The notes beneath the pieces were generated by a model. The model did not search any database and had not been told where the DNA came from. It saw only the letters and a program-made list of their open reading frames with translations. 64,000 nucleotides of DNA, from the NCBI GenBank assembly GCA_045541395.1, contig JAZQIZ010000001.1:213233-277232 (forward strand), read 5' to 3'. Shown piece after piece: positions 1 through 64,000 of the stretch. How positions within the stretch are numbered: the stretch's first letter is position 1; each line of letters begins with the position of its first letter. This stretch comes from Eubacteriales bacterium (lineage in GTDB: Bacteria > Bacillota > Clostridia > Oscillospirales > UMGS1783). The position numbers and the translations under genes were made by a program.

Positions 1-486
1 AATCAGGTTGCCGCAAAATTAAAGGAGATTAAACCAGATTGTAATGTTATAGTCAGCAGTATGACATCTCAACAAGTGCAGCTTGAGAATACTGTTAAGC
101 TAATTACAGGAATTATTACTGCTGTTGCTTCAGTTTCAATGCTGGTAGGCGGATCAGGCATAATGTCAGTAATGCTTTCAAGTATTAATGAGCGTAAAAA
201 AGAAATTGGAATCAAACTTTCTGTAGGAGCAACTGCCTCAGCGATCAAGCGGGAAATTATGCTTGAATCAATTCTTATTACGAACTTTTCCGGTATAATC
301 GGAATTATAATAAGTTATCCTATAGTAATAATTGCATGTAAATATTTGAATGTTTCGGCACAAATACATTTACAAACCATAATTTTTGCCTTGCTTTTTT
401 GCGCATTTATTGGTATTATTTTTAGTATATACCCGGCATCTAAAGCTGCTAAATTAAATCCCATTGAATGTTTAAGGAATGAATGA
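1..486 (+). CDS. ABC transporter permease, FtsX/MacB-type, C-terminal part (5' end outside window)
   Basis: The frame is open from base 1 with no stop before the listed ATG at 61. The product has hydrophobic TM segments and the typical FtsX-family C-terminus (YPASKAAKLNPIECLRNE). Confidence 0.75.
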   Translation, partial: NQVAAKLKEIKPDCNVIVSSMTSQQVQLENTVKLITGIITAVASVSMLVGGSGIMSVMLSSINERKKEIGIKLSVGATASAIKREIMLESILITNFSGIIGIIISYPIVIIACKYLNVSAQIHLQTIIFALLFCAFIGIIFSIYPASKAAKLNPIECLRNE

Positions 487-1211
487 TGAACTATATAGAA
501 AAGCCTCATCTTCCCTTCGCCAGAATAAATTTTGCTATAATGCAGAATTATAATTTAAATATTCCTTTCAGTATAATTCCAACTGTTTGCTGTAGTGAAC
601 TTCCTACGCCTGAACAGTTTCATGCCGATTTGCAGATAATACATTTGGGTGAAGATTTGTTTGTTTGCAGTCCAACTGTATTTGATTATTACAATAATAC
701 TCTTATCGGTGCACGTTTAATTATGGGAGATAAGTCTTGTAATTATTCTTACCCTGATAACGTATTATACAACGCTGCTATTGTAGGAAATAAGATGTTT
801 GGAAAATTATCTTGTCTTGATAGAAAGGTTCTGGAATGCGCAAAAGAAAATGGACTTGATCTTGTTAATGTTAAACAGGGTTATACCAAATGCTCAACTG
901 CGATCATTAGTGAAAATGCAGTTATTACATCTGATCATGGTCTTGCTGAATTATATCGAAATAATAATATTGATGTGTTATTGATATCAGATGGTAATAT
1001 TAATCTGCCCGGGTATAATTACGGATTCATAGGAGGTTGCTGTACAAAAATTTCAAACGATGTTCTATGGTTTACCGGCAATATTAGTGCTCATCCGGAT
1101 TATACACAAATACTTAATTTTTGCAAAAAATACGGTTGCGACTTATGCTTTGATGAAAATAATCCTCTTACTGATATCGGATCAATTATTCCGATAGCAT
1201 ATCATATTTGA
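483..1211 (+). CDS. conserved hypothetical protein, possibly guanidino-modifying-enzyme (amidinotransferase-like) fold
   Basis: 242-aa ORF overlapping the upstream stop by 4 nt. It is soluble and Cys-rich, with a C-terminal GFIGGCCTKIS motif resembling the catalytic-Cys loop of GME-fold enzymes. No firm family assignment is possible by eye. Confidence 0.35.
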   Translation: MMNYIEKPHLPFARINFAIMQNYNLNIPFSIIPTVCCSELPTPEQFHADLQIIHLGEDLFVCSPTVFDYYNNTLIGARLIMGDKSCNYSYPDNVLYNAAIVGNKMFGKLSCLDRKVLECAKENGLDLVNVKQGYTKCSTAIISENAVITSDHGLAELYRNNNIDVLLISDGNINLPGYNYGFIGGCCTKISNDVLWFTGNISAHPDYTQILNFCKKYGCDLCFDENNPLTDIGSIIPIAYHI

Positions 1212-1249
1212 AATTCTATCATATAATTAAATATAGGTGGTGAATTCCT

Positions 1250-1939
1250 ATGTTTAATTACAGGAAGAAGATAAAAACAAAAAGAATATTATTAGTAGCT
1301 GGATTTCTGGGATTATCTATCCTTATTTTCCTGTTATATATCATTAATTTTAGGCTTACACCAATGGTTAAGCCGATTGCTGTTTCAAAAGCAAAATCTT
1401 TAGCATCAAAGGCAATAAACACTGCAGTTGAAAATGAATTGAAAAATACCAATATAAACTATGATGATCTTATTGCTTTTACATACGATACCGAAAACCG
1501 AGTTACTTCATTAAAAACAAATTCATTGGAAATTAATAAGCTTAAATCCGGTTTGTCGGTTGCAATTCTTAACGAAATATCAAATCTTGATAATACAACT
1601 GTAAGCATATATTTAGGAGATATTATAAGCGGCGAATTATTCTCTAAAAAAGGTCCTAAGTTCAACGTTGTTTTAACTCCTGTTGGTTCTGTTGAAACGG
1701 ATATTGAAAATACTTTTATGTCTGCCGGTATTAACCAAACAAGACATCAGTTAAATATTAAAGTTATAGCAACTGTTGGTATTATAATGCCAACATATAC
1801 TGAATATGCTGACGTTACAACCAGCGTAACTATCGGTGAATCTGTACTTTTAGGTGCAGTACCGGATAATTATACTAACGTAGGAACAACAGATAATGAT
1901 CTGAACGTTTGGGATGAACTGAATGATTATATTGAATAG
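1250..1939 (+). CDS. yunB: sporulation protein YunB
   Basis: GGTGG RBS. The product has an N-terminal TM anchor and a ~200-aa domain whose length and pattern match YunB family proteins of spore formers. Confidence 0.7.
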   Translation: MFNYRKKIKTKRILLVAGFLGLSILIFLLYIINFRLTPMVKPIAVSKAKSLASKAINTAVENELKNTNINYDDLIAFTYDTENRVTSLKTNSLEINKLKSGLSVAILNEISNLDNTTVSIYLGDIISGELFSKKGPKFNVVLTPVGSVETDIENTFMSAGINQTRHQLNIKVIATVGIIMPTYTEYADVTTSVTIGESVLLGAVPDNYTNVGTTDNDLNVWDELNDYIE

Positions 1940-1942
1940 TGA

Positions 1943-3925
<1,983 letters not shown>

Positions 3926-3930
3926 AAAAG

Positions 3931-3958
3931 AGCTCTCATATTGAGAGCTCTTTTTTTA
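3931..3958. terminator. bidirectional rho-independent terminator between ligA and the convergent kinase-like gene
   Basis: Stem gagctctca / tgagagctc with a 3-nt loop, flanked by an A-run upstream and a T-run downstream. Confidence 0.8.
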
Positions 3959-5071
3959 ATATAAAACAGAAAACTCAGTTTTTGCGAGATTATTAATAAA
4001 TGAGAAATCAGGGTTTATAGGATCACATCTGAAAGTAACATACTTACTTGATTGATAAACTGGCATAAATATATGAATTTTAGTTCCTTCTTTAGCGTTT
4101 GATGTGAATTTCATGCTGCCTTTAAATCTGTTTATAATAGTATTTGCTACGTATAAGCCAAAATAAGTTTTACCGTGCTCGTTAAGGCTGTCACCATGCA
4201 TTACTGTTTTAGCTGTTGGTTCATCGATCATAATTCTATTGGAATATATGTCAATATCCACGTCAGAAATATATGCATTTATATCAATATGTATAGTTGT
4301 ATTTTCCCTTGAAGACAATTGAAGAAGATTTGTGATTATGTTCAGTAAAGCTTTTGCCATATATTTATTATCACAGTATATAGAAGCATTATCAGTATTT
4401 GTCGTTACTTTAAAAGTTGCTTTCTTAGGGAGCTTCATGCTGTTGTATTCTTTTACAATTTCCTGAACGATAGTATAAATATTAAAATAGTCCTTCTTAT
4501 CAGGCCATATATCATTCATAAAGTTAATTAGTAAATCAATATTTTGTTGCAATCTGTTGTTTTTCAAAATACCTATTGCAATATCGTCGACCCTATTGCA
4601 AATATCTTCTTTATTGATATCGTTAAGAGACTTGATTTCCATAAGCTTATCAAAAGTGATTTCGTTAGCTCTTAATGACTCTTTTAAACTGGAAAGAATC
4701 AAAGAAATTGCGCCAAAATGCTTTTCTTCTTCAAGATTAGATCCTTTTATTGCAATTGCAAAACAATAATAGTTACCGGAATAAACACATCGCATCCATT
4801 TGAGATATATAGTGTATTGATCAAATGCATTTTTTCGGTAATATAAAGAAACATCCGTTTTGTTTTTAACTGATTCCAGCAGTAATTTTAGATTATTAAT
4901 ATCTAGTAGATCCTCAAATCTTTTATCGTAATTCAGATCACAGATAAAATTATAATTTGCAGCTATTGGATTCAAATTGAAATCAAAGATACCAACCGGA
5001 GTAGTGATAGAGAATATAACTCTTTTAATTTCATCAAGAGGGAAGTATATTTTTTTCTTCATTATAGTCAT
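3956..5071 (-). CDS. soluble histidine-kinase-like protein (PAS-like N-terminus, degenerate HATPase_c)
   Basis: There is no TM segment. It has a candidate H-box (EEKHFGAISLILSSL), an N-box-like KALLNIITNLLQLS and a G2-like GKTYFGLYVANTIINRFKGSM, but no clear DxGxG G1 box. The start codon is uncertain (5071 or 5062). Confidence 0.55.
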   Translation of the reverse strand: MTIMKKKIYFPLDEIKRVIFSITTPVGIFDFNLNPIAANYNFICDLNYDKRFEDLLDINNLKLLLESVKNKTDVSLYYRKNAFDQYTIYLKWMRCVYSGNYYCFAIAIKGSNLEEEKHFGAISLILSSLKESLRANEITFDKLMEIKSLNDINKEDICNRVDDIAIGILKNNRLQQNIDLLINFMNDIWPDKKDYFNIYTIVQEIVKEYNSMKLPKKATFKVTTNTDNASIYCDNKYMAKALLNIITNLLQLSSRENTTIHIDINAYISDVDIDIYSNRIMIDEPTAKTVMHGDSLNEHGKTYFGLYVANTIINRFKGSMKFTSNAKEGTKIHIFMPVYQSSKYVTFRCDPINPDFSFINNLAKTEFSVLY

Positions 5072-5170
5072 TCCATTAAATTTTTTGTTCTGATTTATTC
5101 ATATTATATACCTAATTTACAATAATTAAAAGGAAAATATCAAAAATAATGCAAATAACAAAAATATATC

Positions 5171-5199
5171 TTGCAAAAATTAAAAAAATAAGGTATAAT
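5171..5199 (+). promoter_or_regulatory. sigma-A type promoter of gap
   Basis: TTGCAA, a 17-nt spacer, then TATAAT. AAGGAGG RBS at 5214-5220. Confidence 0.6.
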
Positions 5200-5223
5200 A
5201 TGTGCTGAATTTTAAGGAGGTAA

Positions 5224-6246
<1,023 letters not shown>

Positions 6247-6255
6247 TTATAATTT

Positions 6256-6283
6256 GGACCGCAATTATTTGCGGTCCTTTTTT
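6256..6283 (+). terminator. rho-independent terminator of gap
   Basis: Stem ggaccgc / gcggtcc followed by TTTTTT. Confidence 0.8.
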
Positions 6284-6340
6284 GTGATTAATCAGGTAAT
6301 TGTATTATTAATTTGCATTAAAAATATTCAAATTTGACCC

Positions 6341-6371
6341 CTGGTTTGGTATTTTAGAAACTGGTATACCT
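6341..6371 (+). promoter_or_regulatory. candidate GntR/FadR-type operator half-sites
   Basis: CTGGTTTGGTAT plus CTGGTATACC, which contains the 8-bp palindrome GGTATACC at 6363-6370. These resemble the TGGT-N-ACCA cores of FadR-subfamily operators. The site lies ~50 nt upstream of the -35, so the call is weak. Confidence 0.2.
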
Positions 6372-6419
6372 TAAAACCATATAACAATAAATGTTTTATA
6401 AAAACCGATTATTTAACTG

Positions 6420-6448
6420 TTGAAATAGGAGTTGTATACTGATATAAT
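6420..6448 (+). promoter_or_regulatory. sigma-A type promoter of the GntR regulator gene
   Basis: TTGAAA, a 17-nt spacer, then TATAAT. Confidence 0.55.
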
Positions 6449-6484
6449 CAAGTTGTAATATTGTGTACCAAAAAGGAGAAACCT

Positions 6485-7174
6485 ATGTTACAGCCAGTAA
6501 AGAAATCCCGTTTATCAAGTGAAGTAATAGATCAGATATCTCAGTCTATTTTGAAAGGCGATTATAAGCCGGGACATAAACTTCCGCCTGAGCGTGAAAT
6601 TGCAAATCAGCTTGGGGTTAGCCGTACTGTTGTAAGAGAAGCTCTTCGTTCTCTGGAAATTATGGGGCTTGTTGAATCTCAAGTTGGCGGAGGTACTTAC
6701 GTTAAGGAATATACAGCTGAGCACGTATTGGATCCAATTGCTAATTATTTTTCATCAGATGATTGTTTTGTTGATGAAATCGTTGAAACCCGTTTATTGC
6801 TCGAGCCTGAAATGGTGAAGCTTGCGGCTCAAAGAGCAACCGAAGATGATATTGCTCTTATTGAAAATACTATTAAGCAAATGGAGGATGAGCTTGCTTC
6901 CGGTCTTTCAGGTATTAACGGTGATACTGCATTTCATTTTGCGCTTGCAAGTGCAGCTCATAACAGCGCAATTTTAAAGATTCTTTCTGTAATTGCAGAT
7001 CTTCTTCATTATAATATGAAAGCTTCTTTGCAGGCTGTTCCTGATCAGGGAATTACCATTCAGGGTCACAAGCGCATTTTACAGGCCCTTAAGGAAAAGA
7101 ATCCTGAACTTGCTAAGCGCTATATGATAGAACATCTTGAAATCAGTTTTTCAAGAATTAAGGGTAAGAACTAA
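6485..7174 (+). CDS. GntR-family transcriptional regulator, FadR subfamily (LldR/PdhR/GlcC-like, FCD domain)
   Basis: N-terminal winged HTH (LPPEREIANQLGVSRTVVREALRSLE) and a C-terminal all-helical FCD-like domain. AAGGAGA RBS precedes the ATG at 6485, so the listed upstream start at 6461 is unlikely. Confidence 0.85.
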   Translation: MLQPVKKSRLSSEVIDQISQSILKGDYKPGHKLPPEREIANQLGVSRTVVREALRSLEIMGLVESQVGGGTYVKEYTAEHVLDPIANYFSSDDCFVDEIVETRLLLEPEMVKLAAQRATEDDIALIENTIKQMEDELASGLSGINGDTAFHFALASAAHNSAILKILSVIADLLHYNMKASLQAVPDQGITIQGHKRILQALKEKNPELAKRYMIEHLEISFSRIKGKN

Positions 7175-7206
7175 ATTTGTTTTCCAATTAAGAGGCTGTG
7201 ATTATT

Positions 7207-7234
7207 TTGTCATAGTCTCCTAATCGCGTATATA
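7207..7234 (+). promoter_or_regulatory. candidate internal promoter ahead of the aldehyde dehydrogenase gene
   Basis: TTGTCA, a 16-nt spacer, then TATATA, in the 93-nt gap between the regulator and the first enzyme gene. Confidence 0.3.
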
Positions 7235-7267
7235 AATAATTTATTATATCTAATGGAGGAAAGTGTT

Positions 7268-8629
7268 ATGGACGCTAAGGAAAAAATTTCTGTATTAATT
7301 GAGAAGGCTAAAGTCGCTCAGAAGCAGTTCGAAAGCTTTAACCAGGAACAGGTTGATGCATGCGTAAAGGCAATCGCAAAGGTTGTTTACGACAATGCTG
7401 AAATGTTCGCTAAGATGGCTGTCGAAGAAACCAGAATGGGCGTATACGAGGATAAGATCAAGAAGAACCTCGGTAAGTCTAAGGTTATCTGGAACAACCT
7501 CAAGACTAAGAAGTCTGTTGGTATTATTGAAACTGATGAAGAAACAGGTATTACACTTGTTGCTCGTCCTGTAGGTATAGTTGGTGCTATCACTCCTTGC
7601 ACTAACCCCATCGTTACTCCCATGTGCAACGCTATGTTTGCTTTCAAGGGCAGAAACGCTATTATTATTGCTCCGCATCCCAGAGCTAAGAAGTGCACAG
7701 CTGAAATCAAGAGACTTTTTGATGAAGCTCTCGCAAAAGTTGGCGCTCCCGAAAATATCTTCCAGTATGTTGAAGATTGCCGTGTTGAGGATTCTGCTGA
7801 ACTTATGAAGGAAGTTGACGTTGTTGTTGCTACCGGCGGTATGGGTATGGTTAAGGCAGCTTACTCTTCCGGTAAGCCTGCATACGGCGTTGGCGCTGGT
7901 AACGTTCAGGGTATTATTGATGATGATGTTGATATCGCATTTGCAGTATCCAACCAGATCGAATCCCGTAAGTTTGATAATGGTATTATCTGCTCCGGTG
8001 ACCAGACTTGTATTGCTCCTGCATCTAAGTATGATGAAATCATGGCTGAATTTGTTAAGCAGGGCTGCGTATTTGTTAACGATGCTGAAACCAGAGAAAA
8101 GCTTGTTAACGCTATATTCCCCGGCGGTGTTATGAATAAGGATCTCGTTGGTCAGTCTACTGCTAAGATCGCTGAAGCTGCTGGCATTGAAATTCCTGAA
8201 GGCACTAAGGTTATTCTTATTGAAGCTGAAGGTTATGGCGCCGGTCACCTTCTTTCCAAGGAAAAGATGTGTCCCGTTATGTCTACTTATAAGTATGACA
8301 CATTCGAAGAAGCTGTTGCTATTGCACAGGCTAACCTCGAAGTTGAAGGCCGTGGCCATTCTTGCGGCATTCAGTCCAACAACGAAGAACATCTTCTCTA
8401 TGCAGGTGAAAAGCTTGAAGTTGCCCGCGTAGTTGTAAACCAGATCTGTTCTACCTCCAACGGTGGTGCTTTCACTAACGGTCTTGCTCCTACAACAACT
8501 CTTGGCTGCTGCTCTTGGGGTAATAACTCCATTTCCGAGAACTTCGACTATAAGTTCCTTATCAACTACATCAGAGTTGCACGTCGCATCTCCAGACCTA
8601 TTCCTACCGATGAAGAAATGTGGGGTTAA
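7268..8629 (+). CDS. CoA-acylating aldehyde dehydrogenase, closest in pattern to Clostridium kluyveri SucD (succinate-semialdehyde dehydrogenase, acylating)
   Basis: It tracks the recalled C. kluyveri SucD sequence over its full length: LIEKAKVAQK, VVYDNAEMFAK.AVEET.MGVYEDK, TNP.VTPMCNAM, YDNGIICS, KEKMCPV...YDTFEEAV.IA.AN, TTTLGC.SWG.NSISEN, EE.WG at the C-terminus. GGAGGA RBS precedes the ATG at 7268. Confidence 0.8.
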   Translation: MDAKEKISVLIEKAKVAQKQFESFNQEQVDACVKAIAKVVYDNAEMFAKMAVEETRMGVYEDKIKKNLGKSKVIWNNLKTKKSVGIIETDEETGITLVARPVGIVGAITPCTNPIVTPMCNAMFAFKGRNAIIIAPHPRAKKCTAEIKRLFDEALAKVGAPENIFQYVEDCRVEDSAELMKEVDVVVATGGMGMVKAAYSSGKPAYGVGAGNVQGIIDDDVDIAFAVSNQIESRKFDNGIICSGDQTCIAPASKYDEIMAEFVKQGCVFVNDAETREKLVNAIFPGGVMNKDLVGQSTAKIAEAAGIEIPEGTKVILIEAEGYGAGHLLSKEKMCPVMSTYKYDTFEEAVAIAQANLEVEGRGHSCGIQSNNEEHLLYAGEKLEVARVVVNQICSTSNGGAFTNGLAPTTTLGCCSWGNNSISENFDYKFLINYIRVARRISRPIPTDEEMWG

Positions 8630-8636
8630 TTGAATT

Positions 8637-9800
8637 ATGGATTTAATGGAATTTAAAGCGAGAGAACTGTTTGAAATGGCAGGCCTGCCCGTTAAAAAGG
8701 GTGTAGTAGGCGAAACCGTTGAAGAATTAGTTGCCGCAATTGAAGCAAACAAAGAAATTACTTTTCCTTTAGTATGTAAAGCTCAGGTTCAGGTTGGTGG
8801 CCGCGGTAAAGCAGGCGGTATTAAAATGGCTGATAATATGGATCAGCTTAAGGAAGTTGCAGGCCAGATCCTTGGTATGGATATTAAGGGTCACATCGTA
8901 AAGCGTCTTATGGCTGTTGAAAAGGCAGAAATCACTAAAGAATTCTATCTTTCTATTATGCTTGACAGACTTACAAAGTGCCCCCTCGTTATCTTCTCTA
9001 CTCAGGGTGGTATGGATATCGAAGAAGTTTCTAAGACTACTCCCGAACTTATTCATAAAATACCTGTTAATCCTCTTTCCGGCATGACCAAAGAAGTTAC
9101 TTCTGACCTTGCTCAGAAAGCAGGCGTTGAAGGTAAAACTGCTGAACAGTTTGAAGAAGTTCTTGTTAAACTTTATGACTTCTTTATGGCGCGTGACTGT
9201 ATGCTCGCAGAAATCAACCCCTTAGCTATCGATTGCGAAGGCAATATCCTCGCTCTCGACGGTAAGGTTTCTGTTGACGACAGCGCTCTTTACAGACAGC
9301 CCGAAGTTGCAGAATTCAAGAAGAGCCTTGAAAAGGATGAGGATGAACTCATTAAAGAAGCTCGTGACTGGAATTTCCTTTACATTCCTTGTGATTCCAA
9401 GGGTACTATTGCTGTTTCCAGTAACGGTTCCGGTATGCTTATGTCTTGTATGGACAGAATCCATGACAATGGCATGGTAGTATACGCTGGTCTTGACTTA
9501 GGTGGCGGCGCAACTGCTGAAAAGATTAAAGAAGCTATCCGTATCATCTCTACTGGTGATCAGGTTAAGGCTATCTTCATCAACATCTTCGGCGGCATCA
9601 CCAGATGCGACGAAGTTGCAGGCGGTGTTAGACTTGCTAAGGAAACCTATGGTATTGATAAGCCTATCGTTATCAGATTCGAAGGCACTAACAAAGACAA
9701 GGGTCTTGAAATCATTCAGGGTCTTGACAATGTTATCTATGCAGACGGCCTTATTCAGGGCGTTGAGGAACTCGTTAAAAGGAGAGATCAGTTAGTATGA
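8637..9800 (+). CDS. sucC: ADP-forming succinate--CoA ligase beta subunit-like (ATP-grasp)
   Basis: It has the SucC pattern M.L.E...K.LF, KAQV..GGRGKAGGIK, EINPL, LDGK...DD.AL.RQP and NIFGGITRCD. The loop equivalent to IGCMVNGAGLAM is divergent (IAVSSNGSGMLM), so the acyl substrate is not certain. Confidence 0.8.
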   Translation: MDLMEFKARELFEMAGLPVKKGVVGETVEELVAAIEANKEITFPLVCKAQVQVGGRGKAGGIKMADNMDQLKEVAGQILGMDIKGHIVKRLMAVEKAEITKEFYLSIMLDRLTKCPLVIFSTQGGMDIEEVSKTTPELIHKIPVNPLSGMTKEVTSDLAQKAGVEGKTAEQFEEVLVKLYDFFMARDCMLAEINPLAIDCEGNILALDGKVSVDDSALYRQPEVAEFKKSLEKDEDELIKEARDWNFLYIPCDSKGTIAVSSNGSGMLMSCMDRIHDNGMVVYAGLDLGGGATAEKIKEAIRIISTGDQVKAIFINIFGGITRCDEVAGGVRLAKETYGIDKPIVIRFEGTNKDKGLEIIQGLDNVIYADGLIQGVEELVKRRDQLV

Positions 9801-10675
9801 GTATTATGATTGATAAAGATACCCGTCTTATTGTACAGGGTATGACCGGTCGTGAAGGTTCCTTCCACACCGAACAGATGCTTGCTTATGGCACTAATGT
9901 TGTTGCAGGCGTAACCCCCGGCAAGGGCGGTCAGGAATTATTTGGTATTCCTGTTTTTAATACTGTAAAAGAAGCTATGGAAGCTACAAATGCTAACGCA
10001 TCTGTAATCTTCGTTCCTGCAAAATTCTCTAAGGCTAGTATCGTTGAAGCCATCGAAGCAGGCGTCCCCAATATTTTCACTATTGCTGAACACGTTCCTG
10101 TTCACGATATGATGTATGTATATCATCTTGCAAGACAGAAGGGTGTTCGCGTTGTTGGTCCTAACTCCTTCGGCGTAATTTCTCCCGGCAAGACCAAGGC
10201 TGGTTTTATGTCTCATAAGATGTTTATGCCCGGTCCTGTAGGTCTTATGTCTCGTTCTGCTACCAACTGCTATGAAACCGTTCTTATGCTTACTCAGGCA
10301 GGCATAGGTCAGAGCACATGTGTTGGTGTTGGCGGCGATATGATCCCCGGTTCTACTTTTATGGACGTTCTTCCTCTCTTTGAAGAAGATCCCGAAACCA
10401 AGGTTGTTATTATGATTGGTGAAATTGGCGGTAACGAGGAAGAACTTGTTGCTGAATATCTTAAGAAGAACGGTATGAAGAAGCCCGTAGTTGCACTTAT
10501 CGCTGGTAAGAACGCTCCTAAGGGCAGAAGTATGGGTCATGCTGGCGCTATCGTTTCTGCTGACGGTACCGGTTCTGCTGAAAACAAGGAAAAGGTTCTT
10601 AAGGAAGCCGGCGTTATTATCGCTGAAACCACTACTCATATCGTAGGTATAGTAAACGAACTTCTTAACAAGTAA
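9797..10675 (+). CDS. sucD: succinate--CoA ligase alpha subunit-like
   Basis: [12 protein letters not shown] CoA-binding motif and the phosphohistidine loop SMGHAGAIV. It overlaps the beta subunit gene by 4 nt. Confidence 0.85.
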
Positions 10676-10698
10676 TTATATTCGGAGGTGTATATATA

Positions 10699-11667
10699 AT
10701 GACTAAACAGCAATACTTAGACACTCTCCTTATGATGTATAAAATCAGAGATTTCGAAATGACTGCCGTTAGATTCTTCGAGCAGAATATTCTCAGAGGT
10801 TCTGTACATCTTTGCGTGGGTGAAGAAGCTGGCCCTGCTACAATGGCTAACTTCATTACAGATAACGACTATATCACATCTACTCACCGTGGTCACGGTC
10901 ACTGCATCGCTAAGGGTGCCAGACTTGACAGAGCCATGTGCGAATTGATGGGTAAGAATGACGGTTATTGCAACGGTCGTTCCGGTTCTATGCATATCGC
11001 TGACTTTGAAAAGGGTAACTTAGGCGCAAACGCTATCGTTGGCGGCGGCTATCCTATCGCTGTTGGCGCTGGTCTTGGTATCAAGATGCAGGGCAGAAAT
11101 GACGTTGTAGTATGCTGGAGTGGTGACTCTGCTACTAACGAAGGTACTTTCCATGAAGCACTCAATATGGCTGCTATCTGGAAGCTCCCCGTTATTTTCG
11201 TAGTTGAAAACAACCTTTACGGTATTTCTGTTCCTCAGTGGCAGTCTACTTCCGTTAAGGATCTTTCTGTACGTGCTAAGTCCTACAATATGCCCGGTGT
11301 TACCGTAGACGGCAACGATGTTGTTGCTCTTGCTAAGGTATTCGAAAAGGCAGTTAAGGATTGCCGTGCAGGTAAAGGCCCCATCCTTATTGAAACTAAG
11401 ACTTACCGTTGGCTCGGTCACTGGACCGGCGACCCCACACCTTACAGAACTAAGGAAGAGGTTGAAGAATGGAAGGCTAAGTGCCCCATCAAGCGTTTGC
11501 GTGAATACCTTATCGCTGAACAGGGCTGCACTGAAGAAGAGCTCAATGCTATTGAAAAGGCTGCTGAGGAAGAAATGGCAGCAGCTGCTGAATATGCTCT
11601 CAATGCTCCCGAGCCTGATCCCGCATTCGTTATGAACGATGTATTTTATGAGGGAGGTAACGAATAA
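10699..11667 (+). CDS. TPP-dependent dehydrogenase E1 alpha subunit, acetoin/pyruvate type
   Basis: TSTHRGHGHCIAKG and GSMHIAD..KGNLGANAIVGGG, as recalled for AcoA-type E1 alpha. TPP motif GDSATNEGTFHEALNMA...VVENN. GGAGGTG RBS. Confidence 0.85.
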   Translation: MTKQQYLDTLLMMYKIRDFEMTAVRFFEQNILRGSVHLCVGEEAGPATMANFITDNDYITSTHRGHGHCIAKGARLDRAMCELMGKNDGYCNGRSGSMHIADFEKGNLGANAIVGGGYPIAVGAGLGIKMQGRNDVVVCWSGDSATNEGTFHEALNMAAIWKLPVIFVVENNLYGISVPQWQSTSVKDLSVRAKSYNMPGVTVDGNDVVALAKVFEKAVKDCRAGKGPILIETKTYRWLGHWTGDPTPYRTKEEVEEWKAKCPIKRLREYLIAEQGCTEEELNAIEKAAEEEMAAAAEYALNAPEPDPAFVMNDVFYEGGNE

Positions 11668-12650
11668 TGAGTAGAAAAACTTATGCAATGGCTATAAGAG
11701 ATGTCATCGCTGAAGAAATGCGCAGAGACGAACGCGTATTCGTAATGGGCGAAGATATCGAAGTTCTTGGCGGTATTTTTGGCTGCACAAGAGGTCTTGC
11801 TGATGAATTCGGCGTAGACAGAGTTAGAAACACTCCCATTTCCGAAGCAGGCTTCGTAGGTGCCGGTCTTGGTGCTGCTTGCGTTGGTATGCGTCCTATC
11901 GTTGAACTTATGTATTTTGACTTTGCGCTTGTTGCTGCTGACCAGATCATCAACCAGGTTGCAAAGACCAGATATGTATTTGGTGGTAAGGCTAGAATTC
12001 CCCTCGTAATCAGAGGTCAGCAGGGTGTTGGCCGTGGTAACGCTGCTACACACTCTCAGTCTTTAGAAGCAATCTTTATGCATTTCCCCGGCTTAAAGCT
12101 GGTTATGCCTTCTACTCCTGATGATGCCGCAGGTCTTCTCCGTACTGCTATCAGAGATGATAACCCTGTTATTTTCATCGAACATAAGGCTCTTTATGTC
12201 AACAAGGGTGAAGTTAATGACGATCCCGATTATTGTATTCCTTTCGGCAAGGCTAAGATCGCCAGAGAAGGTAAGGATGTAACTGTTGTTGCAACTCATA
12301 CTTACGTTCAAAAAGCAATCAATGTTGCTGAAAAGCTTGAAAAAGAAATGGGTATCAGCGTTGAAGTTATCGACCCCAGAACTCTCGTTCCTCTCGATAT
12401 GGATACCATTGAAGCATCCGTTAAGAAGACCGGCCGTGCTGTAGTTGTTCACGAAGCACATAAGGTTTGCGGTATTGGTGCTGAGCTTGCTTCTCAGATC
12501 TCTGAAAGAACCTTTAAGTATCTTGATGCTCCTGTTGAACGTCTTGGTGCTAAGGCTTGTCCTCTGCCTTTCAACCTTGGTCTTGAAAACGCAGTTGTTC
12601 CTCAGGAACAGGATATCTACGACGCAATTAAAAGAACTCTGTATAAATAA
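11667..12650 (+). CDS. 2-oxoacid/acetoin dehydrogenase E1 beta subunit
   Basis: Transketolase-like pyrimidine-binding and C-terminal domains (VFVMGEDI, NTPISEAGFVGAG.GAA, VVVHEA). TAATG overlap with E1 alpha. Confidence 0.88.
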   Translation: MSRKTYAMAIRDVIAEEMRRDERVFVMGEDIEVLGGIFGCTRGLADEFGVDRVRNTPISEAGFVGAGLGAACVGMRPIVELMYFDFALVAADQIINQVAKTRYVFGGKARIPLVIRGQQGVGRGNAATHSQSLEAIFMHFPGLKLVMPSTPDDAAGLLRTAIRDDNPVIFIEHKALYVNKGEVNDDPDYCIPFGKAKIAREGKDVTVVATHTYVQKAINVAEKLEKEMGISVEVIDPRTLVPLDMDTIEASVKKTGRAVVVHEAHKVCGIGAELASQISERTFKYLDAPVERLGAKACPLPFNLGLENAVVPQEQDIYDAIKRTLYK

Positions 12651-12668
12651 TTAAGGAGGCGAAGTAAA

Positions 12669-14645
12669 ATGGCTTCTACTATTATAATGCCTAAACAGGG
12701 CCTCCAGATGACAGAAGGTACTATTATTAAGTGGTTAAAGAAGGAAGGCGAATCCGTTAAGGAAGGCGAACCTTTGTTTGAAATGGAAACCGATAAGCTC
12801 ACCATTACTATGGACTCCACTGCAACCGGTACTCTTCTTAAAATAGTAAAGGGCGAAGGCGAAGTTGTTCCCATCACTGAAGTTATTGCTTATGTTGGTG
12901 AACCAGGCGAAGCTATTCCCGGCGCTGAAGCTCCTGCAGCTGCTCCTGCTCCTGCGGTTGATCCTAGCTCTATTAATGCAAGCATAGTTATTATGCCTAA
13001 GCAGGGCTTACAGATGACCGAAGGCACTATCATTAAGTGGCTCAAAAAAGAAGGCGAAACTGTTAAAGAAGGCGAACCCTTATTTGAAATGGAAACTGAT
13101 AAACTTACCATCACTATGGATTCAACTGCTACAGGTACTGTACTGAAGCTTATCCGTGCTGAAGGTGAAGTTGTTCCCATTACTGAACCTATCGCAGTTA
13201 TCGGTGAACCCGGTACTGACATTGGTCCTCTTCTCGGTGAAGCTCCCGCAGCTCCTGCTGCAGCTCCCGTAGAAGCTGCTCCTGCGGTTGATCTTAGCTC
13301 CATTAAGGCTAGTGTTATTATTATGCCTAAACAGGGCTTACAGATGACTGAAGGTACTATCATTAAATGGCTTAAGAAGGAAGGCGAAACTGTTAAAGAA
13401 GGCGAACCTCTCTTCGAAATGGAAACCGACAAGCTTACTATCACTATGGACTCTACCGCTACAGGTACCGTACTTAAGATAGTTCGCGGCGAAGGTGAAG
13501 TAGTACCTATTACTGAACCTATTGCTGTTGTTGGTGAACCCGGCACTGATTATGCTCCTCTTCTTGGTACAGCTCCCGCTGCTGCACCCGCTGCAACTCC
13601 TGCTGCTCCTGCAGTTACGGCATCTGCTGCTCCTGCAGCTCCTGCAGTAAAGCGTGCTCCCGGTGAAAAGGTATTTGCTACTCCCAGAGCTAAGTGGAGA
13701 GCAGAAGAGAAGGGTATTGCTATTGAAGCAGTAGCTGGTACCGGCCCTGACGGTCTTATTATTGAGAGAGACGTTCTTAACACTGACGTAACCGCAATTA
13801 AGGCTTCTCCTGTTGCTAAGAAGCTTGCTGAGCTCAATGGTGTTGATCTGTCCACTATTACCGGCACCGGCGCTAACGGCAAGATCATGAAGGGCGACGT
13901 TCTTGGCACCAACGCTCCTAAGGAAGAAGTTGTTGCTGAAGTTGCTGCTCCTGTTGCTGTTCAGGCTGAGCATAAGGAAACTATCATTCCCTTTACCGGC
14001 ATGAGAAAGGCTATTGCTAACAACATGATGAAGAGCCTTGAAACTATGGCTCAGGCTAACCACCGTATGAAGGTAGATATGTCTGAATCCGTTCGTTTCA
14101 GAAGCAAACTTAAGGCTGCAGATATCAAGGTATCCTATACTGATATCCTTGTTAAGGCTGTTGCTCACGCACTCATCAAGTATCCTGCTATGAACGCTTG
14201 TGTTGATGGCAATAACATTATTCAGAAGCATTATGTAAATATGGGCATTGCTGTTGCTATTGAAAACGGTCTTATCGTTCCCAATATCAAGGACGCTCAT
14301 CTTAAGTCCGTTGTTGATATCCACGGTGAAGTTGCTTCCTTAGCTAAGAAGGCTAGAGAAGGCAAGCTTACCAGAGATGAATACACCAGCGGTACATTTA
14401 CAATCACCAATCTTGGTATGTATGACATCGATGATTTCACACCCGTTATCAATCCTCCTGAGGTTGGTATCTTAGGTGTTGGTACCATCAAGGATACACC
14501 TGTTGTAGAAAACGGCGAAATTGTTGTTCGTCCTATAATGACTCTGTCTCTTACTTATGACCACAGAGTTATAGACGGCGCACCTGCAGCTGAATTCTTA
14601 CAGTATATCAAGACTCTGCTTCAGAATCCCTATCTGATGATGTAA
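12669..14645 (+). CDS. dihydrolipoamide acyltransferase E2 with three lipoyl domains, two subunit-binding domains and a catalytic domain
   Basis: Three copies of the METDKLT lipoyl-lysine motif, Ala/Pro linkers and two GTG..G.I...DV PSBD-like segments. The catalytic motif is DHRVIDGA. Confidence 0.92.
   Translation: MASTIIMPKQGLQMTEGTIIKWLKKEGESVKEGEPLFEMETDKLTITMDSTATGTLLKIVKGEGEVVPITEVIAYVGEPGEAIPGAEAPAAAPAPAVDPSSINASIVIMPKQGLQMTEGTIIKWLKKEGETVKEGEPLFEMETDKLTITMDSTATGTVLKLIRAEGEVVPITEPIAVIGEPGTDIGPLLGEAPAAPAAAPVEAAPAVDLSSIKASVIIMPKQGLQMTEGTIIKWLKKEGETVKEGEPLFEMETDKLTITMDSTATGTVLKIVRGEGEVVPITEPIAVVGEPGTDYAPLLGTAPAAAPAATPAAPAVTASAAPAAPAVKRAPGEKVFATPRAKWRAEEKGIAIEAVAGTGPDGLIIERDVLNTDVTAIKASPVAKKLAELNGVDLSTITGTGANGKIMKGDVLGTNAPKEEVVAEVAAPVAVQAEHKETIIPFTGMRKAIANNMMKSLETMAQANHRMKVDMSESVRFRSKLKAADIKVSYTDILVKAVAHALIKYPAMNACVDGNNIIQKHYVNMGIAVAIENGLIVPNIKDAHLKSVVDIHGEVASLAKKAREGKLTRDEYTSGTFTITNLGMYDIDDFTPVINPPEVGILGVGTIKDTPVVENGEIVVRPIMTLSLTYDHRVIDGAPAAEFLQYIKTLLQNPYLMM
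12672..13545 (+). repeat. three tandem lipoyl-domain coding repeats inside E2
   Basis: The ATGCCTAA(A/G)CAGGG anchor recurs at 12687, 12993 and 13323, giving periods of 306 and 330 nt. The encoded domains are about 90 percent identical but differ at many synonymous sites. Confidence 0.9.
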
Positions 14646-14661
14646 TTTAATCTAAAAAGAA

Positions 14662-14688
14662 GGGCGTGTAGCATTTTGTTACACGCCC
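14662..14688 (+). other. intercistronic GC-rich stem-loop between E2 and E3, with no U-tract
   Basis: Perfect 9-bp stem gggcgtgta / tacacgccc with a 9-nt loop. It is followed by taagacaat rather than a T-run. Confidence 0.5.
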
Positions 14689-14720
14689 TAAGACAATAAT
14701 CCATAAAGGAGTAATTTAAA

Positions 14721-16115
14721 ATGGCTAATCAGTTCGAAGTAGCTGTTATTGGCGGTGGCCCCGGCGGTTACGTTGCCGCAATTGCCAGCGCACAGCTCGG
14801 TATGAAAACCGTACTTATCGAAAAAGATTCCCTCGGTGGCACTTGCCTAAACCGTGGTTGCATTCCTACTAAAGCTCTTTTACATTCTGCTGAAGTTTAT
14901 ACCAGCGCTAAAGAAGCTGAAGAATACGGTGTACTTACTTCCGGCGTAGCATTTGATTATGCTAAGGTTGCCGCTCGTAAAGATGCTGTTGTTTCCCGTC
15001 TCGTAAGAGGTATTGAAGGTCTTGTTAGAGGTAACAAGGTTACTCTTATTCGCGGCACAGGCGTTTTTAAGAACGCTAATACTATAGAAGTTACCGGTCA
15101 GGAACCTCAGACCGTTACTTTTGATAAAGCTATTATTGCTACTGGTTCTTATCCTGCAAGAATTCCTATTCCCGGTACCGATCTTCCCGGTGTTATGAAC
15201 TCCGATGGTTTCCTTGCTCTTCAGGAACTTCCTAAGTCTGCTGTTGTTATTGGCGGCGGCGTTATTGGTATTGAATTTGCTTCTGTTATGAACGCATTTG
15301 GTACTGATGTTTCTATTATTGAAATGATGACAGAAATTCTTCCCGGTCAGGATGCTGAAATCTGTGCTTCTATGAGAAAGATACTTGAAAAGAAGGGCGT
15401 TCGCTTCCACCTCGGTTCCAAGGTTGTTGGTATTACCAAGGAAGACGGTCTTACCGTTACCTTTGAACAGGACGGCAAGACTCAGACAGAGAAGGGTGAA
15501 ATCGTTATCCTTTCTGCCGGCAGAAGACCTATGTCTCAGGATCTTGGTTTTGAAGCTGTTGGTATTAAGATGGAAAGAGGCTTTGTTCAGGTTAATGAAT
15601 ATTGCCAGACTAACATTCCAAACATTTATGCTATCGGTGATGTTAACGGTAAAGTAATGCTTGCTCATGCTGCTTCTCATCAGGGTATGGTAGCTGTACA
15701 TAACTGTAAGCACGGTAACTCCAAGAAAGCCGATTTTGAACTTGTTCCCGGTTGTGTATATACTACTCCCGAGATAGCCAGTGTTGGTCTTACTGAAGAA
15801 AAAGCTAAGGCTAAGGGTTATGCTGTTAAGGTTGGTAAGTTTGCTGCATCCGGCAACGGTAAGTCCCTTGTTATGGGTGAAACCGAAGGTTTTGTTAAGA
15901 TCGTTTCCGAAGAAAAGACCGGCGAAATCTTAGGTATGCAGTTATTCTGCGGTCATGCTACCGATATGATCGGTGAAGGTCTTGCAGCTATTAAGCTCGA
16001 AAGCACTGTAGAAGAAATTGCTGATGCTATCCATCCTCATCCCACAGTAAATGAAATGATCATGGAAGCTGCTCATATGATTCAGGGCCACTGTGCTCAC
16101 AGCATTAAGAGATAA
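14721..16115 (+). CDS. lpdA: dihydrolipoyl dehydrogenase E3
   Basis: GGGPGGY FAD motif, redox disulfide GTCLNRGCIPTK, and a C-terminal HPHPT dimerisation/His-Glu motif. Confidence 0.93.
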   Translation: MANQFEVAVIGGGPGGYVAAIASAQLGMKTVLIEKDSLGGTCLNRGCIPTKALLHSAEVYTSAKEAEEYGVLTSGVAFDYAKVAARKDAVVSRLVRGIEGLVRGNKVTLIRGTGVFKNANTIEVTGQEPQTVTFDKAIIATGSYPARIPIPGTDLPGVMNSDGFLALQELPKSAVVIGGGVIGIEFASVMNAFGTDVSIIEMMTEILPGQDAEICASMRKILEKKGVRFHLGSKVVGITKEDGLTVTFEQDGKTQTEKGEIVILSAGRRPMSQDLGFEAVGIKMERGFVQVNEYCQTNIPNIYAIGDVNGKVMLAHAASHQGMVAVHNCKHGNSKKADFELVPGCVYTTPEIASVGLTEEKAKAKGYAVKVGKFAASGNGKSLVMGETEGFVKIVSEEKTGEILGMQLFCGHATDMIGEGLAAIKLESTVEEIADAIHPHPTVNEMIMEAAHMIQGHCAHSIKR

Positions 16116-16136
16116 CGTAAGCACAGGAGGTTTACT

Positions 16137-17384
16137 ATGAATTTTGAGTTAGGTTATAGCAAATCTACCGTTAAATTCGAAATAGATGATAAAAACCTTG
16201 CTACTGTTATTAATCCCAATCCTGTAGACGTTCAGGTTGGCGGCAGAGCAGAAGTAAAGAGAAGCCTTGAAAATCCTATCGGTGCTGACAGACTTTCTAA
16301 AATTGTAAAGCCCGGTGAATCTATTGTTATTATAACCAGTGATATTACTCGTCCTGTTCCCAGTTATGATGTTATTCCTCCAATTCTGGATGAGCTTCAG
16401 CTTGCAGGTGTGGACGACAAGGATATTACTGTTGTATTTGCTCTTGGTTCTCATCGTTGCCATACTGAAGAAGAAAAGATTAAGCTTGTAGGTGAAGAGG
16501 TTTATAACAGAGTTAAGTGTATAGACTGCGATCCTAAGGATTCTATCCGCGTTGGTACTTCCAGTGTTGGTACTCCTTACGATGTATTCTCTGTCGTTGC
16601 TAAGGCAGATAGAGTTATTTGTGTTGGCAATATTGAGTTCCATTATTTTGCAGGTTATTCCGGCGGCGCAAAGGCAATTATGCCCGGAGTATGCACTCGT
16701 GATGCTATTCAATCTAATCATTCTATGATGATAAGACCTGAAGCAGCTACCGGTCAGATAGAAGGTAATCCTGTTCGTGCAGATATCGATGAGATCGGTA
16801 AGTTCCAGCGTATTGACTATATTGTTAACGTTGTTCTTGATGCTCATAAGAAGATCCTTAAGAGCTATGCAGGTCATTATATTGATGCACACAGAGCAGG
16901 CTGTGCTTTCCTTGATACCTTATATAAGGTTGAAATTGAGGAAAAGGCAGATATCGTAATTGTATCTGTTGGCGGTTATCCTAAAGACCTTAACCTTTAT
17001 CAGGCTCAGAAGGGTCTTGATAATGCTAAGTTTGCAGTTAAGGATGGCGGTGTTATAATTGTTTCCGCATCTTGCAAAGAAGGCTTAGGTGAGCACGTAT
17101 TTGAAAAATGGATGCTCGAATATTCCCCGGAGGAAAGACTTGAAAACATTCAGAAGGATTTCCAGTTAGGAGGACATAAAGCAGCGGCTATTGCCATGGT
17201 ATTGGAAAAAGCTGATATTTATCTTGTAAGTGATCTTACAGATGAATTTGTTAACAGCATTTATCTGAAGCCCTATCATTCTGTTGATGAAGCAATGGAA
17301 GCTGCATACGCAAAATGCGGCAAGGACGCAAAGGTTATTGTTATGCCTTATGCCGGTTCTACCGTTCCTGTTGTAAAAAAATAA
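16137..17384 (+). CDS. larA: nickel-pincer-cofactor-dependent 2-hydroxyacid racemase, LarA family (probable lactate racemase)
   Basis: It tracks the recalled L. plantarum LarA: NPIG, SDITRPVP (Arg75 equivalent), LGSHR (His108), EFHYFAGYSGGAK (His174, Lys184), SNHS (His200) and NLYQAQKG (Gln295, Lys298). AGGAGG RBS. Confidence 0.85.
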   Translation: MNFELGYSKSTVKFEIDDKNLATVINPNPVDVQVGGRAEVKRSLENPIGADRLSKIVKPGESIVIITSDITRPVPSYDVIPPILDELQLAGVDDKDITVVFALGSHRCHTEEEKIKLVGEEVYNRVKCIDCDPKDSIRVGTSSVGTPYDVFSVVAKADRVICVGNIEFHYFAGYSGGAKAIMPGVCTRDAIQSNHSMMIRPEAATGQIEGNPVRADIDEIGKFQRIDYIVNVVLDAHKKILKSYAGHYIDAHRAGCAFLDTLYKVEIEEKADIVIVSVGGYPKDLNLYQAQKGLDNAKFAVKDGGVIIVSASCKEGLGEHVFEKWMLEYSPEERLENIQKDFQLGGHKAAAIAMVLEKADIYLVSDLTDEFVNSIYLKPYHSVDEAMEAAYAKCGKDAKVIVMPYAGSTVPVVKK

Positions 17385-17391
17385 AAAATAT

Positions 17392-17417
17392 ACGGCATTG
17401 CATTATTGCAATGCCGT
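17392..17417. terminator. bidirectional terminator closing the operon and the convergent ytvI
   Basis: Stem acggcattgca / tgcaatgccgt with a 4-nt loop, A-run before and T-rich tract after. Confidence 0.8.
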
Positions 17418-18490
17418 TATTTTATTTTAAAATATCCACTCCTATAAAGTTTAGATAAAAGCATTATGAGTGTTGGAAAAATTAATACTCCGTAAAATCC
17501 TAATACTTTTCCGCCTATATAAACTGATATCAGAATCAATAGGGGATGGGTATTTGTTTTTTTACCTATGATTTTCGGCTCAATAATGTTTCTGACTATT
17601 GTTATAATTACACAAAGAACCAACAGTCCAATGCCGTTCTTGTAATTTTTACTTATAAGCTCAATTAGTGCCCATGGAACTAATACTGTACCTGAACCTA
17701 CAATTGGTAATATATCAAATAATGCAATTAATATAGCAATAGTGAATGCGTAATCAACATTTATTATTAATAAGCCGATAAACAATTCAATAGCTGTAAT
17801 TAATATAATTAAAAGATAAGCCTTAATTATCTTTGCAATAGTACCGAACGCAAATTGCTTTATAAAAGAAAATTTTGCATAATACGTATTCTTTAATAAT
17901 TTTTTTAGCCTTAAATTTATGCCTTCATAATCAATTGCCAAAAAAATTGATGATAATACACTAACAAGTATAAAAATAATAGCAGAGGGCATTTTTGAAA
18001 GTATTTGAGTTATTGTTTCAAGTAAGTCCCCAAAAAGTTTACTTATAAAACTATAAAGGGTATTATATATCCCTTTGTTTGAGTTTTCCATTCCAATAAT
18101 ATTTAATTGCGGAAATTTACTGTAAATATTATTGATAAAATTGCGAACACTGTTATTGGCAATCGAAATAGCCTGAGAAATGCTGTTCATATCATTCAGA
18201 ATAGCACTTAATTGCTTGAAAATAATAAAAACAATTACAAATACAGCAATAACTATTATGAGCCATACCCCAATTACTGATATTACGGAAACGGCTTTTT
18301 TGTTTATATTATATTTACGTGTAATTTTATTAATTACCGGTTGTACTATAGTTGCTATAGTATATGCAATTAAAAACGGTAAAAAATATTTTAAACCATA
18401 TTTAACTACTAAGAATGTAGCAAATGCAATACATGCATAAAAAACAAAATCAACTATAATTTTAAACTTATTTGCAGTATTATGATTCAT
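17417..18490 (-). CDS. ytvI: sporulation integral membrane protein YtvI (AI-2E/PerM transporter family)
   Basis: Polytopic membrane protein of YtvI length and pattern. The start is set at ATG 18490 (MNHNTANKF...), because the longer listed ORF would run into the divergent gene. Confidence 0.7.
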   Translation of the reverse strand: MNHNTANKFKIIVDFVFYACIAFATFLVVKYGLKYFLPFLIAYTIATIVQPVINKITRKYNINKKAVSVISVIGVWLIIVIAVFVIVFIIFKQLSAILNDMNSISQAISIANNSVRNFINNIYSKFPQLNIIGMENSNKGIYNTLYSFISKLFGDLLETITQILSKMPSAIIFILVSVLSSIFLAIDYEGINLRLKKLLKNTYYAKFSFIKQFAFGTIAKIIKAYLLIILITAIELFIGLLIINVDYAFTIAILIALFDILPIVGSGTVLVPWALIELISKNYKNGIGLLVLCVIITIVRNIIEPKIIGKKTNTHPLLILISVYIGGKVLGFYGVLIFPTLIMLLSKLYRSGYFKIK

Positions 18491-18512
18491 AAATATACTC
18501 CGGGACGTAATT

Positions 18513-18857
18513 ATGAAAAAATTTTTAATAGGTGTACTTACAGGATTTATTAACGGACTAATGGGCGGCGGCGCAGGGCTTGTCTGCGTACCACTCTTAA
18601 GCAAAATATATAATGATACAAAAATGGTTCATGCATATACTGTTGCCACTGTATTATCTGCCACTATTGTTAGCGCAATTGTGTATTGGTTAAAAGGGAA
18701 TCTTCAATTAACTGACGCCAAGAATTTTATTATTGGCGGAGCATTGGCAGCACCGATAGGAGTATTATTGCTCAAAAAAATAAACTCAAAATTTTTAAAA
18801 AAGGTGTTCGCAATTTTTTTAATTTACAGTGCTATAAGGATGATGATAAATGCTTGA
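18513..18857 (+). CDS. TSUP (TauE/SafE) family transporter, half-size subunit 1
   Basis: 114 aa with about 4 TM segments and an N-terminal GLMGGGAG motif typical of one TSUP repeat unit. Confidence 0.7.
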   Translation: MKKFLIGVLTGFINGLMGGGAGLVCVPLLSKIYNDTKMVHAYTVATVLSATIVSAIVYWLKGNLQLTDAKNFIIGGALAAPIGVLLLKKINSKFLKKVFAIFLIYSAIRMMINA

Positions 18858-19194
18858 TACTATTGCTGCTTTTATTGCCGGTATTTTAAGCAGTATGGGT
18901 TTAGGCGGAGGAACTATCCTGCTATTATACTTGACAATATTTCAAAATATAAATCAAACAGATGCCTCAGGTATTAATCTAATTTACTATATTCCTTGCG
19001 CCTTGATTGCCACTGTTTTATATTTAAAAAACAAAATAATAGCCGGAAAAGATATTGTAACTATCTCTTCCGGCGCTTTAATCGGAGCCGCATCAGGCGC
19101 ATTAACCGTTGGACTGATCTCACCAAATATTCTTAGGATCATATTTTCAATATATATATTGATAACAGGAATATATCAATTATTCAAAGGATAA
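18850..19194 (+). CDS. TSUP (TauE/SafE) family transporter, half-size subunit 2
   Basis: 114 aa with about 4 TM segments and the motif SMGLGGGT. Its ATG overlaps the subunit 1 stop (ATGCTTGA). Confidence 0.7.
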   Translation: MLDTIAAFIAGILSSMGLGGGTILLLYLTIFQNINQTDASGINLIYYIPCALIATVLYLKNKIIAGKDIVTISSGALIGAASGALTVGLISPNILRIIFSIYILITGIYQLFKG

Positions 19195-19602
19195 TTTATT
19201 CTTATCGTAATAAGACTGTAAAATCATTGTTGCGGCAACTGCGTCAACACTGTCTTTGCGTTTTTTTCCTCTTGTGTCAGTCAGGTTCATAACAGTATGC
19301 GCATAAGAGCTTGTAAGCCTTTCATCACAGTATTCAACAGGTATATCTGTAAGTTCATTGATTAAGCTACCTAAAAGTTTAACCTTATCTGCTCTGGGGC
19401 CATGAGATCCATCCATATTAAGCGGAAGTCCAAGGATAATTTTCTGCGCACCTTCATTATTGGCGGTATTAACTACCTCTTGAGCAACAACGTTTATATT
19501 TTTAATTTTCAGAGTGGGCAGGGGAGTTGCAATAGGCATTAAAGTATTAAGTCTTGCCAATCCTGTCCTGCTGTCACCAAAGTCAACACCAAGTATAATC
19601 AT
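19180..19602 (-). CDS. ruvX: Holliday junction resolvase-like nuclease RuvX (YqgF)
   Basis: ILGVDFGDSRTGLA N-terminal motif and GLPLNMDGS. The start is set at ATG 19602, behind a GGTGA RBS. Confidence 0.9.
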   Translation of the reverse strand: MIILGVDFGDSRTGLARLNTLMPIATPLPTLKIKNINVVAQEVVNTANNEGAQKIILGLPLNMDGSHGPRADKVKLLGSLINELTDIPVEYCDERLTSSYAHTVMNLTDTRGKKRKDSVDAVAATMILQSYYDKNKLSFE

Positions 19603-19716
19603 TTCAATCACCAAGTATATTATAATTATTTAATCGTTTTATTTCAACTTAATTTTTTATTTTTATTTGCCATTTTTTTATTTGTTTGATATAATAATTT
19701 AGATGAGGTGATATTT

Positions 19717-19902
19717 ATGGATATCAAGGTAGGAGACAGAGTTCTTCTTAAAAAAAACCATCCCTGCGGCAATGCTGTTTTTGAAGTAAATAGGGTTGGT
19801 CTTGACTTTAAACTTAAATGTGTACAGTGTCAACGGGAATTAATGATACCCCGTGTAAAAATATTAAAATCTATTAAAAAGGTAATTAGTGAGGAAGAAT
19901 AA
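19717..19902 (+). CDS. DUF951 family small protein
   Basis: 61 aa with the Firmicute DUF951 pattern (GD.V.LKK.HPCG...F.V.R.G.D..LKC..C). GAGGTG RBS before ATG 19717. Confidence 0.7.
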
Positions 19903-20963
19903 TGCTTAATAAGTTACAGGATATTAAAGAAAAATATCAATTTATCAGTGATCAGTTAATGTTACCCGAGGTTATTAACGATCAGGATCTTTATAAAAAA
20001 CTTATGAAGGAATATAAGGATCTGACTCCTATTGTGGAAAAATATAATGAGTTTCTGGTTTCGCAATCTTCATTTAATGAAGCTGCCGAGCTATTAGGTA
20101 CTCAGCTCGATTCTGATACAAAAGAATGGGTTGAAGAAGAATACTATTCCGAAAAAGAAAAAATGGCCGCATTGGAAGAAGAGTTGAAAATACTCCTTCT
20201 TCCCAAAGACGCTGATGACGATAAAAGCGCAATTATTGAAATTCGTGCCGGTGTTGGCGGTGAAGAGTCTACTTTGTTTGCAAATTCATTGTTCAGAATG
20301 TATTCTATGTACGCTGAAACTCATAATTATAAAATTGAAATACTTTCCGCTAATGAAACAGAACTTGGCGGTTATAAAGAACTTACTTTCCTTGTGGAAG
20401 GTGACGGTGTATACAGTCGCCTCAAATTTGAAAGTGGAACTCATAGAGTTCAGCGAGTTCCCGAAACCGAATCACAGGGCAGAATCCATACCTCTGCGGT
20501 TACCGTAGCTGTTTTGCCTGAAGCGGAGGACGTTGAGGTTGAAATCAATCCCAATGATATTCAGATAGATACTTTCCGTTCCAGTGGCGCCGGAGGGCAG
20601 CACGTTAATAAAACCTCTTCCGCAATTCGTGTAACACATTTTCCAACAGGTCTTGTAGTTGAGTGCCAGGACGAACGCAGTCAGTTTAAAAACAAGGATA
20701 AGGCAATGAAGATCCTTCGTTCAAGACTTTATGATATGTACAAAAAAGAGCAGGACGATAAAATTTCTGCAGACAGAAAAGGTCAGGTTGGTAGCGGCGA
20801 CAGAAGTGAGCGTATAAGAACCTACAATTATCCTCAGGGGCGTGTTACGGATCACAGGATCAATCTTACACTTTATAAGCTTGAAGCCTTTTTAAACGGT
20901 GATCTTGATGAAATTCTCAATGCTCTTATTGCCAATGCTCAGGCAGAAAAATTAAAGGCTTAA
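19902..20963 (+). CDS. prfA: peptide chain release factor 1
   Basis: GGQ motif ([11 protein letters not shown]) and an RF1-type PxT tripeptide ([14 protein letters not shown]). Confidence 0.96.
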
Positions 20964-20964
20964 A

Positions 20965-21993
20965 ATGAAAACTATTATTTTAGAACCAACAGAAGAAAAC
21001 TTAATAAGAGTAGGTAAGTCTCTATTTGAAGGTGAATTGGCGGCTATTCCAACTGAAACGGTTTATGGACTTGCGGCCAATGCTTTAAATGAGAGTGCCG
21101 TTAGAAGCATATTTGATGCAAAGGGCAGACCGCAGGATAATCCTTTGATAATACATATTGCAGCCAAAGAAGACGCGCTAAAATTCGTTACCGAAATACC
21201 TTATAATGCCCAACTTCTTATGGATGAATTCTGGCCCGGCCCGTTAACAATTATTCTTAACGCAAAAAGTATTATACCTAAGTGTGTTACTGCCGGCCTC
21301 AATACTGTTGCAGTAAGATGTCCCGATAATGAAATTGCAAGAAAGCTCATAAAGTATGCAGGTGTTCCTCTTGCTGCCCCTTCCGCCAATACGTCAGGTA
21401 AACCTAGCCCAACTAGTGCTGAACACGTATATCACGATATGAATGGTAAAATTCCTTATATAATTAATGGAGGAATTTGCGATATTGGTGTTGAAAGTAC
21501 AGTAATTACCTTGGCAAATGAAAAACCAATGTTACTAAGACCGGGTCAAATAAGCAGGGAAGAAATTGAAGAAATTATAGGTCCTATTGATGTATCCGAT
21601 GCTGTGTATAAAAAAATGGATGATAGCTATAAAGCTCAGTCTCCGGGTATGAAATACAGGCATTATGCGCCAAATGCCATTATAACTGTAATTGAGTCTG
21701 ATGAAGTTAGTTTCAGAAAATATGTAAATGAAAAAGCTACAGATAAAGACGGTATTCTTTGTTTTGAAGGTGAAGAAAAGTATTTTGATAAAGGAACGAT
21801 AATAACCCTTGGAAATAAAAATGATCCTTCTTCACTTTCACATAATCTCTTTGATTCATTAAGAGCTTTTGACGAAAAAAACGTAGAAAATATTTATGCC
21901 CATTCATTTACTAATACAGGTAAATATCTTGGCGTATATAACAGGTTAATGAAGGCGTCAGGATATAATATTATTAAGTTAGGTGATAATTAA
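20965..21993 (+). CDS. tsaC: L-threonylcarbamoyladenylate synthase (Sua5/YwlC type, with C-terminal Sua5 domain)
   Basis: PTETVYGLAANA, GRP..NPLI.H and SANTSGKPSP motifs. 342 aa. Confidence 0.92.
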   Translation: MKTIILEPTEENLIRVGKSLFEGELAAIPTETVYGLAANALNESAVRSIFDAKGRPQDNPLIIHIAAKEDALKFVTEIPYNAQLLMDEFWPGPLTIILNAKSIIPKCVTAGLNTVAVRCPDNEIARKLIKYAGVPLAAPSANTSGKPSPTSAEHVYHDMNGKIPYIINGGICDIGVESTVITLANEKPMLLRPGQISREEIEEIIGPIDVSDAVYKKMDDSYKAQSPGMKYRHYAPNAIITVIESDEVSFRKYVNEKATDKDGILCFEGEEKYFDKGTIITLGNKNDPSSLSHNLFDSLRAFDEKNVENIYAHSFTNTGKYLGVYNRLMKASGYNIIKLGDN

Positions 21994-22607
21994 TGACCGT
22001 AATAGGAATAACCGGTGGTTCCGGGTGCGGCAAAAGTATTGTTTCTAAATACTTATCACAAAAAGGGTTATACCATATGGACTGCGATCTTATTGCCAGA
22101 AAGGTTGTTGAACCCGGCAGTGATTGCCTGAAAGAGCTTGTTATAAATTTCGGCAATGGTATTTTACATGAAACAGGGGAGCTTGATCGCAGAAAGCTTG
22201 CTTCAATCGCTTTTTCAACCGAGAAGAATACTAAACTTTTAAACGAAGTTACCTTAAAACACATTGTTTCTTATATTAAAAACGAGCTTATTACATTGGA
22301 GAAACAAGGAAAAAAAGCAGTATTAATGGATGGAGCAACTCTTATTGAAAGCGGATTGAATAAAATTTGCAATTATAATTTAGTTGTAATAGCACCAAAG
22401 AAAAACAGAATAGAACACATTATTTCAAGAGATAATATTTCTTTGGAAGAGGCAACAAAAAGAATTAATGCCCAAAAATCAGATGATTTTTATTTAAATA
22501 TTGCTGATTTTTCAATAAATAATAATTCAACTATAGAATCACTTTATGAAAAAACAGAAGAGGTTTACCGCAAAATCAGTAAACTTGAAGGTTGGGAAAT
22601 TTTATAG
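21993..22607 (+). CDS. coaE: dephospho-CoA kinase
   Basis: P-loop IGITGGSGCGKS, about 200 aa. TAATG coupling to tsaC. Confidence 0.9.
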   Translation: MTVIGITGGSGCGKSIVSKYLSQKGLYHMDCDLIARKVVEPGSDCLKELVINFGNGILHETGELDRRKLASIAFSTEKNTKLLNEVTLKHIVSYIKNELITLEKQGKKAVLMDGATLIESGLNKICNYNLVVIAPKKNRIEHIISRDNISLEEATKRINAQKSDDFYLNIADFSINNNSTIESLYEKTEEVYRKISKLEGWEIL

Positions 22608-22619
22608 AAAAGGGGAAAT

Positions 22620-24029
22620 ATGAAAATGAGCGAATTAAAAGCAGATCAGTTAAAGGATAAGCTGTTTTTTTCCTTTAACAATGGTTACGATGTTACCGAA
22701 GATGCTGAAAACAAGAAGGTTTATTCTTACGCAGAAGATTACAAAACATTCCTGGATAATAGTAGAACAGAAAGAGAATGTACGTCTTATTCTGTAAAAT
22801 TACTTGAGAACTCCGGTTTTAAAGCCTTTGATTATAACATAAAATACGTTCCCGGTGATAAGATTTATTACAATAACCGTAATAAATCTGTTATTGCTGC
22901 AATTATAGGTAAAAACAGTCTTAATGAAGGTGTTAATATTGCCGCGGCACATATTGATTCACCAAGGCTTGATTTAAAACCTATGCCCATTTATGAAGAT
23001 AATGAGCTTTGCTTATTTAAAACTCATTATTACGGCGGGATTAAAAAATATCAGTGGACAGCAATACCTCTGGCCCTCTGCGGTGTTATTATAAAAACTG
23101 ACGGTTCCGTATTAGATATTAATATTGGTATGGATGATAATGACCCTGTATTTTGTATTACAGATCTTTTACCGCATCTTGCAAAGACACAAATGACAAA
23201 GACTTTAAGCGAAGCCATTGAGGGCGAGAATCTGAATGTTCTTATTGGTAGCCGTCCTTTTAATAATGATAAGATTTCCGAAAGAGTTAAACTTAATATC
23301 CTTTCAATTCTGTTTGATAAATACGGTATTACAGAGGCTGATTTTAACACAGCCGAACTTTCTATCGTTCCCGCATTCAAAGCTAAGGACCTGGGGTTTG
23401 ACCGTTCTATGATAGGTGCCTACGGCCATGACGATAAGGTTTGTGCTTATCCTTGCATTTCTTCTATAATTGATTTTAATGGTATTCCCGAAAAAACAGC
23501 TATATGCTGTTTGACTGACAGAGAAGAGATCGGTTCAACAGGTAATACCGGCCTTGAATCTAATTATCTTAAAAATTTTATAGAAGAGCTGTGTGTTAAT
23601 GAAGGGGCTAATATCCGCAAATGTTTAAGAAACTCAAATTGTCTTTCTGCTGATGTAAATGCGGCCTTTGATCCAACTTATCCTTCTGTTTATGAAAAAA
23701 ATAACTGTGCTATGATAAATAGAGGAACAGTTATCAGTAAATATACAGGTTCCGGCGGCAAGGTTAATACAAACGACGCATCTGCGGAATTTATGGCAAA
23801 AATAATTAAAATTATGAACGATAACAATGTAATCTGGCAGACGGGTGAGCTTGGTAAGGTAGATGCAGGAGGCGGCGGTACCGTAGCAAAATATGTTTCT
23901 CATTATGATATTAATGTTGTTGACCTTGGCGTTGCTGTTTTATCTATGCATGCTCCCTTTGAGGTTATCAGCAAAATGGATCTTTATATGACCTATAAAG
24001 CTATTCTTTCATTCTTTAAAGATGCGTAA
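22620..24029 (+). CDS. M18 family aminopeptidase
   Basis: AAHIDSPRLDLKP motif, DREEIGS and a C-terminal metal-binding region. 469 aa. Confidence 0.85.
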   Translation: MKMSELKADQLKDKLFFSFNNGYDVTEDAENKKVYSYAEDYKTFLDNSRTERECTSYSVKLLENSGFKAFDYNIKYVPGDKIYYNNRNKSVIAAIIGKNSLNEGVNIAAAHIDSPRLDLKPMPIYEDNELCLFKTHYYGGIKKYQWTAIPLALCGVIIKTDGSVLDINIGMDDNDPVFCITDLLPHLAKTQMTKTLSEAIEGENLNVLIGSRPFNNDKISERVKLNILSILFDKYGITEADFNTAELSIVPAFKAKDLGFDRSMIGAYGHDDKVCAYPCISSIIDFNGIPEKTAICCLTDREEIGSTGNTGLESNYLKNFIEELCVNEGANIRKCLRNSNCLSADVNAAFDPTYPSVYEKNNCAMINRGTVISKYTGSGGKVNTNDASAEFMAKIIKIMNDNNVIWQTGELGKVDAGGGGTVAKYVSHYDINVVDLGVAVLSMHAPFEVISKMDLYMTYKAILSFFKDA

Positions 24030-24034
24030 AAAAT

Positions 24035-24056
24035 AAAGGGCTAAAATTAGCCCTTT
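24035..24056. terminator. bidirectional terminator between the aminopeptidase gene and prmA
   Basis: Stem aaagggcta / tagcccttt with a 4-nt loop and A/T runs on both sides. Confidence 0.75.
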
Positions 24057-24060
24057 ATTT

Positions 24061-24969
24061 TTATTTAACGGTTATACAATGCCATTCTTTTAGTTGTTTA
24101 TGCTCAATTACAGTAAATCCATATTTATTTATTGCTTCTTCAACAAGACTGAGACGTTCCGAAATAATTCCGGATAGAATTACTTTACAGTTATCTTTCA
24201 TAAAACGTTTTATATCTTTTAATAGGATCACAATCACATCAGCTACTATATTTGCGGTTATAAGATCATACTTTCCGGTTACATCCTCGGTTAGATCACC
24301 TTCGATTGCAACGAATTTATCAGAAACGTTATTAATTGCAGCGTTCTCGTTGGCAGTCTTAACCGAAAGTGGGTCAATATCGATACCTAAAGCAGTTTTA
24401 CTGCCACAAAGTAATGCTGCAATGGCTAAAATTCCGCTTCCGGTCCCGACATCTAGTACGCAATCGCTTTCTTTAGCGTAATTCTGCAACTCCTCAACGC
24501 ACATCTTCGTTGTTTCATGAGTTCCTGTACCAAAAGCCGCACCCGGATCAATTTTTATTATTATTTCATCGTCTTTTGCTGTATATTCCTTCCAACTCGG
24601 TACGACTACTATATTAGGCTCAATTTTAAATATATTAAAGTATTTTTTCCATTCATCGATCCAATTTTTATCTTCAATAGGTTTAACAGTAATAGAATAG
24701 GGGATATCCATTTGCGATAATTTGCTTTCAAGATAAATAGAATGTTCCTGAGGATTAAATTTTTCATCCAGATATGTATGTATAACAGAATCAGTGCCTA
24801 TTTTGTCCATAAGCTCCTTTTCAACGAGATTAGTTCTTTTAACAAGAATGTTATCCATCATATCAGAATAATCTTCAATATACATTCCATCATAATCAAG
24901 AGTATTGATAAGATCGCAAATCTCATCGCAAAAGTTTGAAGGTGTTTTAATAATAATTTCGTTCCACAT
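24061..24969 (-). CDS. prmA: ribosomal protein L11 methyltransferase
   Basis: PrmA pattern: IDPGAAFGTGTHETT and the SAM motif VLDVGTGSGILAIAA. Confidence 0.93.
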   Translation of the reverse strand: MWNEIIIKTPSNFCDEICDLINTLDYDGMYIEDYSDMMDNILVKRTNLVEKELMDKIGTDSVIHTYLDEKFNPQEHSIYLESKLSQMDIPYSITVKPIEDKNWIDEWKKYFNIFKIEPNIVVVPSWKEYTAKDDEIIIKIDPGAAFGTGTHETTKMCVEELQNYAKESDCVLDVGTGSGILAIAALLCGSKTALGIDIDPLSVKTANENAAINNVSDKFVAIEGDLTEDVTGKYDLITANIVADVIVILLKDIKRFMKDNCKVILSGIISERLSLVEEAINKYGFTVIEHKQLKEWHCITVK

Positions 24970-25098
24970 AAAATGATCTCCTTAAAACTTGACTTTCTTC
25001 AATTAATAGTTTACTATAAATTAAAGAAAAAGGGAAGTATTAATTTTTTATATTAAATTAAACAAAATAAAAATTTTGTTTAATTTGGGGGACCGAAA

Positions 25099-26070
25099 AT
25101 GGACAAATATAAGTATAATGATGTTTCAGAGCTTATTAGAAACTATCTTATATATATGGAAACAATTAAAGGAAAATCTTCGCGTACAGTTTATGAATAT
25201 TATTTAGATCTTCGTACATTCTTTCGATATATTAAACGCTATAAATGTTTAGTTCCGTCTTCTGTAGAATTTAATGATATTTTAATTAATGATGTTGATA
25301 TAAAGTTAATTGAATCTATTTCACTGTCGGACGTATACTCTTTTCTTGATTATGTATTAACTCAGCGTTCCAATGCATCTTCTGCCAGAGCCAGAAAAAT
25401 TTCATGTCTTAGAAGTTTTTTTAAGTATTTACATAAAAAAGTATTTCTTATTAAGGAAAATCCTATTGCAGAATTAGACTCACCTAAAATAAAAAAATCA
25501 TTACCAAAATATTTAGTTCTTGACGAAGCTATTGAACTATTAAAAGCAGTTGATGGTAAAAACAAACAAAGAGATTTTGCAATTATTACCATATTCTTAA
25601 ATTGTGGCATTCGTTTATCTGAGCTCGTTGGAATTAACCTTAACAGTATAAAGAATTCTTATTTAACGGTTCTGGGCAAAGGAAATAAAGAAAGAACCGT
25701 ATATTTAAATGAAGCCTGTACTTACGCAATTAACGAGTATTTAAAGGTTCGCCCCAAACCAAGGCCTGAAGATAAAAATGCAATGTTTATAAGCAATCGT
25801 GGCACTCGCTTAAGTCATGAATCGGTTCAATATCTTGTAAAAAAATATATTGTTAAAGCAGGACTTGATCCCGAAAAGTATTCTGTACACAAATTAAGAC
25901 ATACAGCTGCAACGTTAATGTACCAAAACGGTGTTGATGTGCGCGTTTTGCAAGAAATTTTAGGCCATACAAGCCTTGCAACTACTCAGATTTACACTCA
26001 CCTTTCCGGCTCCGAATTACAAGATGCTGCAAATAAAAACCCATTAAATAAAGTAAATATTAAAGAATAA
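25099..26070 (+). CDS. tyrosine recombinase, XerC/XerD family
   Basis: Catalytic residues are present: R in GIRLSEL, HKLRHTAAT, and LGHTSLATTQIYTH with the nucleophile Tyr. Confidence 0.85.
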   Translation: MDKYKYNDVSELIRNYLIYMETIKGKSSRTVYEYYLDLRTFFRYIKRYKCLVPSSVEFNDILINDVDIKLIESISLSDVYSFLDYVLTQRSNASSARARKISCLRSFFKYLHKKVFLIKENPIAELDSPKIKKSLPKYLVLDEAIELLKAVDGKNKQRDFAIITIFLNCGIRLSELVGINLNSIKNSYLTVLGKGNKERTVYLNEACTYAINEYLKVRPKPRPEDKNAMFISNRGTRLSHESVQYLVKKYIVKAGLDPEKYSVHKLRHTAATLMYQNGVDVRVLQEILGHTSLATTQIYTHLSGSELQDAANKNPLNKVNIKE

Positions 26071-26089
26071 GCCGGAATATTTCCGGCTT
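26069..26089. terminator. hairpin between the convergent xer genes
   Basis: Stem aagccggaa / ttccggctt with a 3-nt loop. Confidence 0.7.
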
Positions 26090-26092
26090 ATT

Positions 26093-26995
26093 TTATGCTT
26101 TGGGATGATATTTTTTATAAACGTCCTTATATTTATTAGCAACTATTTTTGTATAATAGTTAGTGGAAGCAATATCGGTATGGCCGAGCATTTCCTGAAT
26201 AGACTTTATATCAGCGCCGTTTTGCAATAAATGAGCGGCAAATGAGTGCCTTACGGTCTGAGGAGTAATTTCTTTATTGATATTGGCCTGTTTTGCGTAT
26301 TCCTTAAGAATCTTCCAAAAACCTTGCCTGGTTAAGGGAGTTCCGTTGAGATTAACAAACAAAACGTCAGTATCATCCTCTATCATAAGTGGACGAATCC
26401 TTGTAATATACTCCATAAGCGAAGCTGCAGCTGCAGGATAAATGGGAATTGCCCGCTCTCCTTTTGAAGTTCTGCAAATAATTACGTTAAGGGATAATAA
26501 TACGTCGGTTATTTTCAAAGAAATCAATTCCGATACCTTTATGCCCGAAGCATATAGTAATTCAAGCATAGCCTTATCTCTGTAACCTTTTGGAGAATTG
26601 CATTTAGGCTGAGAAATCAGCTTGTCCACCTCTTCGCCGGTTAATATTTCAGGAATTTTACGCTCAACTGCCTCATATTTAATATTCTTAGCCGGATTGT
26701 CGAATATCAAATTATTTATAAGTAAAAATTGATAGTATCCCTTAATACAAGAAAGAGATCTGTGAACTGTACTTGAGGACTTACCGTTATTTTTTAGATA
26801 TAACACGTATTCCTGGACATTTGACCTTGATGCTGAAGCTAAATTAGAAATACCGATAATTTTAAGATAATCGGAATAAGCGTTTAGATCTCTGTTATAT
26901 GATTCAATTGTATTTTTTGATGCATTTTTTTCTTTTGACATATAATTTAAAAATGCAATTATTGATTTAACGGCCAAAATTTCATCTCCTATCAA
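26093..26995 (-). CDS. xerD: tyrosine recombinase XerD
   Basis: SGIKVSELI, VRHSFAAHLL and LGHTDIASTNYYT. Translationally coupled downstream of spoIIM, as is common in Firmicutes. Confidence 0.85.
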   Translation of the reverse strand: MIGDEILAVKSIIAFLNYMSKEKNASKNTIESYNRDLNAYSDYLKIIGISNLASASRSNVQEYVLYLKNNGKSSSTVHRSLSCIKGYYQFLLINNLIFDNPAKNIKYEAVERKIPEILTGEEVDKLISQPKCNSPKGYRDKAMLELLYASGIKVSELISLKITDVLLSLNVIICRTSKGERAIPIYPAAAASLMEYITRIRPLMIEDDTDVLFVNLNGTPLTRQGFWKILKEYAKQANINKEITPQTVRHSFAAHLLQNGADIKSIQEMLGHTDIASTNYYTKIVANKYKDVYKKYHPKA

Positions 26996-27570
26996 ACAAA
27001 TAAATCAATAACTGCACCGGTTATAAATACGTCTGCAAGAGAAAACACAACAGAGCTTAAAAATAATAACAGCTGAATTATAATAAATTGTTTGATTTTT
27101 ATTTTTTTATGTTCTATATATAAATTTTTCGATAAACAGAATGATAGTTTACAACTAAAAATTAGAAGTATACTTACAATAAACGTTTGCGGTAAAATTC
27201 CTAAGGCAATAATAAATAGACCTCTTATACCAAAAACAGCATAAACAAAACAACAAGTATACCCATATGTTAAGCCTTTTATAAACGGAACTATAAATAA
27301 AATATATTTTCCCACCATAGAAAGGCCGGCGAAAATTATAAAGAAAAAATAAGCAGAATTAATTATAGCACAATTTATAAAGGAATCAAAGTTTGGAATA
27401 TGATCACAAAAACCTAATGAAAATTGCCCAAGCATATCTTGTGATACTTTAAAGGCATAAGTAAAAACAATACTACCGGTTATCAGACCAACATATAATA
27501 ACAAAAAAAGCAATAAAACAATCCTATTGTTTTTTAAAGCTACAAAATTACTAACCTTGTTTTTTATCAC
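26992..27570 (-). CDS. spoIIM: stage II sporulation protein M
   Basis: 192-aa polytopic membrane protein with SpoIIM-like length and topology. It sits next to xerD. Confidence 0.6.
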   Translation of the reverse strand: MIKNKVSNFVALKNNRIVLLLFLLLYVGLITGSIVFTYAFKVSQDMLGQFSLGFCDHIPNFDSFINCAIINSAYFFFIIFAGLSMVGKYILFIVPFIKGLTYGYTCCFVYAVFGIRGLFIIALGILPQTFIVSILLIFSCKLSFCLSKNLYIEHKKIKIKQFIIIQLLLFLSSVVFSLADVFITGAVIDLFV

Positions 27571-27632
27571 TATAACACTTCCCTTTTAACTTTTTTATAA
27601 ATATATGTTAAAAGGTAAAAAATAATGATATT

Positions 27633-28430
27633 TTATTTGCCTAATTCCTCTGCTCGTCTTTCGCAAGCTGACATAGCATCAAGAATTATGTCAACAAACC
27701 CTTTTTCCTCAAAAACTTTAAGTGCCTCCAGTGTTGTACCGCCGGGCGAAGTAACCATTACTTTTAATTCTTCGGGTGTTTTGCCGGAATCGAGCATCAT
27801 TTGAGCGCTGCCTTTTAGGGTTTGACAAAAAAGTTCAAGAGCTGTTTTTTCATCAATATGTTTCTTTTTAGCATATTCCATTACAGCCATTGTAAATAAG
27901 AATATATAGGCAGGAGTACTGCCGTTAATATTAATTATACTGTTCATCTGTGATTCAGATATTACCGAAACAACACCGGATGTGCTAAAAATACTCTTAA
28001 TAAATTCAAATTCAGAGTCACTTACATTGTTACTGCAGCATAATGCAGTAGCACCTTCTCCAACCAACAAAGGAGTATTAGGCATTACTCTAATAACCTT
28101 TAAATCCTGTAAATTAGCCAATTCTCGTATATAATTAATAGATACTCCGGCAAGTATGCTGACAAATGTTTTGTTGCTCAAATCTGCATTTATGCCATCA
28201 AAAACAGAATTGATATGCTGTGGCTTAACTGCAAGAAAAATATAATCGGAATTTGTAATTACATCATCAATGCTCATAGCAGGAATTATTACACGGCTGT
28301 TAAAAACGTTATATTTATTACTGTCTACATCAAAAACATTAATTATATTTACAGCCTTACTTCTTATAATTCCACCAATTATAGCTTGAGCCATATTGCC
28401 GCATCCTATAAAGCCAATTTTTTTATCCAT
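27633..28430 (-). CDS. proC: pyrroline-5-carboxylate reductase
   Basis: IGFIGCGNMAQAI Rossmann motif and C-terminal SPGGTT. The start is set at ATG 28430, behind GGGAAGTG. Confidence 0.93.
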   Translation of the reverse strand: MDKKIGFIGCGNMAQAIIGGIIRSKAVNIINVFDVDSNKYNVFNSRVIIPAMSIDDVITNSDYIFLAVKPQHINSVFDGINADLSNKTFVSILAGVSINYIRELANLQDLKVIRVMPNTPLLVGEGATALCCSNNVSDSEFEFIKSIFSTSGVVSVISESQMNSIININGSTPAYIFLFTMAVMEYAKKKHIDEKTALELFCQTLKGSAQMMLDSGKTPEELKVMVTSPGGTTLEALKVFEEKGFVDIILDAMSACERRAEELGK

Positions 28431-28528
28431 TATTTTCACTTCCCGTAGCGTAGTGTTTACTACTATATAATATTTGTGTCGATTTTGCAAGAGAAAAATC
28501 AAAATTTATGTAAACAATTTTCATTATC

Positions 28529-28927
28529 TTAGTATTTCTTTTTAATATTTACCCCTATTATGGATCCCATAATGTTAAAAATAAATATCAGAAGCATTTT
28601 AATAATGTTTACAGTGTCAAAAATACCCGATGTTCCATTAATAATCATACCAATAATGATCAACATAAAAATCTGTATCAAAGAGTTAAAAGATCCAATA
28701 TAAATACCTTTATTCTTGTTAATTATTCCGGCAAATAAACCGGAAATAAAAGCTGAAATGCTTATTATAACATGAATTACTGTTACCACAGATTTATCAC
28801 TTATACTGTCTTGTAACAGAATGGCGCCATAAATACATATTCCACCCAAAATCAACGTAAAGAACACAATTAGGCTCCAAATGACAGTCTTAACCTTTAT
28901 ATTTGCTTTAAACTTATTTGAAGACAT
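28529..28927 (-). CDS. small integral membrane protein (4 predicted TM)
   Basis: Hydrophobic 132-aa product upstream of proC and downstream of yajC. No catalytic motifs. Confidence 0.5.
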   Translation of the reverse strand: MSSNKFKANIKVKTVIWSLIVFFTLILGGICIYGAILLQDSISDKSVVTVIHVIISISAFISGLFAGIINKNKGIYIGSFNSLIQIFMLIIIGMIINGTSGIFDTVNIIKMLLIFIFNIMGSIIGVNIKKKY

Positions 28928-28998
28928 AAAAAAATCAACTCCCAATATAGAATATTACATCTTATTAAGAGTTGATTGTTTTTATTACCAAGGATTAA

Positions 28999-29331
28999 TT
29001 ATACTTCATCCTCTTCTTCAGGGGTTTCCTTAGAAGCAATAGCCCATTTCTTAATACGGATCTTAGTTTTGTCTGAACCGGTTTCAAAAATAAGCTCATC
29101 AGTTTCATCCTTAACGTTTATTACTCTGCCGGTGATGCCGCCGATGGTGGTAATAATATCACCAACATCTACACTACTTCTCATTTTAGCAGCTTCTTTT
29201 TCTTTCTTCTTCTGAGGACGAATAGCAAAGAAATAAAGTGCTGCAAATAAGATCAAGGGGAAAAGTAACATAGTCCAGGGGCTCTGGTTTTCAGTACCAC
29301 CTGCTAAAAGTGCAACATTTAAAAAGTTCAT
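28999..29331 (-). CDS. yajC: preprotein translocase subunit YajC
   Basis: Single TM, then RPQKKKEKE and GD.I.T.GGI.G.V. Confidence 0.9.
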   Translation of the reverse strand: MNFLNVALLAGGTENQSPWTMLLFPLILFAALYFFAIRPQKKKEKEAAKMRSSVDVGDIITTIGGITGRVINVKDETDELIFETGSDKTKIRIKKWAIASKETPEEEDEV

Positions 29332-29405
29332 TTTTTTAATACCTCCACAAATTTATTCAATTATAGTACAAAATCAAAATAATATCAATGGTTTTTTGTT
29401 AATTT

Positions 29406-31578
<2,173 letters not shown>

Positions 31579-31585
<7 letters not shown>

Positions 31586-31607
31586 AGAAAAATAAAAATG
31601 TTATTAT
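31579..31607 (+). promoter_or_regulatory. sigma-A type promoter of asd-dapA
   Basis: TTGACA, a 17-nt spacer, then TATTAT. The leader is only ~70 nt, too short for a lysine riboswitch. Confidence 0.5.
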
Positions 31608-31678
31608 GTTGTGCAATAAGATTATATATTAATAGGCAGATTTTTTCAACCTAATTTTGTATTAAAGGAGATAAGACG

Positions 31679-32758
31679 ATGAAAAATTTTAAAGTTGGTA
31701 TTATCGGCGCTACCGGTATGGTTGGTCAGCGATTTATTACTATTATGGCTAATCACCCTTGGTTCACTATTACTACTCTTGCAGCAAGCTCTTCTTCTGC
31801 AGGAAAGAAATATATTGATGCAATCGGTGAACGTTGGGCTATGGATGCTCCCATACCTGAGCAAATAAAAGAAATGGTGGTTATGGATGCTACCAATGAT
31901 GCTAAGGAAATTGCTTCTTCGGTAGACTTTGTTTTTTGCGCTGTTAATATGAAAAAAGATGAAATCAGAAATCTTGAAGAAATGTATGCTAAGCTTGAAT
32001 GCCCCGTTATTTCCAATAACAGTGCACACAGAGGCACAGCAGACGTTCCTATGATCGTTCCTGAAATTAACGATGATCACGCAAGAATCATTGAATCACA
32101 GAGAAAGCGTCTTGGCACAAAGAGAGGCTTCATTGCAGTTAAATCTAATTGCTCTTTACAAAGCTATGTTCCCGCTCTTCATCCCCTTTACGACCTTGGT
32201 CTTGATAAAGTTCTCGCATGTACCTATCAGGCAATTTCCGGCGCAGGCAAAACCTTTAAAACTTGGCCTGAAATGCTTGATAACGTAATCCCTTACATTG
32301 GCGGTGAAGAAGAAAAGTCCGAACAGGAACCTTTAAAGATTTGGGGTAAAATTGAAAATGACGTTATAGTCAATGCAACCGAACCTTCCATTACCGCTCA
32401 GTGTTTAAGAGTGCCTGTTTCTGACGGACATATGGCTGCTGTTTTCTTCAGCCTTAAGAATAAGGTTTCCAAAGAAGAAATCTTAGAACGTTGGAAAAAT
32501 TTCAAAGGTGCTCCTCAGGAACTTGAGCTTCCCAGTGCACCTAAGCAGTTCTTGCACTATTTCGAAGAAGATAATAGACCACAGTCCAGACTTGACAGAA
32601 ATCTTGAAGGCGGTATGGCTGTTAGCGTTGGTAGACTTCGTGAAGATAAACAATACGATTATAAGTTCGTATGCCTCTCGCACAACACCTTAAGAGGCGC
32701 AGCAGGCGGTGCTGTTCTTATGGCAGAGCTTTTAGCAGCAAAAGGATATCTTGATTAA
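31679..32758 (+). CDS. asd: aspartate-semialdehyde dehydrogenase
   Basis: GIIGATGMVGQR and an active-site Cys in KSNCSLQ. 359 aa. Confidence 0.93.
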   Translation: MKNFKVGIIGATGMVGQRFITIMANHPWFTITTLAASSSSAGKKYIDAIGERWAMDAPIPEQIKEMVVMDATNDAKEIASSVDFVFCAVNMKKDEIRNLEEMYAKLECPVISNNSAHRGTADVPMIVPEINDDHARIIESQRKRLGTKRGFIAVKSNCSLQSYVPALHPLYDLGLDKVLACTYQAISGAGKTFKTWPEMLDNVIPYIGGEEEKSEQEPLKIWGKIENDVIVNATEPSITAQCLRVPVSDGHMAAVFFSLKNKVSKEEILERWKNFKGAPQELELPSAPKQFLHYFEEDNRPQSRLDRNLEGGMAVSVGRLREDKQYDYKFVCLSHNTLRGAAGGAVLMAELLAAKGYLD

Positions 32759-32766
32759 GGAGATAT

Positions 32767-33657
32767 ATGAAACCTACCCTGTTTAAAGGTTCAGGGGTCG
32801 CCCTGATCACTCCGTACGATAAGGATAACAGGATCAATTTACAAAAGATAAAAGAGTTAATAGAGTTACATATTAAAGCAGGAACAAAAGCCATTATACT
32901 TTGCGGTACAACGGGTGAGTCTCCTGCTTTAACTTTTAATGAAAAAATTAAAATTTTTGAAGAATCGGTTAAAGTATCATCCGGAAGAGTGCCTATCATT
33001 GCGGGTACAGGCTCAAACAATACTGCTTCTGCGGTTAAATTATCAATAGAGGCACAAAAATGCGGCGTAAACGGGCTTTTGTGCGTTACTCCATATTACA
33101 ACAAAACTTCTCAGAAAGGGCTCTTAGGGCACTTTTTTGAAATTGCTGACAACGTTGATATCCCAATTATCCTTTACAATGTTCCTTCAAGAACAGGAAT
33201 GGATATTAATATTGAAACCTATAAAAAACTTTCGGAACATCAAAATATTATTGCGGTCAAGGAAGCCTGTGGAAATATTGAAAGAATACTGGAAATAAGA
33301 AATTCATGTAATGATGATTTAAGCATATATTCCGGAAATGATGAAATTCTTGTTCCATCTTTATCCGCCGGATGTATAGGCATAATATCTGTTGCCGCAA
33401 ATATCATTCCCGGCACCATAAATTCTATATGTGAAACATATAAGGACGGTAAAGCTAAAATATGCACAGAAGAGCAACTATATTGGTTTGAATTGTTTAA
33501 AAGTATGTTTTGCGAAGTAAACCCTATACCTATAAAGGAAGCAATGAATTATCTTGGGTATAATGTTGGCAATTGCAGAAAACCTTTATGCAATATGGAA
33601 AAAGAAAAATATTTTAAATTAATTGAAACCATCAATAAATACCCTATTCTCAAATAA
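32767..33657 (+). CDS. dapA: 4-hydroxy-tetrahydrodipicolinate synthase
   Basis: GTTGES, YNVPSRTG and the Schiff-base lysine context IIAVKEA. Confidence 0.95.
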   Translation: MKPTLFKGSGVALITPYDKDNRINLQKIKELIELHIKAGTKAIILCGTTGESPALTFNEKIKIFEESVKVSSGRVPIIAGTGSNNTASAVKLSIEAQKCGVNGLLCVTPYYNKTSQKGLLGHFFEIADNVDIPIILYNVPSRTGMDINIETYKKLSEHQNIIAVKEACGNIERILEIRNSCNDDLSIYSGNDEILVPSLSAGCIGIISVAANIIPGTINSICETYKDGKAKICTEEQLYWFELFKSMFCEVNPIPIKEAMNYLGYNVGNCRKPLCNMEKEKYFKLIETINKYPILK

Positions 33658-33660
33658 AAA

Positions 33661-33686
33661 TCGGTGCTTTTTGCACCGATTTTTTT
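33661..33686. terminator. bidirectional terminator between dapA and murE
   Basis: Stem tcggtgc / gcaccga followed by a T-run, with an A-run upstream. Confidence 0.8.
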
Positions 33687-35139
33687 ATGAGCGTTTATTC
33701 AAATAATGCTGTGCAAGGGTAATGTCACCTTCATATTCTACATAGCCATTATTTACTCTTTGATATGTTTCTTCGCCTTTTCCCAGTATTAAAATAACGT
33801 CATTTTCTGTGGCATTAAGAATTGTTTCTTTAATAGCTGTATGTCTGTCCGGAATAGAAACATATTCGCCCCCTTGAGCAATAATATAACCACCTATTTC
33901 TTTATTGATCTCTTCAACGTCATCATAATTGGGATCCTCAGCAGTTAAAACAGTAAAATCACTTAGTTTACCGGATGCTTCTCCCATATCTTTTCTTCTG
34001 ACAAGAGCCTTACTTCCCGGGCAACCGAACAAGCTGATAAGTTTCTTGTTAGGGAATTCCTTTCTTAGACTTCCTATAAGTGCCTCGAAGCTTAACTGAT
34101 TATGCGCATAATCAACTATAACTGTTGTAATTCCGTCGGTAAAAACATTCATTCTGCCGGGAACGCTAACCTGAGAAATACCTTTTTGCATGTTCTCAAG
34201 ACTAACGTAATTTTTGCAAAGACCAATCGCAGCCAAAGCATTGAGAATATTAAAATCACCAAGCATCGGTAGTGTGAAATCGGCTTTCCAATCCTTTGTT
34301 TTTACAGAAAATTCAGTTGTAAGACCTTGCTTCTTAAGGTTATAAGCATAAATATCACAACTTTCGTTAAAACCATAGGTACATATTTTGCAATTATTTT
34401 TCTTTGCTGAATCGATCATCTCGTCACTATGAGGATCATCATAATTGATCACTGCATAATCAACGTATTCGAATATTCTTTTTTTTGCATTAAAATACTC
34501 ATTAAAATCCTTGTGTTCAATTGGGCTGATATGATCAATCCCGATATTAACAAAAGCGGCAGAACCAATTTTTGTGGTTAAAACACGATCGTATTGTAAT
34601 CCCTGAGAAGAAACCTCCATTACGGCAAAATCCTTCTTGGATTGCACCATCTCGTTTAATAACATTTGTATATCAACAGATTCAGGGGTAGTCATAGTAG
34701 ATGGTTCAAATCTGAGACCTGTATCCATACGAACCGAGGTCATTATACCGCAATCATAGGTTGTGTCCAAAATCGATTTGATCATAAATGCAGTAGTAGT
34801 CTTACCTTTTGTGCCGGTAACTCCAATTACATTAATAGTGTTGGAAGGATAACCGTAAAAGCATGAAGCACAATAAGCCATAGCTTTTCTTATATCGGTA
34901 ACAACAATACATGGTATACTTACTTTATAATCCGTTTCAGAAACATATACTGTGGCGCCTTTATCAATAGCCTGCAAAAGATAGTCTTTTTTAAAAGTTG
35001 CACCTTTACAAATAAACAAATAGTCTTTTTTTACTTCTTTGGAGTTATAGGTAATCCCGCTGACGCATATATTTTCACAGCTATGAGAAATTATAAGTTT
35101 TTCATTTTTTAACACGGCTAAAATGTCAAATAAATTCAT
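33685..35139 (-). CDS. murE: UDP-N-acetylmuramoyl-L-alanyl-D-glutamate--diamino acid ligase MurE
   Basis: P-loop GVTGTKGKTTT and the Mur ligase middle and C-terminal domains. The DNPR specificity motif is replaced by EDPN (LTAEDPNYDD). Confidence 0.9.
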   Translation of the reverse strand: MNLFDILAVLKNEKLIISHSCENICVSGITYNSKEVKKDYLFICKGATFKKDYLLQAIDKGATVYVSETDYKVSIPCIVVTDIRKAMAYCASCFYGYPSNTINVIGVTGTKGKTTTAFMIKSILDTTYDCGIMTSVRMDTGLRFEPSTMTTPESVDIQMLLNEMVQSKKDFAVMEVSSQGLQYDRVLTTKIGSAAFVNIGIDHISPIEHKDFNEYFNAKKRIFEYVDYAVINYDDPHSDEMIDSAKKNNCKICTYGFNESCDIYAYNLKKQGLTTEFSVKTKDWKADFTLPMLGDFNILNALAAIGLCKNYVSLENMQKGISQVSVPGRMNVFTDGITTVIVDYAHNQLSFEALIGSLRKEFPNKKLISLFGCPGSKALVRRKDMGEASGKLSDFTVLTAEDPNYDDVEEINKEIGGYIIAQGGEYVSIPDRHTAIKETILNATENDVILILGKGEETYQRVNNGYVEYEGDITLAQHYLNKRS

Positions 35140-35231
35140 AAATAATTACACCTTTGGTTTACGTAATTTTACGTAAATTTTCTCAAAAAAATATAATAAA
35201 ATGCTCTAAACCCATTGAAAATAAAGGATTT

Positions 35232-35258
35232 TCCACAGTTTCAACAGAGTTTTCAACA
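35232..35258 (-). repeat. 27-nt motif, copy A (DnaA-box-like 9-mers), upstream of murE
   Basis: tccacagtttcaacagagttttcaaca is identical to 41465-41491. On the minus strand it reads TGTTGAAAA-CTC-TGTTGAAAC-TGTGGA(AAA). Confidence 0.9.
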
Positions 35259-35275
35259 GGTTTTATGTCAACAAA

Positions 35276-36811
35276 TCAAATACGTGAGTGAAAGTATTTT
35301 TTATCCAATGCACGGTACTGAGCCGCCTCCGCAACATCATCAGCAAGAATGATCGAATTACCTTTAATATCTGCAATTGTTCGGGCAACCTTAAGTATTC
35401 TGGAATAACCGCGCGCAGATAACGAAAGATTATCGAATATCATTTGGAGAAGATTTTTGGCGTCCTCGTCAAGCACACAGAATTCAGCTATCATATCTCC
35501 GGGCATTTGCGCATTACACCGAACCTTAGTACCTGCAAATCTTTTAAGTTGTATTTCCCTTGCAGCATTTACACGTTTTCTTATTTCATAGGAGTGCTCT
35601 GCAGGTTTGCGCATAGTAAGATCATCAAAAGTAACGGCAGGCACCTCAATTTGAATATCAATTCTGTCAAGCAACGGCCCTGAAATCTTAGAAATATATT
35701 TATTGATCTCATTAAAAGTACATTTGCATTTTTTGGACGGATGACCGAAAAAACCGCATTTACAGGGATTCATAGCGCAAACAAGCATAATTGAACAAGG
35801 ATATTCAGTACTGCCCGATGCTCTCGAAATCCTTACTGCGCCATCTTCAAGTGGCTGCCTTAAAACTTCCAATACCATTTTATTATATTCCGGAAGCTCG
35901 TCCAGAAATAATACACCGTTGTGTGCCAGAGATAGTTCTCCTGGCTTGGGAATATTTCCGCCGCCTGCCATTCCCGCATAAGAAATAGTATGATGCGGAG
36001 ATCTGAAAGGCCTTGCAGAAACAAATGCATTATCATTAGAAAGCAAACCCATTATAGAATGAATTTTAGTTGTTTCCAATGCTTCATCAAAAGACATATC
36101 GGGCAAAATTGAAGGAAGTCTTTTGGCTAGCATACTCTTACCTGTGCCCGGAGGGCCGATAAGCAAAACGTTATGGCCACCTGAAGCTGCAGTTTCAATT
36201 GCCTTTTTTGGCAATTGTTGACCCGCAACATCAGCATAATCAAGCATAGAATCATAGTAGCTTTCAGGAGTGTAAAGTGAAACTACCTGTTTATGAACAG
36301 GCGCTACTCCAAGTAAATGCCCCACTGCTTGGGTAGCATCATCAAGGGCAAGGATATCTATACCGTCAACAATAGATGCTTCTGCAGCATTCTTTCTTGA
36401 TAAAAATACCTGCTCTATACCCTGTTTTTTTAGCTCGATAACCATTGGCAGTATGCCATTAACAGGACGAACCTCGCCTGTCAAGGATAACTCACCAATA
36501 AATGCAGACTTCGTAACGTCACAGGAAATCTGTCCTGTAGAAATCAAATATCCTATGTAAATAGGCAAATCGTAAGAAGAACCTTCTTTACGCCTTTCAG
36601 CAGGAGCTAGATTAACTATGGTATTTCCGGGTTTTATTGCAAAGCCGCTGTTTTTTACAGCAGATTTAACACGTTCCTTTGATTCTTTAACTGAAGCATC
36701 AGGCAAACCGACAATATCAAAAGTTGGCATCCCCGAAGAAAAATCCACCTCTACAGTAACCAAAAAACCGTTAATAGTATCAACGCCCGCCGAATATATA
36801 CGTGATACCAT
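35276..36811 (-). CDS. comM: YifB/ComM family Mg-chelatase-like AAA+ ATPase
   Basis: Walker A GPPGTGKSM, Walker B VLFLDEL and a C-terminal Mg-chelatase domain. The start is set at ATG 36811, behind AGAGGTGA. Confidence 0.92.
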   Translation of the reverse strand: MVSRIYSAGVDTINGFLVTVEVDFSSGMPTFDIVGLPDASVKESKERVKSAVKNSGFAIKPGNTIVNLAPAERRKEGSSYDLPIYIGYLISTGQISCDVTKSAFIGELSLTGEVRPVNGILPMVIELKKQGIEQVFLSRKNAAEASIVDGIDILALDDATQAVGHLLGVAPVHKQVVSLYTPESYYDSMLDYADVAGQQLPKKAIETAASGGHNVLLIGPPGTGKSMLAKRLPSILPDMSFDEALETTKIHSIMGLLSNDNAFVSARPFRSPHHTISYAGMAGGGNIPKPGELSLAHNGVLFLDELPEYNKMVLEVLRQPLEDGAVRISRASGSTEYPCSIMLVCAMNPCKCGFFGHPSKKCKCTFNEINKYISKISGPLLDRIDIQIEVPAVTFDDLTMRKPAEHSYEIRKRVNAAREIQLKRFAGTKVRCNAQMPGDMIAEFCVLDEDAKNLLQMIFDNLSLSARGYSRILKVARTIADIKGNSIILADDVAEAAQYRALDKKYFHSRI

Positions 36812-36821
36812 TTTATCACCT

Positions 36822-38375
36822 CTAATCAAATAATGATTCTAAATTAAAAATTCTGTCTGCTACTTCTTCACAGAATTCTTTACTGTGAGAAACAAAAATA
36901 ACGCTGCCCTCAAATTCTTTAATTGCAATTTTAAGCTGTGCAACTGCATTAACGTCAAGGTGATTTGTAGGCTCATCAAGCACCAGTAAATTATAATCCG
37001 AAAGAATAAGTTTGCATATTTTTACCTTCGATTGTTCTCCTCCGCTCAAGGTTTTCAATGGCTGCATGGCAAGCTCACCCCTCAAGCCACATCTGGCAAG
37101 ATGAGATCGTATCTCCTTATCGTTATATCGGGGATAAAAATTTTTAAGTTCCTGTAAGGGTGTTAAGTTATCATTATCCCAATTATTTTCCTGCTCATAA
37201 TAACCGATCTTGAGCTTATCCGTGTATTTATAAGTGCCGCCGAACGCAGGAATGATTCCGCATATGGTTTTCAGAAAAGTTGATTTACCGATACCGTTAA
37301 AACCTGTAACTGCAAGTTTTTCACCGAGACGCATAACTAAATTAATGTCAGGCACAAGTTGCTCAGAATAACCAACCTGAAGATCGTTTACCCATAAAAC
37401 CGTCTTACCTACAGGAGGAGTATAATTAAATGTAAATGTAGGTTTAACTACCTCAGTAGGCCTATCAAGAACGTTCATTTTCTCCAGCTTTTTTCTTCTG
37501 CTCTTAGCCATTGCGGAAGTGGAAGCTCTTACAATATTTTTATTGATATAATCTTCAAGCTGATGTATTTCTTTTTGCTGTGCATTGTATTTTTTTATAT
37601 AGTCAATATGTTTTGCGGCCTTCATGTTTTCAAAATTCACAAAGTCGCCGTTATATCTGGTTATATCACCCATATCTATATCGCAGATACAATTTACTAT
37701 CTTATTAAGAAATTCGTAGTCATGACTAACAAGTATAAAGGATCCCTTGAAATTAATAAGATATTTTGTTAGATAGTCAATATGTTCCTTATCAAGAAAG
37801 TTTGTAGGCTCGTCCAAAATCAGAACGTCAGGTTGCTCCAAAAGCATTTTTGCAAGCATAACTTTAACTCTTTGTCCACCGCTTAAAGTATTCATATATC
37901 TATTCATACCAATTGCAATAAGACCTAATCCGGAAGCAACCTTATCTATAGTGCTGTTCATAGCATAATAGTTTTTACTCTCCAGTTCCTCCATTAATGC
38001 ACCCGAAATAGTGTATAGTTTTATCATTTCGTCTTCATTGGTACAGGTAGCCAGTTTATCATTGATTTCATTAAGCCTTTTTTCAGTTGCAATCAAATCA
38101 GAAAAAGCATTGGAAAGGAAATCGAAGATCGTAACGTTCTCCTTAACGGCAAGTTGCTGATCCAAATAAGATATTTTTGTTTTAGGATGCCATTTAATTT
38201 GGCCGTGATCAGGAATAACGTTGCCTGTAAGCATATTGATAAATGTGGACTTACCTGCGCCGTTAAGCCCTGTGAGCCCTAATTTATCGCCATTAAATAA
38301 CTGCATTGATGCGTTATTAAAAAGCTTTTTATCCCCAAGTATCAACGTTAAATTGTTCACTTCTAATAATGCCAT
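36822..38375 (-). CDS. ABC-F family ATPase (two tandem NBDs, no TM domain)
   Basis: Two Walker A motifs (GLNGAGKST, GFNGIGKST), two LSGG signatures and a basic inter-domain linker. The subfamily (housekeeping or resistance) is not resolvable by eye. Confidence 0.88.
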   Translation of the reverse strand: MALLEVNNLTLILGDKKLFNNASMQLFNGDKLGLTGLNGAGKSTFINMLTGNVIPDHGQIKWHPKTKISYLDQQLAVKENVTIFDFLSNAFSDLIATEKRLNEINDKLATCTNEDEMIKLYTISGALMEELESKNYYAMNSTIDKVASGLGLIAIGMNRYMNTLSGGQRVKVMLAKMLLEQPDVLILDEPTNFLDKEHIDYLTKYLINFKGSFILVSHDYEFLNKIVNCICDIDMGDITRYNGDFVNFENMKAAKHIDYIKKYNAQQKEIHQLEDYINKNIVRASTSAMAKSRRKKLEKMNVLDRPTEVVKPTFTFNYTPPVGKTVLWVNDLQVGYSEQLVPDINLVMRLGEKLAVTGFNGIGKSTFLKTICGIIPAFGGTYKYTDKLKIGYYEQENNWDNDNLTPLQELKNFYPRYNDKEIRSHLARCGLRGELAMQPLKTLSGGEQSKVKICKLILSDYNLLVLDEPTNHLDVNAVAQLKIAIKEFEGSVIFVSHSKEFCEEVADRIFNLESLFD

Positions 38376-38381
38376 TTTAAT

Positions 38382-39524
38382 TTACCTTAATCTTAATTTA
38401 TCAATTTCATATATAATTGAATTGGAAATGCGAAAACCCTTTTCTGTAAGAGAAAGAATACCGTTATTAAGCATAACATAATTTAGTTTCACAAGCTGAT
38501 TACAAAGTTTTTCTATCTCATTTATGTTATATAATTTTTTAAAGCGTGAAAGCTCTATTCCTTTTTTCAAACGTAATCCTGTAATAAGCTCTTCGTATAT
38601 ACTTTCAGTATCGTTAATATTTTCATAAATATCTGTTATGGCCAGACCGTTAATATAATCCTCTACACTGCCTGTAACCTTGCTTCTTTGTGAATCAATA
38701 TAGGAATGAGAAGACGGCCCAATACCTAAATACTCTTTATGTTCCCAATATTTTAAATTATGCCTGCATTCAAACCCCGGCAAGGAATAGTTTGAAATTT
38801 CATAGTGCTCAAAGCCTGCTCTCTTTGCATTTTCACATAATACCGAATACATTAATTCTTCCGTATCTTCATTTGGAAAACATAATTTGTCTTTGTTTTT
38901 ATAAAGAGGAGTGTTTTCCTCCAATGTTAAGGAATATGCAGATAGATGCTTAGGCTTTAAACCAAAAGCTTCTGTAAGTGTTTTATTCCATATTTCAAGT
39001 GCATCCTGTTTTTCATCCAGTACAGGCAGACCGAACATAAGATCTATATTATAGTTCGTTATCCCGTTAATAAGCAGATTATTAACCGCATCATAAACGT
39101 CCTTAACAGAATGGATCCTACCGATTATTCTAAGCTGTTCTTCATTAAAGGTCTGGGCGCCCATACTGACCCGGTTAACCCCGGAAAGAGCTAAGGATCT
39201 TGCTGTTTCTATTGAAAGTGATTCAGGGTTTGCCTCAACCGTAATCTCACTGTCAGGCAAAAAGTTAAATCTATTTAACGTATTACCAATAATTTCTCCC
39301 AAGCGAACTCCCAGTACAGTAGGAGTTCCTCCACCAACAAATAGAGTATCGAATTCTTTATCTTTATACTTTTCACCGTAAAAATTTATATCAGCCATTA
39401 ATGTATTAATAAATTCAGTTTTAACACTCTCGGATCCGCATAAAGAATAAAAATCGCAGTAATTACATTTTGATTTGCAAAAAGGAATGTGAATATATAA
39501 GCCGCATCTGCTCATATTATACAT
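38382..39524 (-). CDS. hemW: radical SAM heme chaperone HemW
   Basis: The CxxxCxxC motif sits in [16 protein letters not shown]. It lies downstream of lepA, the conserved lepA-hemW arrangement. Confidence 0.9.
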
Positions 39525-41322
39525 CCAGCTTAAGAACGCTCATAAATGCTTCCATCGGAACCTCTATAGAGCCAAACTGACGCATTCTCTTTTTACCTTC
39601 CTTCTGTTTTTCAAGAAGCTTCTTTTTACGTGTAATATCGCCGCCATAACATTTAGCAAGAACGTCCTTACGCATAGCCTTAACGGTTTCTCTTGCTATT
39701 ACTTTACCGCCTATGGCTGCCTGAATAGGCACTTCAAATAACTGTCTTGGAATAGTTTCCTTAAGATTTTCAGCCATTTTTCTAGCTTTGGGGTATGCTC
39801 TTTCTGAATGTAGTATAAAAGAAAGCGCATCAATAAGCTCACCGTTAAGTAATATATCAAGCTTAACAAGATCACTCTTCTTATAGCCTTTGAATTCATA
39901 GTCAAGAGAAGCGTAACCTCTGGTACGGGATTTCAGACTATCAAAAAAGTCGTAAATAATTTCATTAAGAGGCATTTCATAATGAATGTTGGTTCTGTCT
40001 CCGTCAATATAAGACATATCAAGAAAAGTGCCTCTGCGTTCCTGGCATAATTCCATAACTGCTCCTACGTAATCGGAAGGAGTAAAGATATGCGCATCAA
40101 CTACCGGCTCCTCAGTATAATCAATTACAGATGGAGATGGATAGTTTGTAGGGTTATCAATATAAATAATTTCTCCGTCGGTCTTAGCTATTTTATAAAT
40201 AACGGAGGGTGCAGTTGTAATAAGATCTAAATTATATTCTCTCTCAAGACGCTCTTGGATTATCTCCATATGCAACAGACCTAAAAAACCGCACCTAAAA
40301 CCAAAACCTAAGGCTGCGGAAGTTTCCGGCTCAAAGGTCAGAGATGCATCGTTAAGCTGTAATTTTTCCATAGCATCGCGCAGATCGGAATAACGCGAGC
40401 CGTCGGCGGGATATATGCCGCAGTAAACCATAGGGTTAACCTTCTTGTAACCGGGCAAAGGCTCATTTGCAGGAGCCTGAGCTAAGGTCACAGTATCACC
40501 TACCCGTGTATCCCTTACGTTCTTGATGCTGGCTGTAATATATCCAACTTCCCCTGCTTGTAATTCATCGCACTTTTCAAGACCGAAAGGACGCAAATAT
40601 CCTATTTCAACAATATCAAATTCGGCGCCGGTCGCCATCATCCTAATTCTGTCGCCTGAGCGTAAAGTACCTTCTTTAATTCTAACGTATACTATAACGC
40701 CTCTGTATGCATCGTAATAAGAGTCAAAAATAAGAGCCTGTAAAGGAGCATTTTTATCCCCTGTAGGCGCAGGAACAGTTTTAACGATCTTTTCAAGTAC
40801 GTCCTTTATATTAAGTCCAAGCTTTGCGGATATCTGGGGCGCATCCTCTGCTGGAATACCAATAACATCCTCAATTTCGCGAATTACTCTTTGGCAGTCT
40901 GCCGAAGGAAGGTCGATTTTATTTATAACCGGAACTATTTCAAGATCATGATCAACAGCAAGATACGTGTTACCCAACGTTTGTGCTTCTATACCCTGCG
41001 ACGCATCAACTATCAAAACAGCGCCTTCACAGGCAGCAAGAGATCTGGATACTTCATAGTTAAAGTCAACGTGACCGGGAGTATCAATAAGATTAAGGGT
41101 GTATTCCTCTCCGTCTTCTGCTATATAACTAAGCTTAACGGCCCTGGCTTTTATTGTTATACCACGCTCTTTTTCAAGTTCCATATTATCAAGCAGCTGG
41201 TCTGTTTTCTCTCGCTCAGATATTGTACCGGTATGTTCCAATAAACGATCAGCTAAAGTAGACTTACCGTGATCTATATGAGCAATTATTGAGAAATTCC
41301 GAATATTTTTTTCATTTACCAT
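39517..41322 (-). CDS. lepA: translation elongation factor 4
   Basis: [32 protein letters not shown] and the LepA-specific C-terminal domain. Confidence 0.97.
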
Positions 41323-41461
41323 CTGTAATTCAACCTCATAAATAATTAATATACTTAAATTTTTGCATATTTTTTAAAATAAATTTCATGTCATATTTCC
41401 AAGAAAAATAACAAGTATGAGTTAACATAATAAAATTATAATAAATACGGCTTTAATTATG

Positions 41462-41570
41462 TAATCCACAGTTTCAACAGAGTTTTCAACAACTATAATG
41501 CAAAATTACCCCGTAAAACAAGGGATTAACTAAATTTGCCTGTGGAAAAAACTGTTCAAAATGTTGATAA
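41462..41570. promoter_or_regulatory. cluster of six DnaA-box-like 9-mers, including 27-nt motif copy B at 41465-41491
   Basis: In minus orientation: TAATCCACA, GTTTCAACA and TTTTCAACA at 41462-41491. In plus orientation: TGTGGAAAA 41541-41549, TGTTCAAAA 41553-41561 and TGTTGATAA 41562-41570. The consensus is TTATCCACA / TGTGGATAA. Confidence 0.45.
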
Positions 41571-41617
41571 GTAACCTGGAATTCAGTTTACATAACGTAG
41601 TTGGTTTTCCAAAAACA

Positions 41618-42643
41618 TTAAAAGTTTTTGCAGTAATTTTCTTCAATATTCATGGTAGCAAGACCATTCAGAGTTTCATCTGATATATTGTTTGCAAGAA
41701 ACTCATAATAAGCCTGCGCGCCTATCATTGCAGCATTATCCCCGCAAAGGGACAGTTTAGGTATATACAGTGATGCGTTATTGCTTTTAGCGGCCTCATC
41801 AAGCATCTCTCGAAGCATTTTATTTGCCGCAACACCACCTGCAAGAACCAGTTTATTAATATTATAATACTTTGCTGCGTTAATGAATTTATCAGTCAGT
41901 GTTTTTGCAACCGTATAATTAAAAGATGCCGCAACATCAGGTATATTTATCTCACTGCCCGTTTGTTTGGAATTATGAACAAAGTTTATCATTTTAGTTT
42001 TAAGGCCGGAGAAACTAAAATCAAACGGTGCATCTTCAAATTGTGTAACAGGTAGTTTAAGAGCATTAATATTACCATCTATAGCAGCTTTCTCAATTTG
42101 AACTCCGCCGGGATATCCTAAACCCAATACTCTGGAAACCTTATCAAAAGCCTCCCCTGCAGCATCATCACGTGTCCTTCCTATTACCTTATAATCAGTA
42201 TAACTATCAACTTTAACAATGTGGCTATGTCCGCCTGAAACTACCAATGCAAGAAACGGTGGCTCAAGTTCTTCAAAAGAAAGATAATTTGAAGCAATAT
42301 GTCCACGTAAGTGATGTACCGGTATAATAGGAATTTTTAGCCCGAACGCAAAAGCCTTAGCATAGCTGATGCCGGTAAGTAACGCACCTATAAGTCCCGG
42401 AGCATACGTTACGGCAACAGCATCGATATCGCTTTTCCTTAAGCCGGCTTTTTTTATTGCAGTATCTACAACGTCACCTATTTTCTCAATATGCTTTCTG
42501 GAAGCTATTTCAGGAACAACTCCGCCATACTCTTTATGTATTGCTATTTGAGTATAAACAACGTTAGAAAGAATGTTTCTACCATTTTCAACAATGGCAC
42601 AGGCGGTTTCATCGCACGAGCTTTCTATAGCTAGGATTTTCAT
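41618..42643 (-). CDS. tsaD: tRNA N6-adenosine threonylcarbamoyltransferase
   Basis: ILAIESSCDET and metal-binding HHLRGH. 341 aa. Confidence 0.96.
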   Translation of the reverse strand: MKILAIESSCDETACAIVENGRNILSNVVYTQIAIHKEYGGVVPEIASRKHIEKIGDVVDTAIKKAGLRKSDIDAVAVTYAPGLIGALLTGISYAKAFAFGLKIPIIPVHHLRGHIASNYLSFEELEPPFLALVVSGGHSHIVKVDSYTDYKVIGRTRDDAAGEAFDKVSRVLGLGYPGGVQIEKAAIDGNINALKLPVTQFEDAPFDFSFSGLKTKMINFVHNSKQTGSEINIPDVAASFNYTVAKTLTDKFINAAKYYNINKLVLAGGVAANKMLREMLDEAAKSNNASLYIPKLSLCGDNAAMIGAQAYYEFLANNISDETLNGLATMNIEENYCKNF

Positions 42644-42648
42644 TAAAA

Positions 42649-43104
42649 TTAACGCCTCCAGATTCCTTTAACATTAAATTTCATTGTAATTGCATCTTCC
42701 TTAGGTGATTCATAAAAATTTTTTCTTTCTCCTAAGCGCTCAAAGCCGATATGTTCATATAGATTCAACGCAGCAATATTACTCTTTCTTACCTCTAAGT
42801 ACATTGAATCTACACCACGTATCCATGCTTCCAGGATTGCAGCTTCAAGAATTTTCTTTCCACAACCTAATTTTCTGAATTCTTTTTTAACGGCAATTGT
42901 TGCCACCTGTGCTTCATCGCATACAACCAAAGCAAGGAAATAGCCAATTACTTCTTTTTCATTATAAACAACCTTAAATATTTGTTTATCATCAAGTGCT
43001 TTTTTAAAATCGTTAAATTTCCATGGTAACGAAAAATTATCTTTTTCGATCTGAGTAATTGTTTCTAAATCGTCTGACTTAGTATCTCTCACATAAAATT
43101 TCAT
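42649..43104 (-). CDS. rimI: ribosomal-protein-alanine N-acetyltransferase
   Basis: GNAT acetyl-CoA motif (VKKEFRKLGCGKKIL). It sits directly upstream of tsaD. Confidence 0.85.
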   Translation of the reverse strand: MKFYVRDTKSDDLETITQIEKDNFSLPWKFNDFKKALDDKQIFKVVYNEKEVIGYFLALVVCDEAQVATIAVKKEFRKLGCGKKILEAAILEAWIRGVDSMYLEVRKSNIAALNLYEHIGFERLGERKNFYESPKEDAITMKFNVKGIWRR

Positions 43105-43538
43105 TCTCTATTCTCCGTAAGTTCTATTGCCCAGGGAATATACTTTTTAATTCTTTCTTTGCAATAATTATACATATCAATATTTCCACCGTATGGATCA
43201 GCAATACCATCCTTCCCCATAACATAGACCTTGTCGGTTGCATTTGGAAAAATAGATACTACGGCAAAAGCGTGTTGCTTGGACATACAAATTATAACAC
43301 ATGAATTTGCAATGTCTCCCTCTGTTACCTTACGTGCCTTATGATAACTCATATCAATTCCTTCTATTAGAAGTGTTTTATGAGCGTTAGCCGAAAGGCC
43401 AGTACCTTCTTCAGGAAAAATTCCTGCACTTAAGGCAGTAATATCAAGATTGTGCTCTTTGGCGTATTTATTTGTAAGCCCCTGCGCAATAGGGCTTCTG
43501 CAAGTATTACCTGTGCAGATATATAGTATTCTTTTCAT
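43101..43538 (-). CDS. low-molecular-weight protein tyrosine/arginine phosphatase (YwlE-like)
   Basis: The CX5R(S/T) P-loop sits in ICTGNTCRSP, with a DPYGG general-acid loop. Confidence 0.88.
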   Translation of the reverse strand: MKRILYICTGNTCRSPIAQGLTNKYAKEHNLDITALSAGIFPEEGTGLSANAHKTLLIEGIDMSYHKARKVTEGDIANSCVIICMSKQHAFAVVSIFPNATDKVYVMGKDGIADPYGGNIDMYNYCKERIKKYIPWAIELTENRE

Positions 43539-46066
43539 TAATTTTTTGCCTCATACCAGCTATCGCCAATGCCTATATCAACTGAAAGTGGAAGACTGAG
43601 ATTTCCTGCGGCCTCCATTTCTGTTTTTAAAATGGCCATTGCTTTATCTACTTCATTATCGGGACTTTCAATAATAAGTTCGTCGTGGACCTGTAAAATG
43701 ATCCTGGAATTCATATTATTTTCTTTAAGTTTTATTGCAACATTAACCATAGCGATCTTAAGAATATCTGCCGCGCTTCCCTGTATCGGTGTATTCTTCG
43801 CTACCCTCTCACCGAAACTTCTAATATTATGGTTTTGGACAGAAAGTTCAGGAATATATCTTCTTCTTCCAAACATTGTTGTTACAAATCCGTTTTTCTT
43901 TGCCGCTAATACAGTTTCATCGAGATATTCTTTTATTCCTTTATAAGTATCAAAGTAGCTTTCAATATATTCTTTTGCCTGTTTTCTCGATACTTTAATG
44001 TCACCTGCAAGTGAAAATTCAGAAATTCCATAAACAATACCGAAATTTACCGCCTTTGCCTTAGATCGCATTTCCGGAGTTACCATCTCAAGGGGCACTC
44101 TGAATACCTGAGAAGCAGTAATTGAATGAATATCCGAATTATTATTAAAGGCGTTCAACATAGTTTCATCATTAGCAATATGAGCAAGAACGCGAAGTTC
44201 TATCTGAGAATAGTCAGCATCAATAAGTTTATATCCTTTCGGAGCTGTAAACATTTTTCTCAGTTCTCTGCCAATTCCGTGTCTTACAGGAATATTCTGT
44301 AGATTAGGTTCGGATGAAGATATTCTTCCGGTTTGGGTAATGGTCTGATGGAAAACAGAGTGTATTCTTCCGCCTTCATCGATAAGATCAACAAAACCGT
44401 CAACATAGGTAGATTTAAGCTTAGCATACTGCCTAAACTCGAGTATACAATCTATAATTTCATGATACCCACGAAGTTTTTCAAGCACTTCTGCGCCGGT
44501 AGAATAACCTGTTTTATTTTTAGAAATAACAGGTAGCTTAAGTTTATTGAATAATACGTCTCCCAACTGCTTAGGGGAGTTAATATTAAACTTTTCCCCT
44601 GCATAGAAATATATCATATCAGTAAGGTTATCTATCCGTTTATTAAGCTCTTCTCCGAAAGCATATAATCTTTCTTTATCAAGTGAAAAGCCTAAATGCT
44701 CCATCTGAGCCAACACAGAAGTCAATGGACGCTCAATATCATAATACAGACTTGTCATTCCTGTATCATTTAAAAGCATATCCATTTTATTCCTTGCTTT
44801 TTTAAGGCAAACACAAGCAGCGCTCATAGAAGAAACCGAGACTCCTGCGTAAGTGGAAATCAAATCAAACAATTCGTATTTAGAAACAGATGGATTTAAT
44901 ACGTATGCTGCCACCTTAATATCAAAATCAAGAGACTTATATTCAAGTCCTTTATCGTAAAGAAGTTTTATTGCAGGTTTAACCGAATATGTGATTTTTT
45001 TAATAGAATCATTAGCAAGTATTTCTGAAAAGATTTCCTCGGAAATATCACAGGAAAAGCTTTCTTCAGAAAATGACGCAAAAAATCTATCCTTCTCGAG
45101 CAGATAATAAATCTCACCGGCTTCTTTAGCCATGTTTATCATTTGATTGCAAGTGATCTCGTTTCCCGATACTATTAATTCCGATTCGGTGTGCTCTTCA
45201 TTCAAACCAAAACGGTTTATTGCGTTTGTAAAATTCAGATCCCGAAATAAATCTAAAAGCTTAACGTTATTATAAGGCTTAACCCTGCAAGAATCTTCAT
45301 TTACAATAATAGGTGCGTTTTTATCAATTATTACAAGTTGCTTAGACAGAAAAGCCATATCTTTTGAATTAATAAGTTTATCTCTTTGTCCTTTTTTTAT
45401 TTCAGGACTATCTATATTTTCATAAACTCCTTCAAGAGAGCCGAATTTCTGTATAAGTGCAATAGCACCCTTTTCGCCGATCCCTGATACGCCCGGAATA
45501 TTGTCGGAAGAGTCACCCATAATAGACTTAACGTCTATTAATTTAACCGGATCGACTCCGTATTTTTCACAGACAGCTTGTTTGTCATATACGTTATATT
45601 CAGTACCGGATGCTTTGCTTACGGCCAGTAATACTTTTACGTTTTCACTTACCAACTGAAGACTGTCACGGTCACCCGTTACAATAAAACACTCATGGCC
45701 ATTCTTAGAAAATTCAGTAACAACGGTACCAATAACATCGTCGCCTTCATAACCTTCTTTTTCTAAAATTTCAATATTCATCGCACTTAACATTGCCTTT
45801 GCTATATCCATTTGAGAGGCAAGTTCAGGAGGCATTCCTTTTCGCTGAGCCTTATATCCTTCGTACATTTTGTGACGAAAGGTTTTAGCTCTTACATCAA
45901 ATGCTGCCGCAATAAAATCCGGCTTCAAATCGTCAATCAATCTTGAGATTATATTCAAAAAACCGTAAACGGCATTAGTGGGTCTGCCATCCCTTGATGT
46001 AAGGGGCGGCATACCGAAAAAAGCCCTGTTCAATATACTGTTAGAGTCAAATATCATTAATTTCAT
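43538..46066 (-). CDS. polA: DNA polymerase I
   Basis: 5' nuclease domain (GDSSDNIPGV) and polymerase motifs DYSQIELR, RSKAKAVNFGIVYG and QVHDEL. Confidence 0.97.
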   Translation of the reverse strand: MKLMIFDSNSILNRAFFGMPPLTSRDGRPTNAVYGFLNIISRLIDDLKPDFIAAAFDVRAKTFRHKMYEGYKAQRKGMPPELASQMDIAKAMLSAMNIEILEKEGYEGDDVIGTVVTEFSKNGHECFIVTGDRDSLQLVSENVKVLLAVSKASGTEYNVYDKQAVCEKYGVDPVKLIDVKSIMGDSSDNIPGVSGIGEKGAIALIQKFGSLEGVYENIDSPEIKKGQRDKLINSKDMAFLSKQLVIIDKNAPIIVNEDSCRVKPYNNVKLLDLFRDLNFTNAINRFGLNEEHTESELIVSGNEITCNQMINMAKEAGEIYYLLEKDRFFASFSEESFSCDISEEIFSEILANDSIKKITYSVKPAIKLLYDKGLEYKSLDFDIKVAAYVLNPSVSKYELFDLISTYAGVSVSSMSAACVCLKKARNKMDMLLNDTGMTSLYYDIERPLTSVLAQMEHLGFSLDKERLYAFGEELNKRIDNLTDMIYFYAGEKFNINSPKQLGDVLFNKLKLPVISKNKTGYSTGAEVLEKLRGYHEIIDCILEFRQYAKLKSTYVDGFVDLIDEGGRIHSVFHQTITQTGRISSSEPNLQNIPVRHGIGRELRKMFTAPKGYKLIDADYSQIELRVLAHIANDETMLNAFNNNSDIHSITASQVFRVPLEMVTPEMRSKAKAVNFGIVYGISEFSLAGDIKVSRKQAKEYIESYFDTYKGIKEYLDETVLAAKKNGFVTTMFGRRRYIPELSVQNHNIRSFGERVAKNTPIQGSAADILKIAMVNVAIKLKENNMNSRIILQVHDELIIESPDNEVDKAMAILKTEMEAAGNLSLPLSVDIGIGDSWYEAKN

Positions 46067-46180
46067 ATTCTACACCCATTATATAATCTATCAGTTTATT
46101 ATATCACAAACTAATTAATAATACAACGAAAAGATATTTAATTATATTATAATATATTATGTATTTTTTTATTATTTTCT

Positions 46181-46209
46181 TTGCAATTAACAAAAAAATA
46201 GTGTATAAT
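46181..46209 (+). promoter_or_regulatory. sigma-A type promoter of the rlmB operon
   Basis: TTGCAA, a 17-nt spacer, then TATAAT. Confidence 0.45.
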
Positions 46210-46240
46210 AAGATGAATATATATCGGAGAAATGTTTCTT

Positions 46241-46993
46241 ATGATTGAAAATAATGAAAAAAGGGTGTCTGTTGGAGTAAATCCCGTATATGAACTATTA
46301 AAAAGTGATACAACTGTTGACAGACTATATATTGCCAACGGCAAAGATAGCCCTCAAATAAAAAGACTGATTGGTCTTGCCAAAGAAAAAGGTGTCCCTG
46401 TTGTTTATACTCATATTTCAAACCTTGACAATATGAGTGAAGGAGCAAGGCATCAAGGCGTTGCCGCTCTTTGCGCTGAAATGGAATATTGCGAGGTTGA
46501 AGATATTCTTAATTACGCAAAAGCAAAGAATGAGAAGCCTTTTATCATAATTTTGGACTCAATTAAAGATCCGCATAATTTGGGCGCAATTATCCGTTCT
46601 GCTGACGGTTGTGGTGCACACGGAATAATTGTTCCTAAGCGTAATTCCGCTCCCCTGACTCATGTTGTTGCAAAAACATCTGCAGGCGCACTTGAAAATG
46701 CTAAAATTGCCCGTGTTTCTAATCTTAATTCAACAGTAGAAAACCTTAAAAAAGAGGGAATATGGGTTTTCGGTGCAGCAGATGCCGGCGCCAAAAATTA
46801 TACCGAAGTTGATTTTGATTGTCCTGCTGCAATTGTTATAGGCGATGAAGGTTTCGGAATAAGCAAACTATTAATGTCAAAATGCGACTTTCTTATTAAG
46901 ATACCTATGCTTGGAAGCGTTAGCTCCTTAAATGCATCTGTTGCTGCTGGCGTATTGATGTATGAAGCGCTAAGGCAACGGTCATCCAATTAA
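46241..46993 (+). CDS. rlmB: 23S rRNA (guanosine-2'-O)-methyltransferase RlmB (SpoU/TrmH family)
   Basis: SpoU motifs LD.I.DPHNLGAIIRSA and VIGDEG.G.S...C D. GGAGA RBS before ATG 46241. Confidence 0.88.
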   Translation: MIENNEKRVSVGVNPVYELLKSDTTVDRLYIANGKDSPQIKRLIGLAKEKGVPVVYTHISNLDNMSEGARHQGVAALCAEMEYCEVEDILNYAKAKNEKPFIIILDSIKDPHNLGAIIRSADGCGAHGIIVPKRNSAPLTHVVAKTSAGALENAKIARVSNLNSTVENLKKEGIWVFGAADAGAKNYTEVDFDCPAAIVIGDEGFGISKLLMSKCDFLIKIPMLGSVSSLNASVAAGVLMYEALRQRSSN

Positions 46994-47008
46994 TCCGGAG
47001 GAAAAATT

Positions 47009-49525
47009 ATGTTAGACAACGAACTTAATTCAATTCTAAATGAAATAGAAATCGGTAAAGGTAAAGGTATTGCTGAAGATCAAAGTAAATTTAAAACCTC
47101 TGACTTTTCACTTGACAGTATACTTAAAGAATACGGTTTCGGGACCGATACCAACACAGTTAAAGAACCTGTGACGGAAGAAGAACTACCCAAGTTTCCC
47201 GCCAAGGAACCGGATGAGTTAAAAGAAGAAATATTATCGGGTGAATTGGTGATCGAACCTGAGCCTCAGGCACCTGAAATTCCTGTAAAAGAAGTCGCAC
47301 CGATACCCGAGCCGGAACCGAAAATTGAGTCTGCAATCTCTGAACCTGTAAATGCTTTGGAAAACGGACCTGTTTCCGTTCCTAAAGTTTTAGGCAAAAA
47401 AGTTGATATTTTTGATAATCAGGATATCGTTTCTATGCTTGCGGCAAATAAGCTTGGTAAAACCAACGATAAGGGCGAAAGTCCCAAGGAAATGACTCAA
47501 CTTTTTACCAGAGAACAGGAAGAAGACTTTAAAATGCGTAGCGGTTATATTGATATCGCCGCAATTAAAGCTGCAACTGCAGCAATAAAGCTTGAAAAAG
47601 AAAAGGTAGCAGAAGAAACTATTGCTGTCAATACTCCCGAAGAAACAAGCCCCGAGCAAAAAGCTCTTTTCAGTAAAATAGGTAGCTTTTTCTCTGATAC
47701 CACCTTCCGTTACGATACTTCTACCGTTAACGAACTTACTGTTACAGCAAAGAAGAAAAAAACACGATTTAAGAAAGATACACAGCAAATTGCTGAACCG
47801 GAAATAAAGGAAGAACCTTTGGCGCCCGGCGATATATTGGAAGCTGAAGATGTTCCAAACGTTGAGCAGGATATTCTTTCACAAATGAACATAGCATTTT
47901 TAAAGGCGATATTAACAGGTATTCTTGCGATCCCTCTTGCTTTATTGAACCTTTTCCCTAACCTTGTTGATGATATGCTCCATTCATTGTCTATGGCAAA
48001 TCCCTTTAACTATGCAACAGCAAACCTTTGCTTCTTGATTATCATTGCAATTATTAACATTGGCATTATCTATAAGGGTCTTGTTGGATTATTTACACTT
48101 AAACCATCAGGATCGACGCTTGCAGCCCTTTCTTTGCTCGCTTCGATAATTCACTGTGTTTATGTTATGATCAAACCGGAAAGTCTTACTTCAATGTTTG
48201 GCGTAATTGCTGCATTGTCTGTAATTTTTGTATTGATAGGCAAGCATAATAATTATAGGAATGTATACAAGAACCTTGAGATACTTGCTTTCAATGCAAC
48301 CAAGACTGCCTGTGTAAACGTTGAGGGCGGCCACTCTTTAAAAGAACTTTATAATGAAAACAGAAAAACCGTTTCCTGCTGTTCTGTTAAATTATTGACT
48401 CATTTCCTTACGAAGTCTTTTGATTATAATTTCTCAGACAAGCTTGCAAATATTTCTATTCTTGTTGGCATAATTGCGGCAATTGTAGTAACTTCAATAT
48501 CAGGGTTAGTAAAAGAATCAAATAACGTGTTCGGTACTCTATCCATTGCCTTTGCAACATTAAGTCCGTTTTGCTTTGACCTTGCATATTCACTGCCAAT
48601 GAACAGTACCTCAAATAAGATCAGAAAAACCGGCAGTGCTGTTGTAAGTTATACTGTTGCTAAAGAATTTTCCAATACTACCGACTTTATTATGCGTGAC
48701 TGTGACCTTTTCAAGCCGGATAATATTACCGTTCATTCTATGAAAATCAACGGAAATGAAAAAATAAACGATGTTATAATAAACTGTGCATCACTTATAA
48801 AGGCAAGTGACAGCCCCGTTTCAGGTGCATTTTTAAATATTCTTGATAACAAATCAAGTATGCTTATGCCTGTTACGGATTTTGATTGGACTCCCGATAA
48901 AGGCTATTCCGGCAATATAAACGGAACTAAGTATTTTATTGGCAGCAGCCAATACCTTGCCGATTGCGGAATCAAGCTCCCAACTATTGATCTTGAAGAA
49001 AAATATAAAAGAATTGGCCGCCAGGTAGTTATGTTTGCAGACAGCCGTAAATTACTTGCAGTATTCTCAATTTCTTATAACCGTGACGAACAAATATACA
49101 ATAATCTACATAAAATTAGCCTTGAAGATATGAAAATACTCGTTCTTACTAAAGATTGTAATATTACTGCACAGCTTCTTTCCGAAATATACGAAATGAA
49201 TGATCATACCTTTGCTATTGCTTCGAAAGAAGAATTTGGACGAGTTAACTCCGATAATAATTCTATTGATAAATGCCCGGCCGGTATTTATTCGATCACA
49301 GGTTCTGCAGGTGTTACGTCTGCACTAGCCAACTGTAAACGGCTAATTAGCACTATTAAAATTTCTGTTATTTTCAGAACGATTGCTATTGCTTCTTGTA
49401 TTTTATTACTTATATATGCGAGTCTAACAAATAATTTTGAAGTACTTCTCTCAGCTAAGAATATAATCCTCTATCATCTTATCTGGCTTATTCCTTCAAT
49501 CTTCGTATCTGCATTTGCAGGTTAA
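47009..49525 (+). CDS. large membrane protein: disordered acidic/Pro-rich N-terminus plus a P1B-type-ATPase-like core lacking the catalytic motifs
   Basis: See findings. The sequence stays in register with the P1B consensus around TM4 (LSPFCFDLAYSLPM vs ACPCALGLATP), the P-domain (FIMRDCDLFK vs VVFDKTGTLT; ILVLTKDCNITA vs VVMLTGDN..TA; ITGSAGVTSAL vs VGDGINDAPAL) and the N-domain (GRQVVMFADSRKLLAVFSI vs GKTVV.VA.DGKL.G.IAV). Confidence 0.55.
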   Translation: MLDNELNSILNEIEIGKGKGIAEDQSKFKTSDFSLDSILKEYGFGTDTNTVKEPVTEEELPKFPAKEPDELKEEILSGELVIEPEPQAPEIPVKEVAPIPEPEPKIESAISEPVNALENGPVSVPKVLGKKVDIFDNQDIVSMLAANKLGKTNDKGESPKEMTQLFTREQEEDFKMRSGYIDIAAIKAATAAIKLEKEKVAEETIAVNTPEETSPEQKALFSKIGSFFSDTTFRYDTSTVNELTVTAKKKKTRFKKDTQQIAEPEIKEEPLAPGDILEAEDVPNVEQDILSQMNIAFLKAILTGILAIPLALLNLFPNLVDDMLHSLSMANPFNYATANLCFLIIIAIINIGIIYKGLVGLFTLKPSGSTLAALSLLASIIHCVYVMIKPESLTSMFGVIAALSVIFVLIGKHNNYRNVYKNLEILAFNATKTACVNVEGGHSLKELYNENRKTVSCCSVKLLTHFLTKSFDYNFSDKLANISILVGIIAAIVVTSISGLVKESNNVFGTLSIAFATLSPFCFDLAYSLPMNSTSNKIRKTGSAVVSYTVAKEFSNTTDFIMRDCDLFKPDNITVHSMKINGNEKINDVIINCASLIKASDSPVSGAFLNILDNKSSMLMPVTDFDWTPDKGYSGNINGTKYFIGSSQYLADCGIKLPTIDLEEKYKRIGRQVVMFADSRKLLAVFSISYNRDEQIYNNLHKISLEDMKILVLTKDCNITAQLLSEIYEMNDHTFAIASKEEFGRVNSDNNSIDKCPAGIYSITGSAGVTSALANCKRLISTIKISVIFRTIAIASCILLLIYASLTNNFEVLLSAKNIILYHLIWLIPSIFVSAFAG

Positions 49526-50041
49526 ATGAAAAATAATTATATTTTCATAGGAATGCCCGGAAGCGGTAAAAGTACTTTAGGAAAATTACTCGCAAGGAGA
49601 CTAAATATTACTTTTTGCGATACAGACAAGCTTATTGAAAAAAAATTCAACTTGCCTTTGCAGGAAATACTTGATCTGTACGGTGAAGAAAGATTTAAAC
49701 TTATTGAGGAACAAATTATTACTAAGTTAATTCTAAATAACACCGTAATTTCCACCGGCGGCAGTGCCGTTTATTCAAAAAATGCAATGGAATATCTTGC
49801 ATCAAAAGGTATCGTAATATTTATTAATACTGATTTAGATACGTTAAAAACTCGCATTAAAAATCCAACCAAGAGAGGTATTGTTTTATCCAATGGCGAA
49901 ACCTTTGAGGATATTTACAATAGAAGATTGCCTTTATATAAACAATATGCAGAAATCACTGTTAATTCCACAATGGAATCACCATATAAAACTATTGAGA
50001 AATTAATTGAATTGTTAAAAAAACAGAAGGTTATTTACTAA
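49526..50041 (+). CDS. aroK: shikimate kinase
   Basis: IFIGMPGSGKSTLGK P-loop and DTD shikimate-binding motif. Its ATG directly abuts the upstream stop codon. Confidence 0.92.
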   Translation: MKNNYIFIGMPGSGKSTLGKLLARRLNITFCDTDKLIEKKFNLPLQEILDLYGEERFKLIEEQIITKLILNNTVISTGGSAVYSKNAMEYLASKGIVIFINTDLDTLKTRIKNPTKRGIVLSNGETFEDIYNRRLPLYKQYAEITVNSTMESPYKTIEKLIELLKKQKVIY

Positions 50042-50056
50042 CCTTCTGTTTTTTTA
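50023..50056 (+). terminator. rho-independent terminator of the rlmB-aroK operon
   Basis: Stem acagaaggtta / taaccttctgt followed by a T-run of 7. Confidence 0.8.
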
Positions 50057-50110
50057 CCCTAAACAGCTTATTCTCATATAATATATAGAAATAACTAAAC
50101 GGAGGTAATT

Positions 50111-50971
50111 ATGATAAGTAATTGTAATATTGCCGTTATAGGCGGCGATATAAGGCAAGCATACTTAATTAACAAGCTTGTTCAAGAAAACTATATTGTA
50201 AAGATCTGCGGTATTGAAAACACACCTGTCTATATTAATGGTGCGGTTATTTGCAATGATTATGCAGACGCACTCCAAAATGCAGACTATGTTATTTTAG
50301 GAGTTCCTTACACTAAAGATAACACTAATATCTATACTCCCCTATCTGATAAAACAATTACAATTGATGAAGTAAATTCTTGTATTAATAAAAAAGCAAT
50401 AATACTTGCAGGAAGAATAAAAAACTCTCATTTTATAAATAAAACCATTGATTATGCATCCAGTGATGAGTTTGCTTATCTGAATGCCATACCAACTGCA
50501 GAAGGATGTATAAATACCATTATAGCTAATTCCGAAAAATGTATTGACTCAATGAAAATCCTTATTACCGGCTACGGTAGAGTTGCAAAAATACTTGCAT
50601 ATAAGCTTAAAGCATTAAATGCTGAAGTTACCATTTGTGCCAGGAATAAAACACAACTTGCTGAAGCATTGGGTTATGGTTTTAACGTTTGTCCAATTAA
50701 TAAACTAAATGATTCTGCTATTCTTTTTGATACTTATATTAACACAGTAGATGCTAACATTTTTAACAAAGATTTTATTGATTTAATTACTGATGGCAAA
50801 CTAATAATTGACCTTGCTTCATTCCCCGGAGGAACAGATTTTAGTTATGCTGCTAAAAAGAAAATCAAAGCAATACATGCCCTTTCGCTACCGGCAAAAA
50901 CTGCACCGGAAACTGCAGGAGAAATAATTTTTAAGGTTGTTAATGACATGATTAAGGAGGATATTACGTGA
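50111..50971 (+). CDS. spoVFA: dipicolinate synthase subunit A
   Basis: NAD-binding fold (ILITGYGRVAK), 286 aa. Coupled to the subunit B gene by a 4-nt overlap. Confidence 0.85.
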   Translation: MISNCNIAVIGGDIRQAYLINKLVQENYIVKICGIENTPVYINGAVICNDYADALQNADYVILGVPYTKDNTNIYTPLSDKTITIDEVNSCINKKAIILAGRIKNSHFINKTIDYASSDEFAYLNAIPTAEGCINTIIANSEKCIDSMKILITGYGRVAKILAYKLKALNAEVTICARNKTQLAEALGYGFNVCPINKLNDSAILFDTYINTVDANIFNKDFIDLITDGKLIIDLASFPGGTDFSYAAKKKIKAIHALSLPAKTAPETAGEIIFKVVNDMIKEDIT

Positions 50972-51537
50972 AAAAAACTATAGGCTTTGCTATATGCGGA
51001 TCTTTTTGTACTTTTGATAAAGTAATACCTCAAATAGAGACATTAGTAGATAACGGCTATGAAGTTGTACCTATTATGTCTGAAATATCATATTGCTCGA
51101 ATACAAGATTCGGAAATGCTGAGGATCATATTAAGAGAATAAAAGAAATAACAGGTAAGGAGATTATCCATACAATTAAGCAGGCTGAGCCGATCGGTCC
51201 TAAATGCTTGTTAGACGGGATAATAGTGGCACCATGTACCGGAAATACGTTAGGTAAATTAGCCAACGGAATAACCGACAGTGTAGTGACAATGGCAATA
51301 AAAGCCAATTTAAGAAATAACGGTCCTGTAATAATTGCTGTTTCAACAAATGACGGACTTGGTGCCAGCGCAAAGAATATCGGTCTTTTGCATAATACAA
51401 AAAATATATTTTTTGTGCCTTACAGACAAGACGACCATATAAATAAACCTACATCTTTGGTTGCAGAAATGACACTAATTAAAGATACACTGGATGCAGC
51501 ACTAAATAACTTTCAAATTCAACCGGTTTTAATATAA
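50968..51537 (+). CDS. spoVFB: dipicolinate synthase subunit B (flavoprotein family)
   Basis: IGFAICGSFCT N-terminus and APCTGNTLGKLANGI, typical of SpoVFB. Confidence 0.88.
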   Translation: MKKTIGFAICGSFCTFDKVIPQIETLVDNGYEVVPIMSEISYCSNTRFGNAEDHIKRIKEITGKEIIHTIKQAEPIGPKCLLDGIIVAPCTGNTLGKLANGITDSVVTMAIKANLRNNGPVIIAVSTNDGLGASAKNIGLLHNTKNIFFVPYRQDDHINKPTSLVAEMTLIKDTLDAALNNFQIQPVLI

Positions 51538-51541
51538 AAAA

Positions 51542-51567
51542 TGCCCGACAGGATCGGGCATTTTTTT
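51542..51567. terminator. bidirectional terminator between spoVFB and folD
   Basis: Stem tgcccga / tcgggca followed by a T-run of 7, with an A-run upstream. Confidence 0.8.
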
Positions 51568-52420
51568 ATAAATTATTCTGTAGCATTGCAGCTTTTAAAG
51601 TATTTTTCAAAAGAACAGTTACTGTCATAGGACCAACACCACCGGGAACGGGGGTGATTAAGGAAACCTTGTTTTTAACGGCATCAAAATCCACGTCACC
51701 GCAAAGTTTATTGTTTTCATCGCGGTTTATACCAACATCAATAACAACAGCGCCTTCTTTAACCATATTTTCTTTAACAAATAAAGGTTTTCCAACAGCA
51801 GCAATTATAATATCAGCCTGCTTACATATATCGCATAACCCAACAGTTTTGGAATGACATACAGTTACTGTTGCATTTTTCTGAAGCATAAGCATTGACA
51901 TAGGTTTACCTACAATATTGCTGCGTCCAATAATAACACAGTGTTTGCCGCAAATATCAACATTATATCTTTCAAGTAATATAACAATACCGGCAGGAGT
52001 GCATGGTAAAAACGAATAATCTCCAATCATTATTCGACCTACGTTTTCAGGATGAAAAGCATCTACGTCCTTTATAGGAGAAATAGCATTTATTACTTCT
52101 CTTTCATCAAGACCTTCCGGCAAAGGCATCTGAACTAAAATGCCGTTAACTTTGTTATCATTGTTCAGCTTATATATTAACTCCAAAAGCTCTTTCTGAG
52201 TAGTGTTTGCCGGTAAAGCAAATTCCAAAGATCTGATGCCTGTTTTTTCGCATGCCTTCTTTTTATTTGAAACGTATACCTTAGAAGCAGGATCATCACC
52301 AACAATAACTACTGCTAAAGTAGGTTCAACTCCTTTTTCCTTCAACAGACCTACTTCTATAGCAATTTCTTCTCTGCAAAGCTGAGAAATAAGTTTACCG
52401 TCGATAAGATTATTCATCAT
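51566..52420 (-). CDS. folD: bifunctional methylenetetrahydrofolate dehydrogenase/methenyl-THF cyclohydrolase
   Basis: IDGK N-terminus, VGDDPAS.VYV, GRSNIVGKP and TPVPGGVGPMT. The start is set at ATG 52420, behind AAGGAAG, and overlaps the lgt 3' end. Confidence 0.93.
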   Translation of the reverse strand: MMNNLIDGKLISQLCREEIAIEVGLLKEKGVEPTLAVVIVGDDPASKVYVSNKKKACEKTGIRSLEFALPANTTQKELLELIYKLNNDNKVNGILVQMPLPEGLDEREVINAISPIKDVDAFHPENVGRIMIGDYSFLPCTPAGIVILLERYNVDICGKHCVIIGRSNIVGKPMSMLMLQKNATVTVCHSKTVGLCDICKQADIIIAAVGKPLFVKENMVKEGAVVIDVGINRDENNKLCGDVDFDAVKNKVSLITPVPGGVGPMTVTVLLKNTLKAAMLQNNL

Positions 52421-53396
52421 TTGATTCTTCCTTGTTTTCTTCAAAAGCCTCGGCAGCCTTTACCGGATCATATCCGTACATAGGTACGTAATCACTATTG
52501 GCCTTATCTTCCTTCTTTACGTCATTAATTTCATTAGAATCTTCAGTTTCTTCTTTAATATTATTTACTGCATTTGTTTTTGGATCAACATATTCAAAGC
52601 TAAATTCAACACCCTTTTTAAGGTCAATAAAACGAATAACCAGCATATAGAGGGCAATTAAAGCAATACCGAATGAAACGATCTGTGAAACAGGAAGATC
52701 ACCCATAACGAGTACATACTGCTGAACACGTAAGCCTTCCATCAATCCTCTGCCCAGTCCGTACCAAAGCATATACATCAAAGCAATCTGGCCGGGGAAT
52801 TTTCTCTTCTTGGAAAGCTTATGTAAAATTATAAAGCCAACAAGATTCCAAATAGATTCATATAAGAATAATGGATGATATGTGGTACCGTCAATTTCCA
52901 TACCCCAAGGCAAGGTAGTTTCAATACCGTAAACCTCACGATTAACAAAGTTGCCCCAACGACCGATAGTCTGGCCGATAAGGAAACCTAAGGAAACAAG
53001 ATCCAAAACGTTACCAAATAAAAGCTTTCTTTTCTTACAAAAGAATACAAGAAAAATAGCCGTTGCAATTAAAGCACCGTAAATGGAAAGGCCGCCGTTT
53101 CTAACGTCAACAATATCCAGCAGGGTTTCAATTTCACCGGGAGGTGCAAAAAAAACGTAAAATAAACGGGCGCCAACAATTGCAATGGGAACGGTAAATA
53201 AAAGACCGTCAAGAAGTGTATTGCTTGTAATATTAAATTCCTTTGCGCGCCTGTCAGCGTAAAGATACGCAATAAATAAACCAACACAAATAATTACTGC
53301 GTACCAATAAATAGCATAACCGAAAACTGAAAAATAATTTTTGAAATCCAGCTCAAATCCAAGACCCGGAAATCCGATTGGCATAGAGTCAATCAT
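52410..53396 (-). CDS. lgt: prolipoprotein diacylglyceryl transferase with an acidic C-terminal extension
   Basis: Lgt motifs (IYWYA, GRWGNF.N.E.YG, HP.FLYES) plus an extra charged tail of about 60 aa. Confidence 0.92.
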   Translation of the reverse strand: MIDSMPIGFPGLGFELDFKNYFSVFGYAIYWYAVIICVGLFIAYLYADRRAKEFNITSNTLLDGLLFTVPIAIVGARLFYVFFAPPGEIETLLDIVDVRNGGLSIYGALIATAIFLVFFCKKRKLLFGNVLDLVSLGFLIGQTIGRWGNFVNREVYGIETTLPWGMEIDGTTYHPLFLYESIWNLVGFIILHKLSKKRKFPGQIALMYMLWYGLGRGLMEGLRVQQYVLVMGDLPVSQIVSFGIALIALYMLVIRFIDLKKGVEFSFEYVDPKTNAVNNIKEETEDSNEINDVKKEDKANSDYVPMYGYDPVKAAEAFEENKEESNDE

Positions 53397-54682
53397 TTTT
53401 TATCCTCCTTAGTATTTGGCATTACAACCGAAAGAGCGCTTGAAGATAAGTTAAAATGATCCTTTGCTCTTAATTCGCAATCCTCCAGCGTAACGCTGTT
53501 ATAAATTTTCATATATTCCTCTAAATCAACATCCAGCACAGCGAGATCAAGTAACAGATTTGCTGTATAATCGATGCTGTTTAAATTTCTTATATTCCTG
53601 CCGAATATCAACTTCTTAGCCCTATCAAATTTATCTTTATCAATTCCCTGCTCTAAAACTTTCTGAGAATAATAACAAATTCGTTCATATATTTTATCGG
53701 GATCGTTTGATATTCCCGAAAAAATACTGGCGCCAAAGTTATTGCCGTACATATACTCAAACTCAAAACCGGCATTTATATATCCTTCTGAGTATAACTC
53801 ATTATACAACTCTGAAGACTTTCCTGCAAGTAATTCCAATAAAATATCTGTTTGAGCAGCAATTTTTACAGCATTTTTGCCTGAAGAACCTGAATTATCC
53901 TTAAATCCAACGGCGAACAAAGGAATATCAACAGCCAACTCTACTTCTTTTCGCTGTCTTTTTACTTCAAAGGGCTCATTAATAACTTGCAAAACGACCT
54001 TTTCCGAAGGTTTATTTTTTAAAAATTTATCGCATAGCTTAATAACATGATCAGGTTTTACAGCACCGCATACTACAATAACCATATTTTCCGGATTATA
54101 AAATGTATTATAACAATCATACAAAAGCTCGGGAGTGATCTCGGAGATAGATTCAACTGTACCTGCGGTGTTGATTGCTGCGGGATTGTTAATGAAAAGA
54201 CAATCCATTAACTCCCAGAATACTCTGGAACCGGGGTTGTCCTCATACATTTTAATTTCCTGTCCAATAATACCCTGTTCTTTTAATACGCTTGCATCAG
54301 TAAAATACGGCGCTTGTACGAAATTTAATAATATTTCAAAGGACTCATCAAAATTATCTGTACAAGAAAATAAATAAGCTGTTTTATCAAAGGTAGTGTA
54401 TGCGTTGGCATCTGCACCGGTTTTAGCATAAAGAGTAAATGCGTCCTCATTTTCATTTTCAAAAAGCTTGTGCTCTAAAAAATGAGCCGTACCGTCAGGA
54501 ATTTTAATTTCCTTATCATTACCTAAAACTTTGCACAAAGTATTGTTTGAGCCGTATTTTGATGCAAATAACGCATACGAAGAAGAATATCCATGCTTTT
54601 CGCAAACAATTATTTTAACTCCTGTTTTATGATCAATTACAGTATACTGCTCTTTTGAGATATTACATATTTTTTTATTCAT
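53393..54682 (-). CDS. M16 family zinc peptidase (active-type subunit)
   Basis: The inverted zinc motif HxxEH sits in GTAHFLEHKLFE. Confidence 0.85.
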   Translation of the reverse strand: MNKKICNISKEQYTVIDHKTGVKIIVCEKHGYSSSYALFASKYGSNNTLCKVLGNDKEIKIPDGTAHFLEHKLFENENEDAFTLYAKTGADANAYTTFDKTAYLFSCTDNFDESFEILLNFVQAPYFTDASVLKEQGIIGQEIKMYEDNPGSRVFWELMDCLFINNPAAINTAGTVESISEITPELLYDCYNTFYNPENMVIVVCGAVKPDHVIKLCDKFLKNKPSEKVVLQVINEPFEVKRQRKEVELAVDIPLFAVGFKDNSGSSGKNAVKIAAQTDILLELLAGKSSELYNELYSEGYINAGFEFEYMYGNNFGASIFSGISNDPDKIYERICYYSQKVLEQGIDKDKFDRAKKLIFGRNIRNLNSIDYTANLLLDLAVLDVDLEEYMKIYNSVTLEDCELRAKDHFNLSSSALSVVMPNTKEDKK

Positions 54683-55934
54683 TTTGGTTCACCTCATTAA
54701 AGAGCTTATAGGTTAAAATAAAGTTCATTCTTTTTGCAACTTCTGCAACGTCTTCCTTCGAATAAGAATTAATCTCTTTTATTGTAGCTTCGATATCAAA
54801 CTCCTCATTTCTGAGAGCTTTAGTAAGAGCAGCCTCTTCAATGGAACCTGCGCTGTCAAAAATGGAATTCAAACTGTTAAGATAGGAAAACTTTGCAGCA
54901 TCAAAATCCTCGTTTGAAAAATTGCAATTACGTATATTATCAAGCTGATTAAGAATTTCTTGTTTTGCAACTTCCATTTTTTCAGGCAATACTCCGGAAT
55001 AAACAGTCATTATATTCTTAAATTTTTCAATTGTAGCCGAGCAATAATAACAAAGAGAAAGTTTTTCTCTCACATTCATAAACAGCAAACTGTTTGGACT
55101 GGCACCGAATAACAATAAAAACAATGTTATAAGAGATTGTTGAAGACCATTTTCATTAAATACAAATCCTAAAGACAGCTTAGCTTGTTCAACAACAGCT
55201 GTTTCTGTTACTTCTTTATAATCAAAGCTCCGTGCTGAAGTATTTGTAATTGAAACAGGCTCACGTTCATAATTAAACCTATTCTCAAACTCCTTGTACA
55301 CAACATTATCGGGAAAATTTCCTATTGCAAATATTTGAACGGACGATATTCTCAGAAAATCATTATAAAATCCCAATAAATCTTTGCCGGTAATTTGCTC
55401 CAAAGAATTTATATCACCGTATTCATAAATACTGTGAGGTGAATTTTCTGTTAAAATTTCATTGGCCCTCTTAACAGCATAAACTGTTTTATTATTTCTT
55501 CGGGCATTAATAATATCACGAAGATTATTTCTTTCGTTTTCAACAATTTCTGCCCTAAATCCGTCCGATCCTATAAGTGGCTCAAATATAACAGAATTTA
55601 AGAATTCTACTGCCTCACGATTCATATCGGAACTATCAGGTAAGTATGCGCTATCAACATAATCAATGTAAAAGGATATAATCTGCATATCACCTTTTTT
55701 TCTGATGGAGATATCAAGTTCTGCCCCGTACAGCTCTTCACATTTACATGCAATTGCAGAAATTGAAGGATACTTTTTACAGCCATGCTTTAATACAAAA
55801 GCTAATAATGCAGCTTTTGTTGCATTTTCATAAGAAAGAGGGATTATAAAATTAACACATAAAAAATTTGTTTTGAATTTATTTAAATTAATCCTATTAA
55901 AAACAACAGATTCGCAAATCTTGGCTTTATCCAT
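54675..55934 (-). CDS. M16 family peptidase-like protein (no HxxEH, non-catalytic partner)
   Basis: It has the length and fold pattern of an M16 family member but lacks HxxEH. Translationally coupled upstream of the active subunit, like the YmfF/YmfH pair. Confidence 0.7.
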   Translation of the reverse strand: MDKAKICESVVFNRINLNKFKTNFLCVNFIIPLSYENATKAALLAFVLKHGCKKYPSISAIACKCEELYGAELDISIRKKGDMQIISFYIDYVDSAYLPDSSDMNREAVEFLNSVIFEPLIGSDGFRAEIVENERNNLRDIINARRNNKTVYAVKRANEILTENSPHSIYEYGDINSLEQITGKDLLGFYNDFLRISSVQIFAIGNFPDNVVYKEFENRFNYEREPVSITNTSARSFDYKEVTETAVVEQAKLSLGFVFNENGLQQSLITLFLLLFGASPNSLLFMNVREKLSLCYYCSATIEKFKNIMTVYSGVLPEKMEVAKQEILNQLDNIRNCNFSNEDFDAAKFSYLNSLNSIFDSAGSIEEAALTKALRNEEFDIEATIKEINSYSKEDVAEVAKRMNFILTYKLFNEVNQNE

Positions 55935-56024
55935 TATGCACCTCCGAAAAATACTTATATAGTTTACATATTTTCATAAGAAAAGTCAATTAAATATTAG
56001 TTAATTATTATTTTGCACTAATAC

Positions 56025-56050
56025 GAAAAATACATACCCAAAGGTATGTA
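56025..56050 (-). terminator. rho-independent terminator of the dnaX-ybaB-recR-mrnC operon
   Basis: Stem tacatacc / ggtatgta, followed on the minus strand by TTTTT. Confidence 0.7.
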
Positions 56051-56051
56051 T

Positions 56052-56447
56052 TTATATTATAAGATAATTATAAATTGCATCAAAAAGCTGTTCTATTCTA
56101 TCATTATTACCAACAAGATAATTATAGCCAAAAACAGCTTCAAGAGCGGTAGCTTTATGGTAGTCAGCGCGGGAGGCATGTTTTGCAATATTAACGGGAT
56201 TTGAATTTCTTGCTCTGTGAAAAACGCTGTTTTCTTTTTCATCCAACATAGGTAAAAGCACTTCACAAGCCTTACTTTGTGCAATTGCAGAAACATAATT
56301 CAAAGCCATCTTATGTAAAACCCCAGGCGGATATTTACCGCTTTTAATAAGACGCTCTCTAACCAAAACCTCATACACCGAATCACCCAAATAGGCCAAA
56401 GACAGAGTATTTTGCAAAAAAGCATTATCCAAGAAAAAACACCTCAA
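56052..56447 (-). CDS. mrnC: Mini-ribonuclease 3
   Basis: RNase III signature LAYLGDSVYEV. 131 aa. Confidence 0.9.
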   Translation of the reverse strand: MRCFFLDNAFLQNTLSLAYLGDSVYEVLVRERLIKSGKYPPGVLHKMALNYVSAIAQSKACEVLLPMLDEKENSVFHRARNSNPVNIAKHASRADYHKATALEAVFGYNYLVGNNDRIEQLFDAIYNYLII

Positions 56448-57046
56448 TCTATTGATCTGCGGCCTTCAAAGGCACGTAACAGTGTAATCTCATCAGCATA
56501 TTTCAGTTCACCGCCAACAGGAATACCATAGGCAATTCTTGTAGTATTAATATTAAGGGTGCGCAAAAGCTTGCTGATATACATTGCTGTCGCTTCCCCT
56601 TCTATTGTAGGATTAGTAGCAAGAATTACTTCTTTGATCTCCCTTGAACCAACCCTTGTTATCAATTCTTTGATCCTCAGGTCATCAGGACCGATGCCAT
56701 CCATAGGAGAAATTACACCGTGAAGAACATGATACAGGCCCTTGTAATCTCTTATTTTCTCAAAAGATATTATATCAGCAGGCTGTTCAACAACGCAAAT
56801 AACAGACCTATCTCTCTGAGGATTAGAGCAGATATCACATTCGTCTCTATCTGTAAAATTAAAGCAAACAGGACAGCTTTTTATATGCTCTTTTGCATAA
56901 AGCATTGCCTGAGCAAATTGTTGAACCTCTTCCAGCGGCATATCAATAATATTGAAAGCAAGTTTTTGAGCAGTTTTCGCACCAATACCTTCAAGCTTCC
57001 TGAAATGCTCCGCAAGGTTTTGAATAGAAAAATTATTGCCTGCCAT
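56444..57046 (-). CDS. recR: recombination protein RecR
   Basis: HhH motif (LEGIGAKTAQKLAF), zinf finger-type 4-Cys site (CPVC...CDIC) and a Toprim domain. Confidence 0.96.
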   Translation of the reverse strand: MAGNNFSIQNLAEHFRKLEGIGAKTAQKLAFNIIDMPLEEVQQFAQAMLYAKEHIKSCPVCFNFTDRDECDICSNPQRDRSVICVVEQPADIISFEKIRDYKGLYHVLHGVISPMDGIGPDDLRIKELITRVGSREIKEVILATNPTIEGEATAMYISKLLRTLNINTTRIAYGIPVGGELKYADEITLLRAFEGRRSID

Positions 57047-57047
57047 A

Positions 57048-57386
57048 TCAGAACAAACCGGGGATATTGAGGTTGCCGGTTATTTTAGACATTTCTTCCT
57101 CTGTTGTTTTTTCAATATTTTCCAACACTTCATTTACAGCAGCACAAATCATATCCTGTAAAGTTTCAATATCATCCGGGTCAACTACATCAGGATCAAT
57201 ATTAACTGCTTCCAAACGACGTGCACCGGTCATTTTAACATTAACAGCACCGCCACCGGCGTTAGTTTCAAAAATTCTTTCAGCGATTTCAGCCTGTTTT
57301 GCTTCCATATTCTCCTGCATTTTTTGTACCTGTTTAAGAGAACCGAGGCTGGGACCTTTAGCTTCCTGAGGGATACGTACCTTCAT
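57048..57386 (-). CDS. ybaB: YbaB/EbfC family nucleoid-associated protein
   Basis: 112 aa, between dnaX and recR, with the typical GGGAV.V..TG pattern. Confidence 0.92.
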   Translation of the reverse strand: MKVRIPQEAKGPSLGSLKQVQKMQENMEAKQAEIAERIFETNAGGGAVNVKMTGARRLEAVNIDPDVVDPDDIETLQDMICAAVNEVLENIEKTTEEEMSKITGNLNIPGLF

Positions 57387-57404
57387 ATTAAATTCCTCCT
57401 GAAT

Positions 57405-58922
57405 TTATACTTTTACTATTTTTATTTCAGTTTTACTGCCAATGATATCATCAGCGGCAGCTTTAATTTTTTCTTTAATATCTTCTGCGTTTAAAAATGT
57501 ATAATAAAAATCTAACGCATAGAACGTGAGAATACCATTAGTATATTCATACTTATCAGGTAAAAACGCAGCTATTGACATAGTTGCAGGATTTGAATTA
57601 AGCTTTTCTTTTAATTTTATTGAAAGCTTATTTAAATCAAATCCTTTTTTATCTATATCACCGGAAGACTCAGTAACAGTTTCAATAATCGGATCAACAG
57701 CACAAGGCAATTCCTCCGATACAACCTCTTCTTCTTTTTTAACAAACTGCTCGACAGGTTGAATTACTGTTTCCTTCACCGTATGTCGGACCTCTGAATT
57801 TTCAAGAGCTGTTAAACGGACGTTTAACGAAGAGTAATCACAGCTTAATTTAGGATCACACATTTTAATCAGAGCAATTTCAGTTAGAGTTTTATTACCA
57901 TTATTCTTAGTTGTCTTTGAAAGAGCGTCAGTCAGAACGTCGATCCAATAGAGAATAACTTGTTCGGAAATATTGCTTGCAACTTCATTAAGTGCTTTGA
58001 TTTCATCAATGGTACGCGAAATAATACTTTGGCTATTCAACTTTATAAGAAGCATATCTTTGCAGGCATCAACCAACTCACCTATAAGATTCTCCATTTT
58101 TTTAGAATCCTTATATAGCCTGTCTACTTCGCTCAGTATCTTGGAATAATTCTTTTCCTTTGCAGCCATTAAAATGCTGCAAATATCCTCAATGCCAGCT
58201 ATACCAACAAGTTGTTTAACAGTATCAACTGTAATAGTATCATAGGTTTGACATTGTTCTAAAAGCGAAAGACCATCACGAAGCGCACCATCAGCCAAGA
58301 TACCCAAATAATCTGCAGCCTCTTTCTTAAGATTGATATGGTCCTGCTCAGCAATATAGGTTAATCTGTTTGAAATTATATCAGAAGAAAGCCTTTTAAA
58401 ATCAAAGCGTTGACAGCGTGAAAGAATCGTTGCAGGAACCTTCTGAACTTCCGTGGTTGCTAAAATGAATACCGTATGTGAAGGAGGCTCTTCAAGGGTT
58501 TTTAGCAAAGCATTAAAAGCATTTCCGGTCATCATATGAACTTCGTCAACAATATAAACCTTAAATCTGCCTACAGAAGGAGCAAACATTACTTCATCAA
58601 TAAGCTTTCTTACATCCTCTACCTTACTTTTACTTGCAGCGTCGATTTCAACAATATCATAAAGAGTATCTGTTTCTGCCATTTGGCAATTCATACACTT
58701 ACCGCAAGGCTCACCGTTCTCGCTTTCAAGACAATTAAGGGCCTTTGCCATAATTTTAGCGCAAGTCGTTTTACCTGTACCCCTGGTTCCTGTAAAAAGA
58801 TAGGCATGACCTGTTTTGCCGGATTCGATTTGTTTTTTCAGGGTATGAGTAATATGCTCCTGCCCGCTAACCTCTTCAAAACGGGTAGGACGCCATTTTC
58901 TGTACAAGGCCTGATATGACAT
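57405..58922 (-). CDS. dnaX: DNA polymerase III subunits gamma/tau
   Basis: MSYQALYRKWRP N-terminus, Walker A GTRGTGKTT, a zinc module (C..C..C..C) and SRC. The start is set at ATG 58922, behind AGAGGTG. Confidence 0.95.
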   Translation of the reverse strand: MSYQALYRKWRPTRFEEVSGQEHITHTLKKQIESGKTGHAYLFTGTRGTGKTTCAKIMAKALNCLESENGEPCGKCMNCQMAETDTLYDIVEIDAASKSKVEDVRKLIDEVMFAPSVGRFKVYIVDEVHMMTGNAFNALLKTLEEPPSHTVFILATTEVQKVPATILSRCQRFDFKRLSSDIISNRLTYIAEQDHINLKKEAADYLGILADGALRDGLSLLEQCQTYDTITVDTVKQLVGIAGIEDICSILMAAKEKNYSKILSEVDRLYKDSKKMENLIGELVDACKDMLLIKLNSQSIISRTIDEIKALNEVASNISEQVILYWIDVLTDALSKTTKNNGNKTLTEIALIKMCDPKLSCDYSSLNVRLTALENSEVRHTVKETVIQPVEQFVKKEEEVVSEELPCAVDPIIETVTESSGDIDKKGFDLNKLSIKLKEKLNSNPATMSIAAFLPDKYEYTNGILTFYALDFYYTFLNAEDIKEKIKAAADDIIGSKTEIKIVKV

Positions 58923-58949
58923 CTTTAAACTCACCTCTTAAAAAACATT

Positions 58950-59054
58950 AAAAAAAGAGACAGGTTACCTACTGCGCCCGGAGTGAACTGCTTAATGCTG
59001 CTCGGTTCCCCGCCTGACATGGTTCACAGCCATCCGCCGCGTAGGACCTGTCCC
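58950..59054 (-). ncRNA. ffs: signal recognition particle RNA, short 4.5S-like form
   Basis: The minus strand reads GGGACAGGUCC...CAUGUCAGGCGGGGAACCGAGCAGCAUUAAGCAG...ACCUGUCUC followed by a U-run. The domain IV consensus GUCAGG..GGAA..AGCAGC is present. The 5' and 3' ends pair (GGGACAGGU / ACCUGUCUC). It occupies the canonical position upstream of dnaX. Confidence 0.85.
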
Positions 59055-59059
59055 ATATT

Positions 59060-59088
59060 ATTATACACTATATGTAATCAAATTTCAA
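59060..59088 (-). promoter_or_regulatory. sigma-A type promoter of ffs
   Basis: On the minus strand: TTGAAA (59088-59083), a 17-nt spacer, then TATAAT (59065-59060). The RNA 5' G lies 6 nt downstream. Confidence 0.7.
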
Positions 59089-59090
59089 GA

Positions 59091-59735
59091 TTAGTTTTTA
59101 AGAAGTTTTATAACTTCCTCAGGATTTTGCGCATTAAAAACAGCACTGCCGGCTACAAGTACATCGGTACCCGCGTTTTTCAATATAGCAGCATTATCTG
59201 TATTTACACCACCATCCACTTCAATTAAAAAACTAAGGCCATTTTCTTTTCTATATTCATTGAGAAATTCTATCTTACTAACCATATCAGCCATAAATTT
59301 CTGGCCGCCAAAACCCGGTTCTACTGTCATAATCAGAACCATATCAAGTTGATCTATATATGGCAGTACTTCTTTTACGTCTGTTTTAGGTTTTACTGTA
59401 AGTGCAGCCTTTTTTCCGTTTTTCTTAATCAGATCAATACATTCCTGTATTTTATCGGTGCTTTCAGTATGAACTGTAATAATATCTGCACCTGCAGCAG
59501 CAAAATCATTAATATATCTTTCAGGGTTCATAATCATTAAATGAACGTCGAATACAGCCTGAGAGGTTTTTCTCAAGGACTTGATAACACAAGGCCCTAA
59601 AGTAATATTAGGAACAAAAAAACCATCCATTACGTCTATATGCAAATATTCCGCACCGGCATTTACAACCATAGCAGAGTCACTTGCAAGTTTAGAAAAA
59701 TCAGCAGATAAAAGTGAAGGCGCAACAATAGCCAT
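59091..59735 (-). CDS. rpe: ribulose-phosphate 3-epimerase
   Basis: PSLLSADF, HIDVMDG.FVPN and MTVEPGFGGQKF. Confidence 0.96.
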   Translation of the reverse strand: MAIVAPSLLSADFSKLASDSAMVVNAGAEYLHIDVMDGFFVPNITLGPCVIKSLRKTSQAVFDVHLMIMNPERYINDFAAAGADIITVHTESTDKIQECIDLIKKNGKKAALTVKPKTDVKEVLPYIDQLDMVLIMTVEPGFGGQKFMADMVSKIEFLNEYRKENGLSFLIEVDGGVNTDNAAILKNAGTDVLVAGSAVFNAQNPEEVIKLLKN

Positions 59736-59846
59736 AACAATCCTCCAAAATAATTTTTATTAATTATAACATATTATACTGATAAAGAAAAGTTGATTTT
59801 ACAAATAAAATATAGTATAATTATAAAAAAAGAAAGGATATTTTGT

Positions 59847-60320
59847 ATGTACGCAGTTAATGATAAGGTATTTTGCCATATGCATGGCGCAGGTACTATA
59901 GAATGTATTGAGGACATTGAAATAGAAGGAAAAGTCAAAAAATACTACGTTGTCGGTCTTATTAACAGCAGAATGAAAATTAAAGTGCCGGTACAAAACA
60001 ATGCTTCACTTATCAGAAATATTTCTTCCGCTGAAACTGCACAAAATATGCTTATGAACATCGGAACGCTTGAGATTTCGGAATCGGATAATTGGACCAA
60101 AAGATATCGTGAAAATATGGATAGATTACGCACCGGTGATATACTGCAGACCGCCTCAGTATTAAAAAGTCTTCTTATGAGAAACAGAATTAAAACTCTT
60201 TCTGCCGGTGAAAGGAAAATGCTTCAAAGCGTTAAACAAATTTTAATAAGTGAATTGGTATTGGCATTGGATAAAGACAGTACCGAAATAGAGAATTATA
60301 TATACGATGCCATAGGTTAA
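59847..60320 (+). CDS. carD: CarD/CdnL family transcriptional regulator
   Basis: The N-terminal Tudor-like domain (GD.V.H..HG.G.I) is approximated by NDKVFCHMHGAGTIE. It sits directly upstream of ispD-ispF, as is conserved in Firmicutes. Confidence 0.8.
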   Translation: MYAVNDKVFCHMHGAGTIECIEDIEIEGKVKKYYVVGLINSRMKIKVPVQNNASLIRNISSAETAQNMLMNIGTLEISESDNWTKRYRENMDRLRTGDILQTASVLKSLLMRNRIKTLSAGERKMLQSVKQILISELVLALDKDSTEIENYIYDAIG

Positions 60321-60351
60321 ATTTCCTATGGCATTATTTTGGAGATATGTT

Positions 60352-61074
60352 ATGAAACTGCTGAATAAATTATTTAATCTGAAATATACTTCGGCCATTA
60401 TAGTTGCCGCAGGCAGCGGTACAAGAATGAACAGCGAGTGCCCAAAACAAATGCTTTCTATTGATTCTGTTCCTGTAATAGCAAGAACCGCACTTGCTTT
60501 CGAAAAAGCTGAAACTATAAGTGAGATTATAGTTGTTACCAACAACGAACTTATAGAACCGATTGCTGAAATAATGGATAAATACAATATTTCAAAGCTC
60601 TCTAAAATAGTTTTAGGTGGAAGCACAAGGCAATTATCTGTACTTAGCGGTATTGAGGCCGTATCAAAAAAAGCAAAATATATTGCAATTCAAGATGCCG
60701 CAAGGCCCTTCACTACTCCCCTGCTTATTGATACTGTAAGTAATGCCGCATACCAATACGAAGGCGCTGCCCCCGGTATTCCCGTTACAAGCACTGTTAA
60801 GACGATTGATAATAATTCCTTTATCATTAACACAGTTGACCGTACAAATCTTCGCTTAGTACAAACACCGCAGACGTTTCTGCTTAAAAAATTCAAACTG
60901 CAGCTTTACAGCGCTCTCGCCCTTAAAAAGGATTATACAGACGACTGTCAGTTGTTTGAAGCCGCAGGCGGTAAAATAAAGCTTGTAGACGGTGATATTA
61001 ATAATATTAAAATTACTTACAAGGAAGATTTAATTTACGCTGAAGCTATTGCAAAAGCGGAAAAAGGAGAATAA
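60352..61074 (+). CDS. ispD: 2-C-methyl-D-erythritol 4-phosphate cytidylyltransferase
   Basis: AIIVAAGSGTRM P-loop-like motif and VQTPQTF. GGAGA RBS before ATG 60352. Confidence 0.93.
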   Translation: MKLLNKLFNLKYTSAIIVAAGSGTRMNSECPKQMLSIDSVPVIARTALAFEKAETISEIIVVTNNELIEPIAEIMDKYNISKLSKIVLGGSTRQLSVLSGIEAVSKKAKYIAIQDAARPFTTPLLIDTVSNAAYQYEGAAPGIPVTSTVKTIDNNSFIINTVDRTNLRLVQTPQTFLLKKFKLQLYSALALKKDYTDDCQLFEAAGGKIKLVDGDINNIKITYKEDLIYAEAIAKAEKGE

Positions 61075-61077
61075 AAA

Positions 61078-61551
61078 ATGAGAATCGGAATTGGTTATGA
61101 CGTTCACCGGCTTGTTAAAGAACGCAAACTGATACTGGGCGGAGTGGAAGTTCCGTATGAATACGGCCTTAATGGACATTCTGATGCCGACGTATTGGTT
61201 CACGCAATTATGGATTCTATGTTAGGAGCCCTTTGCCTTGGAGATATTGGCAAACACTTTCCTGATACAGATGATAAATACAAAGGTATTTCAAGCATTA
61301 TACTCTTAAAATGCGTTGCAAAACTTATTAAAGAAAATAGATATAAAATCGGAAATATTGATTCAACAATTATCGCTCAAAAGCCAAAGCTGTTACCTTA
61401 CATTCAGCAGATGCGTCAAAATATTGCCGATGCGCTTGAGATTGATATTTCTCAAATTAACGTTAAAGCTACCACCGAAGAACATTTAGGTTTTACGGGC
61501 AGACTGGAGGGAATCAGCGCTCAGACAATATGTCTTTTGGAAGTTTTATAA
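61078..61551 (+). CDS. ispF: 2-C-methyl-D-erythritol 2,4-cyclodiphosphate synthase
   Basis: [19 protein letters not shown] and KATT.E.LGF.G. Confidence 0.96.
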
Positions 61552-61568
61552 ATACCTGCTATAAATAC

Positions 61569-61597
61569 TTGAAATATTTGCTCACAATATGTACAAT
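61569..61597 (+). promoter_or_regulatory. sigma-A type promoter of pduL
   Basis: TTGAAA, a 17-nt spacer, then TACAAT. Confidence 0.5.
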
Positions 61598-61631
61598 TAA
61601 ATAAGAAATTAATAGAATAGGAGATAAAACA

Positions 61632-62207
61632 ATGGCAAATAACATTAATATTGAAACCTCTGCAAGACATATTCATTTATCCGAAGCAGATCTTGCTACC
61701 CTTTTCGGCGAAGGCTATAAGCTTACCCCCAAGAAGGAACTTTCTCAGCCCGGTCAGTTTGCTTGTACTGAAAAAGTTACTGTAGTTGGCCCTAAGAAGG
61801 AATTAGGCGGCGTTTCTATTCTCGGTCCTACCCGTAAGGCTACTCAGGTTGAAATCTCTTTGACCGATGCTCGTTCTATAGGCCTTTCCGTTCCTATCAG
61901 AGAATCGGGCGACCTGGAAGGTTCTGCAGGCTGCAAGCTTATTGGTCCTTGCGGCGAAGTAACTCTTGAAAAGGGCGTTATTGCTGCTAAGAGACATATT
62001 CACCTTTCTGATACCGAAGCTGCAGAGCTTGGTGTAACAGATAAGGAAATCGTTAAAGTAGAAATTAATTCTGCTGAGCGATCCATTATCTTTGGTGACG
62101 TTGTTGTTAGAGTAAACAAGGATTACAGAAATGCAATGCATATCGACACCGATGAATCCAATGCTGCTTGCTTAAACGGCACAGAAAAAGGCACAATTAT
62201 TAAGTAA
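61632..62207 (+). CDS. pduL: PduL-type phosphate acyltransferase (phosphate propanoyl/acetyltransferase)
   Basis: Two PduL repeats with SARHIHLS and AKRHIHLS metal-binding motifs, plus a C-terminal HIDTDE.NA. Confidence 0.88.
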   Translation: MANNINIETSARHIHLSEADLATLFGEGYKLTPKKELSQPGQFACTEKVTVVGPKKELGGVSILGPTRKATQVEISLTDARSIGLSVPIRESGDLEGSAGCKLIGPCGEVTLEKGVIAAKRHIHLSDTEAAELGVTDKEIVKVEINSAERSIIFGDVVVRVNKDYRNAMHIDTDESNAACLNGTEKGTIIK

Positions 62208-62223
62208 TCAATACATAAAAAAT

Positions 62224-62255
62224 ATCCGTATGCTTGAGGCATACGGATATTTTTT
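62224..62255. terminator. bidirectional terminator between pduL and the aldose epimerase gene
   Basis: Stem atccgtatgc / gcatacggat followed by a T-run, with an A-run upstream. Confidence 0.8.
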
Positions 62256-62257
62256 AT

Positions 62258-63124
62258 TTAAAATGGGCTGATAGTATGAGTACACAGGAAGCTGGCACCA
62301 ACATTCAGACGCTGAATGTCTCTCTTCATAGGAAGCTCTGCGTTAAAGTCAACACCGTCGGAAACACCAAGCCAAGGCTCGAGGCAAATAAAGGGAGCAT
62401 CCTTTGCCTGCCAGATTCCAAGGTTCTTAAAATCGGAAAATTCAAGCTTTACACCGTGGCCTGAAACGTCACTCTTTAAGGTAACTTCGGTAGACTTAAC
62501 ATCAAACAGAACAGCAGCACTACCGTAATAATCCTCGTGATTCAGCATTAATGGCTGACCCATATCAACAAAAGGAACACCTGTTCTTGAAACAAGACCG
62601 TCCTCCAGGAAATATCTTTCAAGTCTTTCGGGTCTGTTGAAGTATATCTTATAATCCTCAAATGCTTCACCGTCAACCACGGGGCAACGATAAGCTTCAT
62701 GAGAGCCAACAGAGAAGAACATCATAGAAGTGCCTGTATTTTCAACTCTGTAATTTACTTCAAGAGAAGAACCCATAATACGGTATTCAATATAGAATTT
62801 AAAATCGAAAGGGTACTTCTTTTTAAGATCATCATTTGACTGCAGCATAAAAGTAACGCTTGAATCAGAATAATTAACTCTTTCAAAAACATTATCTCTT
62901 GCAAAGCCGTGCTGACCTATAGAATATGGGGTACCTGCATAAGTAAAAGTATCATGTTTGCATCTGCCTACAAAAGGAAACAGTACAGGAGCTCGTTTGC
63001 CCCAATATTTTGAATCGCCCTGCCAAATATATTCAATGCCGCCAAGCATAAGGCTCTGAAGTTCTGCGCCTTTATCTGCAATAATAGCAGTAAGTTTACC
63101 GTTAGATATAGTAGTTAAAGCCAT
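62258..63124 (-). CDS. aldose 1-epimerase family protein (LacX-like)
   Basis: It has mutarotase-fold length and motifs (PFVGR, HGFAR, LEPW). Confidence 0.75.
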   Translation of the reverse strand: MALTTISNGKLTAIIADKGAELQSLMLGGIEYIWQGDSKYWGKRAPVLFPFVGRCKHDTFTYAGTPYSIGQHGFARDNVFERVNYSDSSVTFMLQSNDDLKKKYPFDFKFYIEYRIMGSSLEVNYRVENTGTSMMFFSVGSHEAYRCPVVDGEAFEDYKIYFNRPERLERYFLEDGLVSRTGVPFVDMGQPLMLNHEDYYGSAAVLFDVKSTEVTLKSDVSGHGVKLEFSDFKNLGIWQAKDAPFICLEPWLGVSDGVDFNAELPMKRDIQRLNVGASFLCTHTISPF

Positions 63125-63139
63125 TATTATAACCTCCGA

Positions 63140-63694
63140 TTACATATTTTCGCCGGGTACAAACAGCGGTAATTCTTCAAGATATATTATATCATCCATC
63201 TTTGTCGCATCACCTTCAGCCAATATTGCCATTTTACCAACAATATTGCCGCCAGCCTTTTCAACAAGCTGTTCGAGTGCATTCAGGGATTCACCTGTGC
63301 TGATAACGTCGTCTACAACAAGCACTCTCTTACCCTTCATTTTTTCTACGTCTGCAGCATCAATATAAAGAGTCTGAACAGCTGCAGTGGTAATAGATTT
63401 AACATGAACTGCAATAGGATCGTGCATATAAAGCTTTGGAGCTTTTCGCGCAATAAGATATTCATTCTGTCCCTTCTGTCTTGCCATTTCATAAACGAGA
63501 GGAATACCCTTAGATTCTGCAGTAATCATTATATCATGCTCAGGGGCTTTTTCCAACAATGCTTTAGCGCAGGCGGAAGTTAATTCTACATCACCGAAAA
63601 TTACAAAAGCTGCTATATAAAGCTCATCATTTAATTTACAAAGAGGAAGATCCCTCTGAACACCTGCTACATTGAGAGTGTAAAATTCTTTCAT
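63140..63694 (-). CDS. phosphoribosyltransferase family protein (purine PRT-like)
   Basis: PRPP-binding motif VLVVDDVISTGES. 184 aa. Confidence 0.75.
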   Translation of the reverse strand: MKEFYTLNVAGVQRDLPLCKLNDELYIAAFVIFGDVELTSACAKALLEKAPEHDIMITAESKGIPLVYEMARQKGQNEYLIARKAPKLYMHDPIAVHVKSITTAAVQTLYIDAADVEKMKGKRVLVVDDVISTGESLNALEQLVEKAGGNIVGKMAILAEGDATKMDDIIYLEELPLFVPGENM

Positions 63695-63708
63695 AATACT
63701 TATCTCCT

Positions 63709-64000
63709 TTATGACATTAAATCAGACAACTGTCTTCCGGCTAAAATATGAAAATGTAAGTGCTGAACACTTTGACAAGCATCGGCACCGCAATTTGTTA
63801 CTACGCGGAAACCATTTTCAAGATTCTGTTCTCTTGCAATATCAGCTATTGCTTCAAAGCATTTTGCAATGATTGCAGAATTCTCTACTGTTACATCCTT
63901 TGCACCCTCAAGAATATGTTCCTTGGGAATAACAACAATATGAACAGGCGCCTGAGGATTTATATCCTTAAACGCAAGAACTTTATCATCTTCATATACT
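63709..64000 (-). CDS. HIT family protein (HinT-like), 5' end outside window
   Basis: My own translation of the minus strand gives ...YEDDKVLAFKDINPQAPVHIVVIPKEHI...VQHLHFHILAGRQL, which contains the histidine triad HxHxHxx. The stop codon is at 63709-63711. Confidence 0.85.
   Translation of the reverse strand, partial: VYEDDKVLAFKDINPQAPVHIVVIPKEHILEGAKDVTVENSAIIAKCFEAIADIAREQNLENGFRVVTNCGADACQSVQHLHFHILAGRQLSDLMS

Follow-up and report, generated by a model that had tools for sequence, protein, structure and literature searches.

A conserved clostridial operon for a proposed, hitherto undescribed ATP-forming route to malate via a four-carbon aldehyde-acid

Why would one stretch of bacterial DNA bring together genes for a FadR-type regulator, a CoA-acylating aldehyde dehydrogenase (ALDH), a SucCD-type ligase, an E1αβ-E2-E3 dehydrogenase complex and a LarA-type racemase? 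The nine genes in question are co-directional and occupy positions 6485–17384 on the + strand of the window, i.e. the entire 64-kb stretch analysed here. A preliminary description of this DNA had offered three readings without choosing among them: (a) cleavage of acetoin or another α-hydroxyketone with ATP formation by an ADP-forming acyl-CoA ligase, (b) lactate/pyruvate oxidation and (c) a C4-dicarboxylate/2-hydroxyacid route. It had also held that no described pathway uses all of these modules, and our literature search likewise found neither a published description of the cluster nor a pathway combining all of them. As set out below, the operon seems to specify a pathway, not described so far, that gains ATP while cleaving its substrate to a four-carbon aldehyde-acid and converting the latter to malate.

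Operon architecture and expression signals

All nine open reading frames are present on the + strand, and Pfam and NCBIfam searches confirmed the domain content and module identities given earlier. The genes form one operon, since their spacing, their ribosome-binding sites (RBSs), a single strong promoter ahead of them and the terminators flanking them all indicate one transcription unit. From the ALDH gene through the racemase gene the spacing is 7, −4, 23, −1, 18, 75 and 21 nt, matching the overlaps and gaps of 1–75 nt noted before, and the spacer between regulator and ALDH measures 93 nt. A clear GGAG-type RBS precedes most start codons; the claim that every enzyme gene has a good one fails for sucC, whose RBS is weak. 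Two starts were corrected, both in agreement with homologues: that of the regulator to ATG 6485 behind AGGAGA (in place of TTG 6461) and that of the ALDH to ATG 7268 (not 7253) behind GGAGG.

The 5′ boundary is formed by the intrinsic terminator behind gap, the upstream GAPDH gene, which was named by Pfam (6256..6283, + strand; 9-bp stem with six GC pairs, followed by TTTTTTGTGA); our terminator scan places it at 6256–6277. At the 3′ boundary, a bidirectional intrinsic terminator (17392..17417; 11-bp stem, T-runs on both strands) is common to the block and a convergent AI-2E transporter gene. Open reading frame list and terminator scan thus agree with the earlier view of nine co-directional genes between two terminators. 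Terminator-like matches within the block have weaker stems and lie mainly inside coding sequence, and the overall number of matches is that expected by chance (11 observed versus 10.8 expected). TauE-family open reading frames are found about 1 kb downstream of the block.

The top promoter match in a 14-kb scan is of the σ70 type (6420..6448, + strand; TTGAAA, 17 nt, TATAAT, with a TG-extended −10; 11/12 matches). It precedes the gene of a GntR/FCD regulator of the FadR subfamily (6485..7174, + strand; 229 aa; GntR 83.5 bits, FCD 96 bits), which probably keeps this single promoter repressed as long as no acid effector is bound. Assignment of this protein to a lactate/pyruvate/glycolate-sensing subfamily is not supported, as its best NCBIfam equivalogs (NanR, LldR, PdhR and GlcC) all score far under their cutoffs. 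The 202-nt leader contains two GTATAC palindromes, compared with 0.23 per kb in the window. Read from the sequence, GGTATACC (6362..6373) and TGTATACT (6431..6442) are candidate GntR-family operators, the second of which sits in the promoter spacer and ends just 5′ of the −10 hexamer. Three similar palindromes occur in the spacer between regulator and malic enzyme genes of one related locus (L056); none were found in the remaining loci checked. Finally, a stable hairpin in the regulator–ALDH spacer (7192..7219, + strand; MFE −21.7 kcal/mol, z = −3.2) pairs the ALDH RBS in its outer stem; as it lacks a U-tract, it was ruled out as a canonical terminator. One regulated catabolic operon is the best explanation of the nine-gene block.

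A conserved unit in anaerobic Clostridia

The preliminary description had staked its case on conservation of the neighbourhood in relatives, and the block is indeed a conserved unit across many anaerobic Clostridia. The genes for ALDH, SucC and SucD occur in that order in 23 of the 79 GTDB species-level loci fetched, as well as on further contigs from other assemblies, and are often joined by a malic enzyme and/or the same E1αβ-E2(-E3). Among the 15 loci long enough to judge, 14 encode the malate racemase, and a malic enzyme is part of the same operon in 12 loci. Because the same gene order recurs amid different flanking genes, at 57–90% protein identity (the flanks of locus L003, for instance, are unrelated to those of the window), the arrangement is far beyond chance. 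Co-occurrence in one operon, with several different gene orders, spans Oscillospiraceae, Christensenellaceae, Lachnospiraceae and Clostridiaceae. Several carriers come from gut samples, and cultured ones include Christensenella hongkongensis, Robinsoniella sp. and bacterium 1XD21-13.

The complex belongs with ALDH-SucCD: all E1α relatives of at least 65% identity whose context was inspected are encoded beside ALDH-SucCD or about 10 kb from its operon, and relatives of 41–55% identity show no such linkage. Moreover, the equal longest-contig size of five E1α and five ALDH matches suggests that they share contigs. At least seven loci have E1 and lack a malic enzyme.

Enzyme families and conserved ligand residues

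The ALDH (7268..8629, + strand; 453 aa) is of the SucD (succinyl-CoA reductase) type and, in line with the earlier proposal, shares 57% identity with the Clostridium kluyveri enzyme CkSucD (PDB 8CEI). It keeps Cys242, Lys70, Ser243 and Thr395. Among block-linked ALDHs, the distal-carboxylate ligands of CkSucD (PMC10249356) are conserved in 23/23 (Lys70) and 21/23 sequences (Ser243). In a tree, these ALDHs form a clade apart from classical 4hbD-linked SucD, with three exceptions, and their pocket loop is remodelled.

A similar pattern of invariant, subfamily-specific active-site loop changes with retained distal-carboxylate-binding residues is seen in the ligase, an ADP-forming, SucCD-type dicarboxylate-CoA ligase. 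Its ATP-grasp β subunit (8637..9800, + strand) passes NF001913 (390 bits, cutoff 370), falls short of TIGR01016 (361 versus 375.55 bits) and MtkA (268 versus 604 bits), and in 20/20 block-linked sequences has SNGSGM(L/I)M in place of NGAGLAM, with GIT retained. The CoA-binding, phosphohistidine α subunit (9797..10675, + strand; 385 bits, cutoff 336) retains MGHAGA and shows an invariant SRSATNCYE (20/20) where canonical enzymes have SRSGTLTYE. The Leu-to-Asn and Thr-to-Cys changes lie beside the retained Tyr that, together with the likewise retained Gly-Ile-x backbone, binds the C4 carboxylate of succinate (PMC11489063).

The last gene (16137..17384, + strand) encodes a nickel-pincer (NPN)-dependent malate racemase homologue of the LarAH6/Mar2 family, with 52% identity to Mar2 (PDB 6D6Z) and all catalytic, NPN-binding and His-Lys (MAR) signature residues in place. 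The earlier label of LarA 2-hydroxyacid racemase therefore stands as to family; lactate racemase was rejected, because the malate model NF052593 is passed (565 bits, cutoff 500) and the lactate model is not (368 bits, cutoff 460).

The complex comprises a TPP-dependent, acetoin dehydrogenase-like heterotetrameric E1 with α (10699..11667) and β subunits (11667..12650; Pfam and NCBIfam matches), the dihydrolipoyl acyltransferase E2 (12669..14645; 658 aa) and the dihydrolipoyl dehydrogenase E3 (14721..16115; TIGR01350 556 bits, cutoff 409), all on the + strand. E2 has three lipoyl domains (Biotin_lipoyl ×3), E3-binding domain(s) matched in two stretches and a catalytic domain (2-oxoacid_dh, 288 bits). 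While E1β and E3 exceed PDH-complex or lipoamide dehydrogenase cutoffs and E2 is slightly under (438.7 versus 445), E1α fails both PDH E1α equivalogs (340 versus 394 and 247 versus 411). Its motif STHRGHGHCIAKG is letter-for-letter that of the aco-type E1α of an Enterococcus plasmid, with which it also has GSMHIAD..G.LGAN in common, and differs from that of human PDH E1α, in keeping with the acetoin flavour perceived earlier. Going by these motifs and by identity (47% to the Enterococcus protein versus 37% to human PDHA1), E1α probably belongs to the Aco clade rather than to PDH.

A putative route to malate and its alternatives

We favour a funnel in which an aldehyde-acid is converted to malate with substrate-level ATP synthesis, and put the probability of this reading at roughly 0.4. 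The Aco-like complex would cleave a carboxylate-tailed α-hydroxyketone, R-CO-CH(OH)-R′-COO−, yielding R-CO-CoA, NADH and a C4 carboxy-aldehyde, which we infer to be most likely malate semialdehyde. The substrate would most likely be a keto-(deoxy)sugar acid produced by dehydrogenases encoded next to the block in relatives. The ALDH would then form the CoA thioester (malyl-CoA), the ligase, presumably running in its ATP-forming direction, would release (D-)malate, and the racemase would deliver L-malate. In many relatives the malic enzyme of the same operon could continue to pyruvate; in the window's organism it would have to be encoded elsewhere. Should this hold, the nickel-dependent malate racemase would gain its first clear physiological job.

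Placing the complex upstream rather than downstream draws on three operons (L012, L058 and L087) that also encode sugar-type dehydrogenases, an MBL-fold hydrolase and DUF4432; no aldolase or dehydratase was found in them, leaving the complex as the sole candidate for C–C cleavage. Several observations count against the favoured reading. Unless a dehydratase takes part, cleavage of a sugar acid that is hydroxylated throughout should yield tartrate semialdehyde instead of malate semialdehyde. The reading also leaves open what becomes of the second acyl-CoA, and neither a transporter nor a dehydrogenase or malic enzyme that could serve the route is encoded in the 64-kb window. The Enterococcus cluster used for comparison (sigma54 regulator, lpdA, E1a, E1b, E2) is aco-like by gene organisation only. 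Two Clostridiaceae loci (L049 and L057) have ME-Mar-ALDH-SucCD and no complex within 10 kb, so the aldehyde must come from another source there; a gene for a GABA-type aminotransferase adjoins them. Conversely, the loci L076 and L090/L091 have the complex and ALDH-SucCD and no racemase nearby. Still, reading (a), α-hydroxyketone cleavage with ATP formed by the ligase, is the best supported of the initial three, though plain acetoin is unlikely given the distal-carboxylate ligands and the malic enzyme of relatives; (c) accounts for the remaining half, and (b) has found little support.

The leading alternative, which we consider unlikely, puts the complex last: malate semialdehyde from elsewhere would pass through ALDH, ligase, racemase and malic enzyme to pyruvate, which E1αβ-E2-E3 would oxidise to acetyl-CoA as an NAD-linked pyruvate dehydrogenase. 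Every enzyme would thus perform its family-typical reaction, in line with the 12 malic enzyme loci, the E1β, E2 and E3 scores, the PdhR/LldR-like similarity of the regulator and the Clostridiaceae loci that function without the complex. However, E1α fails the PDH models and carries aco-type motifs, the complex strictly accompanies ALDH-SucCD, often without malic enzyme or racemase, and the three operons above hold no other cleaver of a presumed sugar-derived precursor. In addition, strict anaerobes normally oxidise pyruvate ferredoxin-dependently.

Ranking next, and also improbable, is an acyl-CoA node in which the complex acts as a dehydrogenase for a C5 dicarboxylic 2-oxoacid (forming malyl-CoA from 4-hydroxy-2-oxoglutarate or succinyl-CoA from 2-oxoglutarate), ATP comes from the ligase and the ALDH works reductively as the redox valve of a bifurcated fermentation, with racemase and malic enzyme handling malate. 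One CoA ester could then serve all three enzyme sets, and the α subunit of the ligase passes succinate-CoA ligase cutoffs, as does, marginally, the β subunit. By analogy, this reading would also be favoured by ten classical SucD loci, where 2-oxoacid:ferredoxin oxidoreductase genes directly upstream of SucD supply the acyl-CoA, a point that counts against our preferred reading; HpfD/HpfXYZ provide a documented case of bifurcated aldehyde oxidation and reduction. Against it stand the aco-like E1α, the single-chain E1o of known 2-oxoglutarate dehydrogenases, the lack of an aldehyde-reducing alcohol dehydrogenase in the window's block and the complex-free core of L049 and L057, which an aldehyde input fits better. 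Racemase and malic enzyme would be explained by 4-hydroxy-2-oxoglutarate and left unexplained by 2-oxoglutarate.

Less likely still is a set of ordinary, unrelated modules, in which SucD and SucCD convert succinate semialdehyde via succinyl-CoA to succinate as part of GABA, 4-hydroxybutyrate or succinate metabolism and lie next to a complex and a racemase with roles of their own. The similarity to CkSucD with its ligand residues and the ligase scores would suit this, as would the gene upstream of the core in L057 and L049, whose product scores above the cutoff of the GABA transaminase equivalog, but the one-operon co-occurrence across four families, the separate ALDH clade and the invariant signatures of ALDH and ligase would not. 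Under anaerobic conditions, no link from succinate to malate is known that does not require a high-potential acceptor.

Plain acetoin/2,3-butanediol use, with acetoin split into acetyl-CoA and acetaldehyde, the ALDH forming acetyl-CoA and the ligase acetate and ATP, is very unlikely, despite the aco-type E1α motifs, the precedent of Pelobacter and butanediol dehydrogenase-like SDR and Zn-dependent dehydrogenases next to the block in relatives (BudC 217 bits, cutoff 270). We know of no SucCD-type ligase for acetate, and the regulator is of the GntR type rather than a sigma54 AcoR-type activator. Racemase, malic enzyme, sugar ABC transporters, LacI regulators and DUF4432 would find no explanation, and Lys70 and Ser243, which bind the carboxylate, are retained in the ALDH, with CkSucD showing an efficiency of 2% or less with most other CoA esters (PMC10249356).

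A sulfonate analogue, in which sulfolactaldehyde, 3-sulfopropionaldehyde or sulfoacetaldehyde would become a sulfo-acyl-CoA and then a sulfonate acid plus ATP, with LarA as sulfolactate racemase, is the least likely of all. In its favour, HpfXYZ and SqwD/KL draw on the same two enzyme families, SauS ranks second among the NCBIfam matches of the ALDH, TauE-family open reading frames follow the block, and L057 encodes a two-subunit UxaA-like dehydratase with an architecture resembling that of SuyAB. Against it, SauS misses its cutoff (419 versus 600 bits), TauE does not recur beside the block and the malic enzyme suggests genuine malate. The ligase also lacks the HpfYZ signature (His for the α-subunit Tyr and GIN for GIV/GIT), having Tyr and GIT instead.

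These two enzyme families also provide a precedent for the favoured route to malate, as HpfX with HpfYZ and SqwD with SqwKL likewise pair an acylating ALDH with a SucCD-like ligase to make ATP. The later steps also have a counterpart, since Acinetobacter baumannii converts malic semialdehyde to D-malate and on to pyruvate.

Operon architecture and recurrence

The genes of the block probably form a single conserved operon in which the aldehyde dehydrogenase (ALDH), the SucCD-type ligase and the malate racemase act one after the other. The nine-gene block put forward in the preliminary description is borne out by nine + strand ORFs at 6461-17384, whose domains, assigned by Pfam and NCBIfam, correspond to a GntR/FCD regulator, a SucD-type ALDH, the ligase subunits SucC and SucD, the E1α, E1β, E2 and E3 components of a lipoate-dependent complex, and a LarA homologue (Mar). 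The listed starts of the first two ORFs lie too far 5′: the regulator (229 aa, +) starts at the ATG at 6485, with AGGAGA upstream, and the ALDH (453 aa, +), which the acylating models match best, at the ATG at 7268, with GGAGG upstream. Both corrected starts are consistent with homologue lengths. Spacers between the enzyme genes measure −4 to 75 nt, and clear RBSs precede most starts, the one before SucC being weak. Pattern scans place a promoter with an extended −10 (11/12 match) at 6420-6448. Two terminators frame the block, that of gap at 6256-6277 and a bidirectional one with an 11-bp stem at 17392-17417; terminator-like matches within the block have weaker stems, lie mostly in coding sequence and are in total number at chance level.

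The regulator carries both the GntR HTH and the FCD domain and belongs to the FadR subfamily, yet it reaches no specific equivalog, the best models (LldR/PdhR/GlcC/NanR) giving 110-141 bits against cutoffs of 260-330. Its 202-nt leader holds two GTATAC palindromes, a motif with a density of 0.23 per kb in the window, and one of them lies inside the promoter spacer and ends directly before the −10 hexamer. Three similar palindromes occur at one of the comparison loci (L056). As a general operator GTATAC had to be rejected, being present in the window and L056 only and at none of the other loci checked; the palindromes are a weak lead as candidate operators. The spacer between the regulator and ALDH genes contains an 11-bp hairpin (7192-7219; MFE −21.7 kcal/mol, z = −3.2) that has no U-tract and whose outer stem is predicted to pair UUUUCC with the ALDH RBS.

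The block is flanked by a GAPDH gene on its 5′ side and a convergent AI-2E-family transporter gene on its 3′ side, and the remaining window is of housekeeping character (ligA, prfA, tgt, queA, asd, dapA, lepA, polA, dnaX and others). Just past the transporter gene lie two adjacent 114-aa ORFs (18513-18857 and 18850-19194, +), each with a match to one half of the TauE/SafE anion-exporter family, which do not recur beside the block at other loci. The housekeeping stretch also houses two convergent tyrosine-recombinase (Phage_integrase) genes (25099-26070, +, and 26093-26995, −), and an 838-aa ORF at 47009-49525 (+) matches no Pfam family at E ≤ 1e-6.

A check of whether the gene order recurs, proposed at the outset, found it kept in other genomes. 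A sequencing-run assembly (L001) carries a 96%-identical copy with the same flanking genes. Three further loci (L003-L005; ALDH 69% identical) have unrelated flanks (nrdDG and mecA at one end, pheS and a GNAT gene at the opposite end) and keep the order of the window with one extra gene, encoding a 390-aa malic enzyme, between regulator and ALDH. For a broader view, the nine window proteins and malic enzyme were mapped on 79 species-level loci from GTDB genomes with the ALDH as anchor. ALDH-SucC-SucD occur in this order at 23 of them, and the racemase is found at 14 of the 15 such loci that are long enough for judgement; E1αβ-E2(-E3) lie directly 3′ of ALDH-SucCD at 11 loci, and malic enzyme (ME) occurs at 12.

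Three arrangements recur: [GntR][ME]-ALDH-SucCD-E1α-E1β-E2-E3-Mar in the window, Christensenellaceae, Eubacteriales and Bacillota MAGs, Faecousia and Robinsoniella; TAL_FSA-like protein-Mar-ALDH-SucCD-[ME] in Lachnospiraceae; and ME-Mar-ALDH-SucCD in Clostridiaceae. The nearest relatives of the window block are those of a Eubacteriales MAG and of Faecousia sp. (Oscillospiraceae), each with 85% ALDH identity. Assemblies of metagenomes and of sequencing runs commonly contain the block, and individual protein variants are indexed in 134 and 424 blocks of the contig collection; the plasmid collection yielded no block copy, and an exact-sequence look-up with the window racemase gave no match. In composition, the block genes have a G+C content of 0.43-0.47 (GntR 0.39, Mar 0.40) versus 0.28-0.36 in most flanking genes, and a GC3 of 0.33-0.43 for the ALDH-to-E3 genes (7268-16115) and 0.56 for GntR versus 0.21-0.26 in most flanking housekeeping genes. 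This contrast, together with the unrelated flanks of L003, suggests that the block is an island that travels between genomes.

Aldehyde dehydrogenase, ligase and malate racemase

The window ALDH is 57% identical to Clostridium kluyveri SucD (CkSucD; PDB 8CEI), in which Cys242 is the nucleophile, Lys70 and Ser243 bind the distal carboxylate, and Lys70, Ser243 and Thr395 shape the pocket; with most other CoA esters, CkSucD reaches at most 2% of its catalytic efficiency (PMC10249356). All four residues are kept in the aligned window ALDH, and among the 23 block-linked ALDHs, i.e. those from loci with ALDH-SucC-SucD, Lys70 and Cys242 are invariant (23/23 each) and Ser243 and Thr395 nearly so (21/23 each). 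A signature of the block clade is the replacement of Cys330 by Ser and of Phe341 by Tyr (23/23), and the pocket loop typically reads NQ(I/V)C(S/A)T(M/N/S)(N/A)GG, compared with N(A/Q)PS(S/A)TTAGG in classical enzymes. Judged from these residues, the substrate may be of the C4-dicarboxylate type, yet other than plain succinyl.

The other 56 of the 79 loci present the classical SucD context, with ALDHs 55-63% identical to that of the window. Here, a 4hbD-like Fe-dependent alcohol dehydrogenase adjoins the ALDH at 40 of the 56 loci, further neighbours being an acetyl-CoA hydrolase-family CoA transferase, an HpaB-family AbfD-like protein and a sigma54 regulator, and 2-oxoacid:ferredoxin oxidoreductase genes lie immediately 5′ at 10. 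Three such oxidoreductase genes are placed between AbfD/AbfT and SucD-4hbD at nine loci (L015, L020, L024, L029, L031, L043, L048, L051 and L054; ~7500-10000). These classical loci look like a fermentation cluster leading from 2-oxoglutarate via 4-hydroxybutyrate to crotonyl-CoA. Genes for 4-hydroxybutyrate dehydrogenase, the CoA transferase or 4-hydroxybutyryl-CoA dehydratase were found neither in the window nor at block-type loci. In a neighbour-joining tree, most block-linked ALDHs fall into a clade apart from classical SucD, with three exceptions: the 4hbD-linked ALDH of L080 lies within the block clade, and the block-linked ALDHs of L049 and L057 lie outside it.

Of the two ligase subunits, α passes the succinate-CoA ligase model (385 bits, cutoff 336) and has the phosphohistidine loop MGHAGA, while β, which is 39-40% identical to E. 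coli and Thermus SucC, passes NF001913 (390 versus 370) but stays under TIGR01016 (361 versus 375.55). Its score on the MtkA malate-CoA ligase model (NF010647, 268 bits versus 604) lowers the chance that the enzyme is an Mtk and leaves unaffected whether it can use malate. In pig succinyl-CoA synthetase (SCS), the C4 carboxylate of succinate touches α Tyr167 and the backbone of a Gly-Ile-Val stretch in β; the sulfonate ligase HpfYZ has His for this Tyr (HpfZ His160) and Gly-Ile-Asn for Gly-Ile-Val (HpfY Asn312) (PMC11489063). The block ligase lacks this His/GIN signature and has Tyr in α and Gly-Ile-Thr in β, as does Thermus SCS, and is therefore no HpfYZ-type sulfonate ligase. Block-linked α subunits read SRSATNCYE (20/20) where solved SCS structures have SRSGTLTYE, and block-linked β subunits read SNGSGM(L/I/M)M (20/20) versus the canonical NGAGLAM. 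By these motifs the block ligase is a distinct subfamily, in which a polar Asn and a Cys adjoin the carboxylate-binding Tyr.

On NF052593, the equivalog model for malate racemases of the LarAH6 group, the LarA homologue reaches 565 bits (cutoff 500); the model for lactate racemases gives 368 bits, under its cutoff of 460. It is 52% identical to Mar2 (LarAH6; PDB 6D6Z) of Thermoanaerobacterium thermosaccharolyticum (PMC7583248), with which it has all diagnostic residues in common. These comprise the catalytic Asp/His/His/Lys, the NPN-binding Arg/Lys/His and the His-Lys pair at the LarA W358/T359 positions, the MAR signature of a 2024 survey; D71, H108, H171, K294, R74, K181, H197, H350 and K351 are kept in the window protein and 17 further block-linked racemases. 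Where Mar2 continues from the second catalytic His as His-Tyr-Lys, 18/18 block-linked proteins read His-Tyr-Phe, a position that varies among MARs according to the survey. Malate racemases are described as the largest group within the LarA superfamily, with an in vivo function still called an open question (PMC7583248, PMC11770544); in the genomic-context table published for LarAH6 in 2020, malic enzyme (15%) appears together with unrelated COGs, but no SucCD, ALDH or E1. The NPN cofactor synthesis genes larB, larC and larE are not among the window ORFs scanned.

The lipoate complex and a candidate pathway

E1α falls below both PDH E1α equivalogs (TIGR03182, 340 versus 393.85 bits; TIGR03181, 247 versus 411.35 bits), and its best solved relative is human PDH E1α (37% identity). 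The other components give generic or borderline results: E1β passes the PDH-complex subfamily model (380 bits versus 321), E2 scores 438.7 bits versus 445 on the PDH-complex model and 378.8 versus 378.65 on the SucB model, and E3 passes the generic lipoamide dehydrogenase model TIGR01350 (556 bits, cutoff 409). In the plasmid collection, E1α matches were found on Enterococcus plasmids (47.8% identity by tblastn, 47% by alignment), within an operon of a sigma54-dependent regulator, lpdA, E1α, E1β and E2; this is the architecture of an acetoin operon, making the comparator aco-type by gene organisation. Window and Enterococcus E1α have STHRGHGHCIAKG and GSMHIAD..G.LGAN in common, and where both carry ITSTHRGHGHCIAKG and the latter motif, human PDHA1 has AYRAHGFTFTRG and GSMHM--YAKNFYGGN. 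The 'AcoA flavour' of E1α named in the preliminary description is supported by this alignment, in which the motifs are shared with the aco-type enzyme and differ in PDHA1.

Among 120 close E1α homologues, ALDH-SucCD accompany the gene in every context inspected. E1α is adjacent to them in Robinsoniella (L087), at L090 and L091, which have no racemase, and at L092; at four Lachnospiraceae loci (L085, L086, L088 and L089), E1α-E1β-E2 with a GntR gene of their own lie within the same region ~10 kb from the TAL-like-Mar-ALDH-SucCD-ME operon, and the 395-aa protein of these loci is an E2. Identical longest-contig figures for five E1α and five ALDH matches suggest that these pairs sit on the same contigs, and ALDH-SucCD are absent from 79 metagenome loci anchored on E1α relatives of 41-55% identity. 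This specific E1 subfamily is thus tied to ALDH-SucCD, and more tightly than to malic enzyme, since at least seven loci carry the complex without the latter. The number of lipoyl domains in E2 varies: the window protein (12669-14645, 658 aa) has three besides its catalytic domain, that of L003 (15383-17050, 555 aa) two, and those of Robinsoniella (L087, 11968-13284) and Lachnospiraceae (L085, 11971-13158), with 395-438 aa, a single one. No E3 gene adjoins the Lachnospiraceae copies.

Several loci add further genes, namely for an SDR, a Tdh/IolM-like Zn-dependent dehydrogenase, an MBL-fold hydrolase, a DUF4432 protein and a small cupin, along with LacI regulators and sugar-type or Tct transporters; Lachnospiraceae additionally have a 458-aa TAL_FSA-like protein and a PfkB/class II aldolase pair. 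All of these accessory genes are missing from the window. At L012, L058 and L087 they lie in the operon of the block or directly beside it, and since neither an aldolase nor a dehydratase is among the accessory and block genes there, the complex is the sole candidate for C-C cleavage at these three loci. In Clostridiaceae (L057, 19-7331, and L049), five genes directly 5′ of ME-Mar-ALDH-SucCD encode a TRAP permease, an NPN-dependent isomerase of group 22 (454 bits; the second NPN enzyme there), two dehydratases (a two-subunit UxaA/GarD-like one and one of IlvD/Edd type) and a protein that scores above the cutoff of the GABA transaminase equivalog. With front ends that vary and a back end that stays constant, the loci resemble a funnel into one shared aldehyde.

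Attempts to read the upstream substrate from these genes failed: the SDR passes no model more specific than that of a 'glucose 1-dehydrogenase' subfamily, Tdh and IolM match the Zn-dependent dehydrogenase equally (~200 bits each, well under cutoff), PfkB and the class II aldolase fail as IolC/IolJ equivalogs, the cupin is not recognisable as KdgF, and DUF4432 resembles a hypothetical aldose epimerase only. At L142 (596-13871), a distant E1α/β pair (47% identity) without E2 adjoins a split transketolase, three SDRs, a Zn-dependent dehydrogenase, a small cupin and a sugar-binding protein 71% identical to that of the Lachnospiraceae loci; and GH36 (melibiase-family) genes lie beside the block at two unrelated loci (L087, 16948-19119; L090, 1-5580), one of them encoding a 2253-aa, dockerin-bearing protein.

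Lipoate-dependent acetoin cleavage is established in strict anaerobes, in which NAD-linked 2-oxoacid complexes are unusual. Because of this precedent, the ties and motifs of the E1 subfamily and the loci at which the complex is the sole cleavage candidate, we favour an Aco-type role, in which the complex would split R-CO-CH(OH)-R′-COO⁻ into an acyl-CoA and a C4 carboxy-aldehyde. The aldehyde would then enter a constant core via malyl-CoA to D-malate and ATP, followed by L-malate and pyruvate. This core is proposed on account of known ALDH-ligase modules, the carnitine route of Acinetobacter baumannii, and the racemase and malic enzyme. A 2-deoxy- or 3-deoxy-5-keto-hexonate would yield malate semialdehyde, and for 2-deoxy-5-keto-D-gluconate D-malate is predicted by stereochemical reasoning alone; a fully hydroxylated 5-keto-aldonate would yield tartrate semialdehyde, and tartrate may still be the product because MAR enzymes show a side activity with it. 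We give the full chain, from hydroxyketone acid cleavage through to malate, a probability of about 0.4. More tentative is its most specific form, an anaerobic pathway of Clostridia with an Aco-like complex acting on a keto-(deoxy)sugar or hydroxyketone acid, D-malyl-CoA as intermediate, a new SucCD subfamily and the racemase as an obligatory link.

First among the alternatives, albeit unlikely, is that the complex is a PDH acting downstream of malic enzyme; E1β passes its PDH-complex model, but a plain PDH next to a TCA-type SucCD is down-weighted by the E1α cutoffs and motifs and by the strict co-occurrence with ALDH-SucCD. Next, and rather doubtful, the complex might make a CoA ester from a C5 2-oxo-dicarboxylate, with the ALDH as a reductive valve; the oxidoreductase genes that precede classical SucD offer a genuine parallel. 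That the modules are ordinary and bear no relation to each other is improbable. Plain acetoin catabolism would fit the E1α motifs and is very improbable, the context arguing for a carboxylated substrate rather than acetoin or methylacetoin. A sulfonate pathway, for which the ALDH-ligase pair would speak, has the slightest chance of all and is rejected on the missing HpfYZ signature.

Novelty and relation to known systems

All enzyme families of the block are known already, but the literature searched describes neither their combination nor the two subfamily signatures nor the pathway that they imply. Searches covering malate semialdehyde and malyl-CoA, sulfolactyl-CoA, the physiology of malate racemases and this set of genes yielded nothing beyond synthetic pathways, the carnitine route of A. 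baumannii and sulfonate modules, none of which describes the cluster. In the reading we favour, the block would couple Aco-type cleavage to an ATP module for the aldehyde-to-acid step and to a malate racemase. Should this hold, the largest group of LarA homologues would gain its first defined physiological role, and the operon already puts a malate racemase into a conserved, testable pathway context. The module of acylating ALDH and SucCD-like ligase, known for sulfonates, would thereby be extended to a carboxylate. The block also suggests which class of substrate acetoin-dehydrogenase-like complexes may use in strict anaerobes and likely points to a hitherto unrecognised gut carbon source. 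Carriers include cultured Christensenella, Robinsoniella and Lachnospiraceae, making genetics and growth tests feasible. Present annotation practice would label the genes PDH, succinyl-CoA synthetase and lactate racemase, which probably misleads metabolic models.

The closest precedents for the aldehyde-to-acid step are HpfX/HpfYZ of Enterococcus gilvus, which convert 3-sulfopropionaldehyde to 3-sulfopropionate and ATP, and SqwD/SqwKL, which do the same from sulfoacetaldehyde to sulfoacetate (PMC11489063). As in the block, an SSADH/SucD-type acylating ALDH is adjacent to a SucCD-homologous ADP-forming ligase in anaerobic Firmicutes. Unlike these systems, the block ligase carries the Tyr and Thr seen in SCS that binds carboxylates instead of the sulfonate-binding HpfZ His160 and HpfY Asn312, and the block is tied to a lipoate complex and a malate racemase rather than to a glycyl-radical or sulfoglycolysis context.

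The lower L-carnitine pathway of A. baumannii leads from malic semialdehyde via D-malate to pyruvate, the D-configuration forcing an extra enzyme (PMC11353897). It resembles the proposed route in passing from a C4 aldehyde-acid to D-malate, in its dedicated entry step and in ending at pyruvate and CO2. However, its dehydrogenase is non-acylating and hence gives no ATP, whereas the block route would be acylating and yield ATP; a decarboxylating dehydrogenase specific for D-malate stands in for racemase and malic enzyme, and the pathway is aerobic, its aldehyde stemming from a Rieske oxygenase.

With the SucD pathway of C. kluyveri and C. difficile (succinyl-CoA via succinate semialdehyde and 4-hydroxybutyrate to crotonyl-CoA), the block has the catalytic Cys and the distal-carboxylate ligands in common. 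It lacks 4hbD, AbfT/Cat2 and AbfD, its ALDH forms a separate clade with a changed pocket loop, and the partner of the ALDH is an ADP-forming ligase instead of a CoA transferase.

The anaerobic acetoin degraders Pelobacter carbinolicus and Clostridium magnum combine AcoABCL with an acylating acetaldehyde dehydrogenase. The block shares with AcoABCL the TPP-dependent E1α/β heterotetramer, the lipoyl E2 and E3 as well as the diagnostic E1α motifs of the aco-type operon, and it would follow the same logic, whereby a hydroxyketone is split into acyl-CoA and aldehyde, the latter then undergoing CoA-acylating oxidation. The differences are nonetheless considerable: a GntR/FCD regulator replaces the sigma54-dependent AcoR, no sigma54 activator being found next to the block among the window ORFs; the ALDH is SucD-like with a carboxylate-binding pocket; ATP would come from a SucCD-type ligase rather than from Pta-Ack; and a malate racemase, with or without malic enzyme, is part of the unit. 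The block E1α matches the aco-type comparator at no more than 47% identity and, with its relatives at ≥65% identity, makes up a separate subfamily.

What the first reader, a model, noticed from the sequence alone, without database searches (positions are those of the whole stretch)
47009..49525. Catalytically dead P-type-ATPase-like membrane protein with a ~290-aa disordered acidic/proline-rich N-terminus
Seen: the C-terminal ~550 aa stay in register with the P1B (heavy-metal) ATPase consensus as I recall it, but every invariant motif is replaced. LSPFCFDLAYSLPM stands for the ACPCALGLATP transmembrane metal site. FIMRDCDLFK stands for VVFDKTGTLT, so there is no DKTGT phosphorylation site. ILVLTKDCNITA stands for VVMLTGDN..TA. 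ITGSAGVTSAL stands for VGDGINDAPAL. The actuator domain with TGES appears to be missing altogether: only about 70 residues lie between the second TM pair and the next TM segments. The N-terminal 290 aa are low complexity (EPEPQAPEIPVKEVAPIPEPEPK, KKKKTRFKK) in place of HMA metal-binding domains. The gene is wedged between rlmB and aroK, with a 15-nt gap upstream and zero gap downstream, so it is likely co-transcribed with housekeeping genes. Inference: this is a pseudo-enzyme that retains the P-type scaffold for a non-transport role such as scaffolding, sensing or anchoring. I do not know of a characterised family of this kind.
Basis: partly seen in the sequence, partly recalled or inferred. 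Interest (0 to 1): 0.62.

Follow-up and report, generated by a model that had tools for sequence, protein, structure and literature searches.

The report
Dead copper-pump relative paired with rlmB
This gene encodes a membrane protein built on the frame of a copper-pumping ATPase that has lost its pumping machinery, and it belongs to a large, unnamed family of gut and fermenter bacteria that always sits just after the ribosomal RNA methylase gene rlmB, so it is a conserved protein of unknown role and not a decaying gene.

Summary
ORF 47009-49525 (+, 838 aa) has a 280-residue acidic, low-confidence N-terminal arm. It is followed by a 558-residue core that is homologous in sequence (LpCopA E=2e-16) and predicted fold (Foldseek E=5e-18) to P1B heavy-metal ATPases. 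DKTGT, GDGxND, CPC and the HP histidine are replaced in register, and the actuator domain is reduced to a 47-residue loop.

It is not an orphan or a pseudogene. An exhaustive profile search finds 2,129 cluster representatives at E<=1e-30 with the same full-length core, none of them named or covered by Pfam or NCBIfam.

New findings:
- In every informative locus (77 fetched loci plus the window, members down to 20% identity) the gene lies directly downstream of rlmB. The dpaAB linkage is local to this clade.
- A short N-terminal peptide, roughly Y-x-V-D-D-I-L-x-E-I, marks the family (126/169 members; 2/169 when shuffled).
- The N-domain and first half of the P-domain are the most conserved parts.
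- An acidic residue at or next to the old phosphorylation site, and the T and D of TGD, are retained.
- In this clade a co-varying D524/R790 pair occupies the former ion site.

Best reading: a non-pumping membrane scaffold or sensor. Its function is inferred, not shown.

The parts
46232..46993 (+). rlmB (23S rRNA G2251 2'-O-methyltransferase), the invariant upstream operon partner
   Evidence: TIGR00186 scores 246 bits against a cutoff of 160. An RlmB orthologue lies directly upstream on the same strand in all 77 informative fetched loci.
46997..47001 (+). Shine-Dalgarno GGAGG, 7 nt before the ATG
   Evidence: Read directly from the sequence.
47009..49525 (+). Whole ORF, 838 aa: A-domain-less P1B-ATPase-like pseudo-pump
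47009..47848 (+). N-terminal cytoplasmic arm (residues 1-280), acidic, E/K/P-rich, predicted disordered
   Evidence: E 15%, K 11%, P 7.5%, net charge -22. pLDDT is below 40, with only short helices. Arm length in the family ranges from 0 to about 1,200 aa.
47021..47047 (+). N-terminal short motif, copy 1 (ELNSILNEI, residues 5-13)
   Evidence: The family motif occurs in 126/169 members against 2/169 shuffled. AF2 predicts a helix at residues 3-14.
47102..47137 (+). N-terminal short motif, copy 2 (DFSLDSILKEYG, residues 32-43)
   Evidence: Invariant F33, L35, D36, I38, L39, K40, E41 and G43 in the clade; matches the family motif.
47513..47587 (+). Conserved island EQEEDFKMRSGYIDIAAIKAATAAI (residues 169-193) inside the arm
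   Evidence: Invariant K175-D182 in 14 clade members. Predicted helices at 168-178 and 183-194.
47657..47731 (+). Conserved island QKALFSKIGSFFSDTTFRYDTSTVN (residues 217-241)
   Evidence: Invariant columns in A3; also aligns with P0008.
47849..48289 (+). Helices MA, MB, M1 and M2 (residues 281-427), the P1B-type first four TM helices
   Evidence: AF2 helices 282-315, 332-362, 368-388 and 398-427. The best fold matches are P1B pumps.
48290..48430 (+). Short M2-M3 loop (residues 428-474) in place of the actuator domain; no TGES
   Evidence: The loop is 39-48 residues in all 164 aligned members. TGE[SPA] occurs in 1/173. The model has low confidence here.
48431..48628 (+). M3-M4 (residues 475-540). 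M4 is unwound at S518-D524 around P520. LSPFCFDLAYSLPM replaces the CPC site.
   Evidence: P520 is conserved in 146/164. D524 co-varies with R790.
48686..48718 (+). Degenerate phosphorylation motif FIMRDCDLFKP (residues 560-570) in place of hhhDKTGTLT
   Evidence: HMM register. Family consensus is hhhD-A-x-[DE]-L-F-P, with D at 563 in 93 members or at 564 in 39 of 164.
48764..49123 (+). N-domain-like module (residues 586-705), the most conserved part. HP histidine lost (SDSPV). Family-specific P658..D661.E663.KY666 and Y690.
49136..49171 (+). ILVLTKDCNITA (residues 710-721), a remnant of the TGD(N) motif. T714, D716, N718 and T720 are conserved.
   Evidence: T714 in 127 members (plus 23 S), D716 in 162/164, N718 in 144, T720 in 147.
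49295..49327 (+). ITGSAGVTSAL (residues 763-773) in place of GDGxNDxPAL. Both Mg-binding aspartates are lost.
   Evidence: G764 is conserved in 129/164, but there is no conserved acidic residue.
49334..49522 (+). M5-M6 (residues 776-838). R790 sits at the position of the M5 metal-site Asn (Q in 133/164). W826 is conserved.
49526..50041 (+). Shikimate-kinase-fold kinase gene ('aroK'), abutting the stop codon. Linked only in part of the close clade.
50111..51537 (+). dpaA and dpaB (dipicolinate synthase), downstream. The linkage is clade-specific.
   Evidence: Absent beside distant members.

Best explanation
The gene encodes one member of a large, so far unnamed bacterial family that descends from P1B (copper-type) P-type ATPases. 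The family has lost the actuator domain, the DKTGT, GDGxND and HP catalytic residues, and the CPC metal site. It keeps the 8-helix membrane frame and a well-conserved N/P-domain head.

Shown:
- The homology and fold.
- The motif losses, in register.
- The size and conservation of the family.
- The invariant rlmB->X gene pair.
- The N-terminal peptide motif on a long, domain-less acidic arm.

Inferred: it no longer pumps. Without an A-domain, the conserved Lys, or the Mg-binding aspartates, it cannot run the E1P/E2P cycle. In this clade a D524-R790 pair probably fills the old ion site.

Most likely mechanism: it works as a membrane-anchored scaffold or switch. The conserved head binds a ligand or partner, possibly a nucleotide without turnover. 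The flexible arm presents the short Y-x-V-D-D-I-L-x-E-I helix to recruit a cytoplasmic partner. It is expressed together with the housekeeping rRNA methyltransferase RlmB. A link to ribosome large-subunit maturation or translation at the membrane is the leading guess, and nothing more than that.
For: - Fold and homology: and 72 (20/23 diverse members weakly hit the CopA and TIGR01525 models).
- Motif losses in register.
- Not a pseudogene: 2,129 representatives at E<=1e-30, all covering the whole core. There is a sharp gap to genuine Cu pumps, E<=1e-117 against >=1e-27. The loop length is fixed at 39-48 residues.
- Head most conserved.
- Retained acidic pocket (D563/564, [DE]566, T714, D716, N718).
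- D524/R790 co-variation, with an independent E/R pair in P0028.
- N-terminal motif. The arms carry no domains.
- rlmB linkage in all informative loci. The operon starts at rlmB and the downstream genes vary.
- Short gaps and no terminator-like site between rlmB and X.
- Perfect-match contigs in a gut metatranscriptome.
Against: - No functional data of any kind exist.
- The family keeps an Asp at or next to the phosphorylation position in about 80% of members (132/164), plus T..D of TGD and the conserved N-domain glycines. Nucleotide binding, or even an unusual phosphoryl chemistry, is therefore not excluded.
- The wider family keeps polar residues at the old ion site (C516, N528, Q790, Q/E823), which could still bind an ion or small molecule.
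- Gene-pair conservation with a housekeeping gene may reflect only shared expression.
- Co-transcription was not shown. The RNA evidence is two short contigs, and DNA carry-over is possible.
- The full-length AF2 model is poor (pLDDT 44), so 'disordered' rests on low confidence and composition.
- The taxonomy of distant members could not be established.
Confidence: 0.55

Rival explanations
1. It is still an enzyme or transporter of an unusual kind. One version: an ATP-binding or slowly hydrolysing protein that uses the shifted acidic pair (D564-x-D566 here, D-A-x-[DE] in most members). Another version: a passive ion or ligand pathway through the retained M4-M6 polar site.
For: An Asp is kept at 563 or 564 in 132/164 members, [DE]566 in 149/164, T714 and D716 almost always, and the N-domain glycines G632 and G645 in 164/164. 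The head is the most conserved part. The M4 proline and the polar C516, N528 and Q790 are conserved in the wider family.
Against: There is no conserved Lys after the Asp, no motif III Lys, no GDGxND aspartates for Mg2+, no HP histidine and no A-domain/TGES for dephosphorylation in any member. In this clade the ion site carries a probable D524-R790 salt bridge.
Confidence: 0.2
2. It is a sporulation-specific membrane protein tied to dipicolinate/Ca2+ handling, because it lies just upstream of dpaA and dpaB.
For: X is followed by (aroK-like) dpaA-dpaB in the window and in all 9 close relatives. P-type Ca2+ pumps such as YloB act in sporulation (PMC12999246, seen).
Against: The dpaAB linkage disappears outside the close clade. 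Distant members are followed by EF-G-like, membrane, pentapeptide or other genes. The invariant partner is the vegetative housekeeping gene rlmB. Nothing suggests Ca2+ or DPA binding.
Confidence: 0.07
3. It is a decaying pseudogene copy of a copper ATPase.
For: All hallmark motifs are missing, and Pfam gives no hit.
Against: The 838-codon ORF is intact and has an RBS. The degenerate motifs are themselves conserved. There are thousands of intact relatives with fixed domain lengths and 90-100% conserved family-specific residues. The core is more conserved than the arm (dN 0.27 against 0.51).
Confidence: 0.01

Closest known systems
P1B-1 Cu(I)-exporting P-type ATPases (Legionella CopA 3RFU/4BBJ; Archaeoglobus CopB N/P domain 3SKY; human ATP7B)
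   Same: The 8-helix MA-MB-M1..M6 topology, M4 unwound at a conserved proline, the P-domain and N-domain folds, and domain order and spacing (proline to phospho-site 43 residues; phospho-site to the GDG position about 200). Best sequence and structure matches.
   Different: No actuator domain (a 47-residue loop), no DKTGT, no GDGxND, no HP histidine, no CPC and no HMA domains. Instead it has a long acidic arm with a short N-terminal motif, family-specific N-domain motifs (P..D.E.KY, Y690) and an invariant operon with rlmB. All curated P-type models score far below their cutoffs.
Degenerate N-terminal P-type-ATPase-like halves of Mycobacterium tuberculosis CtpH and CtpI
   Same: A bacterial P-type ATPase-like module described from AlphaFold models as degenerate (PMC13460109).
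   Different: Those modules are fused to a canonical, presumably active P2-type pump in the same polypeptide. Here the degenerate module stands alone, derives from P1B and lacks the A-domain. No sequence comparison was made here.
P4-ATPase-like modules of alveolate guanylate cyclases (P4GC) that have lost the DKTGT Asp and the LDGET Glu in some lineages
   Same: A conserved P-type module retained after loss of catalytic residues, and thought to serve a non-pump, regulatory or scaffolding role (PMC13466520).
   Different: Those are eukaryotic, P4-type, keep a folded A-domain and are fused to a cyclase. There is no relation beyond superfamily membership.
HAD-superfamily phosphatases (motif I DxDx[TV])
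   Same: The P-domain is a HAD fold. This clade has D564-C-D566 after a hydrophobic strand, and T714 sits at the motif II position.
   Different: The motif III Lys and the motif IV acidic residues are absent. The DxD reading requires a one-residue register shift and holds only for this clade (most members are D-A-x-[DE]).

Membership tests
Catalytically competent P-type ATPase (P1B heavy-metal pump) | DKTGT phosphorylation motif with the catalytic Asp | tested here: not met
   The aligned position is R563 (sequence RDCDL). DKTGT occurs in 0/173 family members.
Catalytically competent P-type ATPase (P1B heavy-metal pump) | Actuator domain with TGE(S) between M2 and M3 | tested here: not met
   The loop is 47 residues (39-48 family-wide). 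TGE[SPA] occurs in 1/173. Genuine P1B hits have about 105 residues from TGE to CPx.
Catalytically competent P-type ATPase (P1B heavy-metal pump) | GDGxNDxP hinge motif (Mg2+-binding aspartates) and the motif III Lys | tested here: not met
   ITGSAGVTSAL. G764 is conserved, but there is no conserved acidic residue, and the Lys is not conserved.
Catalytically competent P-type ATPase (P1B heavy-metal pump) | CPx metal-binding motif in M4, and M5/M6 metal ligands | tested here: not met
   SPFCFD: only the proline is kept. R790 (Q in the family) stands at the M5 Asn position.
Catalytically competent P-type ATPase (P1B heavy-metal pump) | N-domain SEHP(L) histidine and GxG glycines | tested here: inconclusive
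   The His is replaced (SDSPV; G or S in the family), but G632, G635 and G645 are conserved. Nucleotide binding is not testable here.
Catalytically competent P-type ATPase (P1B heavy-metal pump) | TGD(N) motif | tested here: met
   The T714 and D716 of T-K-D are conserved in 150/164 (T or S) and 162/164 members. The Gly is replaced.
Catalytically competent P-type ATPase (P1B heavy-metal pump) | N-terminal HMA metal-binding domain(s) | tested here: not met
   No Pfam domain anywhere in the protein. The arm has low complexity.
Catalytically competent P-type ATPase (P1B heavy-metal pump) | Score above the curated family cutoffs (TIGR01525, PRK10671, Pfam E1-E2_ATPase/Hydrolase) | tested here: not met
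   30 bits against cutoffs of 346 and 1316. No Pfam hit at E<=1.
P-type ATPase superfamily (fold level, P1B branch) | 8-TM P1B topology with P- and N-domain folds | tested here: met
   AF2 pLDDT 80. Foldseek 4BBJ E=4.9e-18, TM 0.55. Profile against 3RFU E=2.1e-16.
rlmB-linked A-domain-less P1B-like family (defined here) | Full-length match to the 559-position core profile with a 39-48-residue M2-M3 loop | tested here: met
rlmB-linked A-domain-less P1B-like family (defined here) | Gene immediately downstream of rlmB on the same strand | tested here: met
   The window gap is 15 nt. All 77 informative fetched loci show the pair.
rlmB-linked A-domain-less P1B-like family (defined here) | N-terminal h-[DE]-[DE]-I-L-x-E-h motif on a domain-less arm | tested here: met
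   Two copies, at residues 5-13 and 32-43. Present in 126/169 members.
HAD phosphatase | Motifs I (DxDx[TV]), II (S/T), III (K) and IV (DD/GDxxxD) | tested here: not met
   There is a motif I-like DCDLF (clade only, shifted register) and a motif II T714, but motifs III and IV are absent.

The most novel reading that the evidence does not exclude
This would be the first stand-alone bacterial pseudo-P-type-ATPase family: a membrane-embedded, non-pumping switch. Its conserved N/P head senses a nucleotide or partner, and its N-terminal motif recruits a component of the translation or ribosome-maturation apparatus. That would make the invariant rlmB->X operon (with an EF-G paralogue as a frequent further neighbour) a membrane-linked module of 50S biogenesis or translation control in gut and fermenter bacteria that, where named, are Clostridia.
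Probability: 0.2. Interest if true: 0.8.

Novelty: new variant of a known kind. Interest (0 to 1): 0.66.

Why it matters
P-type ATPases are among the best understood membrane enzymes, and their four-domain architecture and DKTGT motif are treated as universal. This is a family with thousands of sequence clusters, common in human and animal gut and fermenter metagenomes. It keeps the frame, has deleted the actuator domain and replaced the catalytic residues, and is still under strong constraint in the nucleotide-binding head.

That shows the scaffold has been re-used for something other than pumping. The absolute linkage to rlmB gives a concrete and testable lead to its role. It also flags a gap in annotation: no Pfam or NCBIfam model exists, and every source calls these proteins hypothetical.

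Tried and rejected
- Word-indexed homologue searches with the full protein and with the core found only the close clade. The exhaustive profile search was needed.
Narrower alignments worked.
- dN/dS against the nearest orthologue with DNA in hand (L001): dS is saturated and the method returns -1, so selection is argued from conservation patterns instead.
- The full-length AF2 model with 14 close sequences was poor (pLDDT 44). It cannot show whether the arm docks on the head.
- PADLOC: no hit. Defence-system membership is rejected.
- Pfam on six members with arms of 900-1,200 residues: no real domain, only a sub-threshold Lysostaphin_N repeat hit.
- Source names and neighbour-protein look-ups gave only 'hypothetical protein' or nothing. 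The taxonomy of distant members is unresolved. The close clade consists of uncultured Eubacteriales/Clostridia gut MAGs.
- Public RNA runs: one bovine-gut metatranscriptome has two perfect 151-nt contigs inside the gene and no junction-spanning reads. Co-transcription is untested.
- Literature searches for pseudo-, degenerate or FUPA P-type ATPases and for rlmB neighbourhoods found nothing on this family.
- Rfam found no RNA element near the gene.
- The antisense ORF 47390-47788 (132 aa, TTG start) was ignored as a by-product of the coding strand.
Full report
**1. What is in the sequence**

The ORF listing gives a single long ORF at 47009..49525 on the + strand (838 aa, ATG). It is preceded by GGAGG seven bases upstream and lies 15 nt after the stop of the previous gene. 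The next gene starts at 49526, directly after its stop codon. The simple scans find a sigma-70-like site upstream of the previous gene (46180-46209) and no terminator-like site between that gene and the ORF.

The neighbours are as follows.

| Gene | Coordinates | Strand |
|---|---|---|
| polA | 43538-46066 | - |
| rlmB | 46232-46993 | + |
| this ORF | 47009-49525 | + |
| shikimate-kinase-fold kinase | 49526-50041 | + |
| dpaA | 50111-50971 | + |
| dpaB | 50968-51537 | + |
| folD and lgt | from 51566 | - |

rlmB scores 246 bits on TIGR00186, against a cutoff of 160.

**2. Checking the observation**

Pfam finds nothing in the protein even at E<=1. NCBIfam gives only weak hits to CopA and to the P1B subfamily model: about 30 bits, against cutoffs of 1316 and 346. 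The similarity is nevertheless real.

- phmmer against PDB sequences hits the CopB nucleotide/phosphorylation domains (3SKY, E=1.3e-9, residues 586-744).
- A profile of eight family members hits Legionella CopA (3RFU) at E=2.1e-16 over M3, M4, the P-domain and the N-domain.
- An AlphaFold2 model of residues 281-838 (mean pLDDT 80, pTM 0.75) finds P1B pumps first in the PDB: 4BBJ at E=4.9e-18 and TM 0.55, then ATP7B, ZntA, HMA4 and KdpB.
- The model has eight membrane helices in the P1B order MA, MB, M1, M2 / M3, M4 / M5, M6. M4 is unwound around P520, as in real pumps.

- The CPC site aligns with S-P-F-C.
- The Asp of DKTGT aligns with R563.
- The TGD region aligns with T714-K-D716.
- The GDGxND region aligns with T-G-S-A-G-V.

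Spacing agrees as well. P520 to residue 563 is 43 residues, the same as the CPx proline to the Asp in the genuine Cu pumps retrieved. The M2-M3 loop is 47 residues (428-474) where real P1B pumps have an actuator domain. In genuine pumps, TGE to CPx alone spans about 105 residues.

The N-terminal 280 residues are 15% Glu, 11% Lys and 7.5% Pro, with net charge -22. They are uniformly low-confidence in a full-length model, which shows only short helices. That model is poor overall (pLDDT 44).

- The M4 proline, the T and D of TGD, and an Asp next to the old phospho-site (D564) are retained.
- The arm is not featureless.

**3. It is a member of a very large family**

Word-indexed searches found only about 15 close relatives, at 46-75% identity. 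An exhaustive HMMER search of 1.84 billion cluster representatives with the core profile found 6,954 hits at E<=1e-3, 3,442 at E<=1e-10 and 2,129 at E<=1e-30. The best 150 all match the whole 558-residue core at their C-terminus. Their N-terminal extensions range from none to about 1,200 residues.

In a further search, family members score E<=1e-117, while the next hits, genuine Cu pumps carrying the Pfam E1-E2_ATPase and hydrolase domains, start at E=7e-27. That is a clean gap.

None of 23 diverse members has a Pfam domain. Twenty of the 23 hit the CopA and P1B NCBIfam models weakly, far below cutoff. The only name any source gives is 'hypothetical protein'. Five literature searches found nothing on such a family.

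The close clade comes from uncultured Eubacteriales/Clostridia gut MAGs. The window sequence itself recurs in faecal, bovine, sheep and manure metagenomes. Distant members come from human-gut, animal-gut and fermentation metagenomes, on loci of 35-70% G+C.

**4. What the family conserves (164 sequences aligned to the profile)**

No member has DKTGT (0/173). GDGxND and TGE[SPA] each occur once in 173. The M2-M3 loop is 39-48 residues in all members. The loss of the actuator domain and of the catalytic motifs is thus ancestral to the family and stable.

The former active site has not been randomised.

- The consensus is hhhD-A-x-[DE]-L-F-P.
- An Asp stands at position 563 in 93 members and at 564 in 39. 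The window's clade has x-D-x-D.
- [DE]566 occurs in 149 members and L567 in 152.
- T714 occurs in 127 members (plus 23 Ser), D716 in 162, N718 in 144 and T720 in 147.
- The Lys after the Asp, the motif III Lys, both motif IV aspartates and the HP histidine are not conserved.

The N-domain and the first half of the P-domain are the most conserved parts: 2.2-2.3 bits per column against 1.7-1.9 elsewhere, with 17 columns at 80% or more in the N-domain. They contain family-specific residues: F608 (163/164), G632 and G645 (164/164), P658, E663, Y666 and Y690.

In the membrane, P520 (146/164), C516, N528, P530, Q790 (133/164, at the place of the M5 metal-site Asn), Y822 and W826 are conserved.

In the window's clade, position 524 in M4 is Asp and position 790 in M5 is Arg in all 14 members. 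The unrelated member P0028 has Glu and Arg at these positions. Everywhere else 524 is hydrophobic or Thr, and 790 is Gln. I read this as a salt bridge filling the former ion site.

**5. The arm**

Six members with the longest arms have no Pfam domain. A short motif, roughly [DN]-Y-[SN]-V-D-D-I-L-x-E-[IA]-[RK]-x-K-K, lies within the first 80 residues of 126 of 169 members, with a median start at residue 7. In shuffled sequences it appears in 2 of 169.

The window protein has two copies: ELNSILNEI at residues 5-13 and DFSLDSILKEYG at residues 32-43. Both are predicted helical. No other ORF of the window has the motif.

Two more islands, residues 169-193 and 217-241, are invariant in the clade.

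**6. Genomic context**

In the nine close relatives the order is polA(-) | rlmB, X, (kinase), dpaA, dpaB | folD(-), lgt(-), as far as each contig reaches. The kinase is present in only three of them.

I looked up eight distant members at 20-30% identity: P0168, P0008, P0009, P0023, P0059, P0028, P0039 and P0096. In each, the gene immediately upstream on the same strand is again a SpoU_sub_bind + SpoU_methylase gene (partial in the P0009 locus), while the downstream gene differs. tblastn shows these upstream genes are RlmB orthologues, 44-80% identical to the window's. Gaps are mostly 10-33 nt.

A metagenome scan added 69 loci. Of these, 57 have RlmB directly upstream on the same strand. The other 12 are uninformative: the ORF is at a contig edge, the gene is broken, or the flank is too short. 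So every informative locus, 77 fetched loci plus the window, has rlmB followed by X.

Genes upstream of rlmB are mostly divergent, so the operon begins at rlmB. The commonest downstream neighbour is an EF-G-like GTPase (12 of 78). After that come a small membrane protein (9), a 107-aa minus-strand ORF I take to be spurious (7), dpaA (6) and a pentapeptide-repeat protein (5).

The dpaAB linkage that might suggest sporulation is therefore local to this clade. The rlmB linkage is a property of the family.

**7. Expression**

One bovine-gut metatranscriptome contains two 151-nt contigs identical to positions 47481-47631 and 47876-48026. This is weak evidence of transcription and says nothing about the junctions.

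**8. Interpretation**

Shown:
- The protein is a P1B-derived protein without an actuator domain.
- It lacks the residues needed for Mg-dependent aspartyl-phosphate turnover and lacks the thiolate metal site.
- It belongs to a large constrained family.
- It is always encoded after rlmB.
- It carries a conserved N-terminal peptide on a long, domain-less arm.

Inferred:
- It does not pump.
- The conserved head is a binding module, for a nucleotide without turnover or for a protein partner.
- The arm and its motif recruit a cytoplasmic partner.
- It is co-expressed with RlmB.

A link to large-subunit maturation or translation is suggested only by the operon and by the recurrent EF-G paralogue.

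Rivals:
- A non-canonical enzyme or passive pathway. This stays alive because of the retained acidic pocket and polar membrane site.
- A sporulation or DPA role. The linkage is clade-only.
- A pseudogene. Effectively excluded.

**9. Comparison with the known**

The closest relatives in sequence and fold are Cu(I) P1B pumps, but seven of the eight defining catalytic features of that family that I tested were not met or were inconclusive. It should not be annotated as a heavy-metal ATPase.

Two precedents exist for degenerate P-type modules.
- The N-terminal halves of M. tuberculosis CtpH and CtpI (PMC13460109).
- The P4-ATPase-like modules of some alveolate guanylate cyclases (PMC13466520).

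Both are fused to an active enzyme, and neither is reported to lack the A-domain. A stand-alone bacterial family lacking the A-domain appears to be undescribed in the libraries and papers I could search.

**10. Verdict**

The finding is real and more interesting than a single odd gene. It is a new, widespread variant of the P-type ATPase scaffold, and it comes with a strong and testable genomic association. Its function remains unknown in any experimental sense.

- Interest: 0.66.
- Novelty: new variant of a known kind.

Noticed in passing
The best shikimate kinase model gives 120 bits. It sits next to dpaAB, which belong to the aspartate-family pathway, so it may be a non-canonical homoserine kinase and not AroK.
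   Followed up: partly
window 50111-51537 (+): dpaA and dpaB (dipicolinate synthase) overlap by 4 nt. They mark the organism as a likely endospore former. dpaA scores just below both equivalog cutoffs (257.5 against 261; 203.5 against 319.65), while dpaB is well above its cutoffs.
   Followed up: partly
L017 5548-7590; L072 4976-7078; L014 1570-3651(-): An EF-G-like translational GTPase paralogue is the commonest gene downstream of the rlmB-X pair in other lineages (12 of 78 loci), and it lies nearby on the other strand in the P0008 locus. Together with rlmB, this gives the neighbourhood a translation flavour.
   Followed up: partly
window 48578-48580 (D524) and 49376-49378 (R790): An Asp in M4 and an Arg in M5 co-vary perfectly in the 14-member clade, and an unrelated member (P0028) has Glu/Arg. 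The rest of the family has a hydrophobic residue or Thr with Gln. This is probably an intramembrane salt bridge at the old ion site. The contact could not be measured.
   Followed up: partly
window 58955-59053 (-): Bacterial small SRP RNA (RF00169, 65 bits), the only Rfam match in the window.
   Followed up: no
window 52410-53396 (-): The lgt (prolipoprotein diacylglyceryl transferase) ORF ends in an acidic, low-complexity tail of about 60 residues (…EETEDSNEINDVKKEDK…EENKEESNDE). Its 3' end overlaps the folD start by 35 nt.
   Followed up: no
P0180 (467 aa): A 467-residue protein without any Pfam domain matches the family profile at E=2.5e-22, in the score range of genuine Cu pumps. It has no TGE, CPx, DKTGT or GDGxND. 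It may be another, separate degenerate P-type relative.
   Followed up: no
window 47390-47788 (-): A 132-aa TTG-start ORF lies antisense to the arm-coding region. It has a Cys/Phe-rich odd composition and is most likely a shadow of the coding strand.
   Followed up: no
arms of family members, e.g. P0026, P0027, P0031; P0119, P0131, P0138, P0154: Sub-groups of the family share further short motifs inside their arms: 'GGKSYAELIGE', and 'EEIFS[TN].....R.TN..PL'. The latter resembles KEMTQLFTREQEE in the window protein. This suggests several linear motifs per arm.
   Followed up: no
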